From contig OZ287748.1 of the NCBI GenBank assembly GCA_965649765.1, forward strand, positions 10,044,001-10,108,000: 64,000 nucleotides of DNA. Direction: 5' to 3'. How positions within the stretch are numbered: the first letter of the stretch is position 1; every line of letters begins with the position of its first letter. Origin of the DNA: Bispira polyomma. Lineage: Eukaryota. The notes under the pieces were generated by a model. That model was not told the DNA's origin. It was given only the letters and a program-made list of their open reading frames with translations, and searched no databases. The translations under genes were made by a program, and so were the position numbers. Positions 1-64,000 of this stretch are shown one piece after another.

Positions 1-3000
1 TCTCACATTTTGACATTAGATGAATTATTGTTTCTGGGTCTTTGCCACATAAACCACACATATTTGTATCTATCAATTTAATTTGGAAAAGGCAATGTCT
101 GGTTCCAAGAATATTATTTAGTATTCTATATTGGAACCACTTAATGGAATTGTCATAAACTATATTAAAGCATATCTTATATACAATTTTCCATACTTCT
201 CTGTCAAAATCAGAATTTAGTATAGTATTCCATTTTATTTCACATTGCGGTCTAATAAGTGCATTATTATTATTATCATTCATAACACGATAGAAACATT
301 TGCTTCCCTTTTGTGGTTCATAGAGAATCTGAATATGTTGGATTTGGTGTGGCCTAGTAATGATAAATATTTCTTCTTTTTATGCTTTTTGATAAATGCT
401 AAAACAATTGACCGTATTCTGTAATAATTTACCTAGTTATCTTTAATTTTATATTTTCTTTGTATATCTTTAAAGTTCAATATTTCCCCAGAAGGTGTTA
501 CAACATCACCTATAATCTGTATTCCATTTCTTTCCCATTCTGGAAAGAATATTGTCCTCTCTGATAGTTGCCTATTGAACCACAAGCAGGATTGCATAAT
601 ATCTAAATTTGTATTTATGGTCATTAAATTACCAAATTCTAACCATGTAGAAAAGACATGCTTCCAAAAAGGGTTTGACAGTTTCAACAAAATAGTTTTA
701 CACCATTCAGTACCTCTTGTGAACAATTTATCTAAACTCCCGACTAGTTTTAACAAAACTTGATACCAAGGGGAAGTTGCAGAAGGTTGTTGATTTGCAA
801 TTTTTTTTACCCAACCTATCTTCAAAGATTTTTCAAAATTGTAAATGTTTATCATATTTAAACCCCCTTGTTTGTAATTTCTGTAGATTTTGTCTCTTTT
901 GACTTTATCAGGCTTTCCGTCCCACAAAAATTCGAATAGTGATTCATTTATTGCATCTAGTAATTTTGTTGATGTCAAAAAGGAAACAAATAAATGATTG
1001 AACTTTGGAATTAGGAGTGTTTTGATGAGTGTAATTTTACCCAATGGACTCAACTGCCTATTTTTCCATGATTTTATTACACTTCTAATTTTAAGCATTG
1101 CCTTTGAGTAATTTAATTCTGGCATTTCATTCAGTTTTACAGAAAACTCTATCCCAAGGAGGTTAAACTCTGTGACTCCCCACTCTAGTTCTGATGAGAT
1201 ACGGAACTTATCCTTTGAAAATTGTTTCTTACCTATCCAAATTAATTTGGTCTTATCAGTGTTCATCTTGAGACCTGATAATGCTCCATAAATTTCTAAT
1301 ACATTAAGTGTTGCCTGCAGAGATGCTAAATTGCCATCTAATATAATTGTTGTGTCATCTGCAAACTGCGTAAGCCTGTACTCTATGTCTCCAATTTTTA
1401 TACCATCTATTTCAGGGTTTACGATTATTAACTGACTTAATATTTCTGCTGCTATTATGAAGAAATATGGAGATAATGGGTCTCCCTGTCTACAACCTCT
1501 TTTAATAGGAATTGCATCAGATAAAAACCACACTGTTGCACTCGAGCAGTAATATTATTGTTAAAAAGCACAATCCAGGTTATCATCAAATCCAAAGTAG
1601 CTTAAACTTTTATACAAAAATGACCACGAAACGGAATCAAAGGCCTTTTCAAAATCTATGAGCATCAGAAGCCCAGATATATCTGTTGATTCTACATAGT
1701 GCATAACATCAAAAATTAACCTAGTGCTGTCTGCAATATTTCTACCAGTTTGGAAGCCTGTTTGTGATTTCGATATAATATTATCTAAATGAGGTTTGAG
1801 CTATTACTGATGATGCTAATTTATATGTCACACATAAAATCGAAATGGGCCGCCAATTTTTCAAAAGTTTTCGGTCTTTTGATCCTTTTGGTAGACAAGT
1901 TATAATACTTTGGCGTAGTGTAGTCGAAAGTTGACCTTTGACAAAGCAACTATTTATCGCCCGGGTTACATAAAACTTCAAATATGGCCGAAAGACTTTC
2001 AAAAAATCTGCTGATATGCCATCCATACCTGGTGTCTTATTGTTTTTCATTGGTTTTAGGGCAGAACTAACTTCATCTACATTTACAAGCTTACCCAAGT
2101 TTAGATTCTTATCGATCTTATTGCAGACGGTTTTACTTAACAAATCCTTAAAGTCTACATCATTCCCTAAGTTATCCATTTTTTTTTAACAAATTTGTAT
2201 AATAGTCTTTGATATTTTTTAAAATATCTCTCTGTTCTGTGATAATGGTACCGTTATTTAGCCGTTATTTAGCTGTTTCTATAAAATTTTGATTTGCCAA
2301 ATTACAAAAAGATTTGGTTGGTTTTTCGCCCTCATGAAGCCATTTTAGGCGAGATCTGATCATAATGCCTTTTATCTTCTCTTGCCTAAGCTGTTCTAAC
2401 TCCTGTTTTTTATCTTGTAATATCTGCATATAACGAGGGCTTATATTTTCCCTTGTTTCTATATCATTTTTCAAAATTTCTTCTTTTGAGTTCATTATTT
2501 TTTTTAATCGTGATGCAAACTTTATCGTTTCTCCTCTTATTCTAAGGTACAATAACTCGAGAAATAAGTCATCATCTACTATAAATTTTATGTTATTATT
2601 CTCATGTTTTTCTAAAAAACTATTGTCGTAAACAGGGATTGCATATTTAATTTTTTCTTCGTTAATCACATTGTTTATTAATGTCAGGTAATCTTGGTTA
2701 ACCAAAAGACTGTTGTTGAATTTCCAGACACCTTTACCAATGGTGAATTTGGAAAAAATAATACTAAGTTCTATTATGAAATGATCAGATCTATAACTTG
2801 GTTTTATATCCGAGCCACTGATCATGTCACCCATTGAACTAGATATTATAAAATAGTCTAATCGTGCTTGTTTCACTGGATTTTTCCTTCTCCAAGAGTA
2901 TCTTTTTTTATCTGGATAAATATTTCTAAAAGCGTCAATTAGAGAGCACTCATTCATAATATTCAGCATGGATTGTCTTGCTCTAGGGTTATTGATATTT

Positions 3001-3485
3001 CTATAATTACAAGTCTTTTTCTGGATTTAGAACTAAATTGAAGTCACCACATATGATATTATAATCAGAGTTGCTATCTACAATTAATTTTTGTATTTCT
3101 AAATTTTCTATATTTCAAGTATGGGGTATCTATGTTTGGGGCATATATTGTTATCAAATTGATAACTATAGTATTCAATTTCAATATTAGTTGTAAATAA
3201 TTCCCTTCATTATCTTTATTTGTAGATATAACTTCATATTCAAAGTTATTATTTAACAAAATTGCTACTCCTCGAGAATTAGTTTTTTTTCCACTTAAAT
3301 AACAATCTCCGTTCCAAACAGATTTTATTTGAGATATGTCCTTTTTTAGTAGATGAGTATCTTGAAGACAAACTATTCCTGCATTTGTGTCCTTAAAATA
3401 ATTAATAACATCATTTCTTTTTTCAACTACGCAGGCCTTGGCAGTTCGCAGACAACACAACCAGATTGTTACCTATTTTTGCCAT
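1..3485 (-). mobile_element. Tx1/L1-clade non-LTR retrotransposon ORF2 (APE endonuclease + RT), frameshifted, in intron 6 of NT5E copy A; runs off the left edge
   Basis: ATG at 3485 gives MAKIGNNLVVLSANCQGLR (APE motif I). ORF pieces contain CLQDTH, IYAPN, RLDYF, YRSDH, GVWKFNNSLL, KTPGMDG, NWRPIS, RGCRQGDPLSP and QFADD. No ORF1 seen. Confidence 0.93.
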
Positions 3486-3920
3486 TTAAATTGGTATAAT
3501 ATCCCTGCAGGCATTTACTGAGGCATCTAATCCTGAATATAGCACATATAGTTGTAACCTTTTCTCTATGAATCGCTTTTAATTGATCTTTTTCTTTGAA
3601 GTAAAAACAATAAACATTTAAAGTATATTACAGTAAAAATTGTACATTTAATAACAGTATTAAGAGACTGACTTGGTGACTACACCAGCTTAATTTGACT
3701 TCAATACTTTGGTTAAATATGTACACCATTTAAAATATTAACAACAAATTTTATTATTTTATGTACTGTTTAGTACAGAGGTTATGAGTGATAAATCTTT
3801 TTACTAACAATTTATGTACAATTCCACTCCACTATCAAGATTTATACTTTATACTATATAAAGAAATTACAGGCTTTATTACATACAACTTGGTGTTCCA
3901 ATTGCATTTTAAATACATGT

Positions 3921-4085
3921 ACAGTGGAAAACCTGTCAAGTCGAATCTGAATGGACGATAAAATTTGTTCTATTTAGTAGAAATTCTATTTATTTGGGTA
4001 AATTTGAAATAGAAATGTAATGGAACATTAAAAACTTCTACTTAACAGGCAATTCCACTTATCAGAGTTCGACCTAAACGGGAAC
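3921..4085. mobile_element. degenerate Tc1/mariner-type MITE
   Basis: Starts TA|CAGTGGAAAACCTGTCAAGTCGAA; has repeated TTCTA(C/T)TTA motifs and a partially complementary TTCGACCTAAACGGG end. Confidence 0.4.
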
Positions 4086-4563
4086 AGTGGCACAATCAAT
4101 ATCCAATCTATTTCTGTATACGAGCATAATGGCTCAACCACCCATCCATGTATATTTAATATTACGATGCTTTCTAAATCTTAATCTTAATATGACTTCT
4201 AAATTTTACCAGCAGCAAGGGGTATTACACTTTGTAAGGAATACTGCAATAAACACATTTTAACATAATTACATTTTACTTCAGCAGTATTAAATGTTGA
4301 GGACTGAAATAATTCATCAAGTTTCAGAAGCAATTGCCAAACAGTAACAAGAAAATTTGCAAAACAAAACCCAACTGCCATAATTAATTTTTCATAATCC
4401 ATAACTATTAACCATTTCTAATAACCAAGTGATGATGCTGTTGTGTTCTGGACCAAGAACTTTGAATTTGCCTCCTATTGAGCTATATCCAGGATTCAAA
4501 CAGAAGAACCTTATATAAGAAATAGTGATATTTTATAAAGTAGACTTTTATGTGCTTGTGTAC

Positions 4564-4689
4564 CTTGTTCTATGTTAGAACGTATGGCCCCACCATTCCA
4601 TACAGCAATAGCAATATCAGTCCATGAGTCACCTGACATCTCTGGGCCAATCAGATATGAGTATAACACTGCATCTGTCAATAGGCTTC
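4564..4689 (-). CDS. NT5E: ecto-5'-nucleotidase copy A, exon 6
   Basis: GSLLTDAVLYSY...WTDIAIAVWNGGAIRSNIEQG (NGGxIR motif); CAG acceptor 4692-4690, GTACAC donor at 4563; phase 1-1. Confidence 0.88.
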
Positions 4690-5232
4690 CTGTGAAATAA
4701 TGCAGATATAAGTGATGTTTTATGTTGACTATATGGATCTCACCATTCAATTTACACATTGGTAGCAGAGGGCAATTTCTTATGTTGGTCCCGGTTCGAC
4801 TCCATATTAGTTTCATATTGGTTGCTAGGGGATAGTAAATAATTTATTTCTCCTCTGCTCCATAAACCAACTAAATATTTCTTACTCTTATATCAGCATA
4901 AATTGTATTTGCATGCAACTGCTCAAGTAAAGCAACTAGCACCAGTAACCAGTATTCCCTCAACTAAAAAGAAGGACTTGAGAATGACTATTTATCAAAG
5001 TCTTCTTTAGCATCCCTCTGAGAAAAAAATCCAATCACAGATGTGTCGTCATTTTATTTGGTAAGGCTTGCTTGGAAACCCAGGTCATCTGTGGTCATTG
5101 ATTGTGTTACCCACAGTTGCAGATGGCAAGTTATGCTCTAATACTACCCTTTTATATATAGATGTATTTACTGCTAAAAGTAAAAAAGGCTATAAATGTA
5201 ACATTTTAGTACTTATAAAAATGGCATAGTAC

Positions 5233-5364
5233 CCAGATTACACTCTTTGGCCCTGCATTCAAATCTGGACCCGTTCAAGAAGACGTAGGTCTTTCCAAAC
5301 TCCTGATACCTTAAGACTTCCAAAGGTTCACCCCACTCTTCTATTTCATCCAGAGTTTCCAGAT
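5233..5364 (-). CDS. NT5E: ecto-5'-nucleotidase copy A, exon 5 (absent from the ORF track)
   Basis: Hand translation DLETLDEIEEWGEPLEVLRYQEFGKTYVFLNGSRFECRAKECNLG matches the CD73 GKTxVxLxG...CRxxECNxG motif; CAG acceptor and GT donor; 132 bp, phase 1-1. Confidence 0.88.
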
Positions 5365-5583
5365 CTGTAAATTCATAATTTTCAATATTTACAACTTTTC
5401 TATTACCAATGAATATATAATTTTAGGCCATTGGTAAGGCCAAATGGATATCCTTGCCAGAGTGCTCTGTAAGGCTAGACATATTTGTACTGATGATGCG
5501 CACAGTCACAAGTAACTTGTAAACAAAAAGGCTTCCTGAGCTCAATTGTTGAAACTTGTCATGCGAACAAAGTCCTATTTTGT

Positions 5584-5699
5584 AACAGTAAAACCTGTCC
5601 TCTGATATGCTGATTGGAAGAACCAATATGGTCTATGTAGATAGGTGGTCTTTATATTGGTTCTTCCAATCAGCATATTAAGGGACAGGTTTTACTGTT
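5584..5699. mobile_element. ~115 bp fold-back MITE (Tc1/mariner-like CAGTAAAACC ends)
   Basis: AACAGTAAAACCTGTCC...GGACAGGTTTTACTGTT termini plus a perfect 25-bp internal inverted arm. Confidence 0.75.
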
Positions 5700-6710
5700 T
5701 ATATATAAACAAATTTAATTTCATAATTAAAGTTACAAATGTACACCTTAAAGAGTTCCACTTACTTTTGTTGACATTTATTGACCTTTAAAGGTCATCA
5801 CTTAACTTGGTGAGACCATTTTTGTAAAAAAGATAAGTATAATAGTATATCATCTTTATATATAAGCATTGTAGGCATAATAGCCCACAGCACATGTATA
5901 TATAAAAATTTTAATTTAATAGTTAAAGTTACAAATGTCCACCTTAAAGAGTTCCACTTACTTCTGTTGGCTTTTAATGACCATTAAAAGTCATCACATA
6001 ACTTGGTGAGACCATTTTTGCAAAAAAGATAAGTATAATAGTGTACCATCTTTATATACAAGCATTGTGGGCATAATATCCCACAGCACATGTATATAAA
6101 AAAATTAAATTGGTAACTAAAATTAGAAATTTCCACCTCAAAGAGTTCCACTTATTTTCTGTTGACATTTGTTGAGTTTAAAGGTCATCAGAGACCTTAG
6201 TGAGACCATTTTTGCAAAATGAAGAAGTATAATAGCATAATATAGCAACATCTTTACATAAAATCATTTTGAGCTTGATATCCCACAATACATTTAAAAA
6301 AGCATACCATGTCTATGTAAAAGCATTGTGGGTATGATATCAAACAGTGCATGTATATTATTAAAAATCTAATTAATAACTTAAGTTACAATTCACTTTG
6401 AGGAGTTACATGTACTTATGGTAACATTTATTGACTTTCATCACATAACTTGTTCAGATTATTTGTTTAAAACTGAGGTGTATATTAGCATAACATAGTT
6501 ATATAATAGCATTGTGGGCATGTATATAATTAAAAATGTAATTAATAACTTAAGTTACAATTCACTTTGAGGAGTTACATGTACTTATGGTAACATTTAT
6601 TGACTTTCATTACATAACTTGTTCAGATCATTTGTTTAAAACTGAGATGTATATTAGCATAACATATTTATATAATAGCATTGTGGGCATGATATCCCAC
6701 AGTGCATGAT
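5700..6710. repeat. tandem array of ~170-195 bp units (about 5 copies, two subtypes)
   Basis: AAAGAGTTCCACTTA...GGTGAGACCATTTTTG...AGCATTGTGGGCAT recurs at about 5750, 5945 and 6140; shorter variants at about 6350 and 6525. Confidence 0.85.
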
Positions 6711-7252
6711 TTTTCTAATCACCAGCTATAATTATGAATTAAAAGCTATGTGTATGCTTATTTTGCTTTAACGATTATTTGACTCTTAGTTAACTGGTTT
6801 TATCATTGGCACCTAAAATACATTAGGTACACATGTGAACATTCAATTATCATCAAAGACAATAAAAACAATTTCTGTAATATGTTTACTTGCATTCATT
6901 AACTCATTATTTTATTTGCAATTGGGTCTTATTTAATAACATGCATTGTCTTTTGCTATAATTGATTAAGTATGAAGCTAAACTATGACTGTTCTTCAGA
7001 TGATACTGTTGCTAGTAATATCCCACATCGCTTTATATAATGTCCCATAAAGAATATCCCACAATGTTATAAATATTTAAATTTTACATTGTACAATTTA
7101 AATTAATTTATATATTTGGTTACTATAAATTTTTAGCTTTCTTTTCTGAATTAATATTTTCAAAAAATACACCTAGAAAGGCAATGTCCCATAAACCATT
7201 ATTTTCATTCGCAGTCCCACAAACCACCGTAAGTATATATATATATATAAAT

Positions 7253-7390
7253 AAAAAATACCCTATTTGCTAATTTTTTTATGTACTTTTTTCATTATAT
7301 ATATACATATATATATGGGAAAATATTTTCATTTTATATACATATAATGAAAAAAGTACAGACAAAACATAAGCAAATAGGGTATTTTTT
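7253..7390. repeat. AT-rich fold-back palindrome / small MITE
   Basis: AAAAAATACCCTATTTGCT...AGCAAATAGGGTATTTTTT, with inner arms GTACTTTTTTCATTATAT/ATATAATGAAAAAAGTAC. Confidence 0.75.
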
Positions 7391-7628
7391 AAACAATATG
7401 TTCATAAACTTCTTAATATAGGTACTCTATTATTCTCCTTTACATAGCCATCTGTATTCTAAAGATGCTATTACAGCGAGACAATATTGAGCTAAAAATA
7501 AACTATTTAAAACTGAAGGAGTTTGAATCAGTGATACAAATAAAATATCATAAAGGTTTATAAAAATATGCCCTAAATATAATTATACACAATATTATAT
7601 TTTAAGTACATCCTTTAGAGATCAATAC

Positions 7629-7826
7629 CTTGCTCCACAGACTTGTCCAGTAAGATTGGGTTTCCACCGTATGAGGTCACGACTCCATTGTCATCAAAGG
7701 TTAACTGCAGATGTCCCATATACTTTCCATAGGCATAATCCTGAACTACCAAGACTTCTGCTCCATTGTCTTGCTGTACGATGTATGGGTATGGACCAAC
7801 AGGTTCATCATTGGAGGGTGGTTCAC
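7629..7826 (-). CDS. NT5E: ecto-5'-nucleotidase copy A, exon 4
   Basis: GEPPSNDEPVGPYPYIV...VLVVQDYAYGKYMGHLQLTFDDNG...GNPILLDKSVEQ; CAG/GT boundaries; 198 bp. Confidence 0.92.
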
Positions 7827-8019
7827 CTGTACCAAAAAAAAAATGCACACAATAAAAGGACATAGTTCTTTACAACCCCAGCGGGTAAGCTAACATCAGT
7901 ATCAAGGGCTACTAAGGTTTTAAGGTGAATACCACATATTTTTGTCAACATAGCTATTCTATAAAGTACCACTTTTATGCAGATAATACTCAGATTAATA
8001 TTCATCTCACACCTAACAG

Positions 8020-8640
8020 TACTGTTACCACCTTTGACAACCTTTGATGGTGCCTAAACAAAGTATAAGAATGGATGCTATCCCATGAACTGAAACTTAA
8101 CCTAGATAAAATAGAAGTGATTATCTTTCGATATCCAAGTTTCAACATTGTATGGATTTGCCAAATTATTTACCTTCTGCAATTCTGTTCAGTCAAATTA
8201 AGGGCTAGCTTTGAGTTAGCTTAGAACAATTAGCTTTCTTTCTACAGCGACTATATCAGCAAATGCTCTAGTTAGTAGTAGGCTCGAATATTGAAAGTCC
8301 TTGTTCTGTAGTTTGTCTTCCGATGACTATAAAAAGGTACAGCATGTACAAAAGTGGCCGGTGAGAATTTTATTTGAGATAACAATGTATTCCCACACTA
8401 TTCCAGTTTGAAAATCTTTACATTGGTTAACTATTTGGTACTGTATTGTTTTCAAAACTACTAATGTTATTTAAAAATATCTCAATTCTAGTTTTCCTAG
8501 CTACTTTAGTCGATTTTTGACACTGTATAGTTGTTCTACTGAGAGGCGCAGCAATGCTGACAACGTTTCCCTTGTTGCTCCATATTATGAATCTATGGTG
8601 CATAGTCCATGGTCCATTTTAATGTTAGGTTGGTTTATAA
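8020..8640 (+). mobile_element. old L2/CR1-type LINE RT fragment (orthologous copy in paralog B at ~41000-41740)
   Basis: Degenerate WM..ELKLNLDKIEVIIF and ANALVSSRLEY motifs; same intron position in copies A and B. Confidence 0.7.
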
Positions 8641-9217
8641 TGGTCCATGTCTGTGATTTTCGTTCTGCTCCATCTCTTAATATTTTCAGGTAAAGGTTTG
8701 AGTCCTTGACTTGGCCTGTCCTCTGTAATAGTTTGGCTGTTCACTGGTGACCTTTTTCTGTTCCTTGTCTTTTTTATTTTATCTTTTAGGGAAATAACTT
8801 CTTGGTCCATGTGCTAAGAATTAATATGAATAGCACGAAAATTGAATGCTTTATAAATTGGATTAGATTAGATTCTAGCCCTATCCCGAGGGACCAACAT
8901 ATGATCAGCATCAGAGGGTGGTTCAGCAATACCAAGGTAAATGGTCTAAGGGTCATACAATTTTTAGCCAGTGTAAGCGGTATAAGATAAATCCAATATC
9001 AAGGACTACCAATAAAAAATTTGTGGTGAAATATCATAGATTTCAGTCTACATAGATATTCACATATCATACATGAACCAAGACGTTCATCATTAGAGAA
9101 TGTTTCATTTTTTCCAAGGTAACTAGTCTTGGGGCTATAATGTTTAAAATAAGAAAATGAACCTAATCTTATGTAAATTCAATATTAAAACATCAGTGTA
9201 GTTTCTGTATAACTCAC

Positions 9218-9412
9218 CTGTGTATAGGAAGGTGTTTGAGTGACCACCCACAATAACATCAATGCCTTTTACCTCTCTAGCAATCTTCTGATCAAGAACA
9301 AAACCTCCATGGCCAACGACAAAGATCTTGTTCACTCCTGCAGACAGGAAGGTATTTACCTCTCTCTGGATAGATTCCACTTCATCTTCAAATACTAGGT
9401 TCTCCAAATATT
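9218..9412 (-). CDS. NT5E: ecto-5'-nucleotidase copy A, exon 3
   Basis: YLENLVFEDEVESI...GVNKIFVVGHGGF...IDVIVGGHSNTFLYTG (metal-binding GH and GGHS motifs); TAG acceptor, GTGAGT donor; 195 bp. Confidence 0.93.
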
Positions 9413-10332
9413 CTAGTCATATGGTAGAGGAACATAAATTTATATTAAGAGTAATTTTAAATTGCCTCTACCAGGAAAGATATGATTTCACCATCATATG
9501 AGTTGTGTGTTTGTCAGTTGGTCTGTTCACAGAATTACTGTGAAGTGCTTTACCAATTTTGGCCAAATTGAGTGGAGGACTGAGACATAGGAGTGTACAC
9601 CTCCACCCTAGGTATGCGACCAAAAAGTGAAAAAATTGTGACACCTGGCAAAGGTATATGCCTAGATGCCTGGGTGTCCTAGATATTAAACACATCAATA
9701 TCAAGACTTTTATGAAGAAGCACAACAGTTTAAGAAACTATGTATCAGATTCGACTGAATTGTTTGCCGGTATTCTTATTTATGCTTATTTTTTTTAGGG
9801 GGGAGTGGGGGCTGGGGGAGGGGGGCTGGGAGAGTGGGCGGAGTTTCAATCTAAGACAGTCTCATTTCACTTACGCAAGACATATAAATCTATACTGAAA
9901 TTTTAAGTTTAGGATATAAAAACAAAAGTTATTTATGTATTATGCAAATATAACAGAGCACACATTTAGTAAAATGAAAAGCCCGTGTTTCATTCTTAGT
10001 TTTATACAAGGATAAAGATAAAGCGCTTATAAAACATTAACGGTAGAAACAATGTGTTTGTACAGAGCCCATTTAAGATTAGGTCATGTACATAATATTT
10101 TATAATGAGATAATTAGAGCTTTATAACCAAATGATCCTGTTATAACATAATAAACTCTCATAACAAGTTATAATAATGTTCACATTGTTGAAATATATT
10201 TCAATTTTTTTTGTAGCTTTAAAACTTTCAATGACTCCTGGAAGTTGTGGGCAATGTTTTACTTTAATGTAAAGGCTAATTTTGAGAAAAAATTATTTTT
10301 TAGATTGTACTATATAAAATAAATACCCTTTA

Positions 10333-10800
10333 TGCCCTGGTCACACTGGACTTACGTTTTGATTACGCACAAAAAATGGCTAACGTAAGGTAAAACATAA
10401 TGAAACGTAAGCAGAATGTAGTATACTTAGTCAACTTAAGCATGCGCGAGTAAGATGGTCCCTTAAAATCCCGTTTTTTCAAAACCATCTTACTTTTATG
10501 GACTGCTCAAAATTTGTTACATTTTCCGCCGTTTTCTGAAAACTTTCTGGAAATGGGTGGTGCGTTCGCCGGAAACATATGAAACATATTCAAAGCGAGG
10601 AGAACAAGAACGAGGCAGGCTTACAAATGTTAAAAATGAGAACGAAAATGAAACTGGTTTAGAAATGTGGCTAACGTCTTTCTAAAACGGGGATAACGAG
10701 GCTAAGGTATTCTTAAACATGGCTAATGAGTCAAAAATTGATGTGACCACTTCATAAGCCGGTGAAATCCAATACCGAGTCCATAGTTTTGCATATTGAT
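10333..10800. mobile_element. Harbinger-like non-autonomous fragment, specific to copy A
   Basis: Begins GCCCTGGTCACACTGG, similar to the Harbinger ends at 23658 and 27210; CpG-rich; absent from the homologous intron of copy B (~43720). Confidence 0.5.
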
Positions 10801-11174
10801 TTTTGAAGCAGGGCTGGGGGGGGGGGGGGGGGGGGGGGGACGCTGACAGCATTAGTGCTTGACCTTGCAATCTTAGTTGATCTTGTCATAAAACATAAAG
10901 TAACATACTCTAAATAACACTTAAGGAAGCCAAGAAACATGCCTGAAATTACAATATTAACACATTTGAAGTTCAGTTTCTGTATATATTTAACAAAAGT
11001 TAGCAATTGATACAATATAAAAATAGAAGTAACAACATTATTTTGTCATCACATTATGATTGATTATTAGCCCTTGGGCCTGACAGCCTTTTGGTTGGTA
11101 CTGATTCAGGCTAGGCTAAGGAAAACCTGTAATGGCCTAACAAATGATCTTATTGTACTATTCTATAGTTTTAC

Positions 11175-11388
11175 CTGGTGTGACTAGTTTCCTGGTCTCC
11201 TGTGTAACATATCCAACCACCCCAATCTGCTCTCCACCTACACTGAGTGGTATAGAAGGCTGATAGAGATCCTTGAGGAAAGGCTCATTACTGGAGTCAA
11301 GGTTACAGGTCACTATAGGGAAAGTGAGGTTCTTCAGATATTCTGAAAGAACCTCCACTCCATCATCAAATTCATGGTTTCCTAAACT
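11175..11388 (-). CDS. NT5E: ecto-5'-nucleotidase copy A, exon 2
   Basis: SLGNHEFDDG (catalytic GNHEFD)...GEQIGVVGYVTQET; CAG acceptor 11391-11389, GTAAAA donor; 214 bp. Confidence 0.94.
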
Positions 11389-11579
11389 CTGGAAATTAAA
11401 ACAAATAATAAATATCTTTAGTTGTAGGTATATTATTTTTTCGGTATGTGTTGGTGGTGATATACATACTTAGTGTAATATATGTAACTTTTCATCTAAG
11501 AGTTGAGCATCTTTCAAACTAAGTCATCTGTGTTTGGTTGTCTTTACCAATTTATGTATATAATCCCCAATCTTGTCAG

Positions 11580-12680
11580 TTTCACCAATTTCTGCCAAGT
11601 CATAACGTCTCCCACTTTTACGAGTTAAAACTCAGAGATGACAGAATTATATAGAGCTACCCAGATTAATAGTTCTTGGTTGACGGGAAACTTGAATGAC
11701 CTTTAAGCAGTTCTAGTATAACTTAAGCACAAGTGATAGACGAGCTCCAAATAGTTACCAAAATGTTTTCCAAGAGTATACCAGGAGTAGTACTGAGTAA
11801 ATCTTTGAGTCTCATACTAGAAGTTATCTGGTAGTCTTACCAAGTCGCCAAGAGTTAACAGGACCTTGTGAGGAGTTATAGCCTAGATTGCTCTTATTAG
11901 CTCTGGTTTATCTCCGAAAAAACTCCTGGCACCCTTGTGTGTCTCAAGAATAGCTCTACATGACTCCTAAAAAGACTGACTCTTGACAGACTCTTGATAA
12001 ATTCAGCATGACTTGGCATAGCTATTAGCCTAGAAAACCTGAAGTAGTTGTCCTGAGTAATTAGGAGTTATAAAAAGTTGTTTAAGAGCTATCACAAGCT
12101 CTTAGGAGTTTATCGCCATTTGACACAGAATTTGTACTTAACTCAGAGCGGACATTTTAAACATTTTGGGACTGCCCATGAGCTTTTATGAGTTGTGCTG
12201 AGTTATCAATATTTGCAAAAAGATATCAAGAGTCATTGAATTAAATTGGGATATATGGCTTTATAACTTGTGGAAACTAGAGACTTTTTAAGTATTTAAC
12301 GCTTGGTTCTAACTCATGCACAGACTAAACAGGGACACCTTACTTGGGACAGCTCCTGATGAACTCAGCATGAGTTGTGCTAAGGTTGGAGTAATTCTGG
12401 GGTGCTTAGCATAACTCCTGTAATATTCATGTTTACTCTGGTTAGCTCTGGTTGGACTCTGCATGACTCCGGACAAGCTACCTTTAAAGTTTGCTGCGCC
12501 CAGCTTAGCTCTTAGCCTCAAAATACATGCTCAAGTTATCAGGAGTTCCCCTAAAGATACGATTTTTTTTGGCCTGGCACGAGTGAACATGATATAAAAT
12601 GGCTTATGGCTTGTGCAGAGTTACCTAAAAGTCATCAAGAACTTTATGACAAGTTTCGCCAAGTAACTATGCATTAAACT
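11580..12680. mobile_element. old unclassified interspersed element (GAGTT/AACTC-rich), shared with copy B at ~44360-45390
   Basis: GC-enriched block with repetitive motifs and no coding signal, present in both paralogous introns. Confidence 0.45.
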
Positions 12681-13346
12681 TTTTTATTGATGGTATACAT
12701 TAGGTGAGGGACCAAAATTAGGCAGCCAAAGAACAAAACTATAACAAGGTCATAAACTGGTGTGTATCAAGGGTCACTCTACAATATTCAAGGTGGATAA
12801 TCAAACATGAACAAATGTGTTTTAAATCACCAAGGAAGACAAAAAGTGTTCTAACTTCAAGGTAAATACCATATTGTCTTCTTTAGATTTAGATAGAGTC
12901 TTCATATATGAACAACCTATGTTTTTTTCTTTTTGTGTATTTGTGGTTTATAATTTCAGGAAAAGAATTGTGATATACTTCCATCAAGAGGATTAGAACG
13001 TTAGAGTATATTTCTTTAAAAACATTTTAGCCTCACCTTATCTACTTGAGTGGTGGCTATGAAGTGAAACTTTGGCACTTATCCTCTATTTATACTTTTT
13101 GCTAAATACTTGAGACATCATTCAATTAGTCTTTACTTGGAGACCAACTGTAAGACAAAATTTGATCTCCATTCTTTTGGGAATACCTACCCAGTCTGCG
13201 ACTTTTTGGAATCTCAGCCCTGAAAAAGCACCTTGGTTTTGACTTCGAAAAATTATCCTGGACAGAAATTTAATTTGATTAGACTGCAATTTATTGATTT
13301 AAATCTTGTTTGTAGCCTAAAGAAAAGAATTACAATAGTGCAGAGA

Positions 13347-13550
13347 GGGGCCACAGTGGCTTAGTGGTTAGAAGCGTTTATTTAATAATCACTGAGCTGG
13401 TACCAATTTGGGTTCAAATCTTATTCATTCCTTCATGTGAGAAAGATTGACAGGTACTGTTGCAATTGGATGATGGTTTACAGTGCTTCAGCACAAGTTC
13501 TTTGACTGTTCAAAGCTGGCCGCCATGATATCACCAAAGCGGTGGACTAT
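13347..13550 (+). mobile_element. old tRNA-derived SINE (Meta-SINE-like); orthologous copy at ~47213-47420
   Basis: GGGGCCACAGTGGCTTAGTGGTTAG A-box, GGTTCAAATC B-box, 3' GCCGCCATGATAT motif. Confidence 0.7.
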
Positions 13551-14952
13551 GTGAATTAAAAACCTCCATTGTTTTGTTGCTATTAACAATCTAAGGTTTA
13601 GCAGTTGTTAAATTTGTGTCAAAGGATACTATTAACACTATCCAGGGTGATTAACAGTAACTTATAATAGTTTGAAATGTATGCTAAAGTAATAGAAGTC
13701 GGGCATTATGTATCAAGAACTTCAATCCCCATGATGCCTATTACATACCATCATTAAATGTGAAGGTTATTTTGAAAGTGAATATTTTTATGTATATTTG
13801 TAATGTTACATTTTCTGTTCAGATTTTCTTGACTATATTATTAAGTAACTCTTCTACTTATTAATTTACAAAGTGTCATTTGTATGCCAAGTCATGTTCT
13901 GTTGTGTATATTTTAAATAAAGTTAAAAAAATGAAACCTTTGAGATCTCATAAGTCTCAATACCATTGGCGAAAAAAGGGCCTCCAATAGTCAAACTAAA
14001 GAGTCTTCAAGTTTCTGTCGTATAACATAAACAGGGTATCTAACTTCTGCATATTGTTTTGAAAACTGGTTCGTGATATTTCCAATGTTTACCCAGCAAA
14101 TGTACTGTGTATTTAGAGAGGCATATGGATATATATTTGATGTAAATATTGAAAGAGATGTACATATTTCCTTTTTTAAAAACTTTGCTATCTACATTAT
14201 TTGTGGATATTATAGATATTTGGGTTGATCTGACCATGGTTAGTGGATCACATCTCTCTGCCCAAAAATATTTAGCAAGACAAAAGTTTACAGATCAGAT
14301 CATTCATTAGTATGTAAATGATTTTGTAAATATGGTGTTGTTACATTGATGTGTTCAAATAGAAAAATGAACCTTAACATATCAAAATTAACTTGACTAA
14401 AACACTAAATTCTAAAAACTTGCCGAGCATTACCAAGAATTAAGTTTTTATAGACTTGAAAATATAAAATTTTGTAATTATTTTTCATGTATTGTTGCTT
14501 CCATCAACTTGTAATTTGATGCATGGACAAAGCCTATGAGTCCAGAGTTCTAAACAAATTCAAACCCTAATATTCATAATTCAAGTGTTAAAACTTCAGA
14601 AATTGTTTGTTTAGCATAAAAAACAGGCTGCCTTTGTTGTTTGATCATCAAAATAATGGCTAAGGATCCACGACAACTCTTACACTAAGGAAACTGGTCT
14701 TTTGTGAGTGCTTTAAGTATATTTTAATGCAAAGACCTCCCATATAATAATTACATTATGTCATACATCCGATCTTGTGTACCAAATGTCGAAACTATAT
14801 AGGTGAAGAGCCTGGCAGAGCCTTCAGAAATGACATATATCAACACAAAACAAAACTAGCAGACACTTTTGCTTTTTTTTTTGCATTTATATCTAAGGAA
14901 GAAGAGTGTTATTGTTGACTTTCCCAACTAATCAATGAATAAGTAATTCGTG

Positions 14953-15341
14953 GTGGACAGCATTTCGCCATTAATATGGTTATTACACCTAATCACTGTA
15001 TAATATTCATTTTAAAGGAATTATTTTCGCATTATAATATTCATATAACATACACATGCCTACACCACAAATATATAGAATACTGCCTAAATAAATTTTA
15101 AATGAATTTAAAGTACCAACACAGCCAAAAAAACAGTGGTACTGCACAAAATTTGAGGTTGATGATTAGACAGTACTAATGATTGGCTATTGGGCTGTAT
15201 TGGTGTTTCTTTCTGTTTCTCATAGTATGTATTGTGTACATAAACTATTTCATAATATAATTATTATTGTTAATAAAAGTTATAAGTAATATTTAAATCT
15301 AAATATTTACTATTGTTTGAAAATGGCGAAATGCTGTCCAC
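14953..15341. mobile_element. MITE with perfect 20-bp inverted ends
   Basis: GTGGACAGCATTTCGCCATT (14953-14972) and AATGGCGAAATGCTGTCCAC (15322-15341). Confidence 0.8.
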
Positions 15342-15517
15342 TTCTAATCTATATTAACCCAGTGACTTTAGTTTCTAACTTGTGGTTAAAATTTATCAGA
15401 AGTACTCCACAAATTACCAGTGAATTGCCTCAACATTATTGTCTTTTGCTCATATTTGTTAAATTTCCGTGAATTTCGAGCGAATCGCTGTCCCCCCTGT
15501 AGTTAAAAAGCCCACGA

Positions 15518-16160
15518 TTCTTTTCAGCACATTACGACGTCGGCCGATTTGAAGGTGTCCGATCCGAACCGACGTAGGCCAACGTTGTGCTTCCTTTCAT
15601 CCGATACACACTCAAAATTCGTCGGATAGTCAGTTGGAAAATGGCAAGAAAAAGCCTATGTTATTGTAATTACTGTGTCTTTTATTGAGATTTTTTTTTG
15701 AGTCTTTTTATTTACAATTAAATAAGGGTACCTATTTTTACTTCCTTATGTGTAAGTCGTGACGTAGCTGCAAAACTGACGTCATTATGACGTTGCTGTG
15801 ACGTATTGCTCACAGTTGAAGAGAAAGTTAAATGGGGTACTGATCAATACTTAAATATATGAGCCGTTTCTCAACGAATTTTGGTGGGGAAAAAAGCACA
15901 GTAATCAAAATAAAAAAGCTTTCTCATGCCATTTTTATCTTTAACATCCGATGAATATTGAGTATATATTGGATGAAAACTAGCCATTTCTGTTTCAAAA
16001 TCGGCCAGTCCTCCTTGTAAGATAAAACCTGTTGGCCAAACAGATGTCGGCCAACGTCTGATCGGATCTGATGCAAATATCCTGAAAAAAAGCACTTGGT
16101 AGTATTGTGTAATGAGGGAAAAAATCGGCCGATGTCGGCCGATAAAAACATGCTAAAAGG
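15518..16160. mobile_element. CpG-rich MITE-like element
   Basis: Repeated TCGGCCGA/GTCGGCCAAC motifs in inverted orientation at both ends; imperfect CTTTTCAGCA/TGCTAAAAGG termini; absent from copy B. Confidence 0.55.
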
Positions 16161-16680
16161 AAGCATAGGCCTAGAGGCTTGTGGTTTTCCTATAACTGTG
16201 CCTCCTATTAGTGGATATTGTTCCCCAGTAAAGTCAAGGGCATTGATATCATATCTATTCCTGACTGATATAAGACGATTTGTTATACTGTTATGTATTA
16301 GATATATTAATGAGATTTATTGTTGACTTCACCAATTGTAAATTGATGCACGCACAAAGCCCAAGAATCCAAAACTCTAAAAAATTAAAACCTTAAAGCT
16401 CATAATTTTAATATCGAAACTCTAGAAAATTGTTTGTATGACAGATCAATTATGTGGTTTTTAAAGTGATAATATCAAACCAGCTAGCTTAAGAGCAACT
16501 GTACATTATTTTACATTCAATCGACACAAAGCAGATTTTAATGAATTTTTCCTTGTCACATACCCGATCCCTCGACCAAATATTTGAAGAATTTATATTA
16601 GTATAATCCTAATGACAAATAAAATTGACACAGGCTATTATAACTTCGGGTGGAAAATATAACCTTAAAGACATACTTAC

Positions 16681-17022
16681 TGCAGCATCTATGCCCAACT
16701 TGTTTGCAAAGTAAGCTGTAGCAGCTCCTTGATAGTAAGTATACCACAATGTTCCTTGAAAGAAATCCCCAGCATTGAGGTAAATCACATTGTCAGATGA
16801 GTTTCTGATTTCTCTGGTAATGGTCACATGTCTGGCCATACCACCAAAACACTCCCCTTCACTGGACTCTTCTTCACTACATGTTGACAAATACTTGTTG
16901 AATTCCTCAAATTTAGCATGCACATCATTGGTGTGCATTAGGGTTAAGTTAAAACAATCGGCTCTATGACTGCAGCCAAAGAACAACAGAAGAAAAACAA
17001 TAATGCTATCCATGTTCACCAT
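16681..17022 (-). CDS. NT5E: ecto-5'-nucleotidase copy A, exon 1 (signal peptide + metallophosphatase N-terminus)
   Basis: MVNMDSIIVFLLLFFGC signal peptide, HTNDVH, CFGGMAR, NAGDFFQGTLWY; GTAAGT donor at 16680; 342 bp, phase 0 matching exon 2. Confidence 0.95.
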
Positions 17023-18316
17023 AATCTTATAATATATTCAGAATTGAGACACATACGCATGATCACTAGAGACACAATGTTTGTCAGGATAAAAAGTGGT
17101 TTTCCATATAAAGGCAGAATAGTCATACTATATCTGGGCCTCAGTAGAGAGAATAATCTACACAACATAAATAAAAATCATCTTCACATTTCTAGATTTC
17201 TTATAGCAGCCTTTTGCCAATGTACACTTATTTGGTGACTTTAACTCCAAAATGTTATGGACTAGAGCACTATAGACAATCCAAACAATCATACATCACT
17301 GGCCTCCGTGATAAGTACTGTCTATTTATACATACAGAAAAACAGAAGTGCAGTCTATTTAAAAGCCTCTTGAGAGAAGTGAAACATAAATACATTCAGT
17401 CCACATGATTATTTTATATTAGTGCACAAACCTCACACACAAATACAGACCTCAAACGTCTACAGTTTTGTAAAACATATTTAACCAATATTATCAACCA
17501 ATATGGAAATGAAGTTGTTCTTGCTGCCTTCCCAGCACTTGCATGCTTAAAATAGAAACTGTAATGTATCGTGTACACATATAAGAATAATCTTTTAAAA
17601 AGGTGAGATGAAGGCCACTATGTGAAAGTCTGTTATAGCTGTGTTTCTTAGATATGAGCATTTAATCAATAATATCCTTTGTAAAAATTTGCTTTTTTAA
17701 CAATTTTGGATGTACAGTCCATCTTTAAGGGATTATGTCTTAATCACCATTTTATTTAAATTAGAAACCTGTTATAAAGAAATCCCAGAAGTCAAAATGG
17801 TGCGTTTGCTTCATCAACGTAAAACATAGTAGTTGTAAGTTAATTAATTCTTTGATTTCTCATATAAAATAAACTTCTATCTATGTAGCTTATAGCTGAC
17901 AAATATATTAACCACAAATATTAGGAAAATATAACATTTAACAACAATAAACCAAGATACATATTTCATAAATATGATCAATAAAGCTACAACCCCTAAA
18001 GAGTTCATTTTTGACCTGTCATACATGGCGGCACCCAGCATACGCTCATAGTAAAGGTTTCTAACCAAAAAGTCAAAGCAAACATGTATATATATTTTTC
18101 TTGTGTGATCACATTGGTGGGCTGACGCCTCGGCGGCAGGCTATCGGGGGCCAATTAGGCCACCTGGGGTCACGAGGACAAGTATAAAAGGCTTTGGCGC
18201 CCAACCAGCGCCTTCATTATATTTTAAGAATTCATACAATAAGAGTGTTTAACAATTGGCGCTTTACTACCCTATTTTATGTTTTTATACCTCTTTTAAT
18301 TTGTGTATGTGTGATA

Positions 18317-19324
18317 ATGCCTTCTAAAAAGGAGTTTCAGTGTAGTAGTTGCTTAGGAAAACATGAACGACCCGTAGGGACGAGATGTCGATTTAATCTG
18401 GATGCCAGCGTCGCCGATGATGTGCCCACCGTTGGTCCTGCTTCTGAGGTAATTACTGACTCCGTCTCTGAACAAATCCTACAGCAATTACAGTCACTCA
18501 ACAAGAAAATCGAAAGTATGGACCAACGTGTGCAGGTGACAGAGGCGGCGCTGTGCTCACCTAGCACCCATAAGGCATGTAGTACTTCTAATGTTAATTC
18601 TAATGTTAGCCACAGTGTTGCCAGTAATGTAGTCAATTCAGTAGAGGCGGTAGTACCTTCCTTAGATTTCCTACGATCAAACGAAAGTTTACAGTCCCAA
18701 GTCGACCAACGACTGCTGCAGCTACAGCAGCTTAACGAGCTCACTGGAGGTAAACTCAAATCTCAAAGAGGTGGTACTGAGGCCCCTATTAAAAGAAGTG
18801 TGGACTGGCCACAAAATTTTGTATTATCAGGGGCTAAGAAGGTACGTCCTACATACGACGACCTGTTTCTAGTGCAGTTTACTTCTGGGTTTATAAGATG
18901 TGTACAAGAACAAAAGGTTCCCGAGGTTAGAGAAGCCATGTTAGAATATTTGGCAAATTTAATGGATGACGCACACGATTTCTCGTGGGATGCAGCTAAG
19001 GCATCTCATGCCATCCTGCTAACAAATATGGAACTAGACCACCTTAAGTGGACTGACACGGATAAGGTTGACCGTATACGCCGGGCTCATGCCCAACGCC
19101 ATGTTTCTCATAGTTCAAATGGAACCAGTGCTTCCAAGGCCAGTTCTGGTAGCAAAATAAAATCACAAATAAAAACCCCAGGGGTAAACTGTCGGTTCTT
19201 TCAGGAGGGTAACTGTAAGTTCAATGCTAGAACCTCAGGGCAGTGGTTTAAGCACTGCTGTGAAACATGTGAGGGTCCTCACCAGACTAAGTTGTGCACA
19301 AAAAAGGGGATAGCAAAAAACTAG
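18317..19324 (+). CDS. Gag-like ORF of YR element 1
   Basis: MPSKKEFQCSSCLGKHERPVGTRC N-terminal Zn-knuckle-like motif, coiled coil, VDWPQNFV...SWDAAKASHA...RRAHAQ core, C-terminal Cys/His finger; homologous to 33467-34352. Confidence 0.8.
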   Translation: MPSKKEFQCSSCLGKHERPVGTRCRFNLDASVADDVPTVGPASEVITDSVSEQILQQLQSLNKKIESMDQRVQVTEAALCSPSTHKACSTSNVNSNVSHSVASNVVNSVEAVVPSLDFLRSNESLQSQVDQRLLQLQQLNELTGGKLKSQRGGTEAPIKRSVDWPQNFVLSGAKKVRPTYDDLFLVQFTSGFIRCVQEQKVPEVREAMLEYLANLMDDAHDFSWDAAKASHAILLTNMELDHLKWTDTDKVDRIRRAHAQRHVSHSSNGTSASKASSGSKIKSQIKTPGVNCRFFQEGNCKFNARTSGQWFKHCCETCEGPHQTKLCTKKGIAKN

Positions 19325-21809
19325 GGAGCCACTGCAGTAATGCAGTGGATAAGCCAGTGTTCTCAAGGACTGTATATAACTCAGAGTTCAAAGATTTTAA
19401 ATTGTGTGATAAAATGTATTTTAAACAGTATATATGTTTTAACAGAAATGTGAAAAGGACTTATAAAAATGTGGTTGTGAAAGGGAAACCGTGTATTCCC
19501 AGTGGTCTTGAGAAAGCCTCAGTGGTGGGCGAAATTGGGGGGAACAGTGTAGCAAAAAATTGTTTGGTCACAAACAATAAAAGGATCTGCACTAAAGTGA
19601 GGGACGTTACATTTGGCAAGGGGTTTAACAACAAGCATGTAAACAAAACTGTCTACTCGCCCAGACAGTCCGTCAGCAAGCAAAAAACCCACCAGAACAA
19701 AAGAAGTAGTATTGATTGTCCCCGGGGTGTCAAAAATAAATCAATGCGTGTAGAGAAACCTCTTGGTGTGGGTACTTCATTGTCCCCCTCCAAGGGGTTT
19801 ATTGCCTCGAGTGAAAACAATGGCAGTGGGTGTCAGGTTTCCCAATTACCCCTGCACAATAGATATGTTGTGTTAGAAACACCCGACGAGGAGGGGGTGA
19901 GTGTTGCTGACACGGGCTATTGTGTGCAGGCTTCCCCACGTGTGAAGACTTGTACAAAAACACCTAAACAAACAGATTTGAATAATTCTGATGACAAGTA
20001 TGCATTGGCAGTTCAAAGATCTTCTAATAAAAGACCACGTCTTAAGGACGCCAACCAATGCGACACCTTTAAATTGTGGGATATACAAAACAGTGGGAAG
20101 TTTGGCTTCATCCCCCTCGAGTCTTGGGGAAAACCCATTATAGATAAATCAAATAACCTATTGGCAATGGATGTGTTTACACTTCACAAGCATCTTAAAC
20201 TGGATGGGCGCCCTAATTATAGGGGACTCCAGGTCCCTGTGGCTTCTCAACTTAATGCCTCCGTGTGGGCTGAGTATTTGAGGGGTTATTGGGACTGGGA
20301 ACTCCCCCTGCTTGTAAAATATGGGTTTCCACTAGACTGTGTGAATGATCATGAGTTTAAGTCAGAACTTAACAACCACACCTCAGCTATTCAGTATCCG
20401 ACTCACGTGAAGCACTATTTAGAAGAAGAATGTCAGTTGGGTGCCATGTACGGGCCCTTTGAGGTGCCACCAATTTTAAAATTGCATACCTCCCCCTTCA
20501 TGACCAGGGAAAAATCAAGCTCAGTTAACCGTCGAGTGATCATTGATCTCAGCTGGCCTGAAGGCCATTCAGTTAATGCAGCTGTGTGTCCCACTTCTTA
20601 TCTAAACAAAGAATTTATGCTGACTTATCCGTCAATAGACACTATAACCTCACAAGTTATCAAAATGGGCAAAAGTTCACTGATTTTTAAAGCTGACATC
20701 AGTCGCGCTTTTAGGCATGTGCCTATGGATCCAAAAGAACTAAACTTGTTGGGGTTGTATTGGGATGGTTACTATGTGGACGGTTCGTTGCCCTTTGGGT
20801 ACAAGCATGGCTCGGCCATTTTCTAGAGGTTATCGGATGGTATCAAATATATAATGCACAAGGAAGGCCACCATATTACGAATTATATAGACGACCTCCT
20901 TTGTTGCTTGATTCCGTCAAAAATATACCATACCTATCACCGGCTTCAAGCCTTATTGGCTGAACTAGGTTTGACCTTGAGTGACAAAAAATTGGTCCTT
21001 CCGGCGACCCGGGTAACTTGTCTCGGTATCGACATAGACACGGTCAATTTAACCACCTCCATCCCAGATGAAAAATTACAAAATATCATGCCATGTGTGA
21101 CAGTTGGGCTGGTAAAAAATACTGCACAAAAAGGGAACTCCAGTGTTTACTGGGTTCACTCCTTTATGTATCTAAATATGTCAAGTACTCAAGATTTTTC
21201 TTGAATAGAATGCTTCACCTCCTCAGAAGTAATCATAAGAGCAAAAATTTCAAAATTACTCCGGATTTCCATAAAGATTTGACCTTGTTCAGAACTTTTT
21301 TGAAACAATTCAATGGTGTCTCTTTTTTCCACCATCACCCCACAACTGCCCTCATAGAACTGGATGCTTGTCTGACAGGTATGGGAAGGGGGGGGGTCTA
21401 TGGACAAAAGGTGTACGCGTTGCCTATACCTGCTCGATTACAGCATCAAAATATTGCTTCTTTGGAGATGTTAAACATTTTTGTGGCAATGAAATTATGG
21501 GGTAAGCAGTGGCAGGGTCAGAAGGTCCTCATAAAATGCGACAATCAAGCTGTGGTCAGTGTCCTTACTAATGGCAGGACAAGGGATAGTATCCTTGCCC
21601 TGTATTCACATAACATATTTATGTTAGCTAGCCATTTTGATGTAGAACTAAAAGTTATTCACATATTAGGTGACCACAATACCACTGCTGACCTGCTCTC
21701 ACGCTGGAAGGAGTCCACTGTTAACCATGTCCGTTTGCATTCTCTTGTAGGACCAGTTCAGGGGTGTCCTGTTACTGAACATCACCTGCTACTCAATGAA
21801 GACATATAA
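19321..21809 (+). pseudogene. Pol (RT + RNase H) of YR element 1, broken by a stop at 20824 and a frameshift near 21090
   Basis: YGFP, SPFMTREK, RVIIDLS, ADISRAFR, LPFG, YIDD, TCLGI; RNase H ELDAC, LEM, CDNQAVV, NTTADLLSR. Confidence 0.9.
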
Positions 21810-21848
21810 ATTGTCACTGTCTTCCTTGTAGTTTTTATTGTGTTTCAG

Positions 21849-22845
21849 ACAAAAATCCACTTCAAAAACTGTTGTATGACAATGCTGTGAGGAAACTGCA
21901 CTTAGCCTTCTGTAGGTCCACTGCTTGATCTTACAGAGCTATGTACAGGGTGTATCTGGCTTATGCTGCTTTCATGGATCGGCCTATAAATCAGGTGACT
22001 GTGTCTGATCTTCTATGTTTTTTGGAAGTTTTACAATTTAACTCTGTCAAACCTGCACACATGGCTAACTATCTGTCTGCCATCAGAGCCGAATCCATTG
22101 TGCATAATGTTCAAATACAGGCTTTCAGTGACCCTCGTGTTGCCTATTACCAAAAGGCTGTGCAAATGGCTGCCCCCCCTCAATGTTAAACTAAAAAAGG
22201 TAATAGATATCCCCACTTTGCAAAGCATTGTGAAAGTTTCGAAAAAACAACTTACATGGGGCTTGTTTTTAAAGCAGTATGTTATTGCTCAGTTATTTTT
22301 CATTTCTCAGGCTATCCAATCTTGTACCACATTCAACTGCTCAATTCTCTGCGCTAAAGCATTTAGCTAGGGCAGATGTCATGACCCACCCGGATAAAGC
22401 CGTTCTGTTGATTAAGTGGTCCAAAACAATGCAAAACAACAAGCAGATCAAACTCTTAACCATTCCTCGGTTACCGGGCTCACCATTATGCCCTGTTGGG
22501 TCACTGGAGGCCATTCTGGCCCTCACTCCATCGGGACCTAACTCACCATTGTTTCAAATTAAAGTCAATCACAAATGGGTGCCTCTAACTGACACCAGAG
22601 TGCGTCGCCACCTAAAAGATGTATTACTTAGACTAAAGTTGGAAAACTCTGGGCTTACCTTCCATGCTTTCCGTCGTTCAGGTGCCACTTTTGCTTTTAA
22701 TCATAACGTTAGCATACAAAACATACAAAATCATGGCACCTGGACTTCGGATTGCGTGTGGAGGTATGTCACAGATACTGTTGATGCTGGCCACCCAGTG
22801 GCTGATTCCTTTAGGCGTCATCTATCTGCCTCTGTCACTTCCTAA
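21849..22845 (+). pseudogene. tyrosine recombinase of YR element 1 (frameshifted)
   Basis: FLRLSN, WSKT, LCPV, HAFRRSGAT, HGTWTSDCVWRY (R-H-R-H-Y catalytic set). Confidence 0.9.
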
Positions 22846-23679
22846 CTCCTACTATTTTGGGGTTTGGCTGATTCTACTCAATTACTAGCTTTACTACATC
22901 TCTTTTCAGTTATTCTGTCAGACAGTTACATAATAGTACCTGTAAGTAATAGTAGTGTGACGTTTCCATAACAACTTCTTAATTCAAATTAGCAACTTAT
23001 GCTTTTACTTTTAATTGCTATACTGTAATTACTTTAACTTGTGATAAACTGTGTTTGTTATACTGTAACTAGTTAGTAATGTGCTATTAGACATTACAGT
23101 ACAGTAACGGCTGGAAAGTAAACCTAACTATAGTTTAATTTATCATAAACTGTGTTTACTGTAATTAGTCAGTAATATACTATTAAACGTTACAGTACAG
23201 TAACAACTTCCAAGTAAATTTAACTAGATTAAATGTTACAGTACAGTAACAACTTCAAAGTAAATTTAACTATATTAAACTTTGGATTTAAGGTCACCTT
23301 TGCTCATGCAACTGCCAAGGGCTGAGTAAATTTTATAACCTGGACTTTAAATTCTTGTTCTAAGGTGACCTTACCTAAATTTATGTTTAATGCTAAATAA
23401 AACATTTATCACTCTAAGGTGGCCTTTAAGTCACCTATCATTTGGTAACTTAACTTAATTACAGCGACCTTAAGTCACTTTGTACATAGTAGTAGTAGTC
23501 TAACACTTAGTTTTAATAAATAAATGTTTTACCGCATTCTGTCGTATATTTACCTTGTCTTCTTGACCTCTGACCTCTTGGCCTGTTACCGAGAAAATGG
23601 AATGTGATGTTGATTAATGCATAAACTGCCTTATGTAACAACATTCCCAATGTCAAACCCTGGTCACTCGGGAGTATAA

Positions 23680-24607
23680 TTGGGAGGATTGGAAGTTATC
23701 TTTAGCTATCAGGGCCATCGGGCCACTCACTCAAGTACCCAAGAAGAGGGGAAGGAAGAGGAGATGGTGACTTATGATGAGGAGGGAGATGGGGAGTTTG
23801 ATGTTGACAGACCTGAAGAGGCTCTGACTGTGGCACCGGAGATCCAGTTATCTCAGTTATCTCAGTTTACAGCCCTGCAAGACATTGAGATCCAAGATAC
23901 AGAGGGACAAGATTTAACTGGTGACGTCGAGGTCCTTTCAAGGAAGCAGAGGAAGGGGCAGATAAAGACAGTGCTACTGACCATCAAACAGGAGGAGGCT
24001 ATCATCGACTTCCTCAAGGACTATAAGTGGCTATACAACAAAGGCCACACTGGCTACAAGGACAACGAGAAGAAAAACGTGGCCTGGGAGGAGTTTTGCG
24101 GGGTCAGGGGGCTTGATGCTGGGGAAGTCAAGAAGTGGTTCCAGTCCAGTTCCCCCCCCACCCCCACTGAGTTGACGGACAGATATAGCTGGGTGAAGGA
24201 CAACTTCAAGTTCCTGCGGCCTCACATTATCTGTCAAGTGAACAGGACGGCTGGCTTTAATCCCATATCACCGGCCTCAGCTTCTGCTGGTCGTATATCC
24301 CAGACACCAAGTGTCCAAGTCTGACACAGACTAGGCTGACCGGGAGATAGAGGATTCTATGCTGTTGCCATTGCCGTTACCGGCCCGACTTTCACAACAG
24401 TCATCTACCTGATAAACTGTCGGTAATTTTGAACACCTTTAGGTAATAGGCCTTCAACCTGGTCAGCAACTTACATGGGGGTTAGATTTACCTATTTCCA
24501 GCAACAACCACGACAGCCTCATCCTCAGCCACCACAGCTCCAATCTCAGTCATCACAACAACCTCTTCCACCTCAGCACACCCCTGCCGAACAAGCCAGA
24601 CCAGTAG
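23680..24607 (+). pseudogene. Harbinger Myb/MADF-like DNA-binding protein (open to 24324; degenerate Q/P-rich tail to ~24607)
   Basis: EEAIIDFLKDYKWLYNKGHTGYKDNEKKNVAWEE...VKKWF (MADF-like) and FKFLRPHI. Confidence 0.7.
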
Positions 24608-24620
24608 GGTGTACACAACC

Positions 24621-24641
24621 AGCCCGTTTCAGGGCAACCCA
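24621..24641 (+). promoter_or_regulatory. degenerate histone-type 3' stem-loop downstream of the Harbinger Myb-like gene
   Basis: AGCCCG-TTTC-AGGGCA-ACCCA versus consensus GGCCCT-TTTC-AGGGCC-ACCCA (13/16 in the hairpin, plus the ACCCA flank). Confidence 0.6.
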
Positions 24642-24717
24642 AATGTTTTAAAAACATTATCTGAGCTGTTTGTTAAATGAAAAAACACCTCACTGCAAGA
24701 AGCAAATTTTAGAACAT

Positions 24718-24742
24718 TAGGTGGCCCTGAAAAGGGCCGATT
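24718..24742 (-). promoter_or_regulatory. canonical replication-dependent histone mRNA 3' stem-loop downstream of the Harbinger transposase
   Basis: Minus strand reads AATC-GGCCCT-TTTC-AGGGCC-ACCTA, 25 nt after the transposase TGA (24766-24764). Confidence 0.85.
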
Positions 24743-24763
24743 GATTTTTCTTGCAGCTCAGCT

Positions 24764-26158
24764 TCAGATTCTGTCGTTCTGCCATAGCACTGCCCCGTCA
24801 TTGAGAAAGTACCCCATCAGTAGCTCTTGTTGCATTGTTGACAGCAACACACCACCGAACCTCTGGACTAGTATTCCCAATGAATTCTCGACAACCCTTC
24901 TACCCCTGGAAATTCTGTAGTTGTATATGTGCTCATTAGGGTCCATCCCTTGTCTGCAGAAGGGCTTCATCTGCCAGGGCATTAGGGCAAATGCGTCATC
25001 ACCCAGAATGAAGAAGGAGATGGGGGGCCTAAAAGGGCCTATGGTTTCTGAAGCGGGGGAAGTTGATTGAGTGATTTTCTATCCTCTGTTTCAGTTTAGA
25101 TTGATTGAAGATCTGTGCATCTGAGCTGGAGCCACTGGATCCAAGGTCCACCCAGAGGAATCTGTATTCCGCTTCAACCAAAGCCAGCAAAACAATGGAG
25201 TGGAAACTCTTGTAATTGAAGTATTCGCTCCCCCATTTCCTTGGGCATCTAATTGCAACGTGTTTTCCATCTATGGAGCCCACGGCATTGGGCACATTTC
25301 ATATCTTCCGGTACTGAGCCTCCACCTTCTTCCAGCCTGGTGGAGTTCTTGGGCAAGACAAGAATTCCTACTGGTATTCATCAATGATTTCCTGGCACAT
25401 CTAGGGATCAACTTGGTTATAGTGTACTACCCCACTGCAAAGGAGGGGCTGTGGTGGCCTAGTGGTTAGCAGGCATTGCACTTCATAATCACTGGTCTCT
25501 CACCTCTGGGATCGGCTAGCGTTGGTTCGACTCCCGTCGATGCCTATTTGGGAAAGGTGGTAGTTTCTTACTGTGGGCTGCTGGTTTCAGTGCAGAACCT
25601 TGATCAACTGTATGCAGTGTTTCCTTCAGCGTTTCCAACTACCCGTCCCAATATAACCTAAACAGGTACTAGAGGGGACGTTAAATATCCCAACTCAATC
25701 ACCCACTGCAAAGGAGTAATGTAGAGAACTTTAGGTCTCCCCAGTGGCCAAATGTCTCAATGTTATGGCGATCTTCAGTCTAAGGGACAGTGTCTTCCTA
25801 AACCAGATGGCCTGCTTCTTGACCATCCCCCACCCTCCTCTCCATCTCTTGGAATGCATTAAGGGACATCCTCAGGAAGTTATGGTATAACTCCCCAATC
25901 TTGTAGTTCCAGGAATGGGAGAAGTGCAGAGTAATACAAATGCTCCTCACGTTGCTTGAGCCATGGCTTCACCCAGAATCAACGTCTGGCCCTTTCTTCT
26001 GTGACGACTTTTCCTTGACCTATATTTTCTGTGTCTGTCTCTCTTCTTAACATGTCTATTCTTCTTTGCAGATGTAAAAAATCCATCACTTGCAGTCTCA
26101 TTGAAGTCATTATAACTTGAAGTACCCTGATAATCTCTATTACTCTTTGTAGAACCAT
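24764..26158 (-). pseudogene. Harbinger (DDE_Tnp_4-type) transposase, with stops, frameshifts and a SINE insertion
   Basis: [74 protein letters not shown]. Confidence 0.9.
25446..25701 (+). mobile_element. young tRNA-derived SINE inserted in the transposase
   Basis: TGGCCTAGTGG A-box, GGTTCGACTCC B-box; 15-bp TSD CCCACTGCAAAGGAG at 25431 and 25702; closely related to 45838-46088. Confidence 0.92.
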
Positions 26159-27209
26159 CTTGACAATTAAATCTGTCTGGATTTATATATAGGGTTCATA
26201 GGTGACAAACTTTTCCACCAACCTTAATTACCAGGATTTGTCAGAATAAATGGGCGGCCTCCCCAAGTTATTGTAAATCACGCCGAGTGGATCGGGCGGC
26301 CTCCCCGAGTTATCCTAACAATCTTAAGCAGTACTACCGACTTATCTCCCCGGACCAGGGAGGTCGGGGCAGCCGTCGAGAGTATTCACATTTATAATCG
26401 CGTGACGCACATGTTTCCGCACTTTTCTTAAAAAAATCGGAGGCAAATGCTGCCACAGACAACATTTATTGCAAGAGGAAGTAGTAACCCTAAAGACGTT
26501 GTTTCATAAAAATTTAATTTGCTAATAATGCAATAAATTAAACATAATGGGGAAATATGTATGTAATATTTGTACAAATTCTAATTATATAAATATATAG
26601 GGTATACTATTTAGATATGATTTTCTCTACCAGGTCACTATAACTTTATAGAATACCTTTATAATTATTTACTTAAAACTTAATTGTGTTACCATTAAGT
26701 TATTGAGAAATATGTCTACACATGGATGACAGACTTTTAGCACAGTGTCAAAGTGGAACGTTCTTAATAATCACAAACAACATAATCATGCAAATAATTA
26801 CAATTTGAACTTTATATAAATACATGCAATATTAAAAGCTTCTATTAATGGAATTGGACACCTTATAATCGTATGTATTCATTAATAAAATCAAAATTAG
26901 GTTACCACCAACTACTTAATAATGGTAGGTTTTTAGTATTGTGTGAATTTTGTGACTCCTAATTAGTATGACCAAACGGGTGAACTTTTTATATCCACTT
27001 GACAGATTCTGTACACCCAGTTTATGCATAGAATCTGGGTGGTGTATTAAGTTATATTTTTCACTGACTAAAGGCATAAAAGAGTGAATAATTTCAACAC
27101 GTCTTGCATGCAATTTGAGACTCAGATTCTAGTTTCATAATAAAGGGGCGAATATACCTGTCCTTTTAAAATTTGTTGAAAAACTTTCAAGAAAATCTAA
27201 TCTGTAAGA

Positions 27210-27711
27210 GCCCCAGTCCCACTGGATTGACGTTAGGCTATGTTAACCACGCAGATGCAAAAATCCACGCAGAAGTATAGTTATATATATTTTTATTACG
27301 TTAAAGGTGTTAACTTATCCAAAGATCTATGTCAATACCTGTTAAGACTTACAGCTAATGCAACAGTTCACGTAAAATTATGTATTAAATGACACACATT
27401 TGTATGCATACAAACGCAAATATACTTTAAAGAACGCACATTGACACGTTAAAGGCTGTAATATTACGTGTATTACGTTGACACTCATTTGACTACATCA
27501 AACCACATTATACCACACTACATCTTGCAAATATTTACCTTAAATCTCGCACCAATCTTACGTGGTTTGCGTGCAATTTCTTGCGTAACATCTCCCACGC
27601 CAGATTATGTACTATCACCTCCAATACGTTAACTCCTGCATACTCTGTGCAAACCCTACGCAAAATTAATTTACTAACGATTGCTTACATGAAAGCCAGT
27701 GGGACGGGGGC
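27210..27711. mobile_element. Harbinger-type MITE
   Basis: TIRs GCCCCAGTCCCACTGG and CCAGTGGGACGGGGGC (15/16 match). Confidence 0.75.
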
Positions 27712-27949
27712 ATTAGGTGAGGCATTTCTAAAATTCTATATCTTAATATATTATTAATAATAAATTTACATCAAATTTATATTATCATCTTGACTGCTAT
27801 TATCATCAGGTATTTATTATATAGAGTACTCATTCTGTAACCTCTGCTAACAACTATGTGACGTACAGCACAGACACAATATTATTTACATTCGAACACC
27901 AATAGTATAATAAATCAATACTAGAAAAATCAGTGTAGTGTATTGGTAG

Positions 27950-28370
27950 TGTATCTACAAATTTGGATGACGGAAACAGACGTCGGATGACGGATTTGGA
28001 AGCAAAATTGGACAGGTATATTTGCCCCTTATATCTGGCCGAATTTGCGCCGAATCCGTCATCCGGTGTCCGTTTCTGTCATCTGAAAAATGGAAGAAAA
28101 TAGAGAATTGCAATACACCTTGCCAAAGGCAGCTCTGAATCGGGAGCCGAATTTTCAAAATCACTCAAGGACCGATTTTTTTTCGGATGACGGACGAGAA
28201 TATAAAGTAAATTTAATTGTTTTTTTTTTGAGATTGTTGATGTTTTTATGTATTAAACAAGAAAAAAACTGCCAGTTTTTAGGATGTAGTGTATCTGCAA
28301 ATTCGGACAGTGGGTGACGGAAACGGACGTCGAATGACGGATTCGGACGCAATAGGTCGAACGTTAATGG
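27950..28370. repeat. CpG-rich TE-derived block with a ~340-bp-spaced direct repeat
   Basis: TGACGGAAAC(A/G)GACGTCG(G/A)ATGACGGATT at ~27968 and ~28315. Confidence 0.55.
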
Positions 28371-31300
28371 TTTCAACATCTACAATTATTACCCACCCTG
28401 AATTTAATCGTTAATATCTCTGAGGAGTTTTAATGTACAGAATATTGTGGTATTGAATGCAAAAGTACACCCTGATAGGGTCAATGTATTGGAAACATGT
28501 TGAAAAGCTATCTTTAAAGATTTATTTCCAGTCAAACAAAGGGTGGGTTATTAACTGTTGGTGCGCCATAACTGTTACAGCACCAGTTCATACCAATGAA
28601 AACAAACTAGAAAATTATAAGCACTCTTCAAGCAAATTTATATTAAACACCAAATTTGTTCTGTTAGAAAGACACCTTAAATCTTTTCATTCAATGTAAT
28701 CTCATCCAATGTCAAGTTCATATAGACCAAATATGAACGACTTACTCCAACAATAAAGCAAAAAAAAAAAAAAAAAAAAAAAACATTGCTAAATTTGTGT
28801 TATATGTAAAAGTTCAAATTTGAATAAAAAATTCCAACCTTAAAAGTGCCTCCCATATGTTAGAAAATAAAAGATTTTCCCGAGAGTTTGGTGCATTAAA
28901 CCTGTCATAAAAGATTACAGTCCAAATATGCTATAACTGAAGTAATGTTCTGACATTTGGTGTGTGTAAAAGTGAAAACTGTACAATATATAATTGATTT
29001 GAAAATAACACTGACTGATTTGTGATCAGTATATGTAGACTGTATTCACTATGAACTGAAGCACATCAAGTATACACACACCCAACTTTCTGCGGATTTT
29101 AAGTTTCATTGCATGAAAGCATTTATATCGTTGTATACCACAGTCCCTTTGCGTTCCATTGAAGTATAAGTAACTGTAATGTGAATTTACAGCTTCCTGT
29201 GATGTGGATCTGAGGAACGAAGAAGGAAACAAGTGATAACAAACCAAGGAACCAAGTGATAACAAAGGCACTCATTGGGCTTTTATTAGTTCTACACATC
29301 TAAGTACTAAAATTAGTCCACTAACACCAGTTTATATACAAAGTTTTGATTAAAAATAATATATAACATACAACACTTTATTTAAAATGAATAATTCAAT
29401 AGTGTGGCTCTTCCTTTCCTGTAAATTGTGAGAATGTGTACATTTAAACATAAACACTAAGAATTCGGTGACAGATATTTTACTGTTGACCAAAGATAAC
29501 CTAAAAACTAGACAGCCAATTTTTAATAGAGTGAAATTTAGAAAATATACTATCACAGAAGGTCTTCACAATACACTACCATTGGTGTGAGTAAATTATG
29601 CAACCGCTACGATTTCTTTGTCAATAAGGTACAAGCTAAATTATTTTGTTTCTGGACTTATACAGGAAAAAACAATTATTGTGATAAACAGTCAAGACAG
29701 ACCACAACAATGTACAGCTATGCCCTCAATAAAATTTGTGGCGAATATGAGAAGTAGAAAGCAGTTGGTGCAAAAAGGATTTTGCAGTTAAGTGCCCAAC
29801 TCCAAAGGACAAGGGTAAAAACGATGAAAAGACCATGATCTTGCACATCTGTATTCCTAGCAGATGCGATCATTTGTATCAAATAAGGATTTTTTACAAC
29901 ATGTATTTCCTCACTAGGATGTCAAGGTCATTTCTCCAAAGATCAAAATGAGGCCATAACATTAAACATTTAAGTAGTTACCAATATGCAGCCTGAACAA
30001 GTTCCATACTAATATAAAAGCTGAAAAACAGGACCATAAGAATGTCCAAGGTCAAAAATAAGTTCAAGGCAAAGTCAATCATAATATTACACAATTTTAC
30101 CTACAAATGGATATTTGTAGGAAATATGCCATTTCTGTCAGAAGAAGTCTCTGATATCTACTCCGGACAAGAGAAACACCCCTCCCTCCCCTCTTGTATT
30201 AAATGTAAAATTTGTGTTACTTTGGTCTACAGACTGGTCTAGCAAGTTTGGATTTGTACCTTATGATGTCAATACTCATCAAAAGTCAGCAGTTAATGTC
30301 CCATATATTTGTCATATCCATAAGCAATCATTTTTTTTAACTTGGAGTTGGTTCTCAAACACCCACTGTTCTGTTGTTCTAATCATAAGCTAAATATTGA
30401 AATACGGAGACATAAAAATGTTCCTCAGAGTCTGAGATTACGTTTATTTTGTGAACAACAAAGTTCATAGTATGCAGAGGATGAATTTCATATGATCAGT
30501 ATTTGCCCTTTGTATATATCCCTTATGCCTCAAATTTTAACTATTTTAATTTTATAAATATAATGTCATCTCAGAACACATCTAGAATTTCTAACTTATC
30601 GTGTCATTTTAATCATAGTTTTAAAATAAGAGAATTTTATATGCAAGATTTATAATCCGTGTTATTGAAAAAATCTAAAGTGTGTTAAGATGTAAACATT
30701 ATTAAACGCCACATTATAATGTATGTACACATTAACCCAAAATTAAAAGGATGTATTTTAATTATTCATGTATACTGTAAAGGTATTATGGGATTTGATA
30801 GAAAACGCTATAGTATTGCCACAAACAACTTCAATATGCTGATAATTAAAGTGAAGAAAGAGCACCATGACTCCATTATCAATAAGAACTCACTATCACG
30901 AGCTAACCGTGACCTAGATGTAGAGTTTATCAAGAACTATTCATACATAGCCTTTGCCTGGCTTGTGGAGAAAAAGAGTTAGCAAGAGATAAAACTATCG
31001 CTAACTTGAGATAATTTAGTGACTTTGATGTAGTTTTAGAATGAGAGCTTTAGTAATATTTAGAGATAATCCGTTAAAAAAAAACAGTTACATAAATATT
31101 CACAACAGACCATTATGCTAGAACGTAATTAATTTTGTGTTTCAGTCAATCTCATGCTGCAATATGATTCACAACAGCCATGAACATTCATTTTACTGCT
31201 GATTTCACTCTAAATTACAGCCAGACCTGTTTGAGACATCAGCTGTATTAAATAATCACCCGTGTAACATAAATCCCCTTCAAAACCTTGTTGCAAATAT

Positions 31301-31529
31301 ATCTTCACTATTCCTTAACTAACTGTTAGAAAATTACAGAAAATCTATAGAAACCACATTATGATTTATTTAATGGGTCTATATAGATAAATTTCACAGT
31401 TTATACAGTTTTATATTTTCTTTAGCTTTGTTGCTTTAGTTGGTGTCACGTAACAGTCTGATAAGTGGAAAGCTATATTAATGACACTGTAAAAGTCGTA
31501 CTAATATCCCATTAGTGGGTTTTTTATCC

Positions 31530-31716
31530 TCACTGGAATATGACCAGGATGTTGGCTAATGTGAATACAATGTAGCCAGTCCCACCAGCATTCTCGATCC
31601 ATGTGATGGATAAGGGGGGACCAGATTGCTGGTAAAGCTGATTCTGTCTTCTAATCCTGTTACCACAGGAGAGTGCTGGAGAATGTAATCACTCACTACA
31701 TCTGCTGATATTTTAC
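31530..31716 (-). pseudogene. NT5E: NT5E copy B terminal exon, with a frameshifted GPI signal
   Basis: GKISADVVSDYILQHSPVVTGLEDRISF; one G is missing versus copy C (GTGGGACT vs GTGGGGACT), giving an early TAG at 31558-31556. Confidence 0.85.
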
Positions 31717-33245
31717 CTGGAAAACCACAATGAAACAATAAAACAAAGACACTAACATTCCTCTCAATAGAGTGCATACCTTCGACTAATCTTGTGACCA
31801 CATGAGAGTGCTGAAGGATGTAATAAGAAATGACTACATCTTCTAAAATCTGGAGAACAACAAAAACAATGATAACAACACTAGAAGGACAACTCAGTGG
31901 AGTGTATACCTCCACCAAGGTGCCACTGAAAAACTAAATCTGTGGATCTGTCCTTCTATTTTCATCCACTAAAAATATATAATGAATTATTCTGGGACAA
32001 CAACAGAATGACAGTGAGTAGACTGCATTCCTCTGCCCAAATAAATATAATTTTTGGGGGGATCATGGATCCTCTTCAAAATATAATTTAATTCAACTAT
32101 ATTAATTTTGACTATTGGCTAAATTTAGTTCAAAAAATTTAGTTAAACTATATTAATTTTGACTATTGGCTAAATTTAGTTTAAATATTTAAATAAATTG
32201 AACCTTTCACTAGAAATAAACTATTTAACGTTGCTAGCTATTAAATATTTATATAAACTCCTAGTGCAAATGTCCACATGATCAGTATTAGGCATAAGGG
32301 TGTGTAATTGGTTAGCAAAAATACATCCATAGCTATACACATACAAGTTCAACACAGCTTTGCTTCCCTTTTTCAGATTTTTCAGTATATATATTGCTTA
32401 CTATGACTCACTAAAGATAAATTTGTACATAAGGTTCACACATATACTTCAGGTAAAAGGTAAAAATTATTTTGTAGAAAGCTGTGAGAGACATGAGATT
32501 ATACTAGCAAGAAACAAAATGATTTACATAAGGACATTATGGTGTAAAAGCAAGGTCATAATTGTATTGAATGTGTGCTTAATAAATACCCTATTCGGAA
32601 CAGAAACCAGGTGGAACATTTAATAACAATTTTTAATACTGATTATTTATTTTAGCCAGAACTTTATGTATTAAAAAAATAAAACTAATCGGGTGCAGTG
32701 TTTCGGCATTGCACTTGTCAGTCCTCCACAACCACAAAATTCTGAGGGTACCAGTCTAATTGACAGGTAACTTATGTTGTGTAAACAAGTAAACATTCTC
32801 TCTGTTACTAAGGCAAAAACCCCTAACTGGCTTCTCATTGGTTAGAGAATGAGTCAATGTTATTTCCCAGAAAATACTGGTCAGTTTAAAATCAGTCACT
32901 GACATAGCGACATGATATTACAAATTTTACACTTTATTTGTTTTGGTTTTATTTTATTTACAACGATTTTAGTTTGTTTACGTGGATTTACAAGGACTGT
33001 TTTAGTTTTTTAATTGTGAACATTGCATTGAAGGGATTCTACAGACGTGTCTCAGCAGCTCTTTCTTGACAACATCACGCTTGATTTAGCCTATTTGGCC
33101 AGAGAAAAAGGGACGTAACAACCCATTCATTATTCAGTTAAATCTGATTATTTATAAATCAAGCCGTGAAAAGGTCTCGACAGAGCACTGTGGGTGTGTA
33201 TTATGTTTTGATTTCAGTGACTAAATTGACAATTGAAATACAGAA

Positions 33246-34352
33246 ATGCCGAAAAAATCTCAGTGTAATAAAAAAGTGGGAAAAAGTGTACAATGGATGT
33301 CGAAGTCGGGACTGATTTTATTGTGCGGGAAAGCAATACACCAACTCTGGCCCAAAAAGTGGTGGACACTCCTGTTAACGGGTAGAGGGGATGTAGATCT
33401 CAAGGGCAGGTAGCAGACCAGGTAGAGGACAGCATACAGCTTCAGATACTGCAACAACTTCAAAAGGTGAATTCGAGGCTTGATGCATTGGAGGAACAAG
33501 TAGCCGAGTCCAGTTCCAGGAGCCAGAGATCAGCACCACGGCAGGCAGGACACAAGTTAAGTAGAACAGTTTCCAGTAGAGTGTCTCAGAGTCATTATAG
33601 TAATGATAAAAGTAAAAGCCCAGTACAGTCAGATAACGAGTCATCAGATGAGGAGCACATGTTGCTTAGGTTAGCGGTCCTTAGAAATTCAGTTGCATTA
33701 CAGCGTCAAGTTGATGATAGAGTCAGGGATCTAGAACAAAGTAATCAGACAGGTACTGAGCATGTAGGGAAAATTAAGTCCAAAAGGGGGGGCCCTGTTG
33801 AAGTTTTGGTAAAACATAAGGTGGCTTGGCCCCAGGAGGTCACACTGGGTGGTACAACAAGAGTTAGGTTGTCTTATGATCAATTGTCTATGTCCCAGTG
33901 GACGCAGGGTTTTTGTAAAAACATTATTGATGAACCTGATCAGGTTATAAGAGAGAAAATGCTTTTCTATATGTCAGATTTGATGGAGGACGTCACTGAT
34001 TTCAGTTGGTCTGGGGCTAAAGCTACCGCACGCAGTGCTACTGTGTGAAATGGAGCGGGGTACCCTTACTTGGCATGACACTAACCGTATTGACAGAATT
34101 AGAAGGGCTCATGCCCAAAAACATACAAGTAGTGCTAATGGTGCTAAGAATTGGGTAAAAAATAATGATGGTCACAAAACATGGTTCTGTAAGTTTTTTC
34201 AAAATGGCACATCTCAGCACACGAAGGACCATGAAGTCAATGGCAAAATCCACAAACACATTTGTTCACATTGCATACAGCAAGGTCGTCTATTAGTGCA
34301 TGCTGAGAAAGACTGTGTATTCACTAAGAAAACACAGCCAAAAAACGAGTAG
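33246..34352 (+). pseudogene. Gag-like ORF of YR element 2 (frameshifted)
   Basis: KIKSKRGG..VAWPQE..FSWSGAK..RIRRAHAQ..CKFFQNG..HICSHC, homologous to element 1 Gag. Confidence 0.8.
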
Positions 34353-36467
34353 AGGGCTGTCCCCCAAGGTTTAAACAGGAGGGCAGCTGTGGTAAAATTG
34401 GTGGTGGTGTAAAATCCATTGTACATAATGATTTTAAAGTAAGTAAAATGCTAGTGGGTTCAAATGAACAGAATAGTGTAAATGAAAGAGTGGTAAAGCA
34501 CGGCCCAGTGTATAGGGCTTCCAGATATGTTTACAGTTCAGCAATGAGAAAAGCTGACATAGATAGCTTGTTTGCTCGTCCATTAAGCGAGTTAGTTCGC
34601 GTTTATAAAGCACTGGTCAGTAATGTCGCAGGCAGATCATATGCTAGTGTGGTTAAAACCGGCCGTAAATGCATGTCGACTAACAAGCGAGTAGCAAATA
34701 GATATTTGCCTGATACCAAACTTACTATTTCTAGTGAGGGTGAACAAAACGTGAAACGTGGTGACAACAATGTGTCAGTTTGTGATGACAAACATAAAAC
34801 CAGTGACACAAAAACTCAAGATATTGACGTAGACAGTTCGAAGTTTGCACAGAAAATAGTGGGAAGCGGAAATTCTCAAGAAACAAAATTATTGTTTGAT
34901 ATCAATAATATGGGAGAAGATAAATTTATCAACTCCATTATTTTTAACAATGTAAAAGATCTAACAAAGAAAGTGCTGTCGGAATGTAACAGCTTTAAGC
35001 TGTGGCGGGCACAGTCAGAGTTCAATTTCGGCTTTATTCCACTGACTGATCCAATGTCATCAGAAAATAAAACTCATGTCAACGCTACTATTGATTGTCC
35101 TATTGCATGTCATAATGAAGTCAAAAAATGGGGTAGACCAAATTTTTTGGGGGCTCGTATTCCTGTCAAATCACAGTTGAATATTACAAATTAGAAAGAA
35201 ATGTTAAAAGACTATTGGGATCAGCAGTTAATCGAATTGCTTGAATTTGGATTCCCTTTAGGTTTCAATAGAAACTGCAAGCTCAGTAGTGACGTTGACA
35301 ATCACAAATCAGCTACACAGTACCCGAATGATGTGGACGTGTATATTGCTGAAGAAAAAGCACATGGTGCAATCATTGGTCCTTTTAAGGAAAATCCCAT
35401 AATAAATTGCCATCATTCACCATTTATGACTCGTCCCAAACCCAATTCAGAAAATAGACGAGTCATCATTGACCTTAGTTGGCCAAAAGGCGAGTCGATA
35501 AATGCAGGGGTCGACAAAAATGGTTACATGGGTACTGATTTCAAACTCAGCTTTCCTACTATTGATAATTTGACAGATGAGCTCACAAAGTTGGGAAAAG
35601 GTGCCAATATATATAAGCTAGACGTGAGTAGGGCCTTTAGGCATGTGAAAATTGACCCTGGGGATTACGATTTGCTCGGCTTACCTGGGTATTCTGATAG
35701 ACACCGTTCAAGGTACGGTATCAATACCGGAGGACAAATTGCAATAAATTCCAAAAACTCTCAGGAAATGGCAAACTAAAGTATATTGTACAAAAAAGAA
35801 ACTGCAGTCATTACTGGGCCAGTTGCTTTACGTGCACAAATGCGTTAAACCAGCAAGGTGTTTTTTTAATAGAATGCTACAGTTGCTTAGAGACGTGGTT
35901 AATCCCAGTAAAATAATCCTGACACAGGATTTTAAAAGAGACCTAAGGTGGTTTGATCGGTTTCTCCCGTTGTATAATGGAGTATCCATATACCTTCACA
36001 AAATCATAGATCATACGTTAGAACTTGATGCTTGTCTTATTGGGTTGGGAGGGAGATGGAAAAATCTCGTATATCACCTTCCCATAACAAAGTTTTTCAG
36101 AAATTTGGGCATTGTCCAACTGGAAATGGTTAACATTTTGGTAGCGTTAAGATTGTATCGAAGTTACTGGTACAGTAAAAAGGTGCTTGTTAAATGTGAT
36201 AATGAAGCAGTGGTGAAAGTGCTAAATTCAGGTAGAGCTAAAGACCCTTTCTTGTCGGCGTGTGCTAGAAACATATGGTATACAGCTGAATTGGCAGATA
36301 TAGAGTTACAGTATGTGCATGTCTTAGGCAAGAATAACAGAGTAGCTGATTTGTTGTCTAGATGGACCCAGTCCAGTAGTGATGTTCATGAATTACACTC
36401 ATTGGTGGAAGATCCATTATGGTTACAGGTTAACATTGAGTTGACAGAAATTGATAGTGAATTGTAG
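34346..36467 (+). pseudogene. Pol (partial RT + RNase H) of YR element 2
   Basis: FGFP, SPFMTRPK, RVIIDLS and LDVSRAFR are present; the sequence jumps from DLLGL to LGILIDT near 35683, so LPFG and YxDD are missing; RNase H ELDAC, CDN and ADLLSR are present. Confidence 0.88.
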
Positions 36468-36519
36468 ATATTTAGGTGACGTAATTATGTAACACAGATA
36501 CTATACTTTGTACTTGCAG

Positions 36520-37500
36520 AGACAACAGCACTGACTCAATTGCAGACGCAAGCCAGTCACAGATTACATACAGCCTTCAGGCCAAAGGACCAGAAAGTGT
36601 TGTGTTATGTTATTCAAGACATTCTTGGCTTTCTGTATATGTGTAAATTTGGCTTTGGAGGCCTTAGATGTAAATAATGTGCTTTCATTCTTAGAATATC
36701 TAGTAGAAAACAAAGTTTCAATATACATGGTTGCTAATTATGTTGCGGCCATCAAAGCTATGTGCATTGTGTATGATCTGCCATTCAGCGGTTTGGATCA
36801 CCCAAAAATCAAATACTTTATAAAATCCTTAAAAGTAAATAGAGTTCATAAAATTGTAAAACGCAATGTCATGGATGTTGACACGTTGAAATTACTGGTG
36901 TCGCAGTGTAATCATATAAGTAATTCACATACATTCAAAGCCATTTTTCTCACCGGTTTTTTCGGCTTCTTGAGGTTATCCAATATAGCTCCACATGCAA
37001 TAGCAGAATTTGATCCATCACATCATTTTACAGGAGGCGACGTCTTCTTTGATGGAAGCTCAGTTAGGTTGCTCATTAAGTGGTCTAAAACATTACAAAC
37101 CAGAGATAAGATACGAGTATTAACTTTGCCAAGATTAGGCTCAGCTGTCATCTGCCCTTATGCGGCTTTAAAGAAATTATTCAAACTTTACAATCCTGGG
37201 AAATCAGATCCATTATTTCAGTGTAGCATAAAAAGGGGTTGGCAGATTGTGACTGACGCTAGGGTCAGAAAAACTTTGTCTGGCTTGAACACAAAATTGG
37301 GTTTTCACAAGAACTATTTTACATTTCATGCATTTCGGTGTTCAGGTGCCACATTAGCGTATAATAAGCATGTACCAATTCAACAAATTAAACAACATGG
37401 CACCTGGACGTCCGACTGTGTCTGGAGATACATACAGTTTGATCCTAATGGGGGCACACAGGTGGCCTCTGCCTTCCAACAAATACTACATAATGCTTAA
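36520..37500 (+). CDS. tyrosine recombinase of YR element 2 (open 36607-37500)
   Basis: GFLRLSN, WSKT, ICPY, HAFRCSGAT (second catalytic Arg reads Cys), HGTWTSDCVWRY. Confidence 0.88.
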
Positions 37501-38505
37501 TGTATTCCCTACTGTTGGGTTTGAGGCTCTTTTATAAAGTAACTATCTGTAAACCAAAAGTGGAATAATGTCTTATCTCAAGTTTAGGTCACCTCAAGTT
37601 TAGTTTACCTAATATGGTTAAAAGTTAACCTCTAAGCTAACCGAAACTTAAGGCTAACACTTAAACTTAAAGTTAATCTTAACTAAAACTTAACTTTAAC
37701 TTAATTTGTTTGTACTTAAAGTTAAAAATTTTGTATTTACTTAACTTAATTTGTGATAAAGTGTTAATTGTGATGTTATTGTGTAAACATGTCAAGAGAT
37801 GTAAATATACAGTAGTTAGAGTGCATTTATACAAATATTACATTTTATATATACAATTTTATATAATAAAATTATATACCCTCAGTGAGTCATTATTCGG
37901 ACATGAGTTGTGATGGGGACTGCAGCAATTTTTAAAATATGACAAAGAACCCCAGGGAATGTATTCAAGTAGCTTGAAATCAAAGAAGAGCCGTTTATTT
38001 ATTATATATTTTGTTTTATCAAATTGAATGCACAGTTACCATAATGAGCATTGACACCTCCTCTCGGTATACAGGCCAAACTGCAAAACCAGCACTCCAC
38101 CATATCTAACATTGGATTCTCTGGGATACAAGATGGCTAGGAAGAATATGACTTATTGTAGAAAATAGCATTTTCAGTTTTCTCCTACAGGAATAAACTG
38201 AGGGAGAGCCATCAGTGAAATCATTTCATCATTTGGATTGGATGAAGCATATTTTTGACTTGGGAATTGAAGATGCAATGTACAGGATGTATATCTAACC
38301 AAATATGGTTACCATTTTATACAAAGAAACTAGGGGAACAATACATTAGCATACATACACTTCCTAACAAGTCGCAAGCCTCTGCAAATATGTTTATTGT
38401 TTAAATACTTCAAATAGCAAGGAATTTATTGAAAATGCATTCTTTAAGATATATTTGATTATCCTCAAAAAGAAACAGAATTTCATATCTTTCCCAAGGT
38501 TAATA

Positions 38506-38710
38506 GGGCCTGGTGGTGTAGTGGTAACACTAACATACCGCCTCTGCAGTTCTGTGTTCTGATCTTACCTCTGGTATGCAGTAGACTTACTGAAGGTTGG
38601 TGTTTTGCAGAGCAGAAAACCTGGACCAACTACCCTGTTCTGATTTCCTCTACCAGTGAACTGCCTGTTGCGATGTCAAGTTTAGTGAAAGTGATTTTAA
38701 ATCCCAACTA
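38506..38710 (+). mobile_element. old tRNA-derived SINE; orthologous remnant in copy C at ~60621-60770
   Basis: GGGCCTGGTGGTGTAGTGGTAAC head, TTTCCTCTACC core, AAATCCCAACT tail. Confidence 0.6.
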
Positions 38711-39154
38711 GGTAACTTGCCCAAGGTTGTTATCCTCAATGACAAATTACAAGCAGTAAAACAGGGTACCTCGTGATCATCAGACCATCACCTCATGATC
38801 ACCATACCATCACCTCTAGGCCAACTGAGATCCTTGATCATATAATTGTAAAGTATTGTTTACATGCACACAGACATGGGAGATATCTACCAGTATGTCA
38901 AAATTGTTGCTAGGCTACCTTATTTTAGAAAGTTATTGTTTTAGTTATCAAGGTATAACCTTGTTATTTCTAGTCAGAAATTGATCATTATATAGACAAA
39001 AAAAGTGTGTAATCCGTACTGGTACACATACTTTATGCATGTAACCATAAGAGCCATTATTTTATTGTACCAGTGATCTATACAGATATGCTGTGTAAGT
39101 GTTGCTATGTATGTGAACATAGCTTAAAGCTATCAGACCCAGTGCCAGGCTTAC

Positions 39155-39358
39155 CAGAAAGTATGACATTTTGAGCATTTTCCTTGAACATAGTGTATCC
39201 ATCTCCACCACTGAAGATATAAGAAGATGTGAGTATTCCATACATCTTGTCTACATCTAAGTCTTCATATCTTGGAACCGTACAGTCTGCACAACGAGCC
39301 TGGACTTTCGCCACTCTCTGACCAGATGGCTTCCACAAATTGTACTCTACTTTTAGAC
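39155..39358 (-). pseudogene. NT5E: NT5E copy B penultimate exon
   Basis: GLKVEYNLWKPSGQRV...CADCTVPRYEDL...GGDGYTMFK; CAG/GTAAGC boundaries; 204 bp. Confidence 0.9.
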
Positions 39359-40376
39359 CTGAGTTACAAAACCATGCTGTAAGTATTTTGGTGAAAGTTT
39401 TTCCTACTTGTGAATTAGTTAAGTCTGATACTAAGCTACCAACAATATAAACTGACTCCCAGGTCAAAATTTCAAATTAATATAATTGTAACTTGTACAG
39501 GTTTTTTAAATTTTATCATATGAGAAACTAGTACTAATAATACATGCTTTCAAAGTAAATAATTTTCAATAATATGTCAATTTTAACGTAATGTAAGGTC
39601 CAAAAAATAGCAGTAAACTTGTTTCTTTAATAATAATAATAAATATCTTATATAGCGCTCAACTGGTACATAAAAAAAAAATCTGTATTCTGTGGCGCTT
39701 TACAAAAATGCCTTCTGAAATGAATGAGTTTATAGCTGTTTTCTGAATAGGTTGTAGCTGTTCATTTTTCTGAGATAGTTTTGAAGAGTTAGTTGCACAA
39801 AGCACATAAATTATGCAGCATACCCAATTAAGAGACTTGAAAATTGTGACAAAATATTTAGGGTGTGTTGAGCCTAAGTGTAATTTTGCATTCAGACATT
39901 TTTCGCTTGTTTTTTTTCAGCCTTATGAAGCATAAAAATTGCAAAAAAATTCCAGATCAAAACTTCAATTTGTGCTTTAAACTGTATAGTTAGCTGTTTA
40001 ATCTGTTCATAATAAAATAGTAATGAAATAGTACATTTGTTATAGCGCACTAAGAGAACACAGCGTCCTTTCAAATGCACTTCTACACAGTGATTAAGTA
40101 AACAAATAGGCTTTCTGTGCTCTATTATTGAAACTGGTCATGGCAAACAAAGTCCTAGTTTGTAACAGTAAAACCTGTCTCCAGATAGCCTCATTGGAAG
40201 AACGAATATGGTCTATGTAGATAGGTGGTCTAATAGACTACCAAAGACTGCAGGAGTTTCAATCAGTGATACAAATAAAAGATCATAAAGGTTTATTAAA
40301 ATATGCCTTAAATATAATTTTACAAGATCATAAAGGTTTATTAAAATATGCTTTAAATATAATTTTTACAACCTAC

Positions 40377-40453
40377 CAAGACTTCTGCTCCATTGTCTTG
40401 CTGTACGATGTATGGGTATGGACCAACAGGTTCATCATTGGAAGGTGGTTCAC
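40377..40453 (-). pseudogene. NT5E: NT5E copy B exon 4, 3'-truncated
   Basis: GEPPSNDEPVGPYPYIVQQDNGAEVL is identical in protein to copy A, then a deletion removes the rest of the exon and its donor. Confidence 0.88.
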
Positions 40454-40589
40454 CTGTACCAAGGAAAGGTGCACACAATAAAACTACAAAGTTTTTAACA
40501 ATCCAAGGGGGTAAGATAACATCAATTTCAATGGCTACCAAGGTTTTAAGGGAATATCAATTAACACGTGAACATAGATTGTAATTGCA

Positions 40590-40930
40590 ATTAGACTTTT
40601 ATAGTGCTTAATCTCCCCTTTATGAAGAGAACTCTAAGGCGCAACAGCACCAACATATTGATCCAATATCCAGGGACAGAAAAAAGGTCAAGCACCACGG
40701 AGAACACCAGGGGATGTTTAAGTCTAAGGTATGTATGCCTTGGTGTACAGGTGGGTTTTAATCGGCTTTCTAAAAGAGGCTAGAGTGTGGGACACACAAA
40801 TCACATCAGAAAGAGCATTCCAAACAATGGGAGAATCAAAAGTAAAGCTATAACCAAACTGTTTAACTGACTTTTAAGTAGACAGGTAGAACTTTGGAAT
40901 GACAAAGAAATTACCATCACTCTGACTGTG
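40590..40930 (-). mobile_element. L2-type LINE 3' fragment, specific to copy B
   Basis: 3' end resembles the L2 copies at 61330 and 62580 (AGACTTTTATAGTGC, CTAAGGCGCAAC on the + strand); absent in copy A at ~7940. Confidence 0.55.
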
Positions 40931-42219
40931 CCTGGTAGATATTCTATCAAGTATAACTTTATGCAGATAATACTCAGATTAATATTCATCTCACACCTAA
41001 AGGTACTGTTATCGCCTTTGACAACCTTTAACGGTTCCTAAACAAAGAAAAAAAGAATGGATGCTATCCCATGAACTGAAACTAAACCTAGACAAAATAG
41101 AAGTGATTATTTTTGGATATTCAAGTTTCAACATAATATTTCAAAATTATATAAGGTACTGTTACACCTTTGACCACCTTTGATGGTGCCTAGACAAAGT
41201 ATAGGAATGGATGTTATCCTATGAACTGAAACTTAACCTAGACAAAATGGAACTGATTATCTTTGGATATTCAAGTTTCAATATTATATGGATATACTAA
41301 ATTATTTACCTTCTGCAATCGTGTTCAGTCACATTAAGGCCTAGCTTTGAGTCATCTTAGAACAATTAGCTTCCTTTCTACAATGACTATATCAGCAAAT
41401 GCTCTAGTTAGTAGTAGGCTCGAATATTGTAACTCTTTGTTCTGTGGTTTGTCCTCTGATGACTATAAAAAGGTTCAGAATGTACAAAAGTCCCTAGAAA
41501 GAATTTCATTTAAGATAACAATGAATTCCCACACTATACCAGTTTGAAAATCTTGGTTAACTACATTGTTAACTATTAAGCACTGTGTTGTTTTTAAAAC
41601 TGCTAATGTTAATTACACATATATTTTACTACTTTTTCTACTAAGAGGCGCAGCACTGCTGATAAAAAAAGATTCTTGATGCTTCATTTTATGAATCCAC
41701 GATTCACAGTCCAAGGTCTAATTTAATGTCAGGTTTGCTTATTAATGTTAGGGTTGACTAATTATTATTTTTCTGTTCCCTGGATTTTGTATTTCTATTT
41801 TTTAGGGAAATAACTCTTTGGTTCTTGCGCTTAGAATTAATTTAAGTACGAAGATTGAATGTTTTATAAATTGAATTAGATTCTAGCCTGATCCAAGGGA
41901 CCAACATGATCAGCATCTGAGGGTGGTTCAGCAATACCAAGGTAAATTGTCTAAGGGTCATAAGATTTTATGCCAGTGTAAGGGGTATAATAATATCATA
42001 CACTACCAAGAAATATTTTGTGGTGAAATATCATAGATTTCAGTCCATATAGATATTTACATATTCACATATCATACATGGACCAAGACGTTCATTAGAG
42101 TATGATTCACCTTTTCCAAGGAAAATAGTGTTAGGGTTATAAGGTTTAAAATAAGAAAATGAACCTGAACTTATGTAGATTCATTATTAAAAAGTCAGTG
42201 TAGTTTATGTATAACTCAC

Positions 42220-42414
42220 CTGTGTATAGAAAAGTGTTCGAATGACCACCCACAATAACATCAATGCCTTCTACCTCTCTAGTAATCTTCTGATCTAGTG
42301 GAAATCCTCCATGGCCCACCACAAAGATCTTGTTCACTCCTGCTGACAGAAAGGTATTTACCTCTCTCCTAACAGATTCCACCTCATCTTCAAACACTAA
42401 GTTCTCCAAATAAT
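42220..42414 (-). pseudogene. NT5E: NT5E copy B exon 3
   Basis: YLENLVFEDEVESVRREV...VGHGGF...VGGHSNTFLYTG; TAG/GTGAGT boundaries; 195 bp. Confidence 0.9.
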
Positions 42415-43930
42415 CTAATTATATGATAGAAGAACATACAATTTTTTTTCAAAGTAATTTTAAATTACCTCCACCAGGAGAGGTATGTTTTCACCAGTCA
42501 TTTGAGTTGTGTGTTTGTTGGTTTGTCTGTTACCAAAATTTCTGAGAAATGTTGAACCAATTTTGACCAAATTTAGTAGAATACTCAAACATGGAGGTTT
42601 ACACCTCCACCCTAGGTATGCGACCATAAAGTGAAGAAATTGTGACACCTGGCAAAGGTATATGTGCTCTACTGTGTGTCCTTCTAGATATTAAACACAT
42701 CAATATCAACACTTTTATGAAGAAGCACAACAGTTTAAGAAACCATGTATCAGATTCTACCGATTTGTTTGCCGCTGTAATATTATTTTTATTTATTTTA
42801 TTTTTTTTTTTTTGGGGGGGGGGAGCAGGTAGATTTTTAATCTAAGACGGTCTCATTTCATTTACGCAAAATATATAAATCTATGCTAAAATTTTAAGTT
42901 TAGGATATAAAAACAAAACAAATTTAAATATTGTACTATATTAAACCCCACTTGATACACTTACAATGCATGAAATAATGTTAATTCACAAAATAAAATT
43001 CCCACATAATAAAATATTTAGTAATTGCTAGGTCGAAGGTTCAATCTTATTTTATAAACAAAATTAAAAAGAATGTATATTAAAGCATCTGACTCGTTTT
43101 CAGTACCAACCACATGTAACTGCCAATAATTAAGTTAAAATAATGAAAGGAACTGGTAAATAGTGTTGTCTACACCCCATAAACATGTACCCAAGACATG
43201 ATCTGTCAAGGCTCCGCCCTTCGAGATAAAAACAACAGAACACAAACAGATAGTGGCATGGTTGTCTGTAGATATAAATATTCTAATTTATGCAACCTTG
43301 TTGACATAAAGAAGTTTTTTATGTATTATGCAAATAAAACAGAGCACACATTTACTAAAATGAAAAGCCCATGTTTCATTCTTAGTTTTATACAAGCATA
43401 AAGATAAAGCACTTATAAAACACTAACGGTAGAAACAGTGTGTTTGTACAGAACCCATTTTAGGACATATATATTTTTTGTTACACACATTTATCTTGTT
43501 ATAATGAGTGATGTACATAATATTTCAAAATGAGATTATTAAGTCTTTATAATGAAATGATCCTGTTATAACATAATAATCTCTCATAATGAGTTGTAAT
43601 AATGTTCACATTGTTAAAAAAAAAATTCAATCTTTTTTGAAGCTTTAAAACTTTCAATGACTTGAATCCTGGAAGTTGTGGCCAATGTTTTACTTTAAGG
43701 GAAAGGCTAATTTTGAGAAACAATTACAGTACTTTTTAGGTTAGGTTGCAGGTTGGCAATTGATACAATATTAAAATAGGAATAATATCTAACACTATTT
43801 TGTGAACCGATTGTGATTTATTATCAGTTTTTGTGCAGTACAGCCCTTGGATTGGTATTGATTCAGGTTAGGCAAGGAAAACCTATAATGCCTCAAACAA
43901 ATAATCTTATTGTACTATTTATAGTTTTAC

Positions 43931-44144
43931 CTGGTGCGATTAGTTTCTTGGTCTTCTGGGTGACATATCCAACCACCCCTATCTGCTCTCCACCTACACT
44001 GAGTAGTATAGAAGGCTGATAGAGATCGTTGAGGAAAGGCTCATTACTGGAGTCAAGGTTACAGGTCACTATAGGGAAAGTGAGGTTCTTTAGATATTCT
44101 GAAAGAAACTCCATTCCATCATCAAAATCGTGGTTTCCAAAACA
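43931..44144 (-). pseudogene. NT5E: NT5E copy B exon 2
   Basis: CFGNHDFDDG...GEQIGVVGYVTQ; TAG/GTAAAA boundaries; 214 bp. Confidence 0.9.
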
Positions 44145-45718
44145 CTAGAAAATATATTTAAATTAAGCAGGAACTTGTAAGCACAAAATTTTTCAGTATG
44201 TTGGTGGTGGTGGTATACATGCGTGCTGTAATATAATTATGTGACTTTTCATGTATGCGTTGAGCATCTTTCAAACTTAGTCATCTGTGTTTAGTTGCCT
44301 TTACCAGATGCTGTTTATAATCCCCAATTTTGTGAGGTACATTGCAACAGCTACTCTCACACAAAAATGCTGAGTTTCACAGAGTTCTGCCAAGTTATCA
44401 CGTCTCCCACATTCCCCCGAGTTATAATCCGGAGTTAACAGAATTATATAGAGCTACCCAGATTAATAATTCTTGATTGACAGTAAACTTCGCTCATAAT
44501 TGGATGACCTTTAAGCTGTTCTGGTGAAACTTAAGCACAAGTGAAGGACAAGCTCCAAATAGTCACCGAAATGTTTTCCAAGAGTATACCACGAGTAGCC
44601 CTGAGTAAATCTATGAGTCTCATAGGAGTTATCTGGTACTTTTACAGAGTTGCCAAGAGCTAAAAGGACCTTGTGAGGAGTAGTCGTAGCCATTCTGGAT
44701 TGCTCTTTTTAGCTCTGGTTTAACTCTGAACAAGCTCCTGGCACCCTTGTGGGGTTTTAATGGTATACTCAAGGTGAACTTTTGAAAAGCTCATGACAAC
44801 TCAGGAGGGAAAGGTCTGTGTGACTCACGAATAGCTCTACATGACTCACTGGCTTTTGGTAAGACTTACTTTTGACAGACTCCTGATAAATTCAGCATGA
44901 CTTGGCATAGCTGTTAGCCTGGAAAAACCTGAAGTAGTTGTCCTGAGTTAATAGGAGTTATAAAAAAAATGTTGAAAGACTTAAATTGGGATGCAAAATG
45001 GCTTTAAAACTTGTGGAAACAAGAGACTTGTTTAAGGCTTAGTTCTAACTCAAATCTAACTCATGCACAAACTAGACAGGGACACCTTAGTTGAGACAGC
45101 TCTTGATGAACTCAGCATAGGTTGTGCTTAGGTTGGACTAATTCTAAGGTGCTTGGCAAAAAAATTTATGTTTACTCTGGCTAGCTCTGGTTAGACTCTG
45201 CTTGACTCCTGACAAGCTCCCTTTAAAATTTACTGGGCCTAGCTTGGCTCTTGGCCTCCAAAAATACATGCACAACTTATCAGGAGTTCGCCCCAAAAAT
45301 ACAAATTTAGACACAAGTGAACATGATATAAACCGGCTTATAGGTGGTGCAGAGTTACCTAAGAGTCTCGCTAAGTTAATTGTGCATTAAATTTTTCTAT
45401 TGATGGGATACATCTTCAAAGGCAAGGAAGACCAAAGAACAAAAACTATAACCAGGCCATAAACTGGGGTGTATAAAGGGTCGCTCAACAATATTCAAGG
45501 TGGATAATTAAACATGAAAAGATATGTTTTAAATCACCAAGGAAGCCAAAAAGTGTTCTAACTTCAAGTTAAATACTATATTGTCTGCTTTAGATTCAGT
45601 CATTTGTATGGCCAGAATACTTTTAATCAACATGTTTGAACAGCCTATGCTGTTTCTTAAGTTATTTGTTGTTTATAATTTCAGACAAGATTTGTGATAT
45701 ACTTCTATCAAGAGAATT

Positions 45719-46855
45719 TTTTATTCTTTTTTATTTTAACGTTAATTCCCCCTTTAAAAGAAAAAAATTCAACATTTTTGTTCTCCCAATAGAAAGGCTT
45801 CATTTATACTGTTAAGGACATGTTCACCAATGTCCACGGGGCCGCGGTGGCCTAGTGGTTAGCAAGCATTGTGCTTCACAATCACTGGTCTCTCACCTCT
45901 GGGCGGCGTGAGTTCGAATCCCGTCGATGCCTATGTGGGAAAGGTGGTAGTTCCTTACTGTGGGCCGCTGGTTTCTCTGCAGAACCTTGACCGACTGTAT
46001 GCAGTGTTTCCTCCAGCGTTTCCAACTACCTGTCCCAATATAACCTACTAAAAGGTACTAGAGTGGACGTTAAATATCCAAATTCAAATTCACCAATGTC
46101 TACCCAAAAATATTTGTAGAACTCTGCTGGGTATCCAACCGTACCTGGTGATTTACCATTTGACATATCTTTTAGAACCTCCTTGATTTCATGTTCCGTT
46201 ATTACACCCTCGCATATAGCCTTGTCATTAGTTATAAAACTTTGATATTACCTTTTTGCAGAACATATTTTGGGGAGTTTTGGGACTTATATAGATTTTT
46301 GTAAAATCTCCTTAGCTCATTTAAGATTAACTTTTGATCAGTCAAAAGATTCTGTCCTGTGTTGACTGTTTTTTTAAATTTTTTTCATATGGTTTTGTTT
46401 TTCTAAGTTACAGTAATAATTTGTCGGTTTTTCATCATACTCATACAAATTGCCCTCGCAATTAGGAGAATACCCCTTATAGTGTTTTGTCTCAAATTTT
46501 GTAGTTTGTCCTTATAATTTTGAATTTTTTTGTTTATATCATACATGTTTTGGTCAGACATTACCAGATCCTTAACAAGTCCCTTATTTTTCACTCCAGT
46601 TCAGCCTCTTTTTCTGCATTTTTTTCCCTTTTTTTGGCGAACAGTACGGAATAGTAATTCTCCTAAGTTTTAACTTGATCACCTGAAGTAGCCTTTGCCT
46701 AGATATTGTCAAAGAGGAATCATTGTTTTCACTAATTGATGAATATTCGGAAATAGTGTTTTGAATTTCGTCTTTTTCCGTTTTAAGATACACATTGTCA
46801 TGTAGGAGCGAGGCATTGAACTTCCAAAAACCTCCTCCTATAATTATTTCACAAT
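45719..46855 (-). mobile_element. internal Tx1/L1 ORF2 fragment (EN-RT tether), specific to copy B
   Basis: GGFWKFNASLL and GKSPGTVGYPAEFYK; flanked by the duplication TATCA(A/G)GAGAATT. Confidence 0.8.
45838..46088 (+). mobile_element. young tRNA-derived SINE nested in the Tx1 fragment
   Basis: GGGGCCGCGGTGGCCTAGTGGTTAG...GAGTTCGAATCCC; TSD TTCACCAATGTC(C/T)AC at 45823 and 46089. Confidence 0.92.
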
Positions 46856-48399
46856 TATCAGGAGAATTATAACCTTACAGTACATTTCTTTAAAAACATT
46901 TTAACCTCACATGATCCACTTAAGGGGTTGCTATGAGTGAAAACTTTGGGAATGATTCTCTATTTTGCTAAATACTTGAGACATCATTCAACTAATCTTT
47001 ACTTGGAGACCAACTGTAAGACAAAATTTGATCTCCATTATTTTGGGAATACCTACCCAGTCTGTGACTTTTTGGTATCTCAGCTGTGAATAAGAACCCT
47101 GGTTTCAACTTTGAAAAATGATTCTGGACAAACATTTTGTTTGACTAGAATGGAATTTATTGATTATAATCTTGTTTATGGCATAGAGAAAGGAATTATT
47201 ATAGTTCACAGAGGGGCCATAGTGGCTTAGTGGTTAGAAGCGTTTGTTTTATAATCACTGGCGTGGTACCAATGTGGGTTCAATCTTATTTGTTCCTTCA
47301 TGTGGAAAAGTTTGTCAGGTACTTGCCATAGGCCAGTGGTTTACAATGAAGCACTGTCAAATTTAGCCATCATGATATGACCTAAGCTGTTGAAAGCAAC
47401 ATAAAACCCAACTAAATTCAACATATGTGAATTAAAAACCTACATTGTTTGGTTGCTTTCATCAATCTGGTGTTGTAATCTGAGGTTTACCACTTGTTAG
47501 ATCAAAGGGTCATGTACAAAATTATTAATCATTGTGATTAACAGTTAGTGATAATAGTTTAGAATGTATGCTAAAGTAATAGATGTCAAGCATTATAAAT
47601 CAAGAGCTTTAATTCCCATGATGCCTATTATATACCATCATTAAAAGTCAACGTTATTTTGAAAATATATATTTTTATGTATATTTGTAATGTTATATTT
47701 TCTGTTCAGCTTTTCTTGACTATATTATTAAGTAAGTCTTCTACTTATTAATTTACGAAATGTCATTTGTATGCCAAGTCATGTTCTGTTGTGTATATTT
47801 TAAATAAATTTACAAAAAAAGAAACCTTTGAGATCTCATAACTCTTAATACCATTGGCGCCAAAAAGGGCCTCCAATAGTCAAACTAAAGAGTCTTCAAG
47901 TTTCTGTCGTATAACATAAACAGGGTATCTAACTTCTGCATATTGTTTTGGTAACTGGTTCGAGAGATTTTCACTGTTTACCCAGCACACTTTGCTATCT
48001 ACATTATAAGTGGAAACTATAGATATTTGGGTTGATTTGACCATGGTTAATGGATCACATCTCTCTGTCCAAAAATATTAACCAGTTTAATTTAAATAAA
48101 CCAAAATAGAATAGAAGCGGGATTTTGTACACCACCTATATATAAATCACTAACAAGTAATTACTTCTTTCCCTCTTTATTTTCTATGGATTTGTCTTGC
48201 TTAAGAAATTAAGAAATGTTATATTTAAAAATTAAAACATTTAAAAATTTAGTTTTTCAATATGACCACAGCCTTGAAGAATTTTTAGCAGGACAAAATT
48301 TGACAGATCATTCATTAGTGTGTAAAAGATTTTGCAAATATGGTGTTAACATGTCAAAATTGACTTTACTAAAACACTAAATTCCAAAAATGGATGAAA

Positions 48400-51300
48400 A
48401 TTAGATATACTGAATTGAAGGCGTGCATTGTAGAATGTCGGGTTTTAGCCTCTCACCTTGTGTCAATAAATACTAATCATTAGGCATTATTCAGTGCCAC
48501 CCAGGGTTTCGCCAAAAATTCCCAAGCTTGTAAACAAGTTCTGGGGGAACCCTCATTCTTGGAAAACTTTTGGAGTGGGCACATCAAAAGCTCCTTGGTT
48601 GATTTTAACAACCAACAAAACTTGAGAACAGTGGACGAATCGCAATCACTAGCAGAAATGAGGACCAAAGGTACCAAGAAATGAGTCAAATGCAAACCAA
48701 ATAAAGCTGACGTCCTCCCCAAGCTGGATCGGGTGATGAAGTAGTTCTCGGAATTAGAAGATTGGTTAGACAGCCAGGAACAGGGACGCAATTCAGCCAT
48801 GTCTATTGAAGCCATGTCTATGTGCCCTCTGTACATAGCTGGCCTAAATCCAGGCCGTTAGGGTGACAGGATCCGACTGCGAGAGCCACAGCCAGGCTGC
48901 CGCCGATGGATTTTCTCAGGACAGACTCACCGATCCAAGATGATGTGGATAGGAGACTGCGATAATATCAAGACATATCCAGAGATGTGATAACAGGTCT
49001 GCTTCCTAATAAACCTAATAGACGTTATAGGCTGGGTAAGCAGCATGTAAAAATGTCTGTCACCTGGCCTAATGAGCATTGCATGCTCTCGGATGCTATG
49101 AAAATGCCTACATACGAGGAACTTTCAATCTGTCAGTGGGTTTCCCTGTTGTGTGCTTCAAGAACCTGATGAAACGGTAAGACAAAATGTGCTAAGATAC
49201 CAATACAACCTAATGCAGGACGCTGTGGACTTGTCATGGGTGACGGCTAAACGTGCTGACGCCGCTATACTGTTAGAGATGGAAAGGGTTATGGTTTCCT
49301 GGGAGGACCAAGGCTAGATTGACCAAATTAGACAGAGGTTTAGCCAGCGAGCCCTTAAGGCGGGCGCCTGTAAGTTGGACCATGATCACTAAGAAGGGGG
49401 GCGCTTGCAGAAGCACTTCTGCGTTAGTGTTACCAAGTAATTCACCAGAACGATTACCATGCAGAAATTAAGTGCTACCGAAAGCAGAAAGAGTCGGGTA
49501 AGGGTCTAACGAATGATAGTGTAAGTCAATTTTTCTATTTACGCACTGGGTAGCTGCAGTATTTTTTGGAATAGTAAACATCGAGGTCAATGTTTTTGTA
49601 ATTAGTGTGATAGGACCTTAAACAGATAAATACAATGTAATGTGAGTAATAATGCGAACTTTAGTAGACAATGTCTTCACCCTAGAAGATGTGGGGAATA
49701 TGGACTTTGATATAAATATCACTATTATGTGTAGCATTTATAATAGTTTAAGTAGTTTCAACAGAGACAATGTCTCCACCCTTAGAGGTGTGGGGAATAT
49801 TAACAGTGACGTACGTAGATGTCACTGTTGTGTGTAGTAGTCGTTTAAGTGGTTTCAATAATATCACTAGTATGTGTAGCAGTAGAATGAACAATAGTTC
49901 ACCACACAGTTTGGGTGTGGGAAGATTTACCAACGAGATCGCCTGCCAGAGCCAAGCCTCTGTGGGCATAGATGCTAGTGAAGTTAATACAGAGAATTTC
50001 ATAAGCAATGAAAGTCAGTATTATGTATGCAATCAGTTGGATAAAAGCCAGGTATTTTAGTGATAAATCATGCCAACTCTCTTTTAATGTTAGCAGAGCT
50101 ATCCTGCAAGGCCAGTTCTGAACTAGTGTCAACCAATTAAGCGAAACAATGAGTGTGGGGCAGCCCCCAGTCAATTAAAACATTCCACTTAAAACATTGT
50201 CACTGGAATATGACCAGTTCCAATATAACCAAACTGTAGTAAATCACGCTTTGGCTAGCAACCACCCTCAGCATGTAAATAAATACCTTAACACTGAAAT
50301 TGAATTCAAGGCAATGATTGGACCTCTGACAGTAAGTCTGTTTCCCAAATTGCATGTATCTCCTCTGATGTCCCACCTGAAACCGGATGGGAGTAGAAAG
50401 ATCATAGTGGATCTATCATGGCTGAAAGGCAATAGTGTCAATACTTGTATACTAAAGAATGTGTTTGATGTAGTATAGTTTCAGTTGTCGGTAGGATAGC
50501 CTTGATAGGCCCTAAGGCGTTGTTATACAAAATTGATCTAAAACAGGCCAATAGAAATTTGAGAAGTGACCCCTTTGATTATTTCGCACTAAGTTTAGGT
50601 TGGGAAGGTAATTATTATGTGGACATCAGCGTTACATTTGGCCTGTCCTCAGGTGCACGTGCCTGCTGAATGACCACGGATTATGTAACGTTTGGTATGC
50701 GCGACTGGGGCCATTAGACCTGCGCGTATTTAGACAATTAAATGGGGCTATTAGACCTGCGCGTATTTAGACAATTAAATGGGGCCATTAGACCTGGCAT
50801 ATTTAGACTACCTATCGCTTCCTTTACAAGGTCGATGAACCTGCCCAAACTATAACATGCCTTGGTATCAACATAAACACTCACACTGGGATTGTAACAA
50901 TACATGGGCGACCCGTTGAGTTACAGCAATTATTAGGCAAATTAATCTCTATACATCGCTGTGTCAAGCCAGCCAGGCTTTTTGTGAATAGAATATTAAG
51001 CATTTTGAGGGGGACTCCCCCCATACTGTGGTCCCGTTGAACAGTGCCTTTCATAAAGCAGTCAACTTGTTTTGTACTTTTCTAGAATAATACAACAGGG
51101 TAACAGTCATTTATAAAATCGACTCTCATAGAGAACAAGTGTTTGTAGACATGTCACTACAAAGTTTAGAGGCCTATTGGAATGGCCAAGTATATAGTGT
51201 GAATTTTCCCAACGAGTATAAGAGTCAGTCGGTATTGTGCAATTTAAGATGTGTAACACATTAGTACACTTTATGGAGAGAAATGGAGAAACAGAAGTAT

Positions 51301-51600
51301 ATATATACATTGTGATAATATGGCTGTGCTGAATAAGTCAAAAGATAAAGACGTTTTTCTCAATGTCTCTGCTAGGACATTATCTTTACTGCAAGCCACA
51401 TACAATATCGACATCTCAGTATAACATATCTGCAGTACTGATAATAGATATGCAACATTCTGTCGCTTTGGGCACAATTCCACAGGATATTTAAAGCCGA
51501 AGTCCAACACCTAAAAAATTGTATATGGTATAATGTTAAAATACAATGGTTAGTACCTAACTATGGCATTTAATTATTGTAGGTAACAGCCTGATCAGAC
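48400..51600 (+). mobile_element. highly decayed DIRS/Ngaro-like YR retrotransposon 3 (gag and pol remnants, YR lost), in intron 1 of copy B
   Basis: VTWPNEH, PTYEELSICQW, LHVSPLMS..KPDGSRKIIVDLSW, KIDLKQA, CAYLD, CVKPARLFVNR. Confidence 0.8.
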
Positions 51601-52182
51601 GGTAGGGTTTTTCATTTATACATACGCACATAAATATTAAAACACTACTATATGTTTTGGCATTATGTTTTAAATCCTCACTTAACCTGCACATCTTAGG
51701 TGTTGTCCATAAGGTCCCTTATTTATTACACTTTGTGGGTGAGCAGAGTATGTCATTGTGTAAATACAGATACATGTATGTGTGGAGGTTGTTATAAAGG
51801 GTTGCGATGACATTTATGTTCTTGTCAAACTGAACAGTTTCTATCTGGGAAGTTTAGACTCTCCAGACTCTACTCCAGAGTAAACTTAATGGCGTTATGA
51901 ATATTGCTCATATTGTTGCAAATATATTGAATTGGTCTTCTCCATGCGTCCATATCATGATGATATTATCTATATTAACCTTAACCAGCTAATGGGCTTA
52001 AGGAGTTGGGTGGTGACAGCTTTGGTTTCAAACTAATCCATGAATAAGTATGCACAGTTCTAGGCCAGTGGTGTCCCATAGCTGTGTCTCCTATTAGTAG
52101 ATATTGTTCTCCTGTAAAGTTAAAGTCAAAAGCATTTATATCTATTCCTGACTGATATAAGAATATCTGTTATACTGTTATA

Positions 52183-55100
52183 TATCCCTAAACCTCGTAT
52201 TGGATCATCTGGCCAATTAATTCCAAAGGGCTTTTTTTTTACTAAATCTACATCTTCCTAATCATAAGCTCTGGGTTTTTTCTTCATTCAGTTTAAAACC
52301 AGAAATGTATTTAAAATCTTTTATAATTTTAAATATCTGATTAAATATCTGATTTTGACTGATTTTAAATTTAATACTGAGCAAGTCATATCATCAGCAT
52401 ATTGACAAAGTTTTTACTCTTTTGTACCCAATACAAAACTATATATTTTTTTTTACAATTTCTTTTTTTGTTTGCTAAAAACTCAATACATATAATGAAT
52501 AAATATGGTGACAGAGGGTCACCTTGTCTGATTCCTCTCTCAATATAAAATATGGAGTTGTTTTTCCATTATTATTTATACAACTGGAAATATTATTATA
52601 AAAGATTTTAATCCATTGTCTAAACTGGGGTCCAAAATTCATACTTTCTAGCGCTTAATGCAAAAATTTCCATTCAATGCTGTCAAATGCCTTTTCAAAA
52701 TCAATAAATAGCAAAATTCCTTCTAAATTGCTTTCTTTTGTGTAGTCCATCAAATCTTGAATAATTGTGATACTATCAAATATATTTCTTCCTCTAACAA
52801 ATGCTGTTCGATCTTCATTTATAACATATGGTAAAACATCTTTCAGTCATAAAGAGAGTGCCTTTGATCCAATTTTTAGATCTACATTCAATAACGAGAT
52901 TGAAGGCCAATTTTGAATTTTTTGTCCAAGTTTATCTTTTTTTCAATCAAGGTAATAATAACCAAATTCAAAAGAATAGTTTAAAGAATCAGTAACATAA
53001 ACGTAAACATTTTTTTATAAAATTCAACAGGTATGCTATCATTACCTGATGTTTTGTTATGCTAAAATGAATTAAACGATTGTTTACATTCACATAAAGT
53101 TAATTTTCCTTCACAGCTTTGTTGTAGATGGTTTGTTAATTTTTGTGTTTTACTTCCATCACAAAAATAGTTTCCTTCAAGGAGCTTATCATTCAAATTT
53201 GTAGTACTGTATAGTTTTTTGTAATAACTTTATTCTAAAAAAAGAATTTCTTCTGGATCTGTGGCCAAAGTACCATTGGGTCTCTCTAATTTTCGAATAT
53301 GTTTTTTGACATAATTATTTTTCTCTAGACCAAAAAAGAATTTTGAAGAACATTCACCTTCTTCTATCCACTGAATTTTACTCCTCATGATAGCGCCTTT
53401 TGTTTTGTAGTTTTCTATTTCTTTCAATTCCTTTTTAACATTTTCATAATCTACAACAAAGCATGGCAATGGATTTTGCTCCAATTTAAGTTCAATGTCA
53501 TTTAATTTTCTTATCAATTCTGTTTCAGTGTTTCTAATTTTTTCGGGGTTTTTTTTAATTGTAATTTAAAGTAAACTTTCTGATTTCATATTTTATAATG
53601 TCTCACTAAATTTTATTATCTTCAATGTTTTTGTACTTCTTACCCCACACATTTATAGCATTTGAAATCTGATTCATAAAGTCCCCATCATCCAAAAGAG
53701 AACAATTAAACTTTCAAAATCCATTACCACGTTGTTCTTCTGCCTTATCTTGAAGTTTTTATACTATAACCGAATGATCAGAAAAACACCGGGTATGATA
53801 TCAACCATTGTAACTATATCTTGAATATTGGTTGAAGTTAACCAGAAGTCTAACCTACATTGAATTATAGGCCTTTTTTGTCGCCATGTAAACCTTTTAC
53901 TAACAGGGTTCAATATTCTTCAAATATCTTGCATGTCATATTGTACTTTAATTTCGTTTAAAACTTTAAGAGACTTTGTTTTAACATCATTATTACCACC
54001 CTGTTTGTCTAAACATACATTTTGTATCACATCCCAATCTCCTCCTATTATAATATTTTGATCTACATTTATATTTTGTATCTGGAGGGCAACACTAAAG
54101 TCTTGCAAAAATGTAACTTGATCCTTTTCCTTATCTGGGGCATATATGTTGATAACCGTCTAATTTATATCGTTTAAAGTCAAAACACATAATTATCATC
54201 TTTGTAGCAACTTTTAACTTCAACATAAATACCTATGATTTGTACCATGAGCATAAATGATATTATTGCCCTATTCATTTGTCCACCTAGACTCTACTTC
54301 TTCTTTACTGTACGTTTCTTGAAGTAAAATTACATCCGAATGTGTATCTCTCAGAAATCTGAATTTTTAATTTTAATTTCATCATTAATACCTCGTACAT
54401 TCCATGACATGAAATAAATTGGATTTTTACTATTTTCAGTAGCAAACATCATAGTAGGCAACTACAATACACACAAACACGCAAAGCTAAACTTATAAAA
54501 CAATAGTTTGGTACTGTATACAAATACACAGTACAAAACACCAGTATTTTTCAACCCAATAGTGAGAAACAAAAAACAAATAACATAAAAAACCTGTTTC
54601 AAGAAGCTGCTGAGAACTTTCTCCATATATCAATCGTTAATTGTATATTTAAATTATTAAAATCTTTTTATATGTTAAACTCAAATTCAGTTATCCTAAG
54701 AAGATTTCAAGATAGTTCTAGTCAGCTGTTACAAACAATAAACAGCTGAAACATTTAAACAGCTAAAGTCTCTTGTTTTTAAAATTTAAATTTGATGAAA
54801 TCACATTAAAATACATGTTAAAGTGCATACAAATACCATAAGAAAGACATCATCAGTCTGCTTAGTTATCTTCATATTAATGAAAGACAATATTACAGTC
54901 TTTGTTTAAACTTTATGTTTCTGAGTGTCTGTCTTTATCTAATACATCAAATTATTACAATTAATTGCATAAAGATTACCATATGGCATTTGAACTTACT
55001 ATGTAATCATTTATGTCTGTAGATTCATTTAAATAAAGCTACCAGTTTGCAGAGCTTCCTTTGCAGAATCTGTGTAGTATCAAAATCTTTCATATCCCAG

Positions 55101-56386
55101 TTCAGTTCTACCAAATTGACTAGATACTGCTACCAATACAGTCTCTACACCAGAGTCTTCAATCAGTTTAAACGGTCGTTTACCTGCACCATACTCCCTG
55201 TCGTCTTCGTAGTTAATTTCCAGTTCATCATTATCCTTTTTAATCCTGTATGCGTAAACCAAGTGTGTTGTCATTGCTGCCTTTGGATCTCTTCTTATAG
55301 CATGTAATGCAGAGGTTATGTGCTGTGAATCTGTAAACTGCATGACATGTCCTTGGAATTCAGTGTCTAACACTTTATTTGCTGGAGTTCTACAAATGTT
55401 CATATATAAAGCCATCTCATCCATGTCGAAGTTGAGGTTTGCCAAGCAACTGTCATCAGGAGCATATGTCACCTCTTTTCCAACCAATACTTTATCCTTC
55501 AGCTACCTGGGTTTCTTCCTGTCCCGTTTAGCATCTTTGCACACTGGATATATTTGTTTTCTCCTCTTCTTTATTTCTCTGGGTACTGTTCATTTACACC
55601 AAATTTTTGCTGCTGTCTGATTTTGAAGTATATTTTAAAACTGTTTGTTTGCCTCTGTACAGATTAAATTTGACAACGATGGGATGGTTATACTTTCTGT
55701 TCTTGTGGCCCATTCTATGCACTCTATCAAATGTTATGTTTTTGAGTATTTCCCTTTGTATTTTCATTTCGTCTGCCAGAAAAGTTCATTCATAGTTTCT
55801 TTACTAGTTTCATCATATTTTTCCTTTATATTTGTAAAAATAAGATTGTCTCTCAATGAGTGACATCTCAATTCCAAATTATCTTTCTTTAAACTCTTCA
55901 GTTCATGTTACAATATTAAGAGACTCCCTTTGTATAAAAAAAGAATATCTTCTTGGTGGTTTGATTTGGTGGTTTAATTTGGATGGTACATTGTGCATTT
56001 CATTTTACTGCTACTGCTACAACATCAAAAAGTATATTTCTGGATCTGTCACAATTTAATAGATTTATATTGGCCCATGCCTCTATTTTCTCTACCACAG
56101 TTTCATGCAAATCAATTCAGTACGTTTGGAAAGACAATCAACACACATGGGCAAATGTGTAATTTCCTACGCGGAGGTAATTACCACCACCCCCTTCTGA
56201 TATCATTGTATTGAATAAGACAGATATTTGCATATTATTCTTACGGAATATCATACATAGAATGTTTAATGTACACCATTAAATATCTTTGTTAGATTGA
56301 AAAATGCCATTATGGAAAGTGTATTGGACACTAGAGGAGCAGTCAGTAAAGCACATCACCCCACCATGGTGCCACATTGCCGAAAA
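52183..56386 (-). mobile_element. Tx1/L1-clade LINE retaining 5' UTR, ORF1 and most of ORF2; 3' end deleted; inserted in exon 1 of NT5E copy B
   Basis: ORF2 from ~54452: SWNVRGI, LQET, IYAP, GGDW, RLDFW, SDH, RGIRQGDPLSP, QYADD. ORF1 at ~55900-55029. Confidence 0.9.
55029..55900 (-). pseudogene. LINE ORF1p (L1-type coiled coil/RRM/CTD) fused to an IMPACT/YigZ (UPF0029) domain
   Basis: LRCHSLRDNLIF..FDRVHRMG..PIVVKF..VNEQYP..RRKQIYP..KDKVLV runs into FQGH..TTHLVYAYR..DDREYGAG..VLVAVSSQFGRTELGYERF*YYTDSAKEAL. Confidence 0.8.
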
Positions 56387-56681
56387 GTAGCAGCTCCTTA
56401 TTAGTAAGTATACCACAAGGTTTCTTGAAAGAAATCCCCAGCATTGAGGTAAATCACATTGTTTCTGATTTTTCTGGTAATGCTCATATGTCTGGCCATA
56501 CCACCAAAACACTCTCCTTCACTAAACTCTTCTTCACTACATGTTGACAAATACTTGTTAAATTCCTCAAATTTAGCATGCACGTCATTGGTGTGCATTA
56601 ATGTTAAATTAAAACAATCGGCTCTATGACTGCAGCCAAAGAACAACAGAAGAAAACAATAATGCTATCCATGTTCACCAT
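56387..56681 (-). pseudogene. NT5E: NT5E copy B exon 1, disabled
   Basis: Nearly identical to copy A exon 1 but with a 1-bp deletion in the signal peptide, a 9-bp deletion, GDFFQG>GDFFQE, TAA TAA at 56403-56398, and its 3' end replaced by a LINE. Confidence 0.92.
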
Positions 56682-56839
56682 AATCTTATAATATATTCAG
56701 AATTAACACACATACACAAGATCCAGACACCTGTAGAGACACATTGTAGAGTTATGTCATGAGAAATGGTTTGCCATATAAATTCAGAATAATCAGGGTT
56801 TTTCTATATCTTGGCCCTCAGTAGAGAGGATTTGGCACA

Positions 56840-57445
56840 TGTATGCAGTAGCCCTGGGGAAAAAAATTCAATATGGTGTCATCACATTTTCTCCAATCAG
56901 AGAAGTCACATGACCAAAAACAGGTTTTCTAAATGGCTGTGTTTGTCCGGATGAGAACTTAAAAAGCGCTTTACCTATTCTCATGAAGTAGCTTTCTTAT
57001 ATAGATGTCTGGACAACATTAACTTTTTTGGTATTGAACTGATACAAAATGGCTGACTTATTAACGATTAATTAAACGTCAAGATTTTTCAAAACGATGC
57101 AAATAAAAAATCTCTAATATCTTGGATAGGTGCGAGATAGAGCGATTTCGGCTAAATTTTAAGCCCACAGGGTATATATTACATTAATTTTACATTTACA
57201 TATATATGCACTCAAATTAAAATGTTTTTTTTTTTTCAATAATTTTTTTTTTTTTTTAAATTTAAAAAAAATCGCAATCTCGCGATTTTTGGCGTTCAAT
57301 TTGAATTTCTGCGTTAAACGCAAAAACGTGTTTATCCCGGAAACGGTACCACATAGAGCGATTTCGGCAGAATTTTAGGCCAAGAGGGTATACGCAGAGT
57401 GCAAAAACAATTTCCTTTCATTTGCAAAGCAGTACTCTAGTTATA
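56840..57445. mobile_element. non-autonomous Helentron (HINE)-like element upstream of copy B
   Basis: GTTTGTCCG microsatellite-like tract, internal repeats ATAGAGCGATTTCGGC (~57138, ~57352), end TTCATTTGCAAAGCAGTACTCTAGTT; homology to the copy A promoter stops at its start. Confidence 0.5.
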
Positions 57446-58139
57446 TTTATAAGCTTGTAACTTATAAGCCATTTTGGCTAAGTGCTATTATATTTACCTT
57501 TTGTGATTTAGATTTTTAAAGGATTCAAGTAAGTGTGAATAAAATTATAAATCTATGTATACCATTTGTGATTTGTAAAATGTTTGTGCATAGAATATTG
57601 TCAGTTTAATAAAAAAAAATAATCTGTAATTGAATTAAGCATTGGCTCTGATTACCAAGGGATTAATTTAAGTGTGATAGATTAGTGTGTTATTACTGGT
57701 ACATTTTATTGTCTATAGGGATGGCCATATATATAGTTTTGTAACTTTTGTATAATTGGATTAAACATGGACTTTAATTAGTAAGAGATTCATTTAACTG
57801 TGACTGTTTGTTTGAGGTTGCTTTAGTGGCTTCTTGGGAGGTAAGCAAAATATACACTTAACACACAATCACAAAAAGAAACAAGCAAAAATACAAAAAT
57901 TGCAAATGAATACACAGACAAGCTGATAGACTATGCTTTATCAGTCATAACGACACTGCTACAATATGACATGGACATACGAGACCATAGTAATAATGAC
58001 AATAAGGCAGACAAATATGATGAAAGTAATGATGAAAGAAAATATGGTTTCATAGAAAGGGAAAATGAATTATTCATTTATAGGAGCAAATCGACAGACA
58101 GTTGATATTACTGATTTTGAAACATTAATATCTATATAA

Positions 58140-58630
58140 GTCGTAATAAAACCGACTGGGACTTCAAATTATAAGGTGGCAAGAATATCAATAAAATCAG
58201 GACTAAAAATAGAGAATCGAAAAAAAATACTATGAATTGAAAAAAGATACTATGAAGATGAAAGATTATTCCAATATTTAGAACATGAATTTTCCATTTC
58301 TTTATATGAGAGACAAAGACTGGACAACAAAGATACTGACAATTATTTTTCAGCAAACCCGGTATCCACAATATATATACAAGTGCTTCACTAAAGAGAA
58401 AGACAAGGGAAAATATATATGACCAATTTTAGAAAATATTCTTGAAGACTTCAATTGTTTCCCTTTACTAACAAGACCTAAAGGCAATGACCAGATCACA
58501 CTAATTCTAAACTTACCACATTACCACAAGGCTTCTCTGTAAATGACTGTACATTGAAAGACACGTATGATGACCTTAAATGCGAACTCAAATTACCTAC
58601 AATTGACCAAATTGTTCAAAATTCAACGTA
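58140..58630 (+). mobile_element. fourth DIRS/Ngaro pol fragment (decayed)
   Basis: Hand translation FPLLTRPKGND..LILNL..PQGFSVNDC..DTYDD..ELKLPTIDQIV aligns to SPFMTRPK..VIIDLSWPKGESINAG..LSFPTIDNL of element 2. Confidence 0.7.
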
Positions 58631-60034
58631 GTGAACACCAACTTACTACCAGTACTTAGGTTAATTTTATGCATTATTTGAACCAAATATGGATTTTCTG
58701 TGACATGTATTTCCTCACTAGGATTAAATGGTCAAGGTAATTTCTCTAAAGATCAAAATGAGGCCATGACATTACACATTTACACATTATATATAGTTGT
58801 GTGGCAAGTAGTTATGCAACAAGTTCCATACCAATATAAAAGTAGAAAAAACAGGGTCATAAGAATGTAAGGGTCATAACTCCAAGGTCAAAGATAAGTT
58901 CAATGCAAAGTCAAATCAAAATGTTACACAAGTTTACCTAAAAATGGATATTTTACGAAATATGACTTTTCTGTCACAAGGACTGTCTGATATCTACTCC
59001 AGACACGAGAAAAGCCCATTCATCAACCACACTCTCCCCTCCCCTGTTGTATTAAATGGAACATTTTTGTTACCTTGGACTACAGACTTGTCTAGCAAGA
59101 TTGGATTTGCACCTTATTATGTCAATACTCAATCATCATTAAAAGTCAGCAGTGAATGTCCCATATATTTGTCATATCTCTTTGCAGTCATGCTCAATGG
59201 CTTTTCTAAAACCCTTTCAAATTTTTAACCCCCCATGAATCGACTAACCCAGACAAAAAGGAAGCCAGTGTAAACATCGACTTGAGCATTAATAGGAAGC
59301 GCTATAGAATCACCACAAACAACTTCAATATGCTGGTAAAGAAAGAGCACCATGACTCCATTATCAATAAGAACTCACTATTGCGAGCTAACCATGACCT
59401 ATGTAGAGTTTATCAAGAGCCATCCAAACATAGCTTCTGCCCGGCTTATTAAGAAACAGAGCTATTAAGAGACAAAACTATTGCTAACTCGAGATAATTT
59501 ACTGACTTAACGCTTACCCCTCATTCAGTGGCTGTAGTGTAAGAGTGAGAGCTTTAGTAATATTCAAAGATAATCCATTAAAAAACAAAACAAAAACAAT
59601 TACATAAGTATTCACAACAGACTATTTTGCTAGAACTTAATTAACCTTAAGTTTCAGTCAATCTCATGCTGCAATATGATTCACAACAGCCATGAGCATT
59701 TATTTTACCGCTAATGTCTACATTACAGCCAAACATGTATGAGACGTTAGCTGCATTAAAAATTCATTGGTGTAACATATATTCTCTTTAAAACCTTGTT
59801 GCAAATATATTTTCACTATTCCTTAACTGACCGTTAGAAAACTGCAGAAATCACATAATGATTTATTGTTAATGGGTCTATACAGACAAATTTCACAGTT
59901 TATATAGTTTTATATTTTCCTCAGCTTTAGTTGATTTAATTTGTGTCTGAGTCACTTAACAGTTTGATTAGTGGAAAGCTATATTAATGACACTGTAAAG
60001 TCTTACAAATATCCCATTAGTGAGATTTTTCTCC

Positions 60035-60222
60035 TCATTGGAATATGACCAGGATGCTGGCTAATATGAATACAATGTAGCCAGTCCCCACCAGCATTCT
60101 AGATCCATGTGATGGATAAGGGGGCACCACATTGCTCGTAAAGCTGATCCTGTCTTCTAATCCCTTGACCACAGGCGAATGTTGGAGTATGTAATCAATG
60201 ACTACATCTGCTGATATTTTAC
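60035..60222 (-). CDS. NT5E: ecto-5'-nucleotidase copy C terminal exon with GPI-anchor signal
   Basis: GKISADVVIDYILQHSPVVKGLEDRISF...SHGSRMLVGTGYIVFILASILVIFQ*; CAG acceptor 60225-60223. Confidence 0.85.
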
Positions 60223-61326
60223 CTGGAGAATAACAATAAAACAATAACACTAACACTGCTATCAATAGAGTGCATACCTACGACTAATATAGCGACTACA
60301 GGTGAGTGCTGAAGGATCAAATATGCAATGACTACCTCTGCTAATATTATACATGGGACACAACACTCGGAGGACAATTCAAGGTTCCACTGTGCCAACA
60401 ACTGAAAATTTAATTTGGATTTGCCCTTTTATTTGGACCCACTCCAAACATTATGGAATAATACATTAGCATGCATAGCTTATCAGACACGTCTAAAGAA
60501 TTTGGACATATTCTCATATTTTGAAGACTTTAAATAGCAACAAATTTTGACAATGCATTTTGACAATGCATTTTGACAAGACATTTGGCAGTATTATATC
60601 ACAGCTTTCCCTTGGTAGTAAGGGCCTTAGTGGTGTAGTGATAACACGCTGACCTACAATCTCTGCAGTCCTGTGGTTTGATCGCAGCTGTAGCATGCAG
60701 TATACTTACTAGGCAAACTACCTGTTCTCATATGCCACAAGCATGTAAACAGTGACTATAAATCCCAATTAGGTAACATGCTCAAGGTTCTTATCCTTAA
60801 TGACCACTGTAAAATTACAAGTAATAGAACTGGGGACCTCCTGACCACCAGACTAACACAGATTTGACCATCCTTGACCATGTAATTGTAAAAGTATTGT
60901 TCACATGCTCACAGGTATGGACACAAAAAAGTATATACCAGTATATACCAAAATTGGTGGTAGGATGCTTCATCCTTTATTTCTATGTTTTAGTTTTTAA
61001 AGCATAACTATGTTATTTTCAGACAGATTTAACAATGTTTTCACCATTGTTTACAGAATTATGTAGTGTAATTTTTTATATCAAATACTGTTATATACAA
61101 AAACACCCAGAAAGTTTCATATGCTTTCTGAAAAGGCATTCCATTAAAAAGTGTTTGGCATAATGTTTGCTATATCTATGTGATCCATACTTTATGTATG
61201 TAAACACTCCAAAGAAACATATGAGGAGCCATTATTTGGTTGTATATTGATCAGTACTGGTATGCCATGCTCATGTTGCTATGTATGCAGACGTAGCTTA
61301 AAGTTATCACACCCAAAGCCAGCCTT

Positions 61327-62070
61327 ATTATTATTATGAATTTTAACAGACTTTATTGATGCTAGGCATCTTCTAAAGCACAACAGCAGAATCATTGATC
61401 CGATCTTAAAGTGCATGGGCATAGCAAGGTCATAACGTAAGATGTGGGGGCGTGCACGAGGGAAGCTAAGGTGGGTAGGCAAGGTTTAAAAGATAGGTTT
61501 TAAGCTTTTTCTTAAAACCGATGAGTGTATCAACTGATCTGAGGTCAACTGGGAGACTGTTGCATAACAAGGGAGCTCCAATGGATAAAGCTCTGAATCC
61601 CACCTTTCTGATCGGTCTGACCGAAGAAATAGAGAGTCTGTTGCTTCTCTTAGGGTTAGTGAAAAAAAAGAAGGGAAGCAAGGTAGGAGGGCTGTTGAGT
61701 GACTACAGTCTTAAAAGTGATAACGTGAATTTTAAGAAAATTCAACAGTGAATGGGCAGTCGGTTTAATTTTTTGATGTAAGGAGTAATGTCTGCTCGAA
61801 CAACCAGGCCAAAATCACCCTGCATGGGTAGTTTTGAATGGACTGAAGCTTTTTAATCTGTGACTTGTTTACTCCGATCAAAAGAGAGTTGCAGTAGTCG
61901 AGGCGGCTACTCACAAGGGCGTTAGCCACAGTTATCGCAGTGTCCATTAACAGGTGGTTTCGGATTCTTTTGATGTCACGTATGTGGTAATAGCAGGAGT
62001 GATTGAAAAGGTTGATTCGAAAGTGACAGCCAGGTTTTTGGCATTTTCGGAAGGTATGGGGCGCAAAGAT
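61327..62070 (-). mobile_element. L2-type LINE 3' fragment inserted just inside the last intron of copy C
   Basis: ANALVSSRLDYCNSLL, KLQSIQN, GFRALSIGAPLLCNSLP, FKKKLKTYL; (TAA)n tail; absent in copy B. Confidence 0.85.
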
Positions 62071-62084
62071 TTACCAGAACTTAC

Positions 62085-62288
62085 CAGAAGGTATAACATT
62101 TTGAGCATTTTCCTTCAACATGTCGTATCCATCTCCACCACTGAAGGTGAACGCAGATGTGAGCATTCCATACATCTTGTCCACATCTAAGTCTTCATAT
62201 CTTGGAACCGTACAGTCCGCACAACGGACCTGGACTTTCACCACTCTCTGGCCAGATGGCTTCCACAAGTTGTATTCTACTTTCAGAC
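62085..62288 (-). CDS. NT5E: ecto-5'-nucleotidase copy C penultimate exon
   Basis: GLKVEYNLWKPSGQRVVKVQVRCADCTVP...GGDGYDMLKE; CAG/GTAAGT boundaries; 204 bp. Confidence 0.88.
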
Positions 62289-62579
62289 CTGGGTTACAAA
62301 ACCATGCGATAAGTATCTTAACGAATGTTTACAAACTTTTTGTATTTGTGAATTGGCTACGTCTGATATTAAGCTACCAACAAGATAAGAGTGGCCCAGG
62401 GGGCCACTTCGGCAGATCCTACTGGGTATTGTTTGATAGATATTTGTATGAGGTGAATGTGTTTCTTGTTTGTTAGGGTAGGTTGTGGCTGGCTTATTTC
62501 TTACTCTTTGTCTAATGAAAGTAGTAATGTTTTGTGGTCAGTGCATGAGAATATAGTTGATGGTTGTAAAGGATATTGT

Positions 62580-64000
62580 GAATAATAATAATATATCAGA
62601 CTTTTTAGCGCTTATTTTCGTTGTAACGAATTCTAAGGCGCAAAAAAACCACAACCAGAGTCGAAAAACAAAGGTGATAGACATAAGGAAGTCGTCATCA
62701 ATGCGTCCACCGAGAATGGGAAAGAGACTATGGAGGGAATGCATCATTGAACAGATAGGTCTTTAAACTGCGCCAAAAGGAATACAGGGACGGAGCTGTC
62801 CTAATGCATTGCATTGCGATGCATTGCAATTTCTAATGTGTTGAGGCAAACTATTCCATAGGGTAGGGGCATCATTTGCAAAACTTTTATCAAAGTGAAC
62901 CTTTGACTTGTGTACTTTGGACTTATATTATTTTGGAACAAGAAGGAATCTATTTTTGGGAACGGCTCTCCTGGTGTTGACATTGCACTTGTAGTAACTC
63001 AAGTGTGGTTCAAAGTATTTAGGCAAACCTGAATCGAGAAACTTATATACTATTGTAGCACTTTTAAGAACACACCGATACCTAACAGGGAGCCAGTGGA
63101 GTGACTTCAGAATTGGTGAAGCATTTGAAAACTGAGCAGAACAACTGACCAGACGTGCCAATGAGTTCTGGATGCATTGCAATTTCTTTAGGTCCTTTTT
63201 GGTCAAGCTGCGATAAAGTGAATTACAGTAGTCCAGTCTGCTACCAACAAGAGCATTTCCTGCAGTTATTGCAACCGATTTTGGAAGGTACCTCCTGATT
63301 CTCCTAAGGTTTCTGAGACCCATGAAGCATGACTTACACACTGATTGAATATGACTGGAAAATGAAAAATCACTGTCAAACAAAACTCCCAGGTTCCTCA
63401 CTTTATCAGTTGTGGATAACAGTGTCCCAAGAATATTTGCAGGAAAAGAATTTGACAGTTCAGCACGTTGAGTGCCCGACCCAAACAATATGAATTCGGT
63501 TTTAGCAGGGTTCAGCTTGAGCTTATTTAGCGCCATCCAATTTTGAACATCTGCTAAGCATTTCTGAAGGACTTCCAGGGCACTGATTGATGTGTTAGGA
63601 GTAAGGTGCACGTAAATCTGTGTATCATCTGCATAGAAGTGATACTTTAGAGAAGAATAGGAGGAAATAATTTTGCTAAGGGGTGTAGTATATAATGAAA
63701 ATAGGAGTGGTCCAAGCACAGACCCTTGCGGCACACCGAATTTCAGCACTTGTAAGTCAGACAGAATATCGCCAATTTTAATAGACTGGTACCTGTCTGT
63801 CAAGTAGGAAACAAATCATTGCAAGACCTTCAGACCAAACCAGGTTTTTAGTCTTTCAATGAGGACATTGCGATCAATAGTATCGAAAGCAGCTGATAAG
63901 TCTAACAGTACTAATGCAGTGGAAACACCCTTTGATAAAGACATATGAATATCGTTTTTAATATAAAGCAGAGCTGTTTCAGTTGAATGGTATTTTTTAT
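62580..64000 (-). mobile_element. L2/CR1-type LINE, RT and 3' end
   Basis: LDLSAAFDTID, GVPQGSVLGPLLF, YADDTQIY, LKLNPAKTE, SRLDYCNS, LHWLPV; tail GCGCTAAAAAGTCTG-(ATT)n near 62580. Confidence 0.92.

Follow-up and report, generated by a model that had tools for sequence, protein, structure and literature searches.

Elements in the window and their relatives

The window, the whole 64,000-nt stretch of Bispira polyomma DNA analysed here, carries on its forward strand three broken copies of YR retrotransposons, designated elements 1, 2 and 3 and representing clades 1, 2 and 3, respectively. Their genes and putative expression signals are as follows.

18115..23599, + strand: element 1 (clade 1), a dead copy of A-ORFs-B form, its ends placed by comparison with family copies
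18317..19324, + strand: element 1 gag, an open frame of 335 aa with its ATG at 18317
18317..18749, + strand: element 1 putative exon 1, coding part of 433 nt (144 codons plus 1 nt)
18748..18755, + strand: element 1 candidate splice donor AG/GTAAAC, phase 1
18750..21848, + strand: element 1 putative GT-AG intron of 3,099 nt, covering the gag core and all of RT/RNase H
19291..21809, + strand: element 1 RT/RNase H region, shifted by -1 from the gag frame and intact in relatives
19315..19348, + strand: element 1 predicted -1 frameshift signal, slippery heptamer A_AAA_AAC (19315-19321) and stem (19329-19348)
21830..21848, + strand: element 1 pyrimidine tract and candidate CAG acceptor, which family copies have 40 nt past the RNase H stop
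21849..22845, + strand: element 1 YR coding region, putative exon 2
22663..22758, + strand: element 1 conserved RNA stem within the YR coding sequence
32689..37922, + strand: element 2 (clade 2), a dead copy with an internal RT deletion
33751..33758, + strand: element 2 candidate donor AG/GTACTG, phase 1
34340..34390, + strand: element 2 slippery heptamer (34340-34346) and stem
36500..36519, + strand: element 2 pyrimidine tract and candidate CAG acceptor, with a clade-wide TACTAT motif ahead of them
36520..37500, + strand: element 2 YR coding region, with a frame change about 20 codons in
48995..49002, + strand: element 3 (clade 3) candidate donor AG/GTCTGC, which is AG/GTATG in relatives
51555..51582, + strand: element 3 branch-like CTAAC, tract and TAG acceptor
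51583..51600, + strand: element 3 YR remnant of five codons, after which the match to relatives ends

The Gag of element 1 comprises an N-terminal CxxC-H-C motif, two predicted long helices, a helical core and C-terminal Cys/His clusters. Its RT/RNase H region is broken by a stop at 20824-20826 and a frame change further on, and its YR by a stop at 21926 and a frame change near 22190-22270; read in the YR frame, the sequence from the first full codon past the acceptor at 21849 starts with KNPLQKLLYDNAVRKLHLAF. An earlier note on this DNA had proposed that the recombinase is expressed by splicing onto the Gag N-terminus. On re-reading the window, the donors (GAG/GTAAAC at 18749/18750, CAG/GTACTG at 33752/33753 and CAG/GTCTGC at 48996/48997) and the ends of the acceptor AGs (21848, 36519 and 51582) lie where it had put them; the donors are phase 1 throughout and are matched in phase by the acceptors of elements 1 and 2, which lead into the YR frame, and the residues RKLHLAF (element 1) and HRLHTAF (element 2) do lie upstream of the first in-frame Met. 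The acceptor of element 3 is likewise phase-matched, its next five codons reading NSLIR where intact relatives have NSLSR. The donors had also been assigned to one protein position just after the coiled coil: the exact position in fact differs between clades, being one codon before a K-x-K-S anchor in the clade of element 1 and six codons before it in that of element 2. Similarly, the N-terminal Cys/His motif credited to element 1 is present there, but all three clades carry it, and in window elements 2 and 3 it has simply decayed.

Because all three window copies are broken, the evidence below is drawn from their relatives. Searches of the 1.04-Gb genome (75 contigs) gave at least 124 YR, 120 gag and 150 RT matches; the loci compared comprised 88 of clades 1 and 2, mostly picked for open frames, three extensions, and 13 of clade 3. 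Clustering at 85% identity yielded 31 families (nine in clade 1, 22 in clade 2) among 86 anchored copies; as the families are related to each other, counts by family are not independent, and the donor offsets were set after the data had been seen. Intact copies encode Gag, RT/RNase H and YR, all on one strand, with neither a methyltransferase nor a DDE integrase. Pfam recognizes RVT_1, RNase H-like and Phage_integrase domains in them, the last at an E-value of 1.6e-5 and 25.2 bits, the curated threshold of 27.1 lying just above, and the YR residues R152, H270 and Y304 are conserved. RNase H extends nearly to the stop of intact Pol frames, and a methyltransferase domain was found in none of three at E-values up to 1. 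The Gag fold search gave no match at E 0.001, and the ESM Atlas returned unnamed clusters only, with low recognition.

All three extended copies (L074, L105 and L032) have the arrangement A1-ORFs-B1-A2-spacer-B2, in which a unique spacer of 275-570 bp separates A2 from B2; most copies, those of the window included, stop at B1. The 5' end is repeated downstream in 17 of 86 copies, some of these being flank repeats, and the inverted terminal repeats of DIRS1-like elements, with their internal complementary region, were absent from the window elements and from 20 self-comparisons. By structure, the window elements are placed as dead copies in an abundant group of Ngaro-like YR retrotransposons, under a scheme that, in the portion of its account available (PMC4157794), assigns split direct repeats to Ngaro-like elements and warns that structure alone is homoplasious. 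PAT-like (Pat1) membership was considered and rejected, as the methyltransferase after RNase H is not found; conserved Cys/His clusters do occur at both Gag ends, as in PAT-like zinc-finger Gags, a likeness judged from the presence of the clusters.

Candidate splice signals in gag and YR

Eighty-one copies cover the donor site, and the 79 that could be anchored read AG/GTA in 77 cases, TG/GTA in one and AG/GCA in one; by family the site is AG/GTA in 25 of 26 and AG/GCA in the other. Position -2 is A in all 26 families across five amino acids, with 24 drawn from four-fold codons, the donor glycine codon is GGT in 25 of 26, and position +3 is A in all 26 across five following amino acids; other four-fold gag columns score 0.33-0.76. 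Beyond +3 the donor signal is weak. When 3,513 position-phase pairs were scanned by profile mapping over Gag-Pol, the donor was the top-ranked AG/G[TC]R site, with 14 of 27 families at one profile position and 9 at the next. In an AlphaFold model of Gag (mean pLDDT 67.5, pTM 0.36) the donor codon falls at a predicted domain boundary, in a low-confidence disordered linker (144-154) that connects a helix (123-142) to the core.

On the YR side, 86 of 91 sequences were anchored on an Ala-Phe motif. A blind score chose an AG at 55-60 nt in 83 of the 86 copies, and in the other three an AG 86 nt upstream, also phase-matched, with the usual AG present as well. With the search interval fixed, the distance from the YAG to the conserved Phe codon is 56 nt in 58 copies, 59 nt in 25 and one base off in three, placing a phase-1 acceptor 56 or 59 nt ahead of the conserved YR codon in 83 of 86. 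As the AG itself was selected, the evidence lies in this fixed distance and in the flanking counts, in which a pyrimidine occupies -3 in 31 of 31 families and T occupies -5 in 31, -6 in 30, -8 in 30 and -10 in 29. The spacer from the RNase H stop measures 27-82 nt and distributes over the three frames as 10, 11 and 9 (30 families), which indicates that sequence upstream of the acceptor is not kept in frame with pol, while sequence downstream is kept in codons. By an uncontrolled count, 17 of 31 families have a possible branch-point TRAY between -36 and -17. Altogether, the features of a U2-type intron (GT donor, pyrimidine tract, YAG acceptor and compatible phase) are all present in the families.

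These signals recur well outside clades 1 and 2. In clade 3 the donor is AG/GTATG in 10 of 13 loci and a YAG acceptor lies at 56 nt in 9 of 12, with a CTAAT branch-like motif in these loci; two copies (L152 and L154) have lost the AG in common and carry TGG instead. Among 27 metagenome loci at 26-37% identity, 18 could be anchored (two pairs of them near-identical), and the best pyrimidine-rich YAG is phase-matched in 17 of these, against one third expected by chance; all six metagenome gags have a phase-1 G/GTA candidate after the same helix, picked by eye among two to eight GGT codons each. In public YR proteins (93 of 120 anchored) a dipeptide compatible with YAG/G stands at the expected offset in 49 of 55, compared with a frequency of 0.33 or less elsewhere, and in public Gags (34 of 150 anchored) the linker glycine is compatible with A G/GT A in 33 of 34, versus 116 of 370 other glycines.

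Could such motifs arise with no splicing at all, as by-products of protein constraint, common ancestry and T-rich spacers? The families are indeed related, silent-site constraint exists elsewhere in YR (78 of 86 four-fold columns score 0.68 or less and the other eight 0.77-1.0), and the Gag-Pol scan also returned two clade-1-only AG/GC gag sites in 9 of 9 families and, with a laxer pattern, one RNase H site in 19 of 30. All eight constrained YR columns, however, lie inside one RNA stem, and the donor is kept although five different amino acids precede it and five follow it, and it recurs in three clades and in relatives of 27-37% identity; we consider this explanation highly improbable.

Proposed expression of RT and the recombinase

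An in-frame slippery heptamer closes all 30 intact gags of clades 1 and 2 (33 less three put aside as fused or truncated), reading A_AAA_AAC in 29 and A_AAA_AAT in one; a stem of -14 to -21 kcal/mol follows in 29 of 30, and the -1 frame is open for 817-860 codons in 13. No second conserved acceptor that might serve RT was found, acceptor-like sites being shared by at most 12 of 30 families within alignable Gag-Pol, in which the variable Pol N-terminus is poorly covered. Judged from these sequences, RT is likely to be reached by -1 frameshifting in clades 1 and 2; A_AAA_AAC was not found in 14 clade-3 sequences.

For the recombinase, we strongly infer splicing from the conserved signals, phase and frames, and consider it very probable that splicing occurs and pairs the gag donor with the YR acceptor; the pairing is suggested by their shared phase and by the finding of no other donor conserved across clades. 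One outcome that, according to the earlier note, would overturn its proposal was an upstream YR ATG conserved among intact members that lacked conserved GT/AG; across the families it is GT/AG and phase that are conserved, and no single ATG position is. The interpretation that YR is spliced onto the Gag N-terminus is supported to this extent by comparative evidence.

Translation of YR from a local ATG past the RNase H stop, by reinitiation or from a separate short RNA, might act as a main or second route, mainly in clade 2. Such an ATG, in frame and open, is found ahead of the AG in 18 of 31 families (15 of the 22 clade-2 families, including young multi-copy ones, and three of nine in clade 1), and of the ATGs in the 60 nt upstream, 28 are in frame while the other two frames have 11 and 15, counts that the choice of loci for open frames may inflate. 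Its position, however, ranges from -16 to -55, and it is missing from 13 of the 31 families, from all 12 clade-3 loci and from 12 of 18 distant metagenome loci, where no Met stands before the motif. The commonest, at -16, belongs to a conserved TACTATR motif whose end reads ATG or ATA and which has moved out of frame in some families. Local initiation would also leave the gag donor unexplained. We think it unlikely, although it may serve as a second route in clade 2.

Less likely still is an env-like arrangement, in which the acceptor would pair with a donor in a non-coding 5' leader, YR would start at the first downstream Met, and the gag donor would be used otherwise, for example in U1 protection from early polyadenylation. 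Clade-2 5' UTRs have an acceptor-like site of their own 30-40 nt ahead of the gag ATG, so that leader splicing may exist, and in plant Copia U1 at the gag donor blocks early termination (PMC5580714, in its available portion). Against this, 1 to 53 codons separate the AG from the first Met, which usually stands beyond the conserved RL-x-x-AF helix, and both sites are phase 1; a fixed phase and a fixed 56/59-nt distance would have no purpose unless those codons are translated.

Splicing of the gag donor to the YR acceptor would complete a plan, which taken whole we hold to be only slightly less probable than the splice itself, whereby three proteins derive from one promoter. Unspliced RNA would encode Gag and, in clades 1 and 2, also Gag-RT-RNase H, through a -1 ribosomal frameshift where gag ends; in spliced RNA the removal of one GT-AG intron of 2,926-3,237 nt would join the gag start and N-terminal 140-190 codons, including the Cys/His motif and two long helices, in phase 1 to YR. 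The resulting Gag(N)-recombinase would measure about 470-520 aa, and its Gag part may tether the recombinase to Gag particles or steer target choice, a tentative proposal suggested by the retained helices and to which we give slightly less than even weight.

Spliced genomic copies were absent from 60 matches listed, the longest open frames being 358 (124 matches) and 382 (150 matches), and no open frame of 450-550 aa occurred among 150 listed of 166 matches. Similarly, none of 150 Gag N-terminal protein hits runs into YR (57 run into the Gag core and 93 into neither), and a search for longer fused proteins, itself a weak test, found none above 395 aa. These comparisons discriminate weakly, because scoring was confined to the top candidates and the protein entries seem to derive from gene calls on genomic DNA. 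Three sequencing runs, in which no joint at the predicted sites appears among the 15 listed of 507, cover intergenic DNA as DNA runs do and have no bearing on splicing either way.

Comparison with known systems

Spliceosomal introns have been noted in some fungal DIRS-order elements. In a search that lay outside supplements (possible holders of element annotations) and some key reviews, we found no published account of a Gag-YR splice, nor of frameshifting in elements of this class. The available portions of PMC7192593, PMC9341512, PMC6681497, PMC9210276, PMC4157794, PMC8547959, PMC3783388 and PMC12477816 contain no Gag-YR splice that we could find, and published accounts of DIRS-order elements, to the same extent, leave the translation of the third gene unexplained. 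For that gene the present analysis provides exact, testable predicted junctions. It would also redefine the recombinase protein, in ways that matter for annotation and biochemistry: database YR gene calls, which start 2 to 74 residues ahead of the conserved motif, would miss the Gag-derived N-terminus. In Cafeteria Ngaro elements ORF1 tracks with target choice (PMC8547959, in part), a link for which a Gag(N)-YR fusion would offer a mechanism.

With Ngaro-like elements (order DIRS), as described in the available portions of PMC4157794, PMC9210276 and PMC8547959, those studied here share gag, RT/RNase H and YR on the same strand and the lack of a methyltransferase; some copies also have repeats in the order A1-B1-A2-B2, but with a spacer between A2 and B2. 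They further differ in that YR lies clear of pol and its start is not fixed, and no hydrolase ORF was seen; the same accounts, so far as available, describe Ngaro-like ORFs only as overlapping or frameshifted and do not mention splicing. Pat1-like elements, the echinoderm and mollusc form, have Gags with Cys/His motifs, as here, and split direct repeats like those of some copies here (PMC4157794, in part), a likeness judged by structure, whereas the elements here lack a methyltransferase.

Expression of Gag-Pol by -1 frameshifting occurs in retroviruses and Ty3/gypsy elements. The elements here have in common with them an X_XXY_YYZ heptamer, a short spacer, a stem and an overlapping -1 frame, but their Pol carries neither protease nor integrase, so that the recombinase needs a route of its own. 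Whether a wide animal YR lineage makes its recombinase only as a spliced Gag N-terminal chimera, which would replace the LTR Gag-Pol-integrase polyprotein for particle entry and perhaps target choice and, with the -1 frameshift, constitute a complete three-product plan, we regard as an even question.

Foamy virus pol, retroviral env and gypsy env are expressed from spliced subgenomic RNAs, and retroviral env normally has its own start. The analogy with env splicing drawn in the earlier note is for that reason loose, since here a coding gag exon would be fused. With plant Ty1/Copia shGAG (PMC5580714, in part), foamy virus pol, and retroviral and gypsy env, the proposed arrangement would share the use of genomic and spliced RNA to set the ratio of structural to catalytic products; it differs from all of these in that splicing would here fuse the Gag N-terminus to the integration enzyme in one chimeric protein, omitting the Gag core and RT.

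Candidate signals preceding gag and YR in clade 2, and a predicted stem within YR

Copies of clade 2 of these Ngaro-like retrotransposons carry candidate sequence signals ahead of both the gag and the tyrosine recombinase (YR) frames, and a pairing within the YR coding sequence was predicted for elements 1 and 2 (the window copies of clades 1 and 2):

33205-33220, acceptor-like tract and AG upstream of the gag ATG; also in the 5' UTRs of the clade-2 loci L041, L061 and L072
36500-36507, TACTAT/TGCTAT motif 13-20 nt upstream of the putative YR acceptor AG; also in clade-2 copies
22663-22758 (element 1) and 37327-37422 (element 2), predicted RNA stem in the YR coding sequence

The clade-2 acceptor-like tract and AG lie 30-40 nt upstream of the gag ATG and suggest a candidate 5'-UTR intron. 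Most clade-2 families retain the TACTAT/TGCTAT motif, which by the consensus could pair with U2 snRNA; where a G follows it, the motif creates the ATG at -16 from the acceptor. In the predicted YR stem, RSGA codons pair with HGTWTS codons, and all eight YR columns under silent-site constraint fall inside it; two of its 18 pairs show two-sided change, with a covariation term of only -0.14. The stem is a possible replication or packaging signal.

Organization and abundance of related loci

The slippery heptamer A_AAA_AAC, the putative -1 frameshift signal of clades 1 and 2, was absent from the gag end in clade-3 loci L149-L161. Gag and pol share one frame in L060 and L108. Downstream of L074, L105 and L032 (extensions L111, L112 and L113, respectively), a unique spacer of 275-570 bp, opening with CCCACCC and common to related families (73-74%), separates the split direct repeats A2 and B2. 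Most copies lack A2-spacer-B2, perhaps through recombination between B1 and B2. The L105 family is a recent burst; a 100-residue piece of its YR matches at least 24 places at 100% identity.

Neighbouring features

Several features resembling other element types lie in the window:

23680-24324, + strand, MADF-like ORF (Pfam E 0.0011), directly after element 1
24764-25298, - strand, transposase-like fragments facing the MADF-like ORF
433-3026, ~52400-53800 and 62928-63815, all - strand, fragments resembling, by eye, non-LTR retrotransposon endonuclease and RT

A short repeat at 25227-25883, extremely high-copy in sequencing runs and with tRNA-like ends, is probably a SINE. The fragments facing the MADF-like ORF we take to resemble a Harbinger-type transposase.

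What the first reader, a model, noticed from the sequence alone, without database searches (positions are those of the whole stretch)
24621..24655. Second, degenerate histone-type stem-loop ends the convergent Myb-like gene
On the + strand, about 14 nt after a TAG closing the Q/P-rich tail, is ACAACC-AGCCCG-TTTC-AGGGCA-ACCCA-AATGTTTTAAAA. The transposase copy is followed by ACCTA-ATGTTCTAAAA, so both share the downstream context as well. Two facing stem-loops about 85 nt apart, each in the sense orientation of its own gene, argue against chance capture of a single histone fragment. They would end both transcripts before they overlap, avoiding dsRNA.
Basis: partly seen in the sequence, partly recalled or inferred. 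Interest (0 to 1): 0.8.

Follow-up and report, generated by a model that had tools for sequence, protein, structure and literature searches.

The report
Transposon genes ending in histone stem-loops
The site is the mutated remnant of a histone-mRNA-type 3' end signal that, in this family of Harbinger DNA transposons, follows both of the element's two facing genes, which suggests that these transposons borrow the cell's histone mRNA processing machinery instead of ordinary polyadenylation.

Summary
The sequence is there as described and is not chance. A 20-base consensus with up to 3 mismatches hits the 64-kb window only at this site and at the facing transposase-side site, and hits none of 100 shuffles. 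Alone, the site is a broken hairpin: 4 base pairs, 16.1 bits against Rfam's cut-off of 34.

Homologous positions in other copies of the same PIF/Harbinger family carry a perfect stem-loop (36.7-40.1 bits) about 22 nt after the stop of the Myb/MADF-like gene. A mirror-image module sits 25 nt after the transposase stop. Both modules also carry a downstream box that matches the one behind this genome's own histone genes.

Across four Harbinger lineages of this genome, only the stem-loop (93% identity) and that box (92%) stay conserved, while the 3' UTRs have diverged to 32%. Deeply diverged elements in a second organism show the same two-gene layout, with compensatory stem changes.

The window copy is dead: both termini are missing, the reading frames are broken and the spacer is deleted. 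Processing by SLBP/U7 is inferred, not shown; no U7 gene was found and no RNA data were available. No report of this was found in the searchable literature. Other first readers of this scan noted the same motif elsewhere in this genome.

The parts
23737..26455 (.). Truncated, decayed copy of a PIF/Harbinger transposon. The Myb/MADF-like gene is on the + strand and the DDE transposase on the - strand, convergent.
   Evidence: Homology to other genomic copies begins at 23737 and ends at 26455. Other copies continue about 580 nt further on the Myb side (homology about 480 nt, then the terminal repeat at L018:295) and about 70 nt further on the transposase side, up to terminal inverted repeats flanked by TAA/TTA.
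23737..24607 (+). Remnant of the Myb/MADF-like gene. The family stop codon TAG is at 24605-24607, out of frame in this copy.
   Evidence: Pfam MADF_DNA_bdg scores 19.7 bits on ORF 23680-24324, below the cut-off, and 22.9 bits on the better copy in L022, above the cut-off of 22.
24621..24636 (+). The finding: a degenerate histone-type stem-loop with three substitutions against the family consensus (positions 1, 6 and 16). Only 4 of 6 pairs are left.
   Evidence: alignment A1.
24637..24674 (+). Downstream part of the Myb-side module: ACCCA, a 7-nt spacer, a purine-rich box at 24649-24656 (one change from the family's CAAAAACA), then a second conserved stretch at 24657-24674.
   Evidence: Aligns to the family consensus and to the sequence behind this genome's H2A, H2B, H4 and H1 genes.
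24612..24706 (+). The whole Myb-side arm of the inverted duplication.
   Evidence: In long copies the two arms share at least 95 nt.
24707..24747 (-). Transposase-side arm, cut short. It keeps a perfect stem-loop (24738-24723) plus 16 nt; the rest of the arm and the spacer (about 370-1200 bp from stem-loop to stem-loop in long copies) are deleted.
   Evidence: Rfam Histone3 34.1 bits. The junction was read from A1 and from the spacer alignment.
24764..26158 (-). Remnant of the DDE_Tnp_4 transposase gene, in ORF pieces. Its stop codon TGA is at 24766-24764.
   Evidence: Pfam DDE_Tnp_4 46.2 bits on 25029-25295 and 19.2 bits on 24764-24982. About 180 nt of coding sequence present in other copies is missing at 24825/24826.
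25446..25701 (.). A 256-bp unrelated repeat inserted into the transposase remnant.
   Evidence: It is absent at this point in other copies (L006 is contiguous there). The same sequence is found at other positions in L023, L027, L028 and L030.

Best explanation
Shown: the site is the mutated remnant of a two-part histone-type 3' end signal that belongs to the ancestral sequence of this PIF/Harbinger family. The signal is a 6-bp stem with a 4-nt loop, then ACCC, then a purine-rich box about 12 nt further on. It sits about 22 nt after the stop codon of the Myb/MADF-like gene. An inverted duplicate sits 25 nt after the transposase stop, so the two convergent genes each end in the signal in their own sense.

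Inferred: in active elements both pre-mRNAs are bound by the stem-loop binding protein and cut by the U7 snRNP just after the hairpin, as histone pre-mRNAs are. This would give non-polyadenylated messages whose amount follows histone mRNA, that is, S phase and the stockpiles of oocytes and early embryos. It would also stop the two facing transcription units before they run into each other.

For a cut-and-paste element, expression tied to DNA replication and to the germ line would favour copy gain; this last step is speculation. In this window copy the signal no longer works, and the copy is truncated and broken.
For: - Family level: 23 Myb-side and 15 transposase-side arms were found in 30 loci. 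The consensus of both is a perfect stem-loop plus the same downstream sequence.
- Myb-side arms score 36.7-40.1 bits on Rfam Histone3, against 39.5-42.9 for the genome's real H2A, H4 and H2B genes.
- The downstream box matches the one behind the host's histone genes, at the same spacing.
- Between four Harbinger lineages of this genome, identity is 0.61 in the end of the coding sequence, 0.32 in the 3' UTR, 0.93 in the stem-loop, 0.64 in the next 12 nt, 0.92 in the box and 0.63 after it.
- In 19 stem-loops from transposon lineages, a second organism and histone genes, all cells pair. Three of six pairs show changes on both sides and none shows a one-sided change.
- In four contigs of ENA assembly ERZ22147071, transposases only 38-43% identical to the query are followed by the same kind of hairpin and box (L061, L063, L065; decayed in L105). 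In L061 and L065 a convergent ORF (Pfam MADF in L065) ends in one too. At DNA level, the one element compared (L065) shares with this genome only about 100 nt of the catalytic core and the 65-nt module.
- The transposon-type 19-mer occurs 344 times, dispersed, against 0 in the reversed control. All five closely spaced pairs listed are convergent.
Against: - There are no RNA data: cleavage after the hairpin and absence of poly(A) are untested.
- No U7 snRNA gene was found, so pairing of the box with U7 could not be checked.
- The inverted arms are 95-150 nt long, longer than a histone signal needs. AATAAA-like motifs lie roughly 40-110 nt after the transposase-side hairpin in long copies, so polyadenylation further downstream is possible.
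- Copies of the family are about 80% alike and decayed, and no intact element was seen.
- Related transposases from other samples have no such hairpin.
- The stem-loops used for the covariation count were picked by hairpin or Rfam score, which inflates the paired fraction.
Confidence: 0.65

Rival explanations
1. The module is conserved but works in another way: the long inverted repeat between the two genes acts at the DNA or RNA level as a generic two-way terminator, an insulator or a cruciform needed by the element. On this reading the histone-like hairpin is only the conserved core of that palindrome, and SLBP and U7 are not involved.
For: The arms share 95-150 nt, more than the roughly 45 nt of a histone signal. 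The spacer carries 32-nt tandem units and is conserved among long copies. The palindrome is deletion-prone: the window copy and L002/L003 have different junctions.
Against: Between lineages only the hairpin and the box are conserved, not the rest of the arms. Both match the host histone genes in sequence and spacing. The hairpin always lies 20-45 nt after a stop codon, in the sense of that gene.
Confidence: 0.15
2. It is a passenger without function: an ancestor captured the 3' flank of a histone gene, the fragment was duplicated in inverted orientation, and it has been carried along since.
For: The module is clearly histone-derived. Among copies of one family the hairpin is no better kept than its flanks, 0.87-0.95 everywhere, as expected for neutral decay after insertion.
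Against: A passenger would have diverged like the neighbouring 3' UTR (0.32), yet the hairpin and the box are at 0.92-0.93 between lineages. Stem changes are compensatory. The layout persists in a second organism whose transposases are about 40% identical.
Confidence: 0.12
3. The two arms are the terminal inverted repeats of a small nested transposon that inserted between the two genes.
For: Two inverted arms around a variable spacer of about 370-1200 bp look like a miniature element.
Against: The arms begin at a fixed short distance after both stop codons in every lineage, and also in the second organism, where the spacers are unrelated. No target-site duplication is evident. The arms are homologous to histone gene flanks.
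Confidence: 0.05
4. It is a chance resemblance in this copy only.
For: The site alone scores 16.1 bits, E 0.48.
Against: None of 100 shuffles gave a match, and the positions are homologous to perfect hairpins in other copies.
Confidence: 0.01

Closest known systems
3' end signal of replication-dependent histone mRNAs (Rfam RF00032 Histone3; stem-loop bound by SLBP, downstream element paired with U7 snRNA)
   Same: Same hairpin geometry and conserved positions, the same ACCC flank, and a purine-rich box at the same spacing as behind this genome's own histone genes. The hairpin lies a few tens of nucleotides after the stop codon. Family members pass Rfam's cut-off.
   Different: The genes are a transposase and a Myb/MADF-like protein, not histones. 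The stem has C-G where this genome's histone genes have U-A at the fourth pair. The signal is part of a 95-150 nt inverted duplication. Processing has not been shown.
PIF/Harbinger superfamily of DNA transposons (DDE_Tnp_4 transposase plus a Myb/SANT-like DNA-binding protein, 3-bp TWA target duplication)
   Same: Both proteins, the terminal inverted repeats and the TAA/TTA flanks are present in the family.
   Different: From my own knowledge and five literature searches, described Harbinger elements are not reported to end their genes in histone stem-loops. Here both genes do.
U7 snRNA acting on HERV1/LTR12 elements in human cells (bioRxiv 10.1101/2023.08.25.554787; title and abstract only, found)
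   Same: It links the histone 3' processing snRNP to transposable-element sequences.
   Different: By its title that work concerns repression of retroviral LTRs and lincRNAs by U7. It does not concern a stem-loop plus box placed after the coding genes of a DNA transposon. I did not read the paper's body.

Membership tests
Histone 3' stem-loop (RF00032) | 6-bp stem and 4-nt loop scoring above Rfam's gathering score of 34 bits | tested here: not met
   The window site scores 16.1 bits and forms 4 pairs with a 6-nt loop. The homologous sites in L003, L007, L016, L017, L022, L025 and L026 score 36.7-40.1 bits. The family meets the feature; this copy does not.
Histone 3' stem-loop (RF00032) | ACCCA/ACCA flank directly after the stem | tested here: met
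   ACCCA is at 24637-24641. The family consensus is ACCC followed by A or T.
Histone 3' processing signal | Purine-rich downstream element at the right spacing, complementary to the 5' end of U7 snRNA | tested here: inconclusive
   The box at 24649-24656 aligns with the box behind host H1 (identical consensus) and behind the core histone genes H2B and H4 (one purine change; H2A has a second change). It is 0.92 conserved between transposon lineages. No U7 gene was found, so complementarity is untested.
Histone 3' processing signal | Cleavage a few nucleotides after the stem and mRNA without poly(A) | not testable with these tools
   No transcript data were available.
Histone 3' processing signal | Belongs to a replication-dependent histone gene | tested here: not met
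   The upstream genes are MADF/Myb-like and DDE_Tnp_4.
PIF/Harbinger transposon | DDE_Tnp_4 (PF13359) transposase | tested here: met
   46.2 bits in the window, and 35.6-58.3 bits in other copies and lineages.
PIF/Harbinger transposon | Second gene for a Myb/SANT-like DNA-binding protein | tested here: met
   MADF_DNA_bdg scores 22.9 bits against a cut-off of 22 in the L022 copy. The window copy scores 19.7 bits, below the cut-off. The neighbouring genes in the second organism carry PF10545.
PIF/Harbinger transposon | Terminal inverted repeats | tested here: met
   A shared terminus of more than 25 nt is seen at the transposase end in 8 distinct copies, and in inverted orientation at the Myb end of L018. 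The window copy lacks both termini.
PIF/Harbinger transposon | 3-bp TWA target-site duplication | tested here: inconclusive
   TAA or TTA directly flanks 7 of 9 distinct termini, but both ends of one and the same copy could not be fetched.

The most novel reading that the evidence does not exclude
A clade of PIF/Harbinger transposons, present in at least two animal genomes, has replaced polyadenylation by the SLBP/U7 histone pathway for both of its genes. Transposase and its DNA-binding partner would then be made only when histone mRNAs are, in S phase and in oocyte or embryo stockpiles. This would be a so far undescribed way for a DNA transposon to time its activity by hijacking a host RNA-processing pathway.
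Probability: 0.5. Interest if true: 0.85.

Novelty: new variant of a known kind. Interest (0 to 1): 0.72.

Why it matters
Outside histone genes, the histone 3' end pathway is regarded as almost unused. If a mobile element uses it for both of its genes, that would show the pathway can be borrowed. It would give a simple sequence-encoded explanation for cell-cycle or germ-line timing of transposition. It would also offer a natural test case for what the stem-loop and the downstream element need in order to work away from a histone gene.

There are practical consequences too. Such transcripts would be missed in poly(A)-selected RNA-seq, so the activity of these elements would be underestimated. 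Genome-wide scans with the Rfam model would count hundreds of transposon copies as histone signals: 344 exact dispersed hits here.

Tried and rejected
- U7 snRNA: the Rfam U7 model on the whole genome gave nothing, but only 65 of about 298,000 candidates were scored. A pattern joining an anti-box to a U7-type Sm site gave 310 hits against 232 in the control. A five-copy candidate on C2 has no terminal hairpin and no Rfam match. U7 is therefore unresolved, not shown to be absent.
- Conservation among copies of one family: the hairpin is no better kept than its flanks. This is expected for neutral decay and is uninformative about function, so lineages were compared instead.
- Terminal repeats in the window: none were found. 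The copy is truncated at both ends.
Full-length structure and same-copy target duplications are therefore untested.
- Bacterial promoter and terminator scan of the region: irrelevant hits only.
- Weak Rfam microRNA and bicoid hits over 24613-24751 merely reflect the inverted repeat.
- Literature: five successful searches found no report of transposon genes with histone stem-loops; two further queries failed on syntax.
- The organism was not identified. The large word-indexed protein search was not used because the claim does not rest on it.

Full report
**What is at the site**

The window is eukaryotic DNA (G000:C1:10044001-10108000; 1.04 Gb assembly, about 29-48% G+C in 2-kb windows). I saw no sign that it is human.

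- At 24621-24636 (+) lies a hairpin-like 16-mer followed by ACCCA.
- On the opposite strand, 86 nt away, lies a perfect hairpin at 24738-24723.
- Rfam's Histone3 model gives 34.1 bits (cut-off 34) for the minus-strand site. This is the only Rfam hit of the window at gathering level.
- The finding itself scores 16.1 bits, E 0.48. It folds into only 4 pairs with a 6-nt loop, -8.4 kcal/mol, against 6 pairs for the facing site and for a real H2A gene of this genome.
- The site is nevertheless not chance. A 20-base consensus with up to 3 mismatches matches the window only at these two places, and matches none of 100 shuffles.
- The two sites are arms of one inverted repeat.

**The genes**

- Left of the site is a Myb/MADF-like reading frame. 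It scores 19.7 bits in the window and 22.9 bits, above Pfam's cut-off, in a better copy.
- Right of it, on the minus strand, are pieces of a DDE_Tnp_4 transposase (46.2 bits). Its stop, TGA at 24766-24764, is 25 nt before the perfect hairpin.
- Together with terminal inverted repeats and TAA/TTA flanks seen in other copies, this is a PIF/Harbinger transposon.
- The window copy is a wreck. Homology to other copies runs only from 23737 to 26455, so both termini are missing.
- About 180 nt of transposase coding sequence is missing at 24825/24826, and a 256-bp foreign repeat sits at 25446-25701.

A search of the genome with 24450-24950 found over a hundred matching pieces, and 29 further loci were fetched. 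In them I found 23 Myb-side and 15 transposase-side arms.

- The consensus of both arms is the same. It has a short A/C-rich lead, a perfect 6-bp stem with loop TTTC, and ACCC. A 7-nt spacer, the box CAAAAACA and a further conserved stretch follow.
- Leaving out two segmental duplicates, 9 of 21 Myb-side arms still form all six pairs and 5 are identical to the consensus.
- Seven Myb-side arms pass Rfam's cut-off at 36.7-40.1 bits, against 39.5-42.9 for the genome's H2A, H4 and H2B genes.
- The window site differs from the consensus at stem positions 1, 6 and 16. The change at position 1 is a G-to-A in a CpG context and recurs in 7 of 21 Myb-side and 4 of 13 transposase-side arms.
- In all 12 loci where both arms of this family were found, they are convergent.

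**Reading frame**

In the family the coding frame ends in a T/S-rich tail...PNLPDQ, followed by TAG 22 nt before the hairpin. In the window an indel separates the true frame from its TAG, and 9 nt of the 3' UTR are deleted.

**The spacer**

- In long copies the two hairpins are about 370-1200 bp apart.
- The arms share 95-150 nt, and the middle of the spacer holds 32-nt tandem units.
- In the window the whole spacer and the distal part of the transposase-side arm are deleted. That arm keeps only 16 nt after its hairpin and then runs into the reverse complement of the Myb-side arm.
- L002 and L003 carry a similar deletion with a different junction, so such deletions arose more than once.

**Relation to the host's histone genes**

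- The histone-type 19-mer occurs 1726 times, in tandem arrays. These include a 4.8-kb four-hairpin repeat, apparently the four core histone genes, on C1 near 30.8 Mb.
- There is also a 1727-bp H1-like array on C4.
- The transposon-type 19-mer, which has C-G instead of U-A at the fourth pair, occurs 344 times, dispersed, against 0 in the control. The five closely spaced pairs in the list are all convergent.
- Behind H2A, H4, H2B and H1 the hairpin is followed by the same kind of box at the same distance. The core genes have CAAGAACA (H2A CAAGAAAA) and H1 has CAAAAACA. The same further stretch follows, as in the transposon.
- The transposon therefore carries the complete two-part histone signal, not just a hairpin.

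**Evidence for constraint**

Copies of one family decay evenly, which says nothing about function. Lineages do.

Transposase 3' ends of four Harbinger lineages of this genome (A is the window's family, with L020 and L024; B is L016; C is L034, L035 and L037; D is L031 and L039) were aligned. Identities between lineages are as follows:

| Region | Identity between lineages |
|---|---|
| End of the coding sequence | 0.61 |
| 3' UTR | 0.32 |
| Hairpin | 0.93 |
| Next 12 nt | 0.64 |
| Box | 0.92 |
| After the box | 0.63 |

So there are two islands of conservation, at the spacing of a histone signal, in otherwise unrelated 3' UTRs.

In 19 hairpins from these lineages, a second organism and four histone genes, every cell pairs. 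Three of six pairs change on both sides (G-C to A-U at pair 1, C-G to U-A at pairs 3 and 4), and none changes on one side only. These hairpins were chosen by Rfam score or by a hairpin filter, so the paired fraction is biased upward.

**A second organism**

A profile-free HMMER search with the C-terminal 160 residues of a same-family transposase found 5840 relatives. I fetched the contigs of eleven of them.

- Four contigs of ENA assembly ERZ22147071 (transposases 38-43% identical to the query) carry one to four tandem hairpins 20-45 nt after the stop. Those in L105 are decayed.
- In L061 and L065 the last hairpin is followed by ACC, a spacer and CAAAAACA. In L063 the sequence after it is AAG and the box is CAAAGAAC.
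- In L065 the convergent MADF gene ends ...LPQ, TAG, 25 nt, then a perfect hairpin and a CAAGAAC box.
- In L061 a facing hairpin lies about 32 nt after an unannotated 190-residue ORF; the MADF-annotated ORF lies about 850 nt further upstream on the same strand.
- A 2.5-kb stretch of L065 shares with this genome only about 100 nt of the catalytic core and the 65-nt module (82-93% identity). This is therefore another species with a deeply diverged element.
- Relatives from six other samples have no such hairpin, and one further contig (L101) did not match its query and could not be judged. The trait is thus restricted to part of the clade.

**Mechanism**

Shown: the position, sequence, orientation and conservation of a histone-type signal after both genes.

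Inferred: SLBP binding, U7-guided cleavage, messages without poly(A), coupling to S phase and to maternal stores, and a clean stop between two facing genes.

I could not find U7. AATAAA-like motifs roughly 40-110 nt after the transposase-side hairpin leave room for a downstream poly(A) site.

**Novelty**

Five full-text searches found no report of transposon genes ending in histone stem-loops. The nearest item is a preprint on U7 and LTR12 elements (10.1101/2023.08.25.554787), a different phenomenon by its title and abstract.

Other first-stage readers of this scan noted the same motif on other pieces of this genome. Those notes are unchecked and were not used as evidence.

**Verdict**

The site is a dead copy of a family-level signal. 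The broader phenomenon is well supported by sequence and is unproven at the RNA level.

Noticed in passing
window 21093-22845: Directly left of the Harbinger remnant lie ORFs with an RNase H-like domain (RVT_3, 24.5 bits) and a tyrosine recombinase (Phage_integrase, 21.2 bits, below the cut-off). This suggests a DIRS-like retroelement.
   Followed up: no
window 25446-25701: A 256-bp repeat is inserted in the transposase remnant. The same sequence sits at different positions inside other Harbinger copies (L023, L027, L028, L030), so it behaves like a small mobile element.
   Followed up: partly
G000:C4:54.70-54.81 Mb (L040-L060) and G000:C1:30.81-31.09 Mb: There is a tandem array of a 1727-bp unit with a lysine-rich H1-like gene ending in a histone stem-loop, at least 60 units long. 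A separate 4.8-kb repeat carries four stem-loops, apparently the core histone genes. The genome has 1726 exact histone-type 19-mers.
   Followed up: partly
L061:4966-5057, L063:4543-4580, L065:2990-3026: In the second organism the transposase-side hairpin is repeated in tandem, two to four times about 23 nt apart. It has A-U instead of G-C as its first pair.
   Followed up: partly
L007, L013, L018, L020, L024, L025 (spacers between the two hairpins): The long spacers contain 32-nt tandem units and form an extended imperfect palindrome. The window copy and L002/L003 have lost the centre through deletions with different junctions, which suggests that the palindrome is unstable.
   Followed up: partly
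L036:1506 and L016:2791: Further hairpins lie behind other Harbinger-derived reading frames. One follows what looks like an internally truncated transposase (L036). One has the loop TATC (L016).
   Followed up: no
Arms in L002, L011, L013, L020, L024, L028 and window 24621: The first stem base G is recurrently changed to A where it follows a C. This is the pattern expected from decay of methylated CpG.
   Followed up: no

Follow-up and report, generated by a model that had tools for sequence, protein, structure and literature searches.

The closest described system is the 3' end that replication-dependent histone mRNAs have in metazoans (RF00032; SLBP, U7 snRNP). A related arrangement is found in H2A.X, which has dual 3' ends, a stem-loop and then a downstream poly(A) signal. 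Replication-dependent histone mRNAs have been described as the one kind of cellular mRNA known to lack poly(A) (PMC4604434), and the G of the second G-C pair of the stem (G7) is the base-specific contact of SLBP (PMC10388802). Among transposons, maize Ac/Ds shows replication-coupled transposition via methylation sensing, a known route to copy gain (PMC5371812).

The window analysed here, a 64,000-nt stretch of Bispira polyomma DNA, contains a PIF/Harbinger element whose two convergent genes are each followed by a histone-type stem-loop. These ends resemble the metazoan histone 3' end in the stem, the U-rich 4-nt loop, the invariant second G-C and top U-A pairs, the A-rich 5' flank, the ACC 3' flank, the host-spaced downstream element, the short distance from the stop codon and the apparently intronless transposase gene. 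The stems themselves are distinct, mostly GGCCCT/AGGGCC or AGTCCT/AGGACT in the Harbingers, whereas the host histones carry GGCTCT/AGAGCC.

Stem-loops of the window copy

A decayed, apparently intronless PIF/Harbinger transposase gene was located on the minus strand at 24764-26158 (DDE_Tnp_4, 46 bits; putative ATG at 26158). Its reading ends in WQNDRI and a TGA stop at 24764-24766, followed by a 25-nt gap ending in AATC and then by the stem-loop GGCCCT-TTTC-AGGGCC at 24723-24738 (minus strand), with a 6-bp stem, a TTTC loop and ACC as its 3' flank (24722-24720; the sequence reads ACCTA). The CAATC 5' flank is identical to that of the host H2A. Under the rules of PMC10388802, the 6-bp stem, 4-nt loop, G7, top U-A pair and flanking adenines of a histone 3' end were all present. 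The stem-loop was the sole Rfam match of the window at gathering level, scoring 34.1 bits against Histone3 (E 4.3e-6), barely above the gathering cut-off of 34. No strict stem-loop occurred in 300 simulated order-2 Markov windows, and about 4e-5 would be expected per window.

The partner gene is a decayed MADF/Myb-SANT gene that runs convergently on the plus strand (23680-24607). It consists of a 214-aa ORF (23680-24324) and a broken Q/P/T-rich tail, its TAG stop (24605-24607) being placed by comparison with other copies. The MADF profile score of this ORF was 19.7 bits, below the cut-off of 22, and tblastx showed a resemblance to the MADF-annotated genes of loci L097 and L098. A second, decayed histone-type stem-loop (24621-24636, plus strand) ends the gene 13 nt past the putative stop. 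An intact sequence resembling the histone downstream element starts 11 nt past this stem (24647-24670, plus strand); its duplex with the candidate U7 described below was estimated at -17.8 kcal/mol (p 0.003). This arrangement of stem-loop and downstream element is repeated in three other copies. On the transposase side, a remnant of the spacer and of the start of the downstream element (24707-24722, minus strand) was truncated by the deletion of most of the intergenic DNA, and its duplex with the candidate U7 reached -8.2 kcal/mol, against -22.8 kcal/mol for the family consensus.

The transposase gene is broken by stops and frameshifts; it lacks 192 nt, in frame, at about 24826 and is interrupted by a SINE. 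Profile searches were run on unbroken ORF pieces. Upstream, the promoter and subterminal DNA of the transposase side occupies 26159-26455 (minus strand) and includes a TATA box; homology to other copies stops at 26455. The copy lacks both termini, the terminal repeat being lost, and is a dead relic. The inserted SINE is an unrelated tRNA-type element (25431-25716, plus strand) flanked by a 15-bp target duplication (25431-25445 and 25702-25716); box A/B-like motifs were seen within it (25445-25701), and its read depth was extremely high relative to unique DNA. Three sequencing runs covered the unique flanks evenly, so these runs behave as DNA. Other mobile sequences were observed in the window: two DIRS-like retroelements (18194-22845 and 33467-37500, both plus strand), whose ORFs are of the RNase H-like and tyrosine recombinase types and of which the first lies directly left of the Harbinger relic, and reverse transcriptase fragments at 433-1533 and 62928-63803 (minus strand). 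Between the first DIRS-like element and the MADF gene, at 23015-23430, there are AT-rich repeats of 46-96 nt and short palindromes.

An earlier, sequence-only reading had reported an exact stem-loop 25 nt past the stop, the absence of any histone CDS and the decay of the copy. The first was confirmed by the sequence and the Histone3 score, the second by a scan of the long window ORFs, in which no histone family was found, and the third by the lesions listed above. Two further statements stood in part. No downstream element had been evident in that reading, which is true of the transposase side and is explained by the deletion about 16 nt past the stem; the MADF side is intact and the family has such an element. 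Likewise, AATAAA had been called missing between the genes, and indeed neither AATAAA nor ATTAAA occurs there in the window copy, but the family consensus carries AATAAA 84 and 108 nt beyond the stem. Four of five families carry such a signal (AATAAA or ATTAAA) 84-164 nt past the stem, so the lack of a downstream poly(A) signal that is expected of a histone gene was not observed. The AATAAA of the family could give dual 3' ends.

Harbinger family and its relatives

At least 40 relatives with 78-88% identity were found in the 1.035-Gb genome, and a consensus was derived from 29 of them plus the window copy. Since its translation is open through to WQNDRI and the stop, this is the native end of the transposase; the possibility that it is a deletion artefact was ruled out. 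Downstream of the hairpin, the consensus reads ACC, seven bases and then TCCAAAAACATTATCTGAGC. The Harbinger-type stem gave 648 exact matches in the genome, and the stem plus CAARAACA gave 623, of which only a sample was tied to Harbingers; reversed controls gave 0. The spacer was 9 nt in 97 and 8 nt in 3 of the 100 matches listed, and its sequence varied widely. Of ten inspected Histone3 loci outside arrays, from among the best matches in the genome, eight were linked to Harbingers and two were histone genes; several of the Harbinger-linked loci belong to families 59-72% identical to that of the window. The signal is therefore a family feature present in hundreds of copies, contrary to the case that had been named as fatal to the sequence-only reading, a stem-loop in one copy alone. 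That the hairpin arose by chance, or belongs to host histone DNA beside an insertion, might be suspected from a window match that just reaches the Rfam cut-off. This can be given practically no weight in view of the hundreds of copies, the several genomes and the position of the signal, which is inside the element between its two genes, and it was refuted by the family consensus, the 648 and 623 genome matches and the elements of other genomes. No exact stem match was found near most of the top DDE_Tnp_4 hits on C1-C2, so that other Harbinger families here lack the exact signal or use variants of it.

In all cases inspected, the signal had the sense orientation of the gene next to it, and it lies internally, between the two genes and far from the termini. 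A shared terminus was seen on the transposase side in 12 copies, eight of which start with (T/A)GGGGC(TG) after TWA, on that one side only. Several stem-plus-element matches are oriented convergently to transposase hits and lie 1-1.5 kb downstream of them. The transposase is a single ORF in two relatives from other datasets (L145 and L095) and likewise in relatives that lack the signal. No intron-sized gaps interrupt the colinear MADF genes of elements that bear the signal; those of signal-less relatives have introns according to automatic gene models. At G000:C2:10.85-11.23 Mb, moreover, five stem-plus-element matches that share one spacer were observed at intervals of about 80-100 kb and in mixed orientation, which suggests segmental duplication or local hopping.

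Convergent stem pairs occur about 0.4-1 kb apart in the genome, and the two 3' regions within a family are near-inverted copies, so that read-through transcripts would fold back. This geometry underlies the main rival to the explanation favoured below. The processing by SLBP and U7 would be the same, but the benefit would be a compact and exact 3' end, which would prevent convergent overlap, dsRNA and silencing, or would provide an export and translation route for intronless mRNAs. Avoidance of overlap needs a signal on both ends, and both carry one. On the other hand, convergent relatives without the signal exist, and cell-cycle control is the default for mRNAs bound by SLBP (PMC4604434). We consider this benefit possible but doubtful.

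Three other datasets were positive for the stem-loop, at 43-56% protein identity, where neutral sites are saturated. The transposases of the long-read assembly ERZ22147071 (51-56% identical) end in AGTCCT-TTTC-AGGACT with a similar downstream element. This assembly represents a different host: nothing in the present genome is more than 69% identical to its L089 family. One of its elements (L090) bears a second signal on the opposite strand. Another (L145; DDE_Tnp_4, 98 bits) encodes an intact 424-aa transposase followed by two tandem stem-loops (L145:5293-5331), the downstream element being in register only for the second. Perfect hairpins were also found in L095 (SRR28466851; L095:1785-1830) and L104 (JGI metagenome; L104:1632-1665). 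There, the downstream sequence differs: it is purine-rich, of the AAAAGAG/AAGAG type, and does not pair with the candidate U7 of this genome, and it may track another U7. Across elements, the distance from stop to stem ranged from 17 to 109 nt.

The stem-loop was absent from relatives in six named molluscs, Lingula and Ciona, with full flanks for five of the molluscs and for Lingula and Ciona; the signal-less named relatives are those of Mercenaria, Mytilus, Saccostrea, Littorina, Batillaria, Lingula and Ciona. A first metagenome scan gave no match, and no stem-loop was found at many metagenome Harbinger loci. As many related Harbingers do without it, the signal is dispensable for transposition. 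In the transposase tree the trait clusters, but the tree is poorly resolved. A one-clade test gave p-AU 0.043 with untested taxa interspersed, so that the origin may have been single or repeated.

Selection on the signal and host processing genes

Identity at four-fold degenerate sites is only 18-44% from family to family and the DNA past the signal aligns at shuffle level, yet every stem is paired at 6/6 positions. In an alignment of 15 rows, three of them histone genes, 90 of the 90 cells were paired and three pairs showed double changes and one a U-G; the pairing and covariation scores were reached by none of 500 shuffles. The invariant positions include the second G-C pair, the U-A pair at the top of the stem and, in the loop, the first and third U. 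Variation in the downstream element is of the A/G and C/T kind, as G-U wobble would allow. It is well supported by these comparisons that selection acts on an RNA-level histone-type 3' end. Two alternatives, a DNA-level site in the form of a palindrome to which the element's own MADF protein binds and a captured histone 3' end that persists as a neutral relic, have some points in their favour: as DNA the stem is palindromic, histone arrays are so abundant that capture from them is a plausible origin, and duplication or conversion is suggested by two 3' ends that are nearly identical within a family. Both fit poorly with stems, loop and spacing that are kept while neutral sites are saturated and flanks are unalignable. 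One variant, moreover, holds a pair only as U-G, and the signal is internal, far from the termini and always sense to the adjacent gene where inspected. Such an origin of the conservation is therefore very unlikely.

The host H1, H2A, H2B, H3 and H4 genes were found to end in GGCTCT-TTTC-AGAGCC, ACC, nine bases, CAARAACA (slightly changed in H2A) and a CTGAGC-like tail. The transposon signal agrees with the host signal in sequence and spacing, and the 9-nt spacer is shared with H1, H3 and H4. A tandem array of at least 60 units of 1727 bp, each with an H1 gene and a stem-loop, was observed at G000:C4:54.707-54.812 Mb (L040-L060); no other histone ORF was present in the unit read, the H1 protein has its nearest matches among molluscs and annelids, and the core histones lie in separate arrays with a period of about 4.5-4.9 kb. 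The transposon copies are dispersed, unlike the clustered histone genes, and neither the clustering nor the promoter of histone genes was found on them. An 8-mer comparison with five host histone promoters revealed nothing consistently shared beyond TATA-like words. Capture of a histone promoter by the transposon is accordingly unsupported, the TATA box alone being in common.

An SLBP gene was found in the host genome. For U7, the Rfam model returned only repeat-derived matches below the cut-off. A pattern made of the complement of the shared downstream element and the Sm consensus RUUUNUCYNG (PMC5054213) gave exactly two matches in the genome and 0 in the control, each with AAATTTGTC(T/C)TG. 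These candidate U7 snRNA genes are 133 kb apart (G000:C5:22420645-22420675 and C5:22553899-22553929, plus strand) and show the element complement followed by a U7-type Sm site; candidate U7 genes are thereby gained for a lineage where Rfam finds none. The candidate U7 would pair from +11 past the stem both with four host histones, at -14 to -22 kcal/mol, and with the majority of Harbinger ends, at -11 to -25 kcal/mol. Pairing energy alone is not decisive, since signal-less controls reach -9 to -17 kcal/mol if their best-pairing stretch within 300 nt is taken. The pairing test is also partly circular, as the loci were found using the downstream element itself; two parts of the case for a candidate U7 are independent of it, namely the Sm site next to the complement and the pairing register.

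Proposed use of the histone pathway

The adoption of a histone 3'-end signal by a group of PIF/Harbinger transposons, on both convergent genes, is strongly supported by the sequence. This group probably borrows the replication-linked histone RNA machinery. The sequence-only reading had proposed such a co-option, and its presence on both genes, in many families, with host spacing, predicted pairing to a candidate host U7 and compensatory changes where neutral sites are saturated speaks in favour of the proposal, while dispersed copies without histone promoter motifs other than a TATA box and the AATAAA of the family speak against it. The best overall explanation, which we hold with some confidence, would be SLBP/U7-type processing of both mRNAs that couples them to replicating cells. 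As for its parts, actual use of the SLBP/U7 pathway by these transposons is judged likely, and replication coupling as the selected benefit somewhat favoured.

According to this proposal, the hairpin would be bound by SLBP, the U7 snRNP would base-pair from about 11 nt past the stem and CPSF73 would cleave about 5 nt past it. The resulting poly(A)-less mRNAs would be exported, translated and destroyed in the manner of histone mRNA. The transposase and its DNA-binding partner would then be produced jointly in cells that replicate their DNA (S phase, oocytes and cleavage embryos), where cut-and-paste transposition from replicated into unreplicated DNA would yield more copies. Dispersed genes may go without the help of a histone locus body; such help may be missing here, because the copies are dispersed and share no promoter motifs with histones.

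The same pathway could serve as a brake, in which U7/SLBP-directed cleavage, decay or repression silences the element in non-dividing cells, either as self-restraint or as host control. Rapid decay is part of the histone pathway, and human U7 represses LTR12 via HDE-like motifs (10.1101/2023.08.25.554787). However, the LTR12 mechanism acts on transcription and needs no stem-loop, whereas the full two-part signal is present here, in sense orientation, after each stop codon. A purely harmful signal would also be expected to decay, yet this one is conserved. A braking role is hence unlikely, and the coupling of expression to replication is preferred. Its fullest form is given slightly more credence than its opposite: SLBP and U7 snRNP would process the genes of these Harbingers as the first protein-coding genes other than those of histones, both proteins would be timed to replication, their mRNAs would be under-seen by poly(A) RNA-seq, and the downstream element, which differs in L095 and L104, would be re-tuned to the U7 of each host.

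If confirmed, these findings would break the exclusivity of the SLBP/U7 pathway, which is regarded as histone-only, and would show whether histone-type processing can work beyond histone clusters. They would also provide a mechanism for copy gain by cut-and-paste elements in animals, and would mean that active transposons are under-counted by poly(A)-based surveys. A 2026 survey of the histone 3'-end machinery makes no mention of transposons. No precedent for a transposon with histone-type mRNA ends was found in the searchable literature (Repbase reports and subscription journals lie outside this scope), in which no transposon is known to couple to replication via mRNA processing.

Compared with other PIF/Harbinger transposons, the present elements have the usual DDE_Tnp_4 transposase, MADF/Myb-SANT gene and many dispersed copies, and probably the usual terminus ((T/A)GGGGC after TWA in 8 of 12 copies, on the transposase side), and differ in the histone-type 3' ends on both genes, which are absent from the named relatives tested. 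They share with maize Ac/Ds and methylation-sensing bacterial elements (PMC5371812) the proposed copy gain from cut-and-paste behind the fork; those elements sense hemimethylated DNA at the protein-DNA level, whereas the coupling proposed here would act at the mRNA level. LTR12 (10.1101/2023.08.25.554787) is likewise a mobile element with U7-complementary motifs, but these are retroelement LTRs, subject to transcriptional repression and without a stem-loop. The stem-loop plus downstream poly(A) signal of the family consensus is found in H2A.X as well, although that is a histone gene. In contrast to metazoan histone 3' ends, the histone-type ends described here are on dispersed transposon genes with no shared histone promoter motif. 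Each of the parts is known, and their combination is new within the searchable literature.
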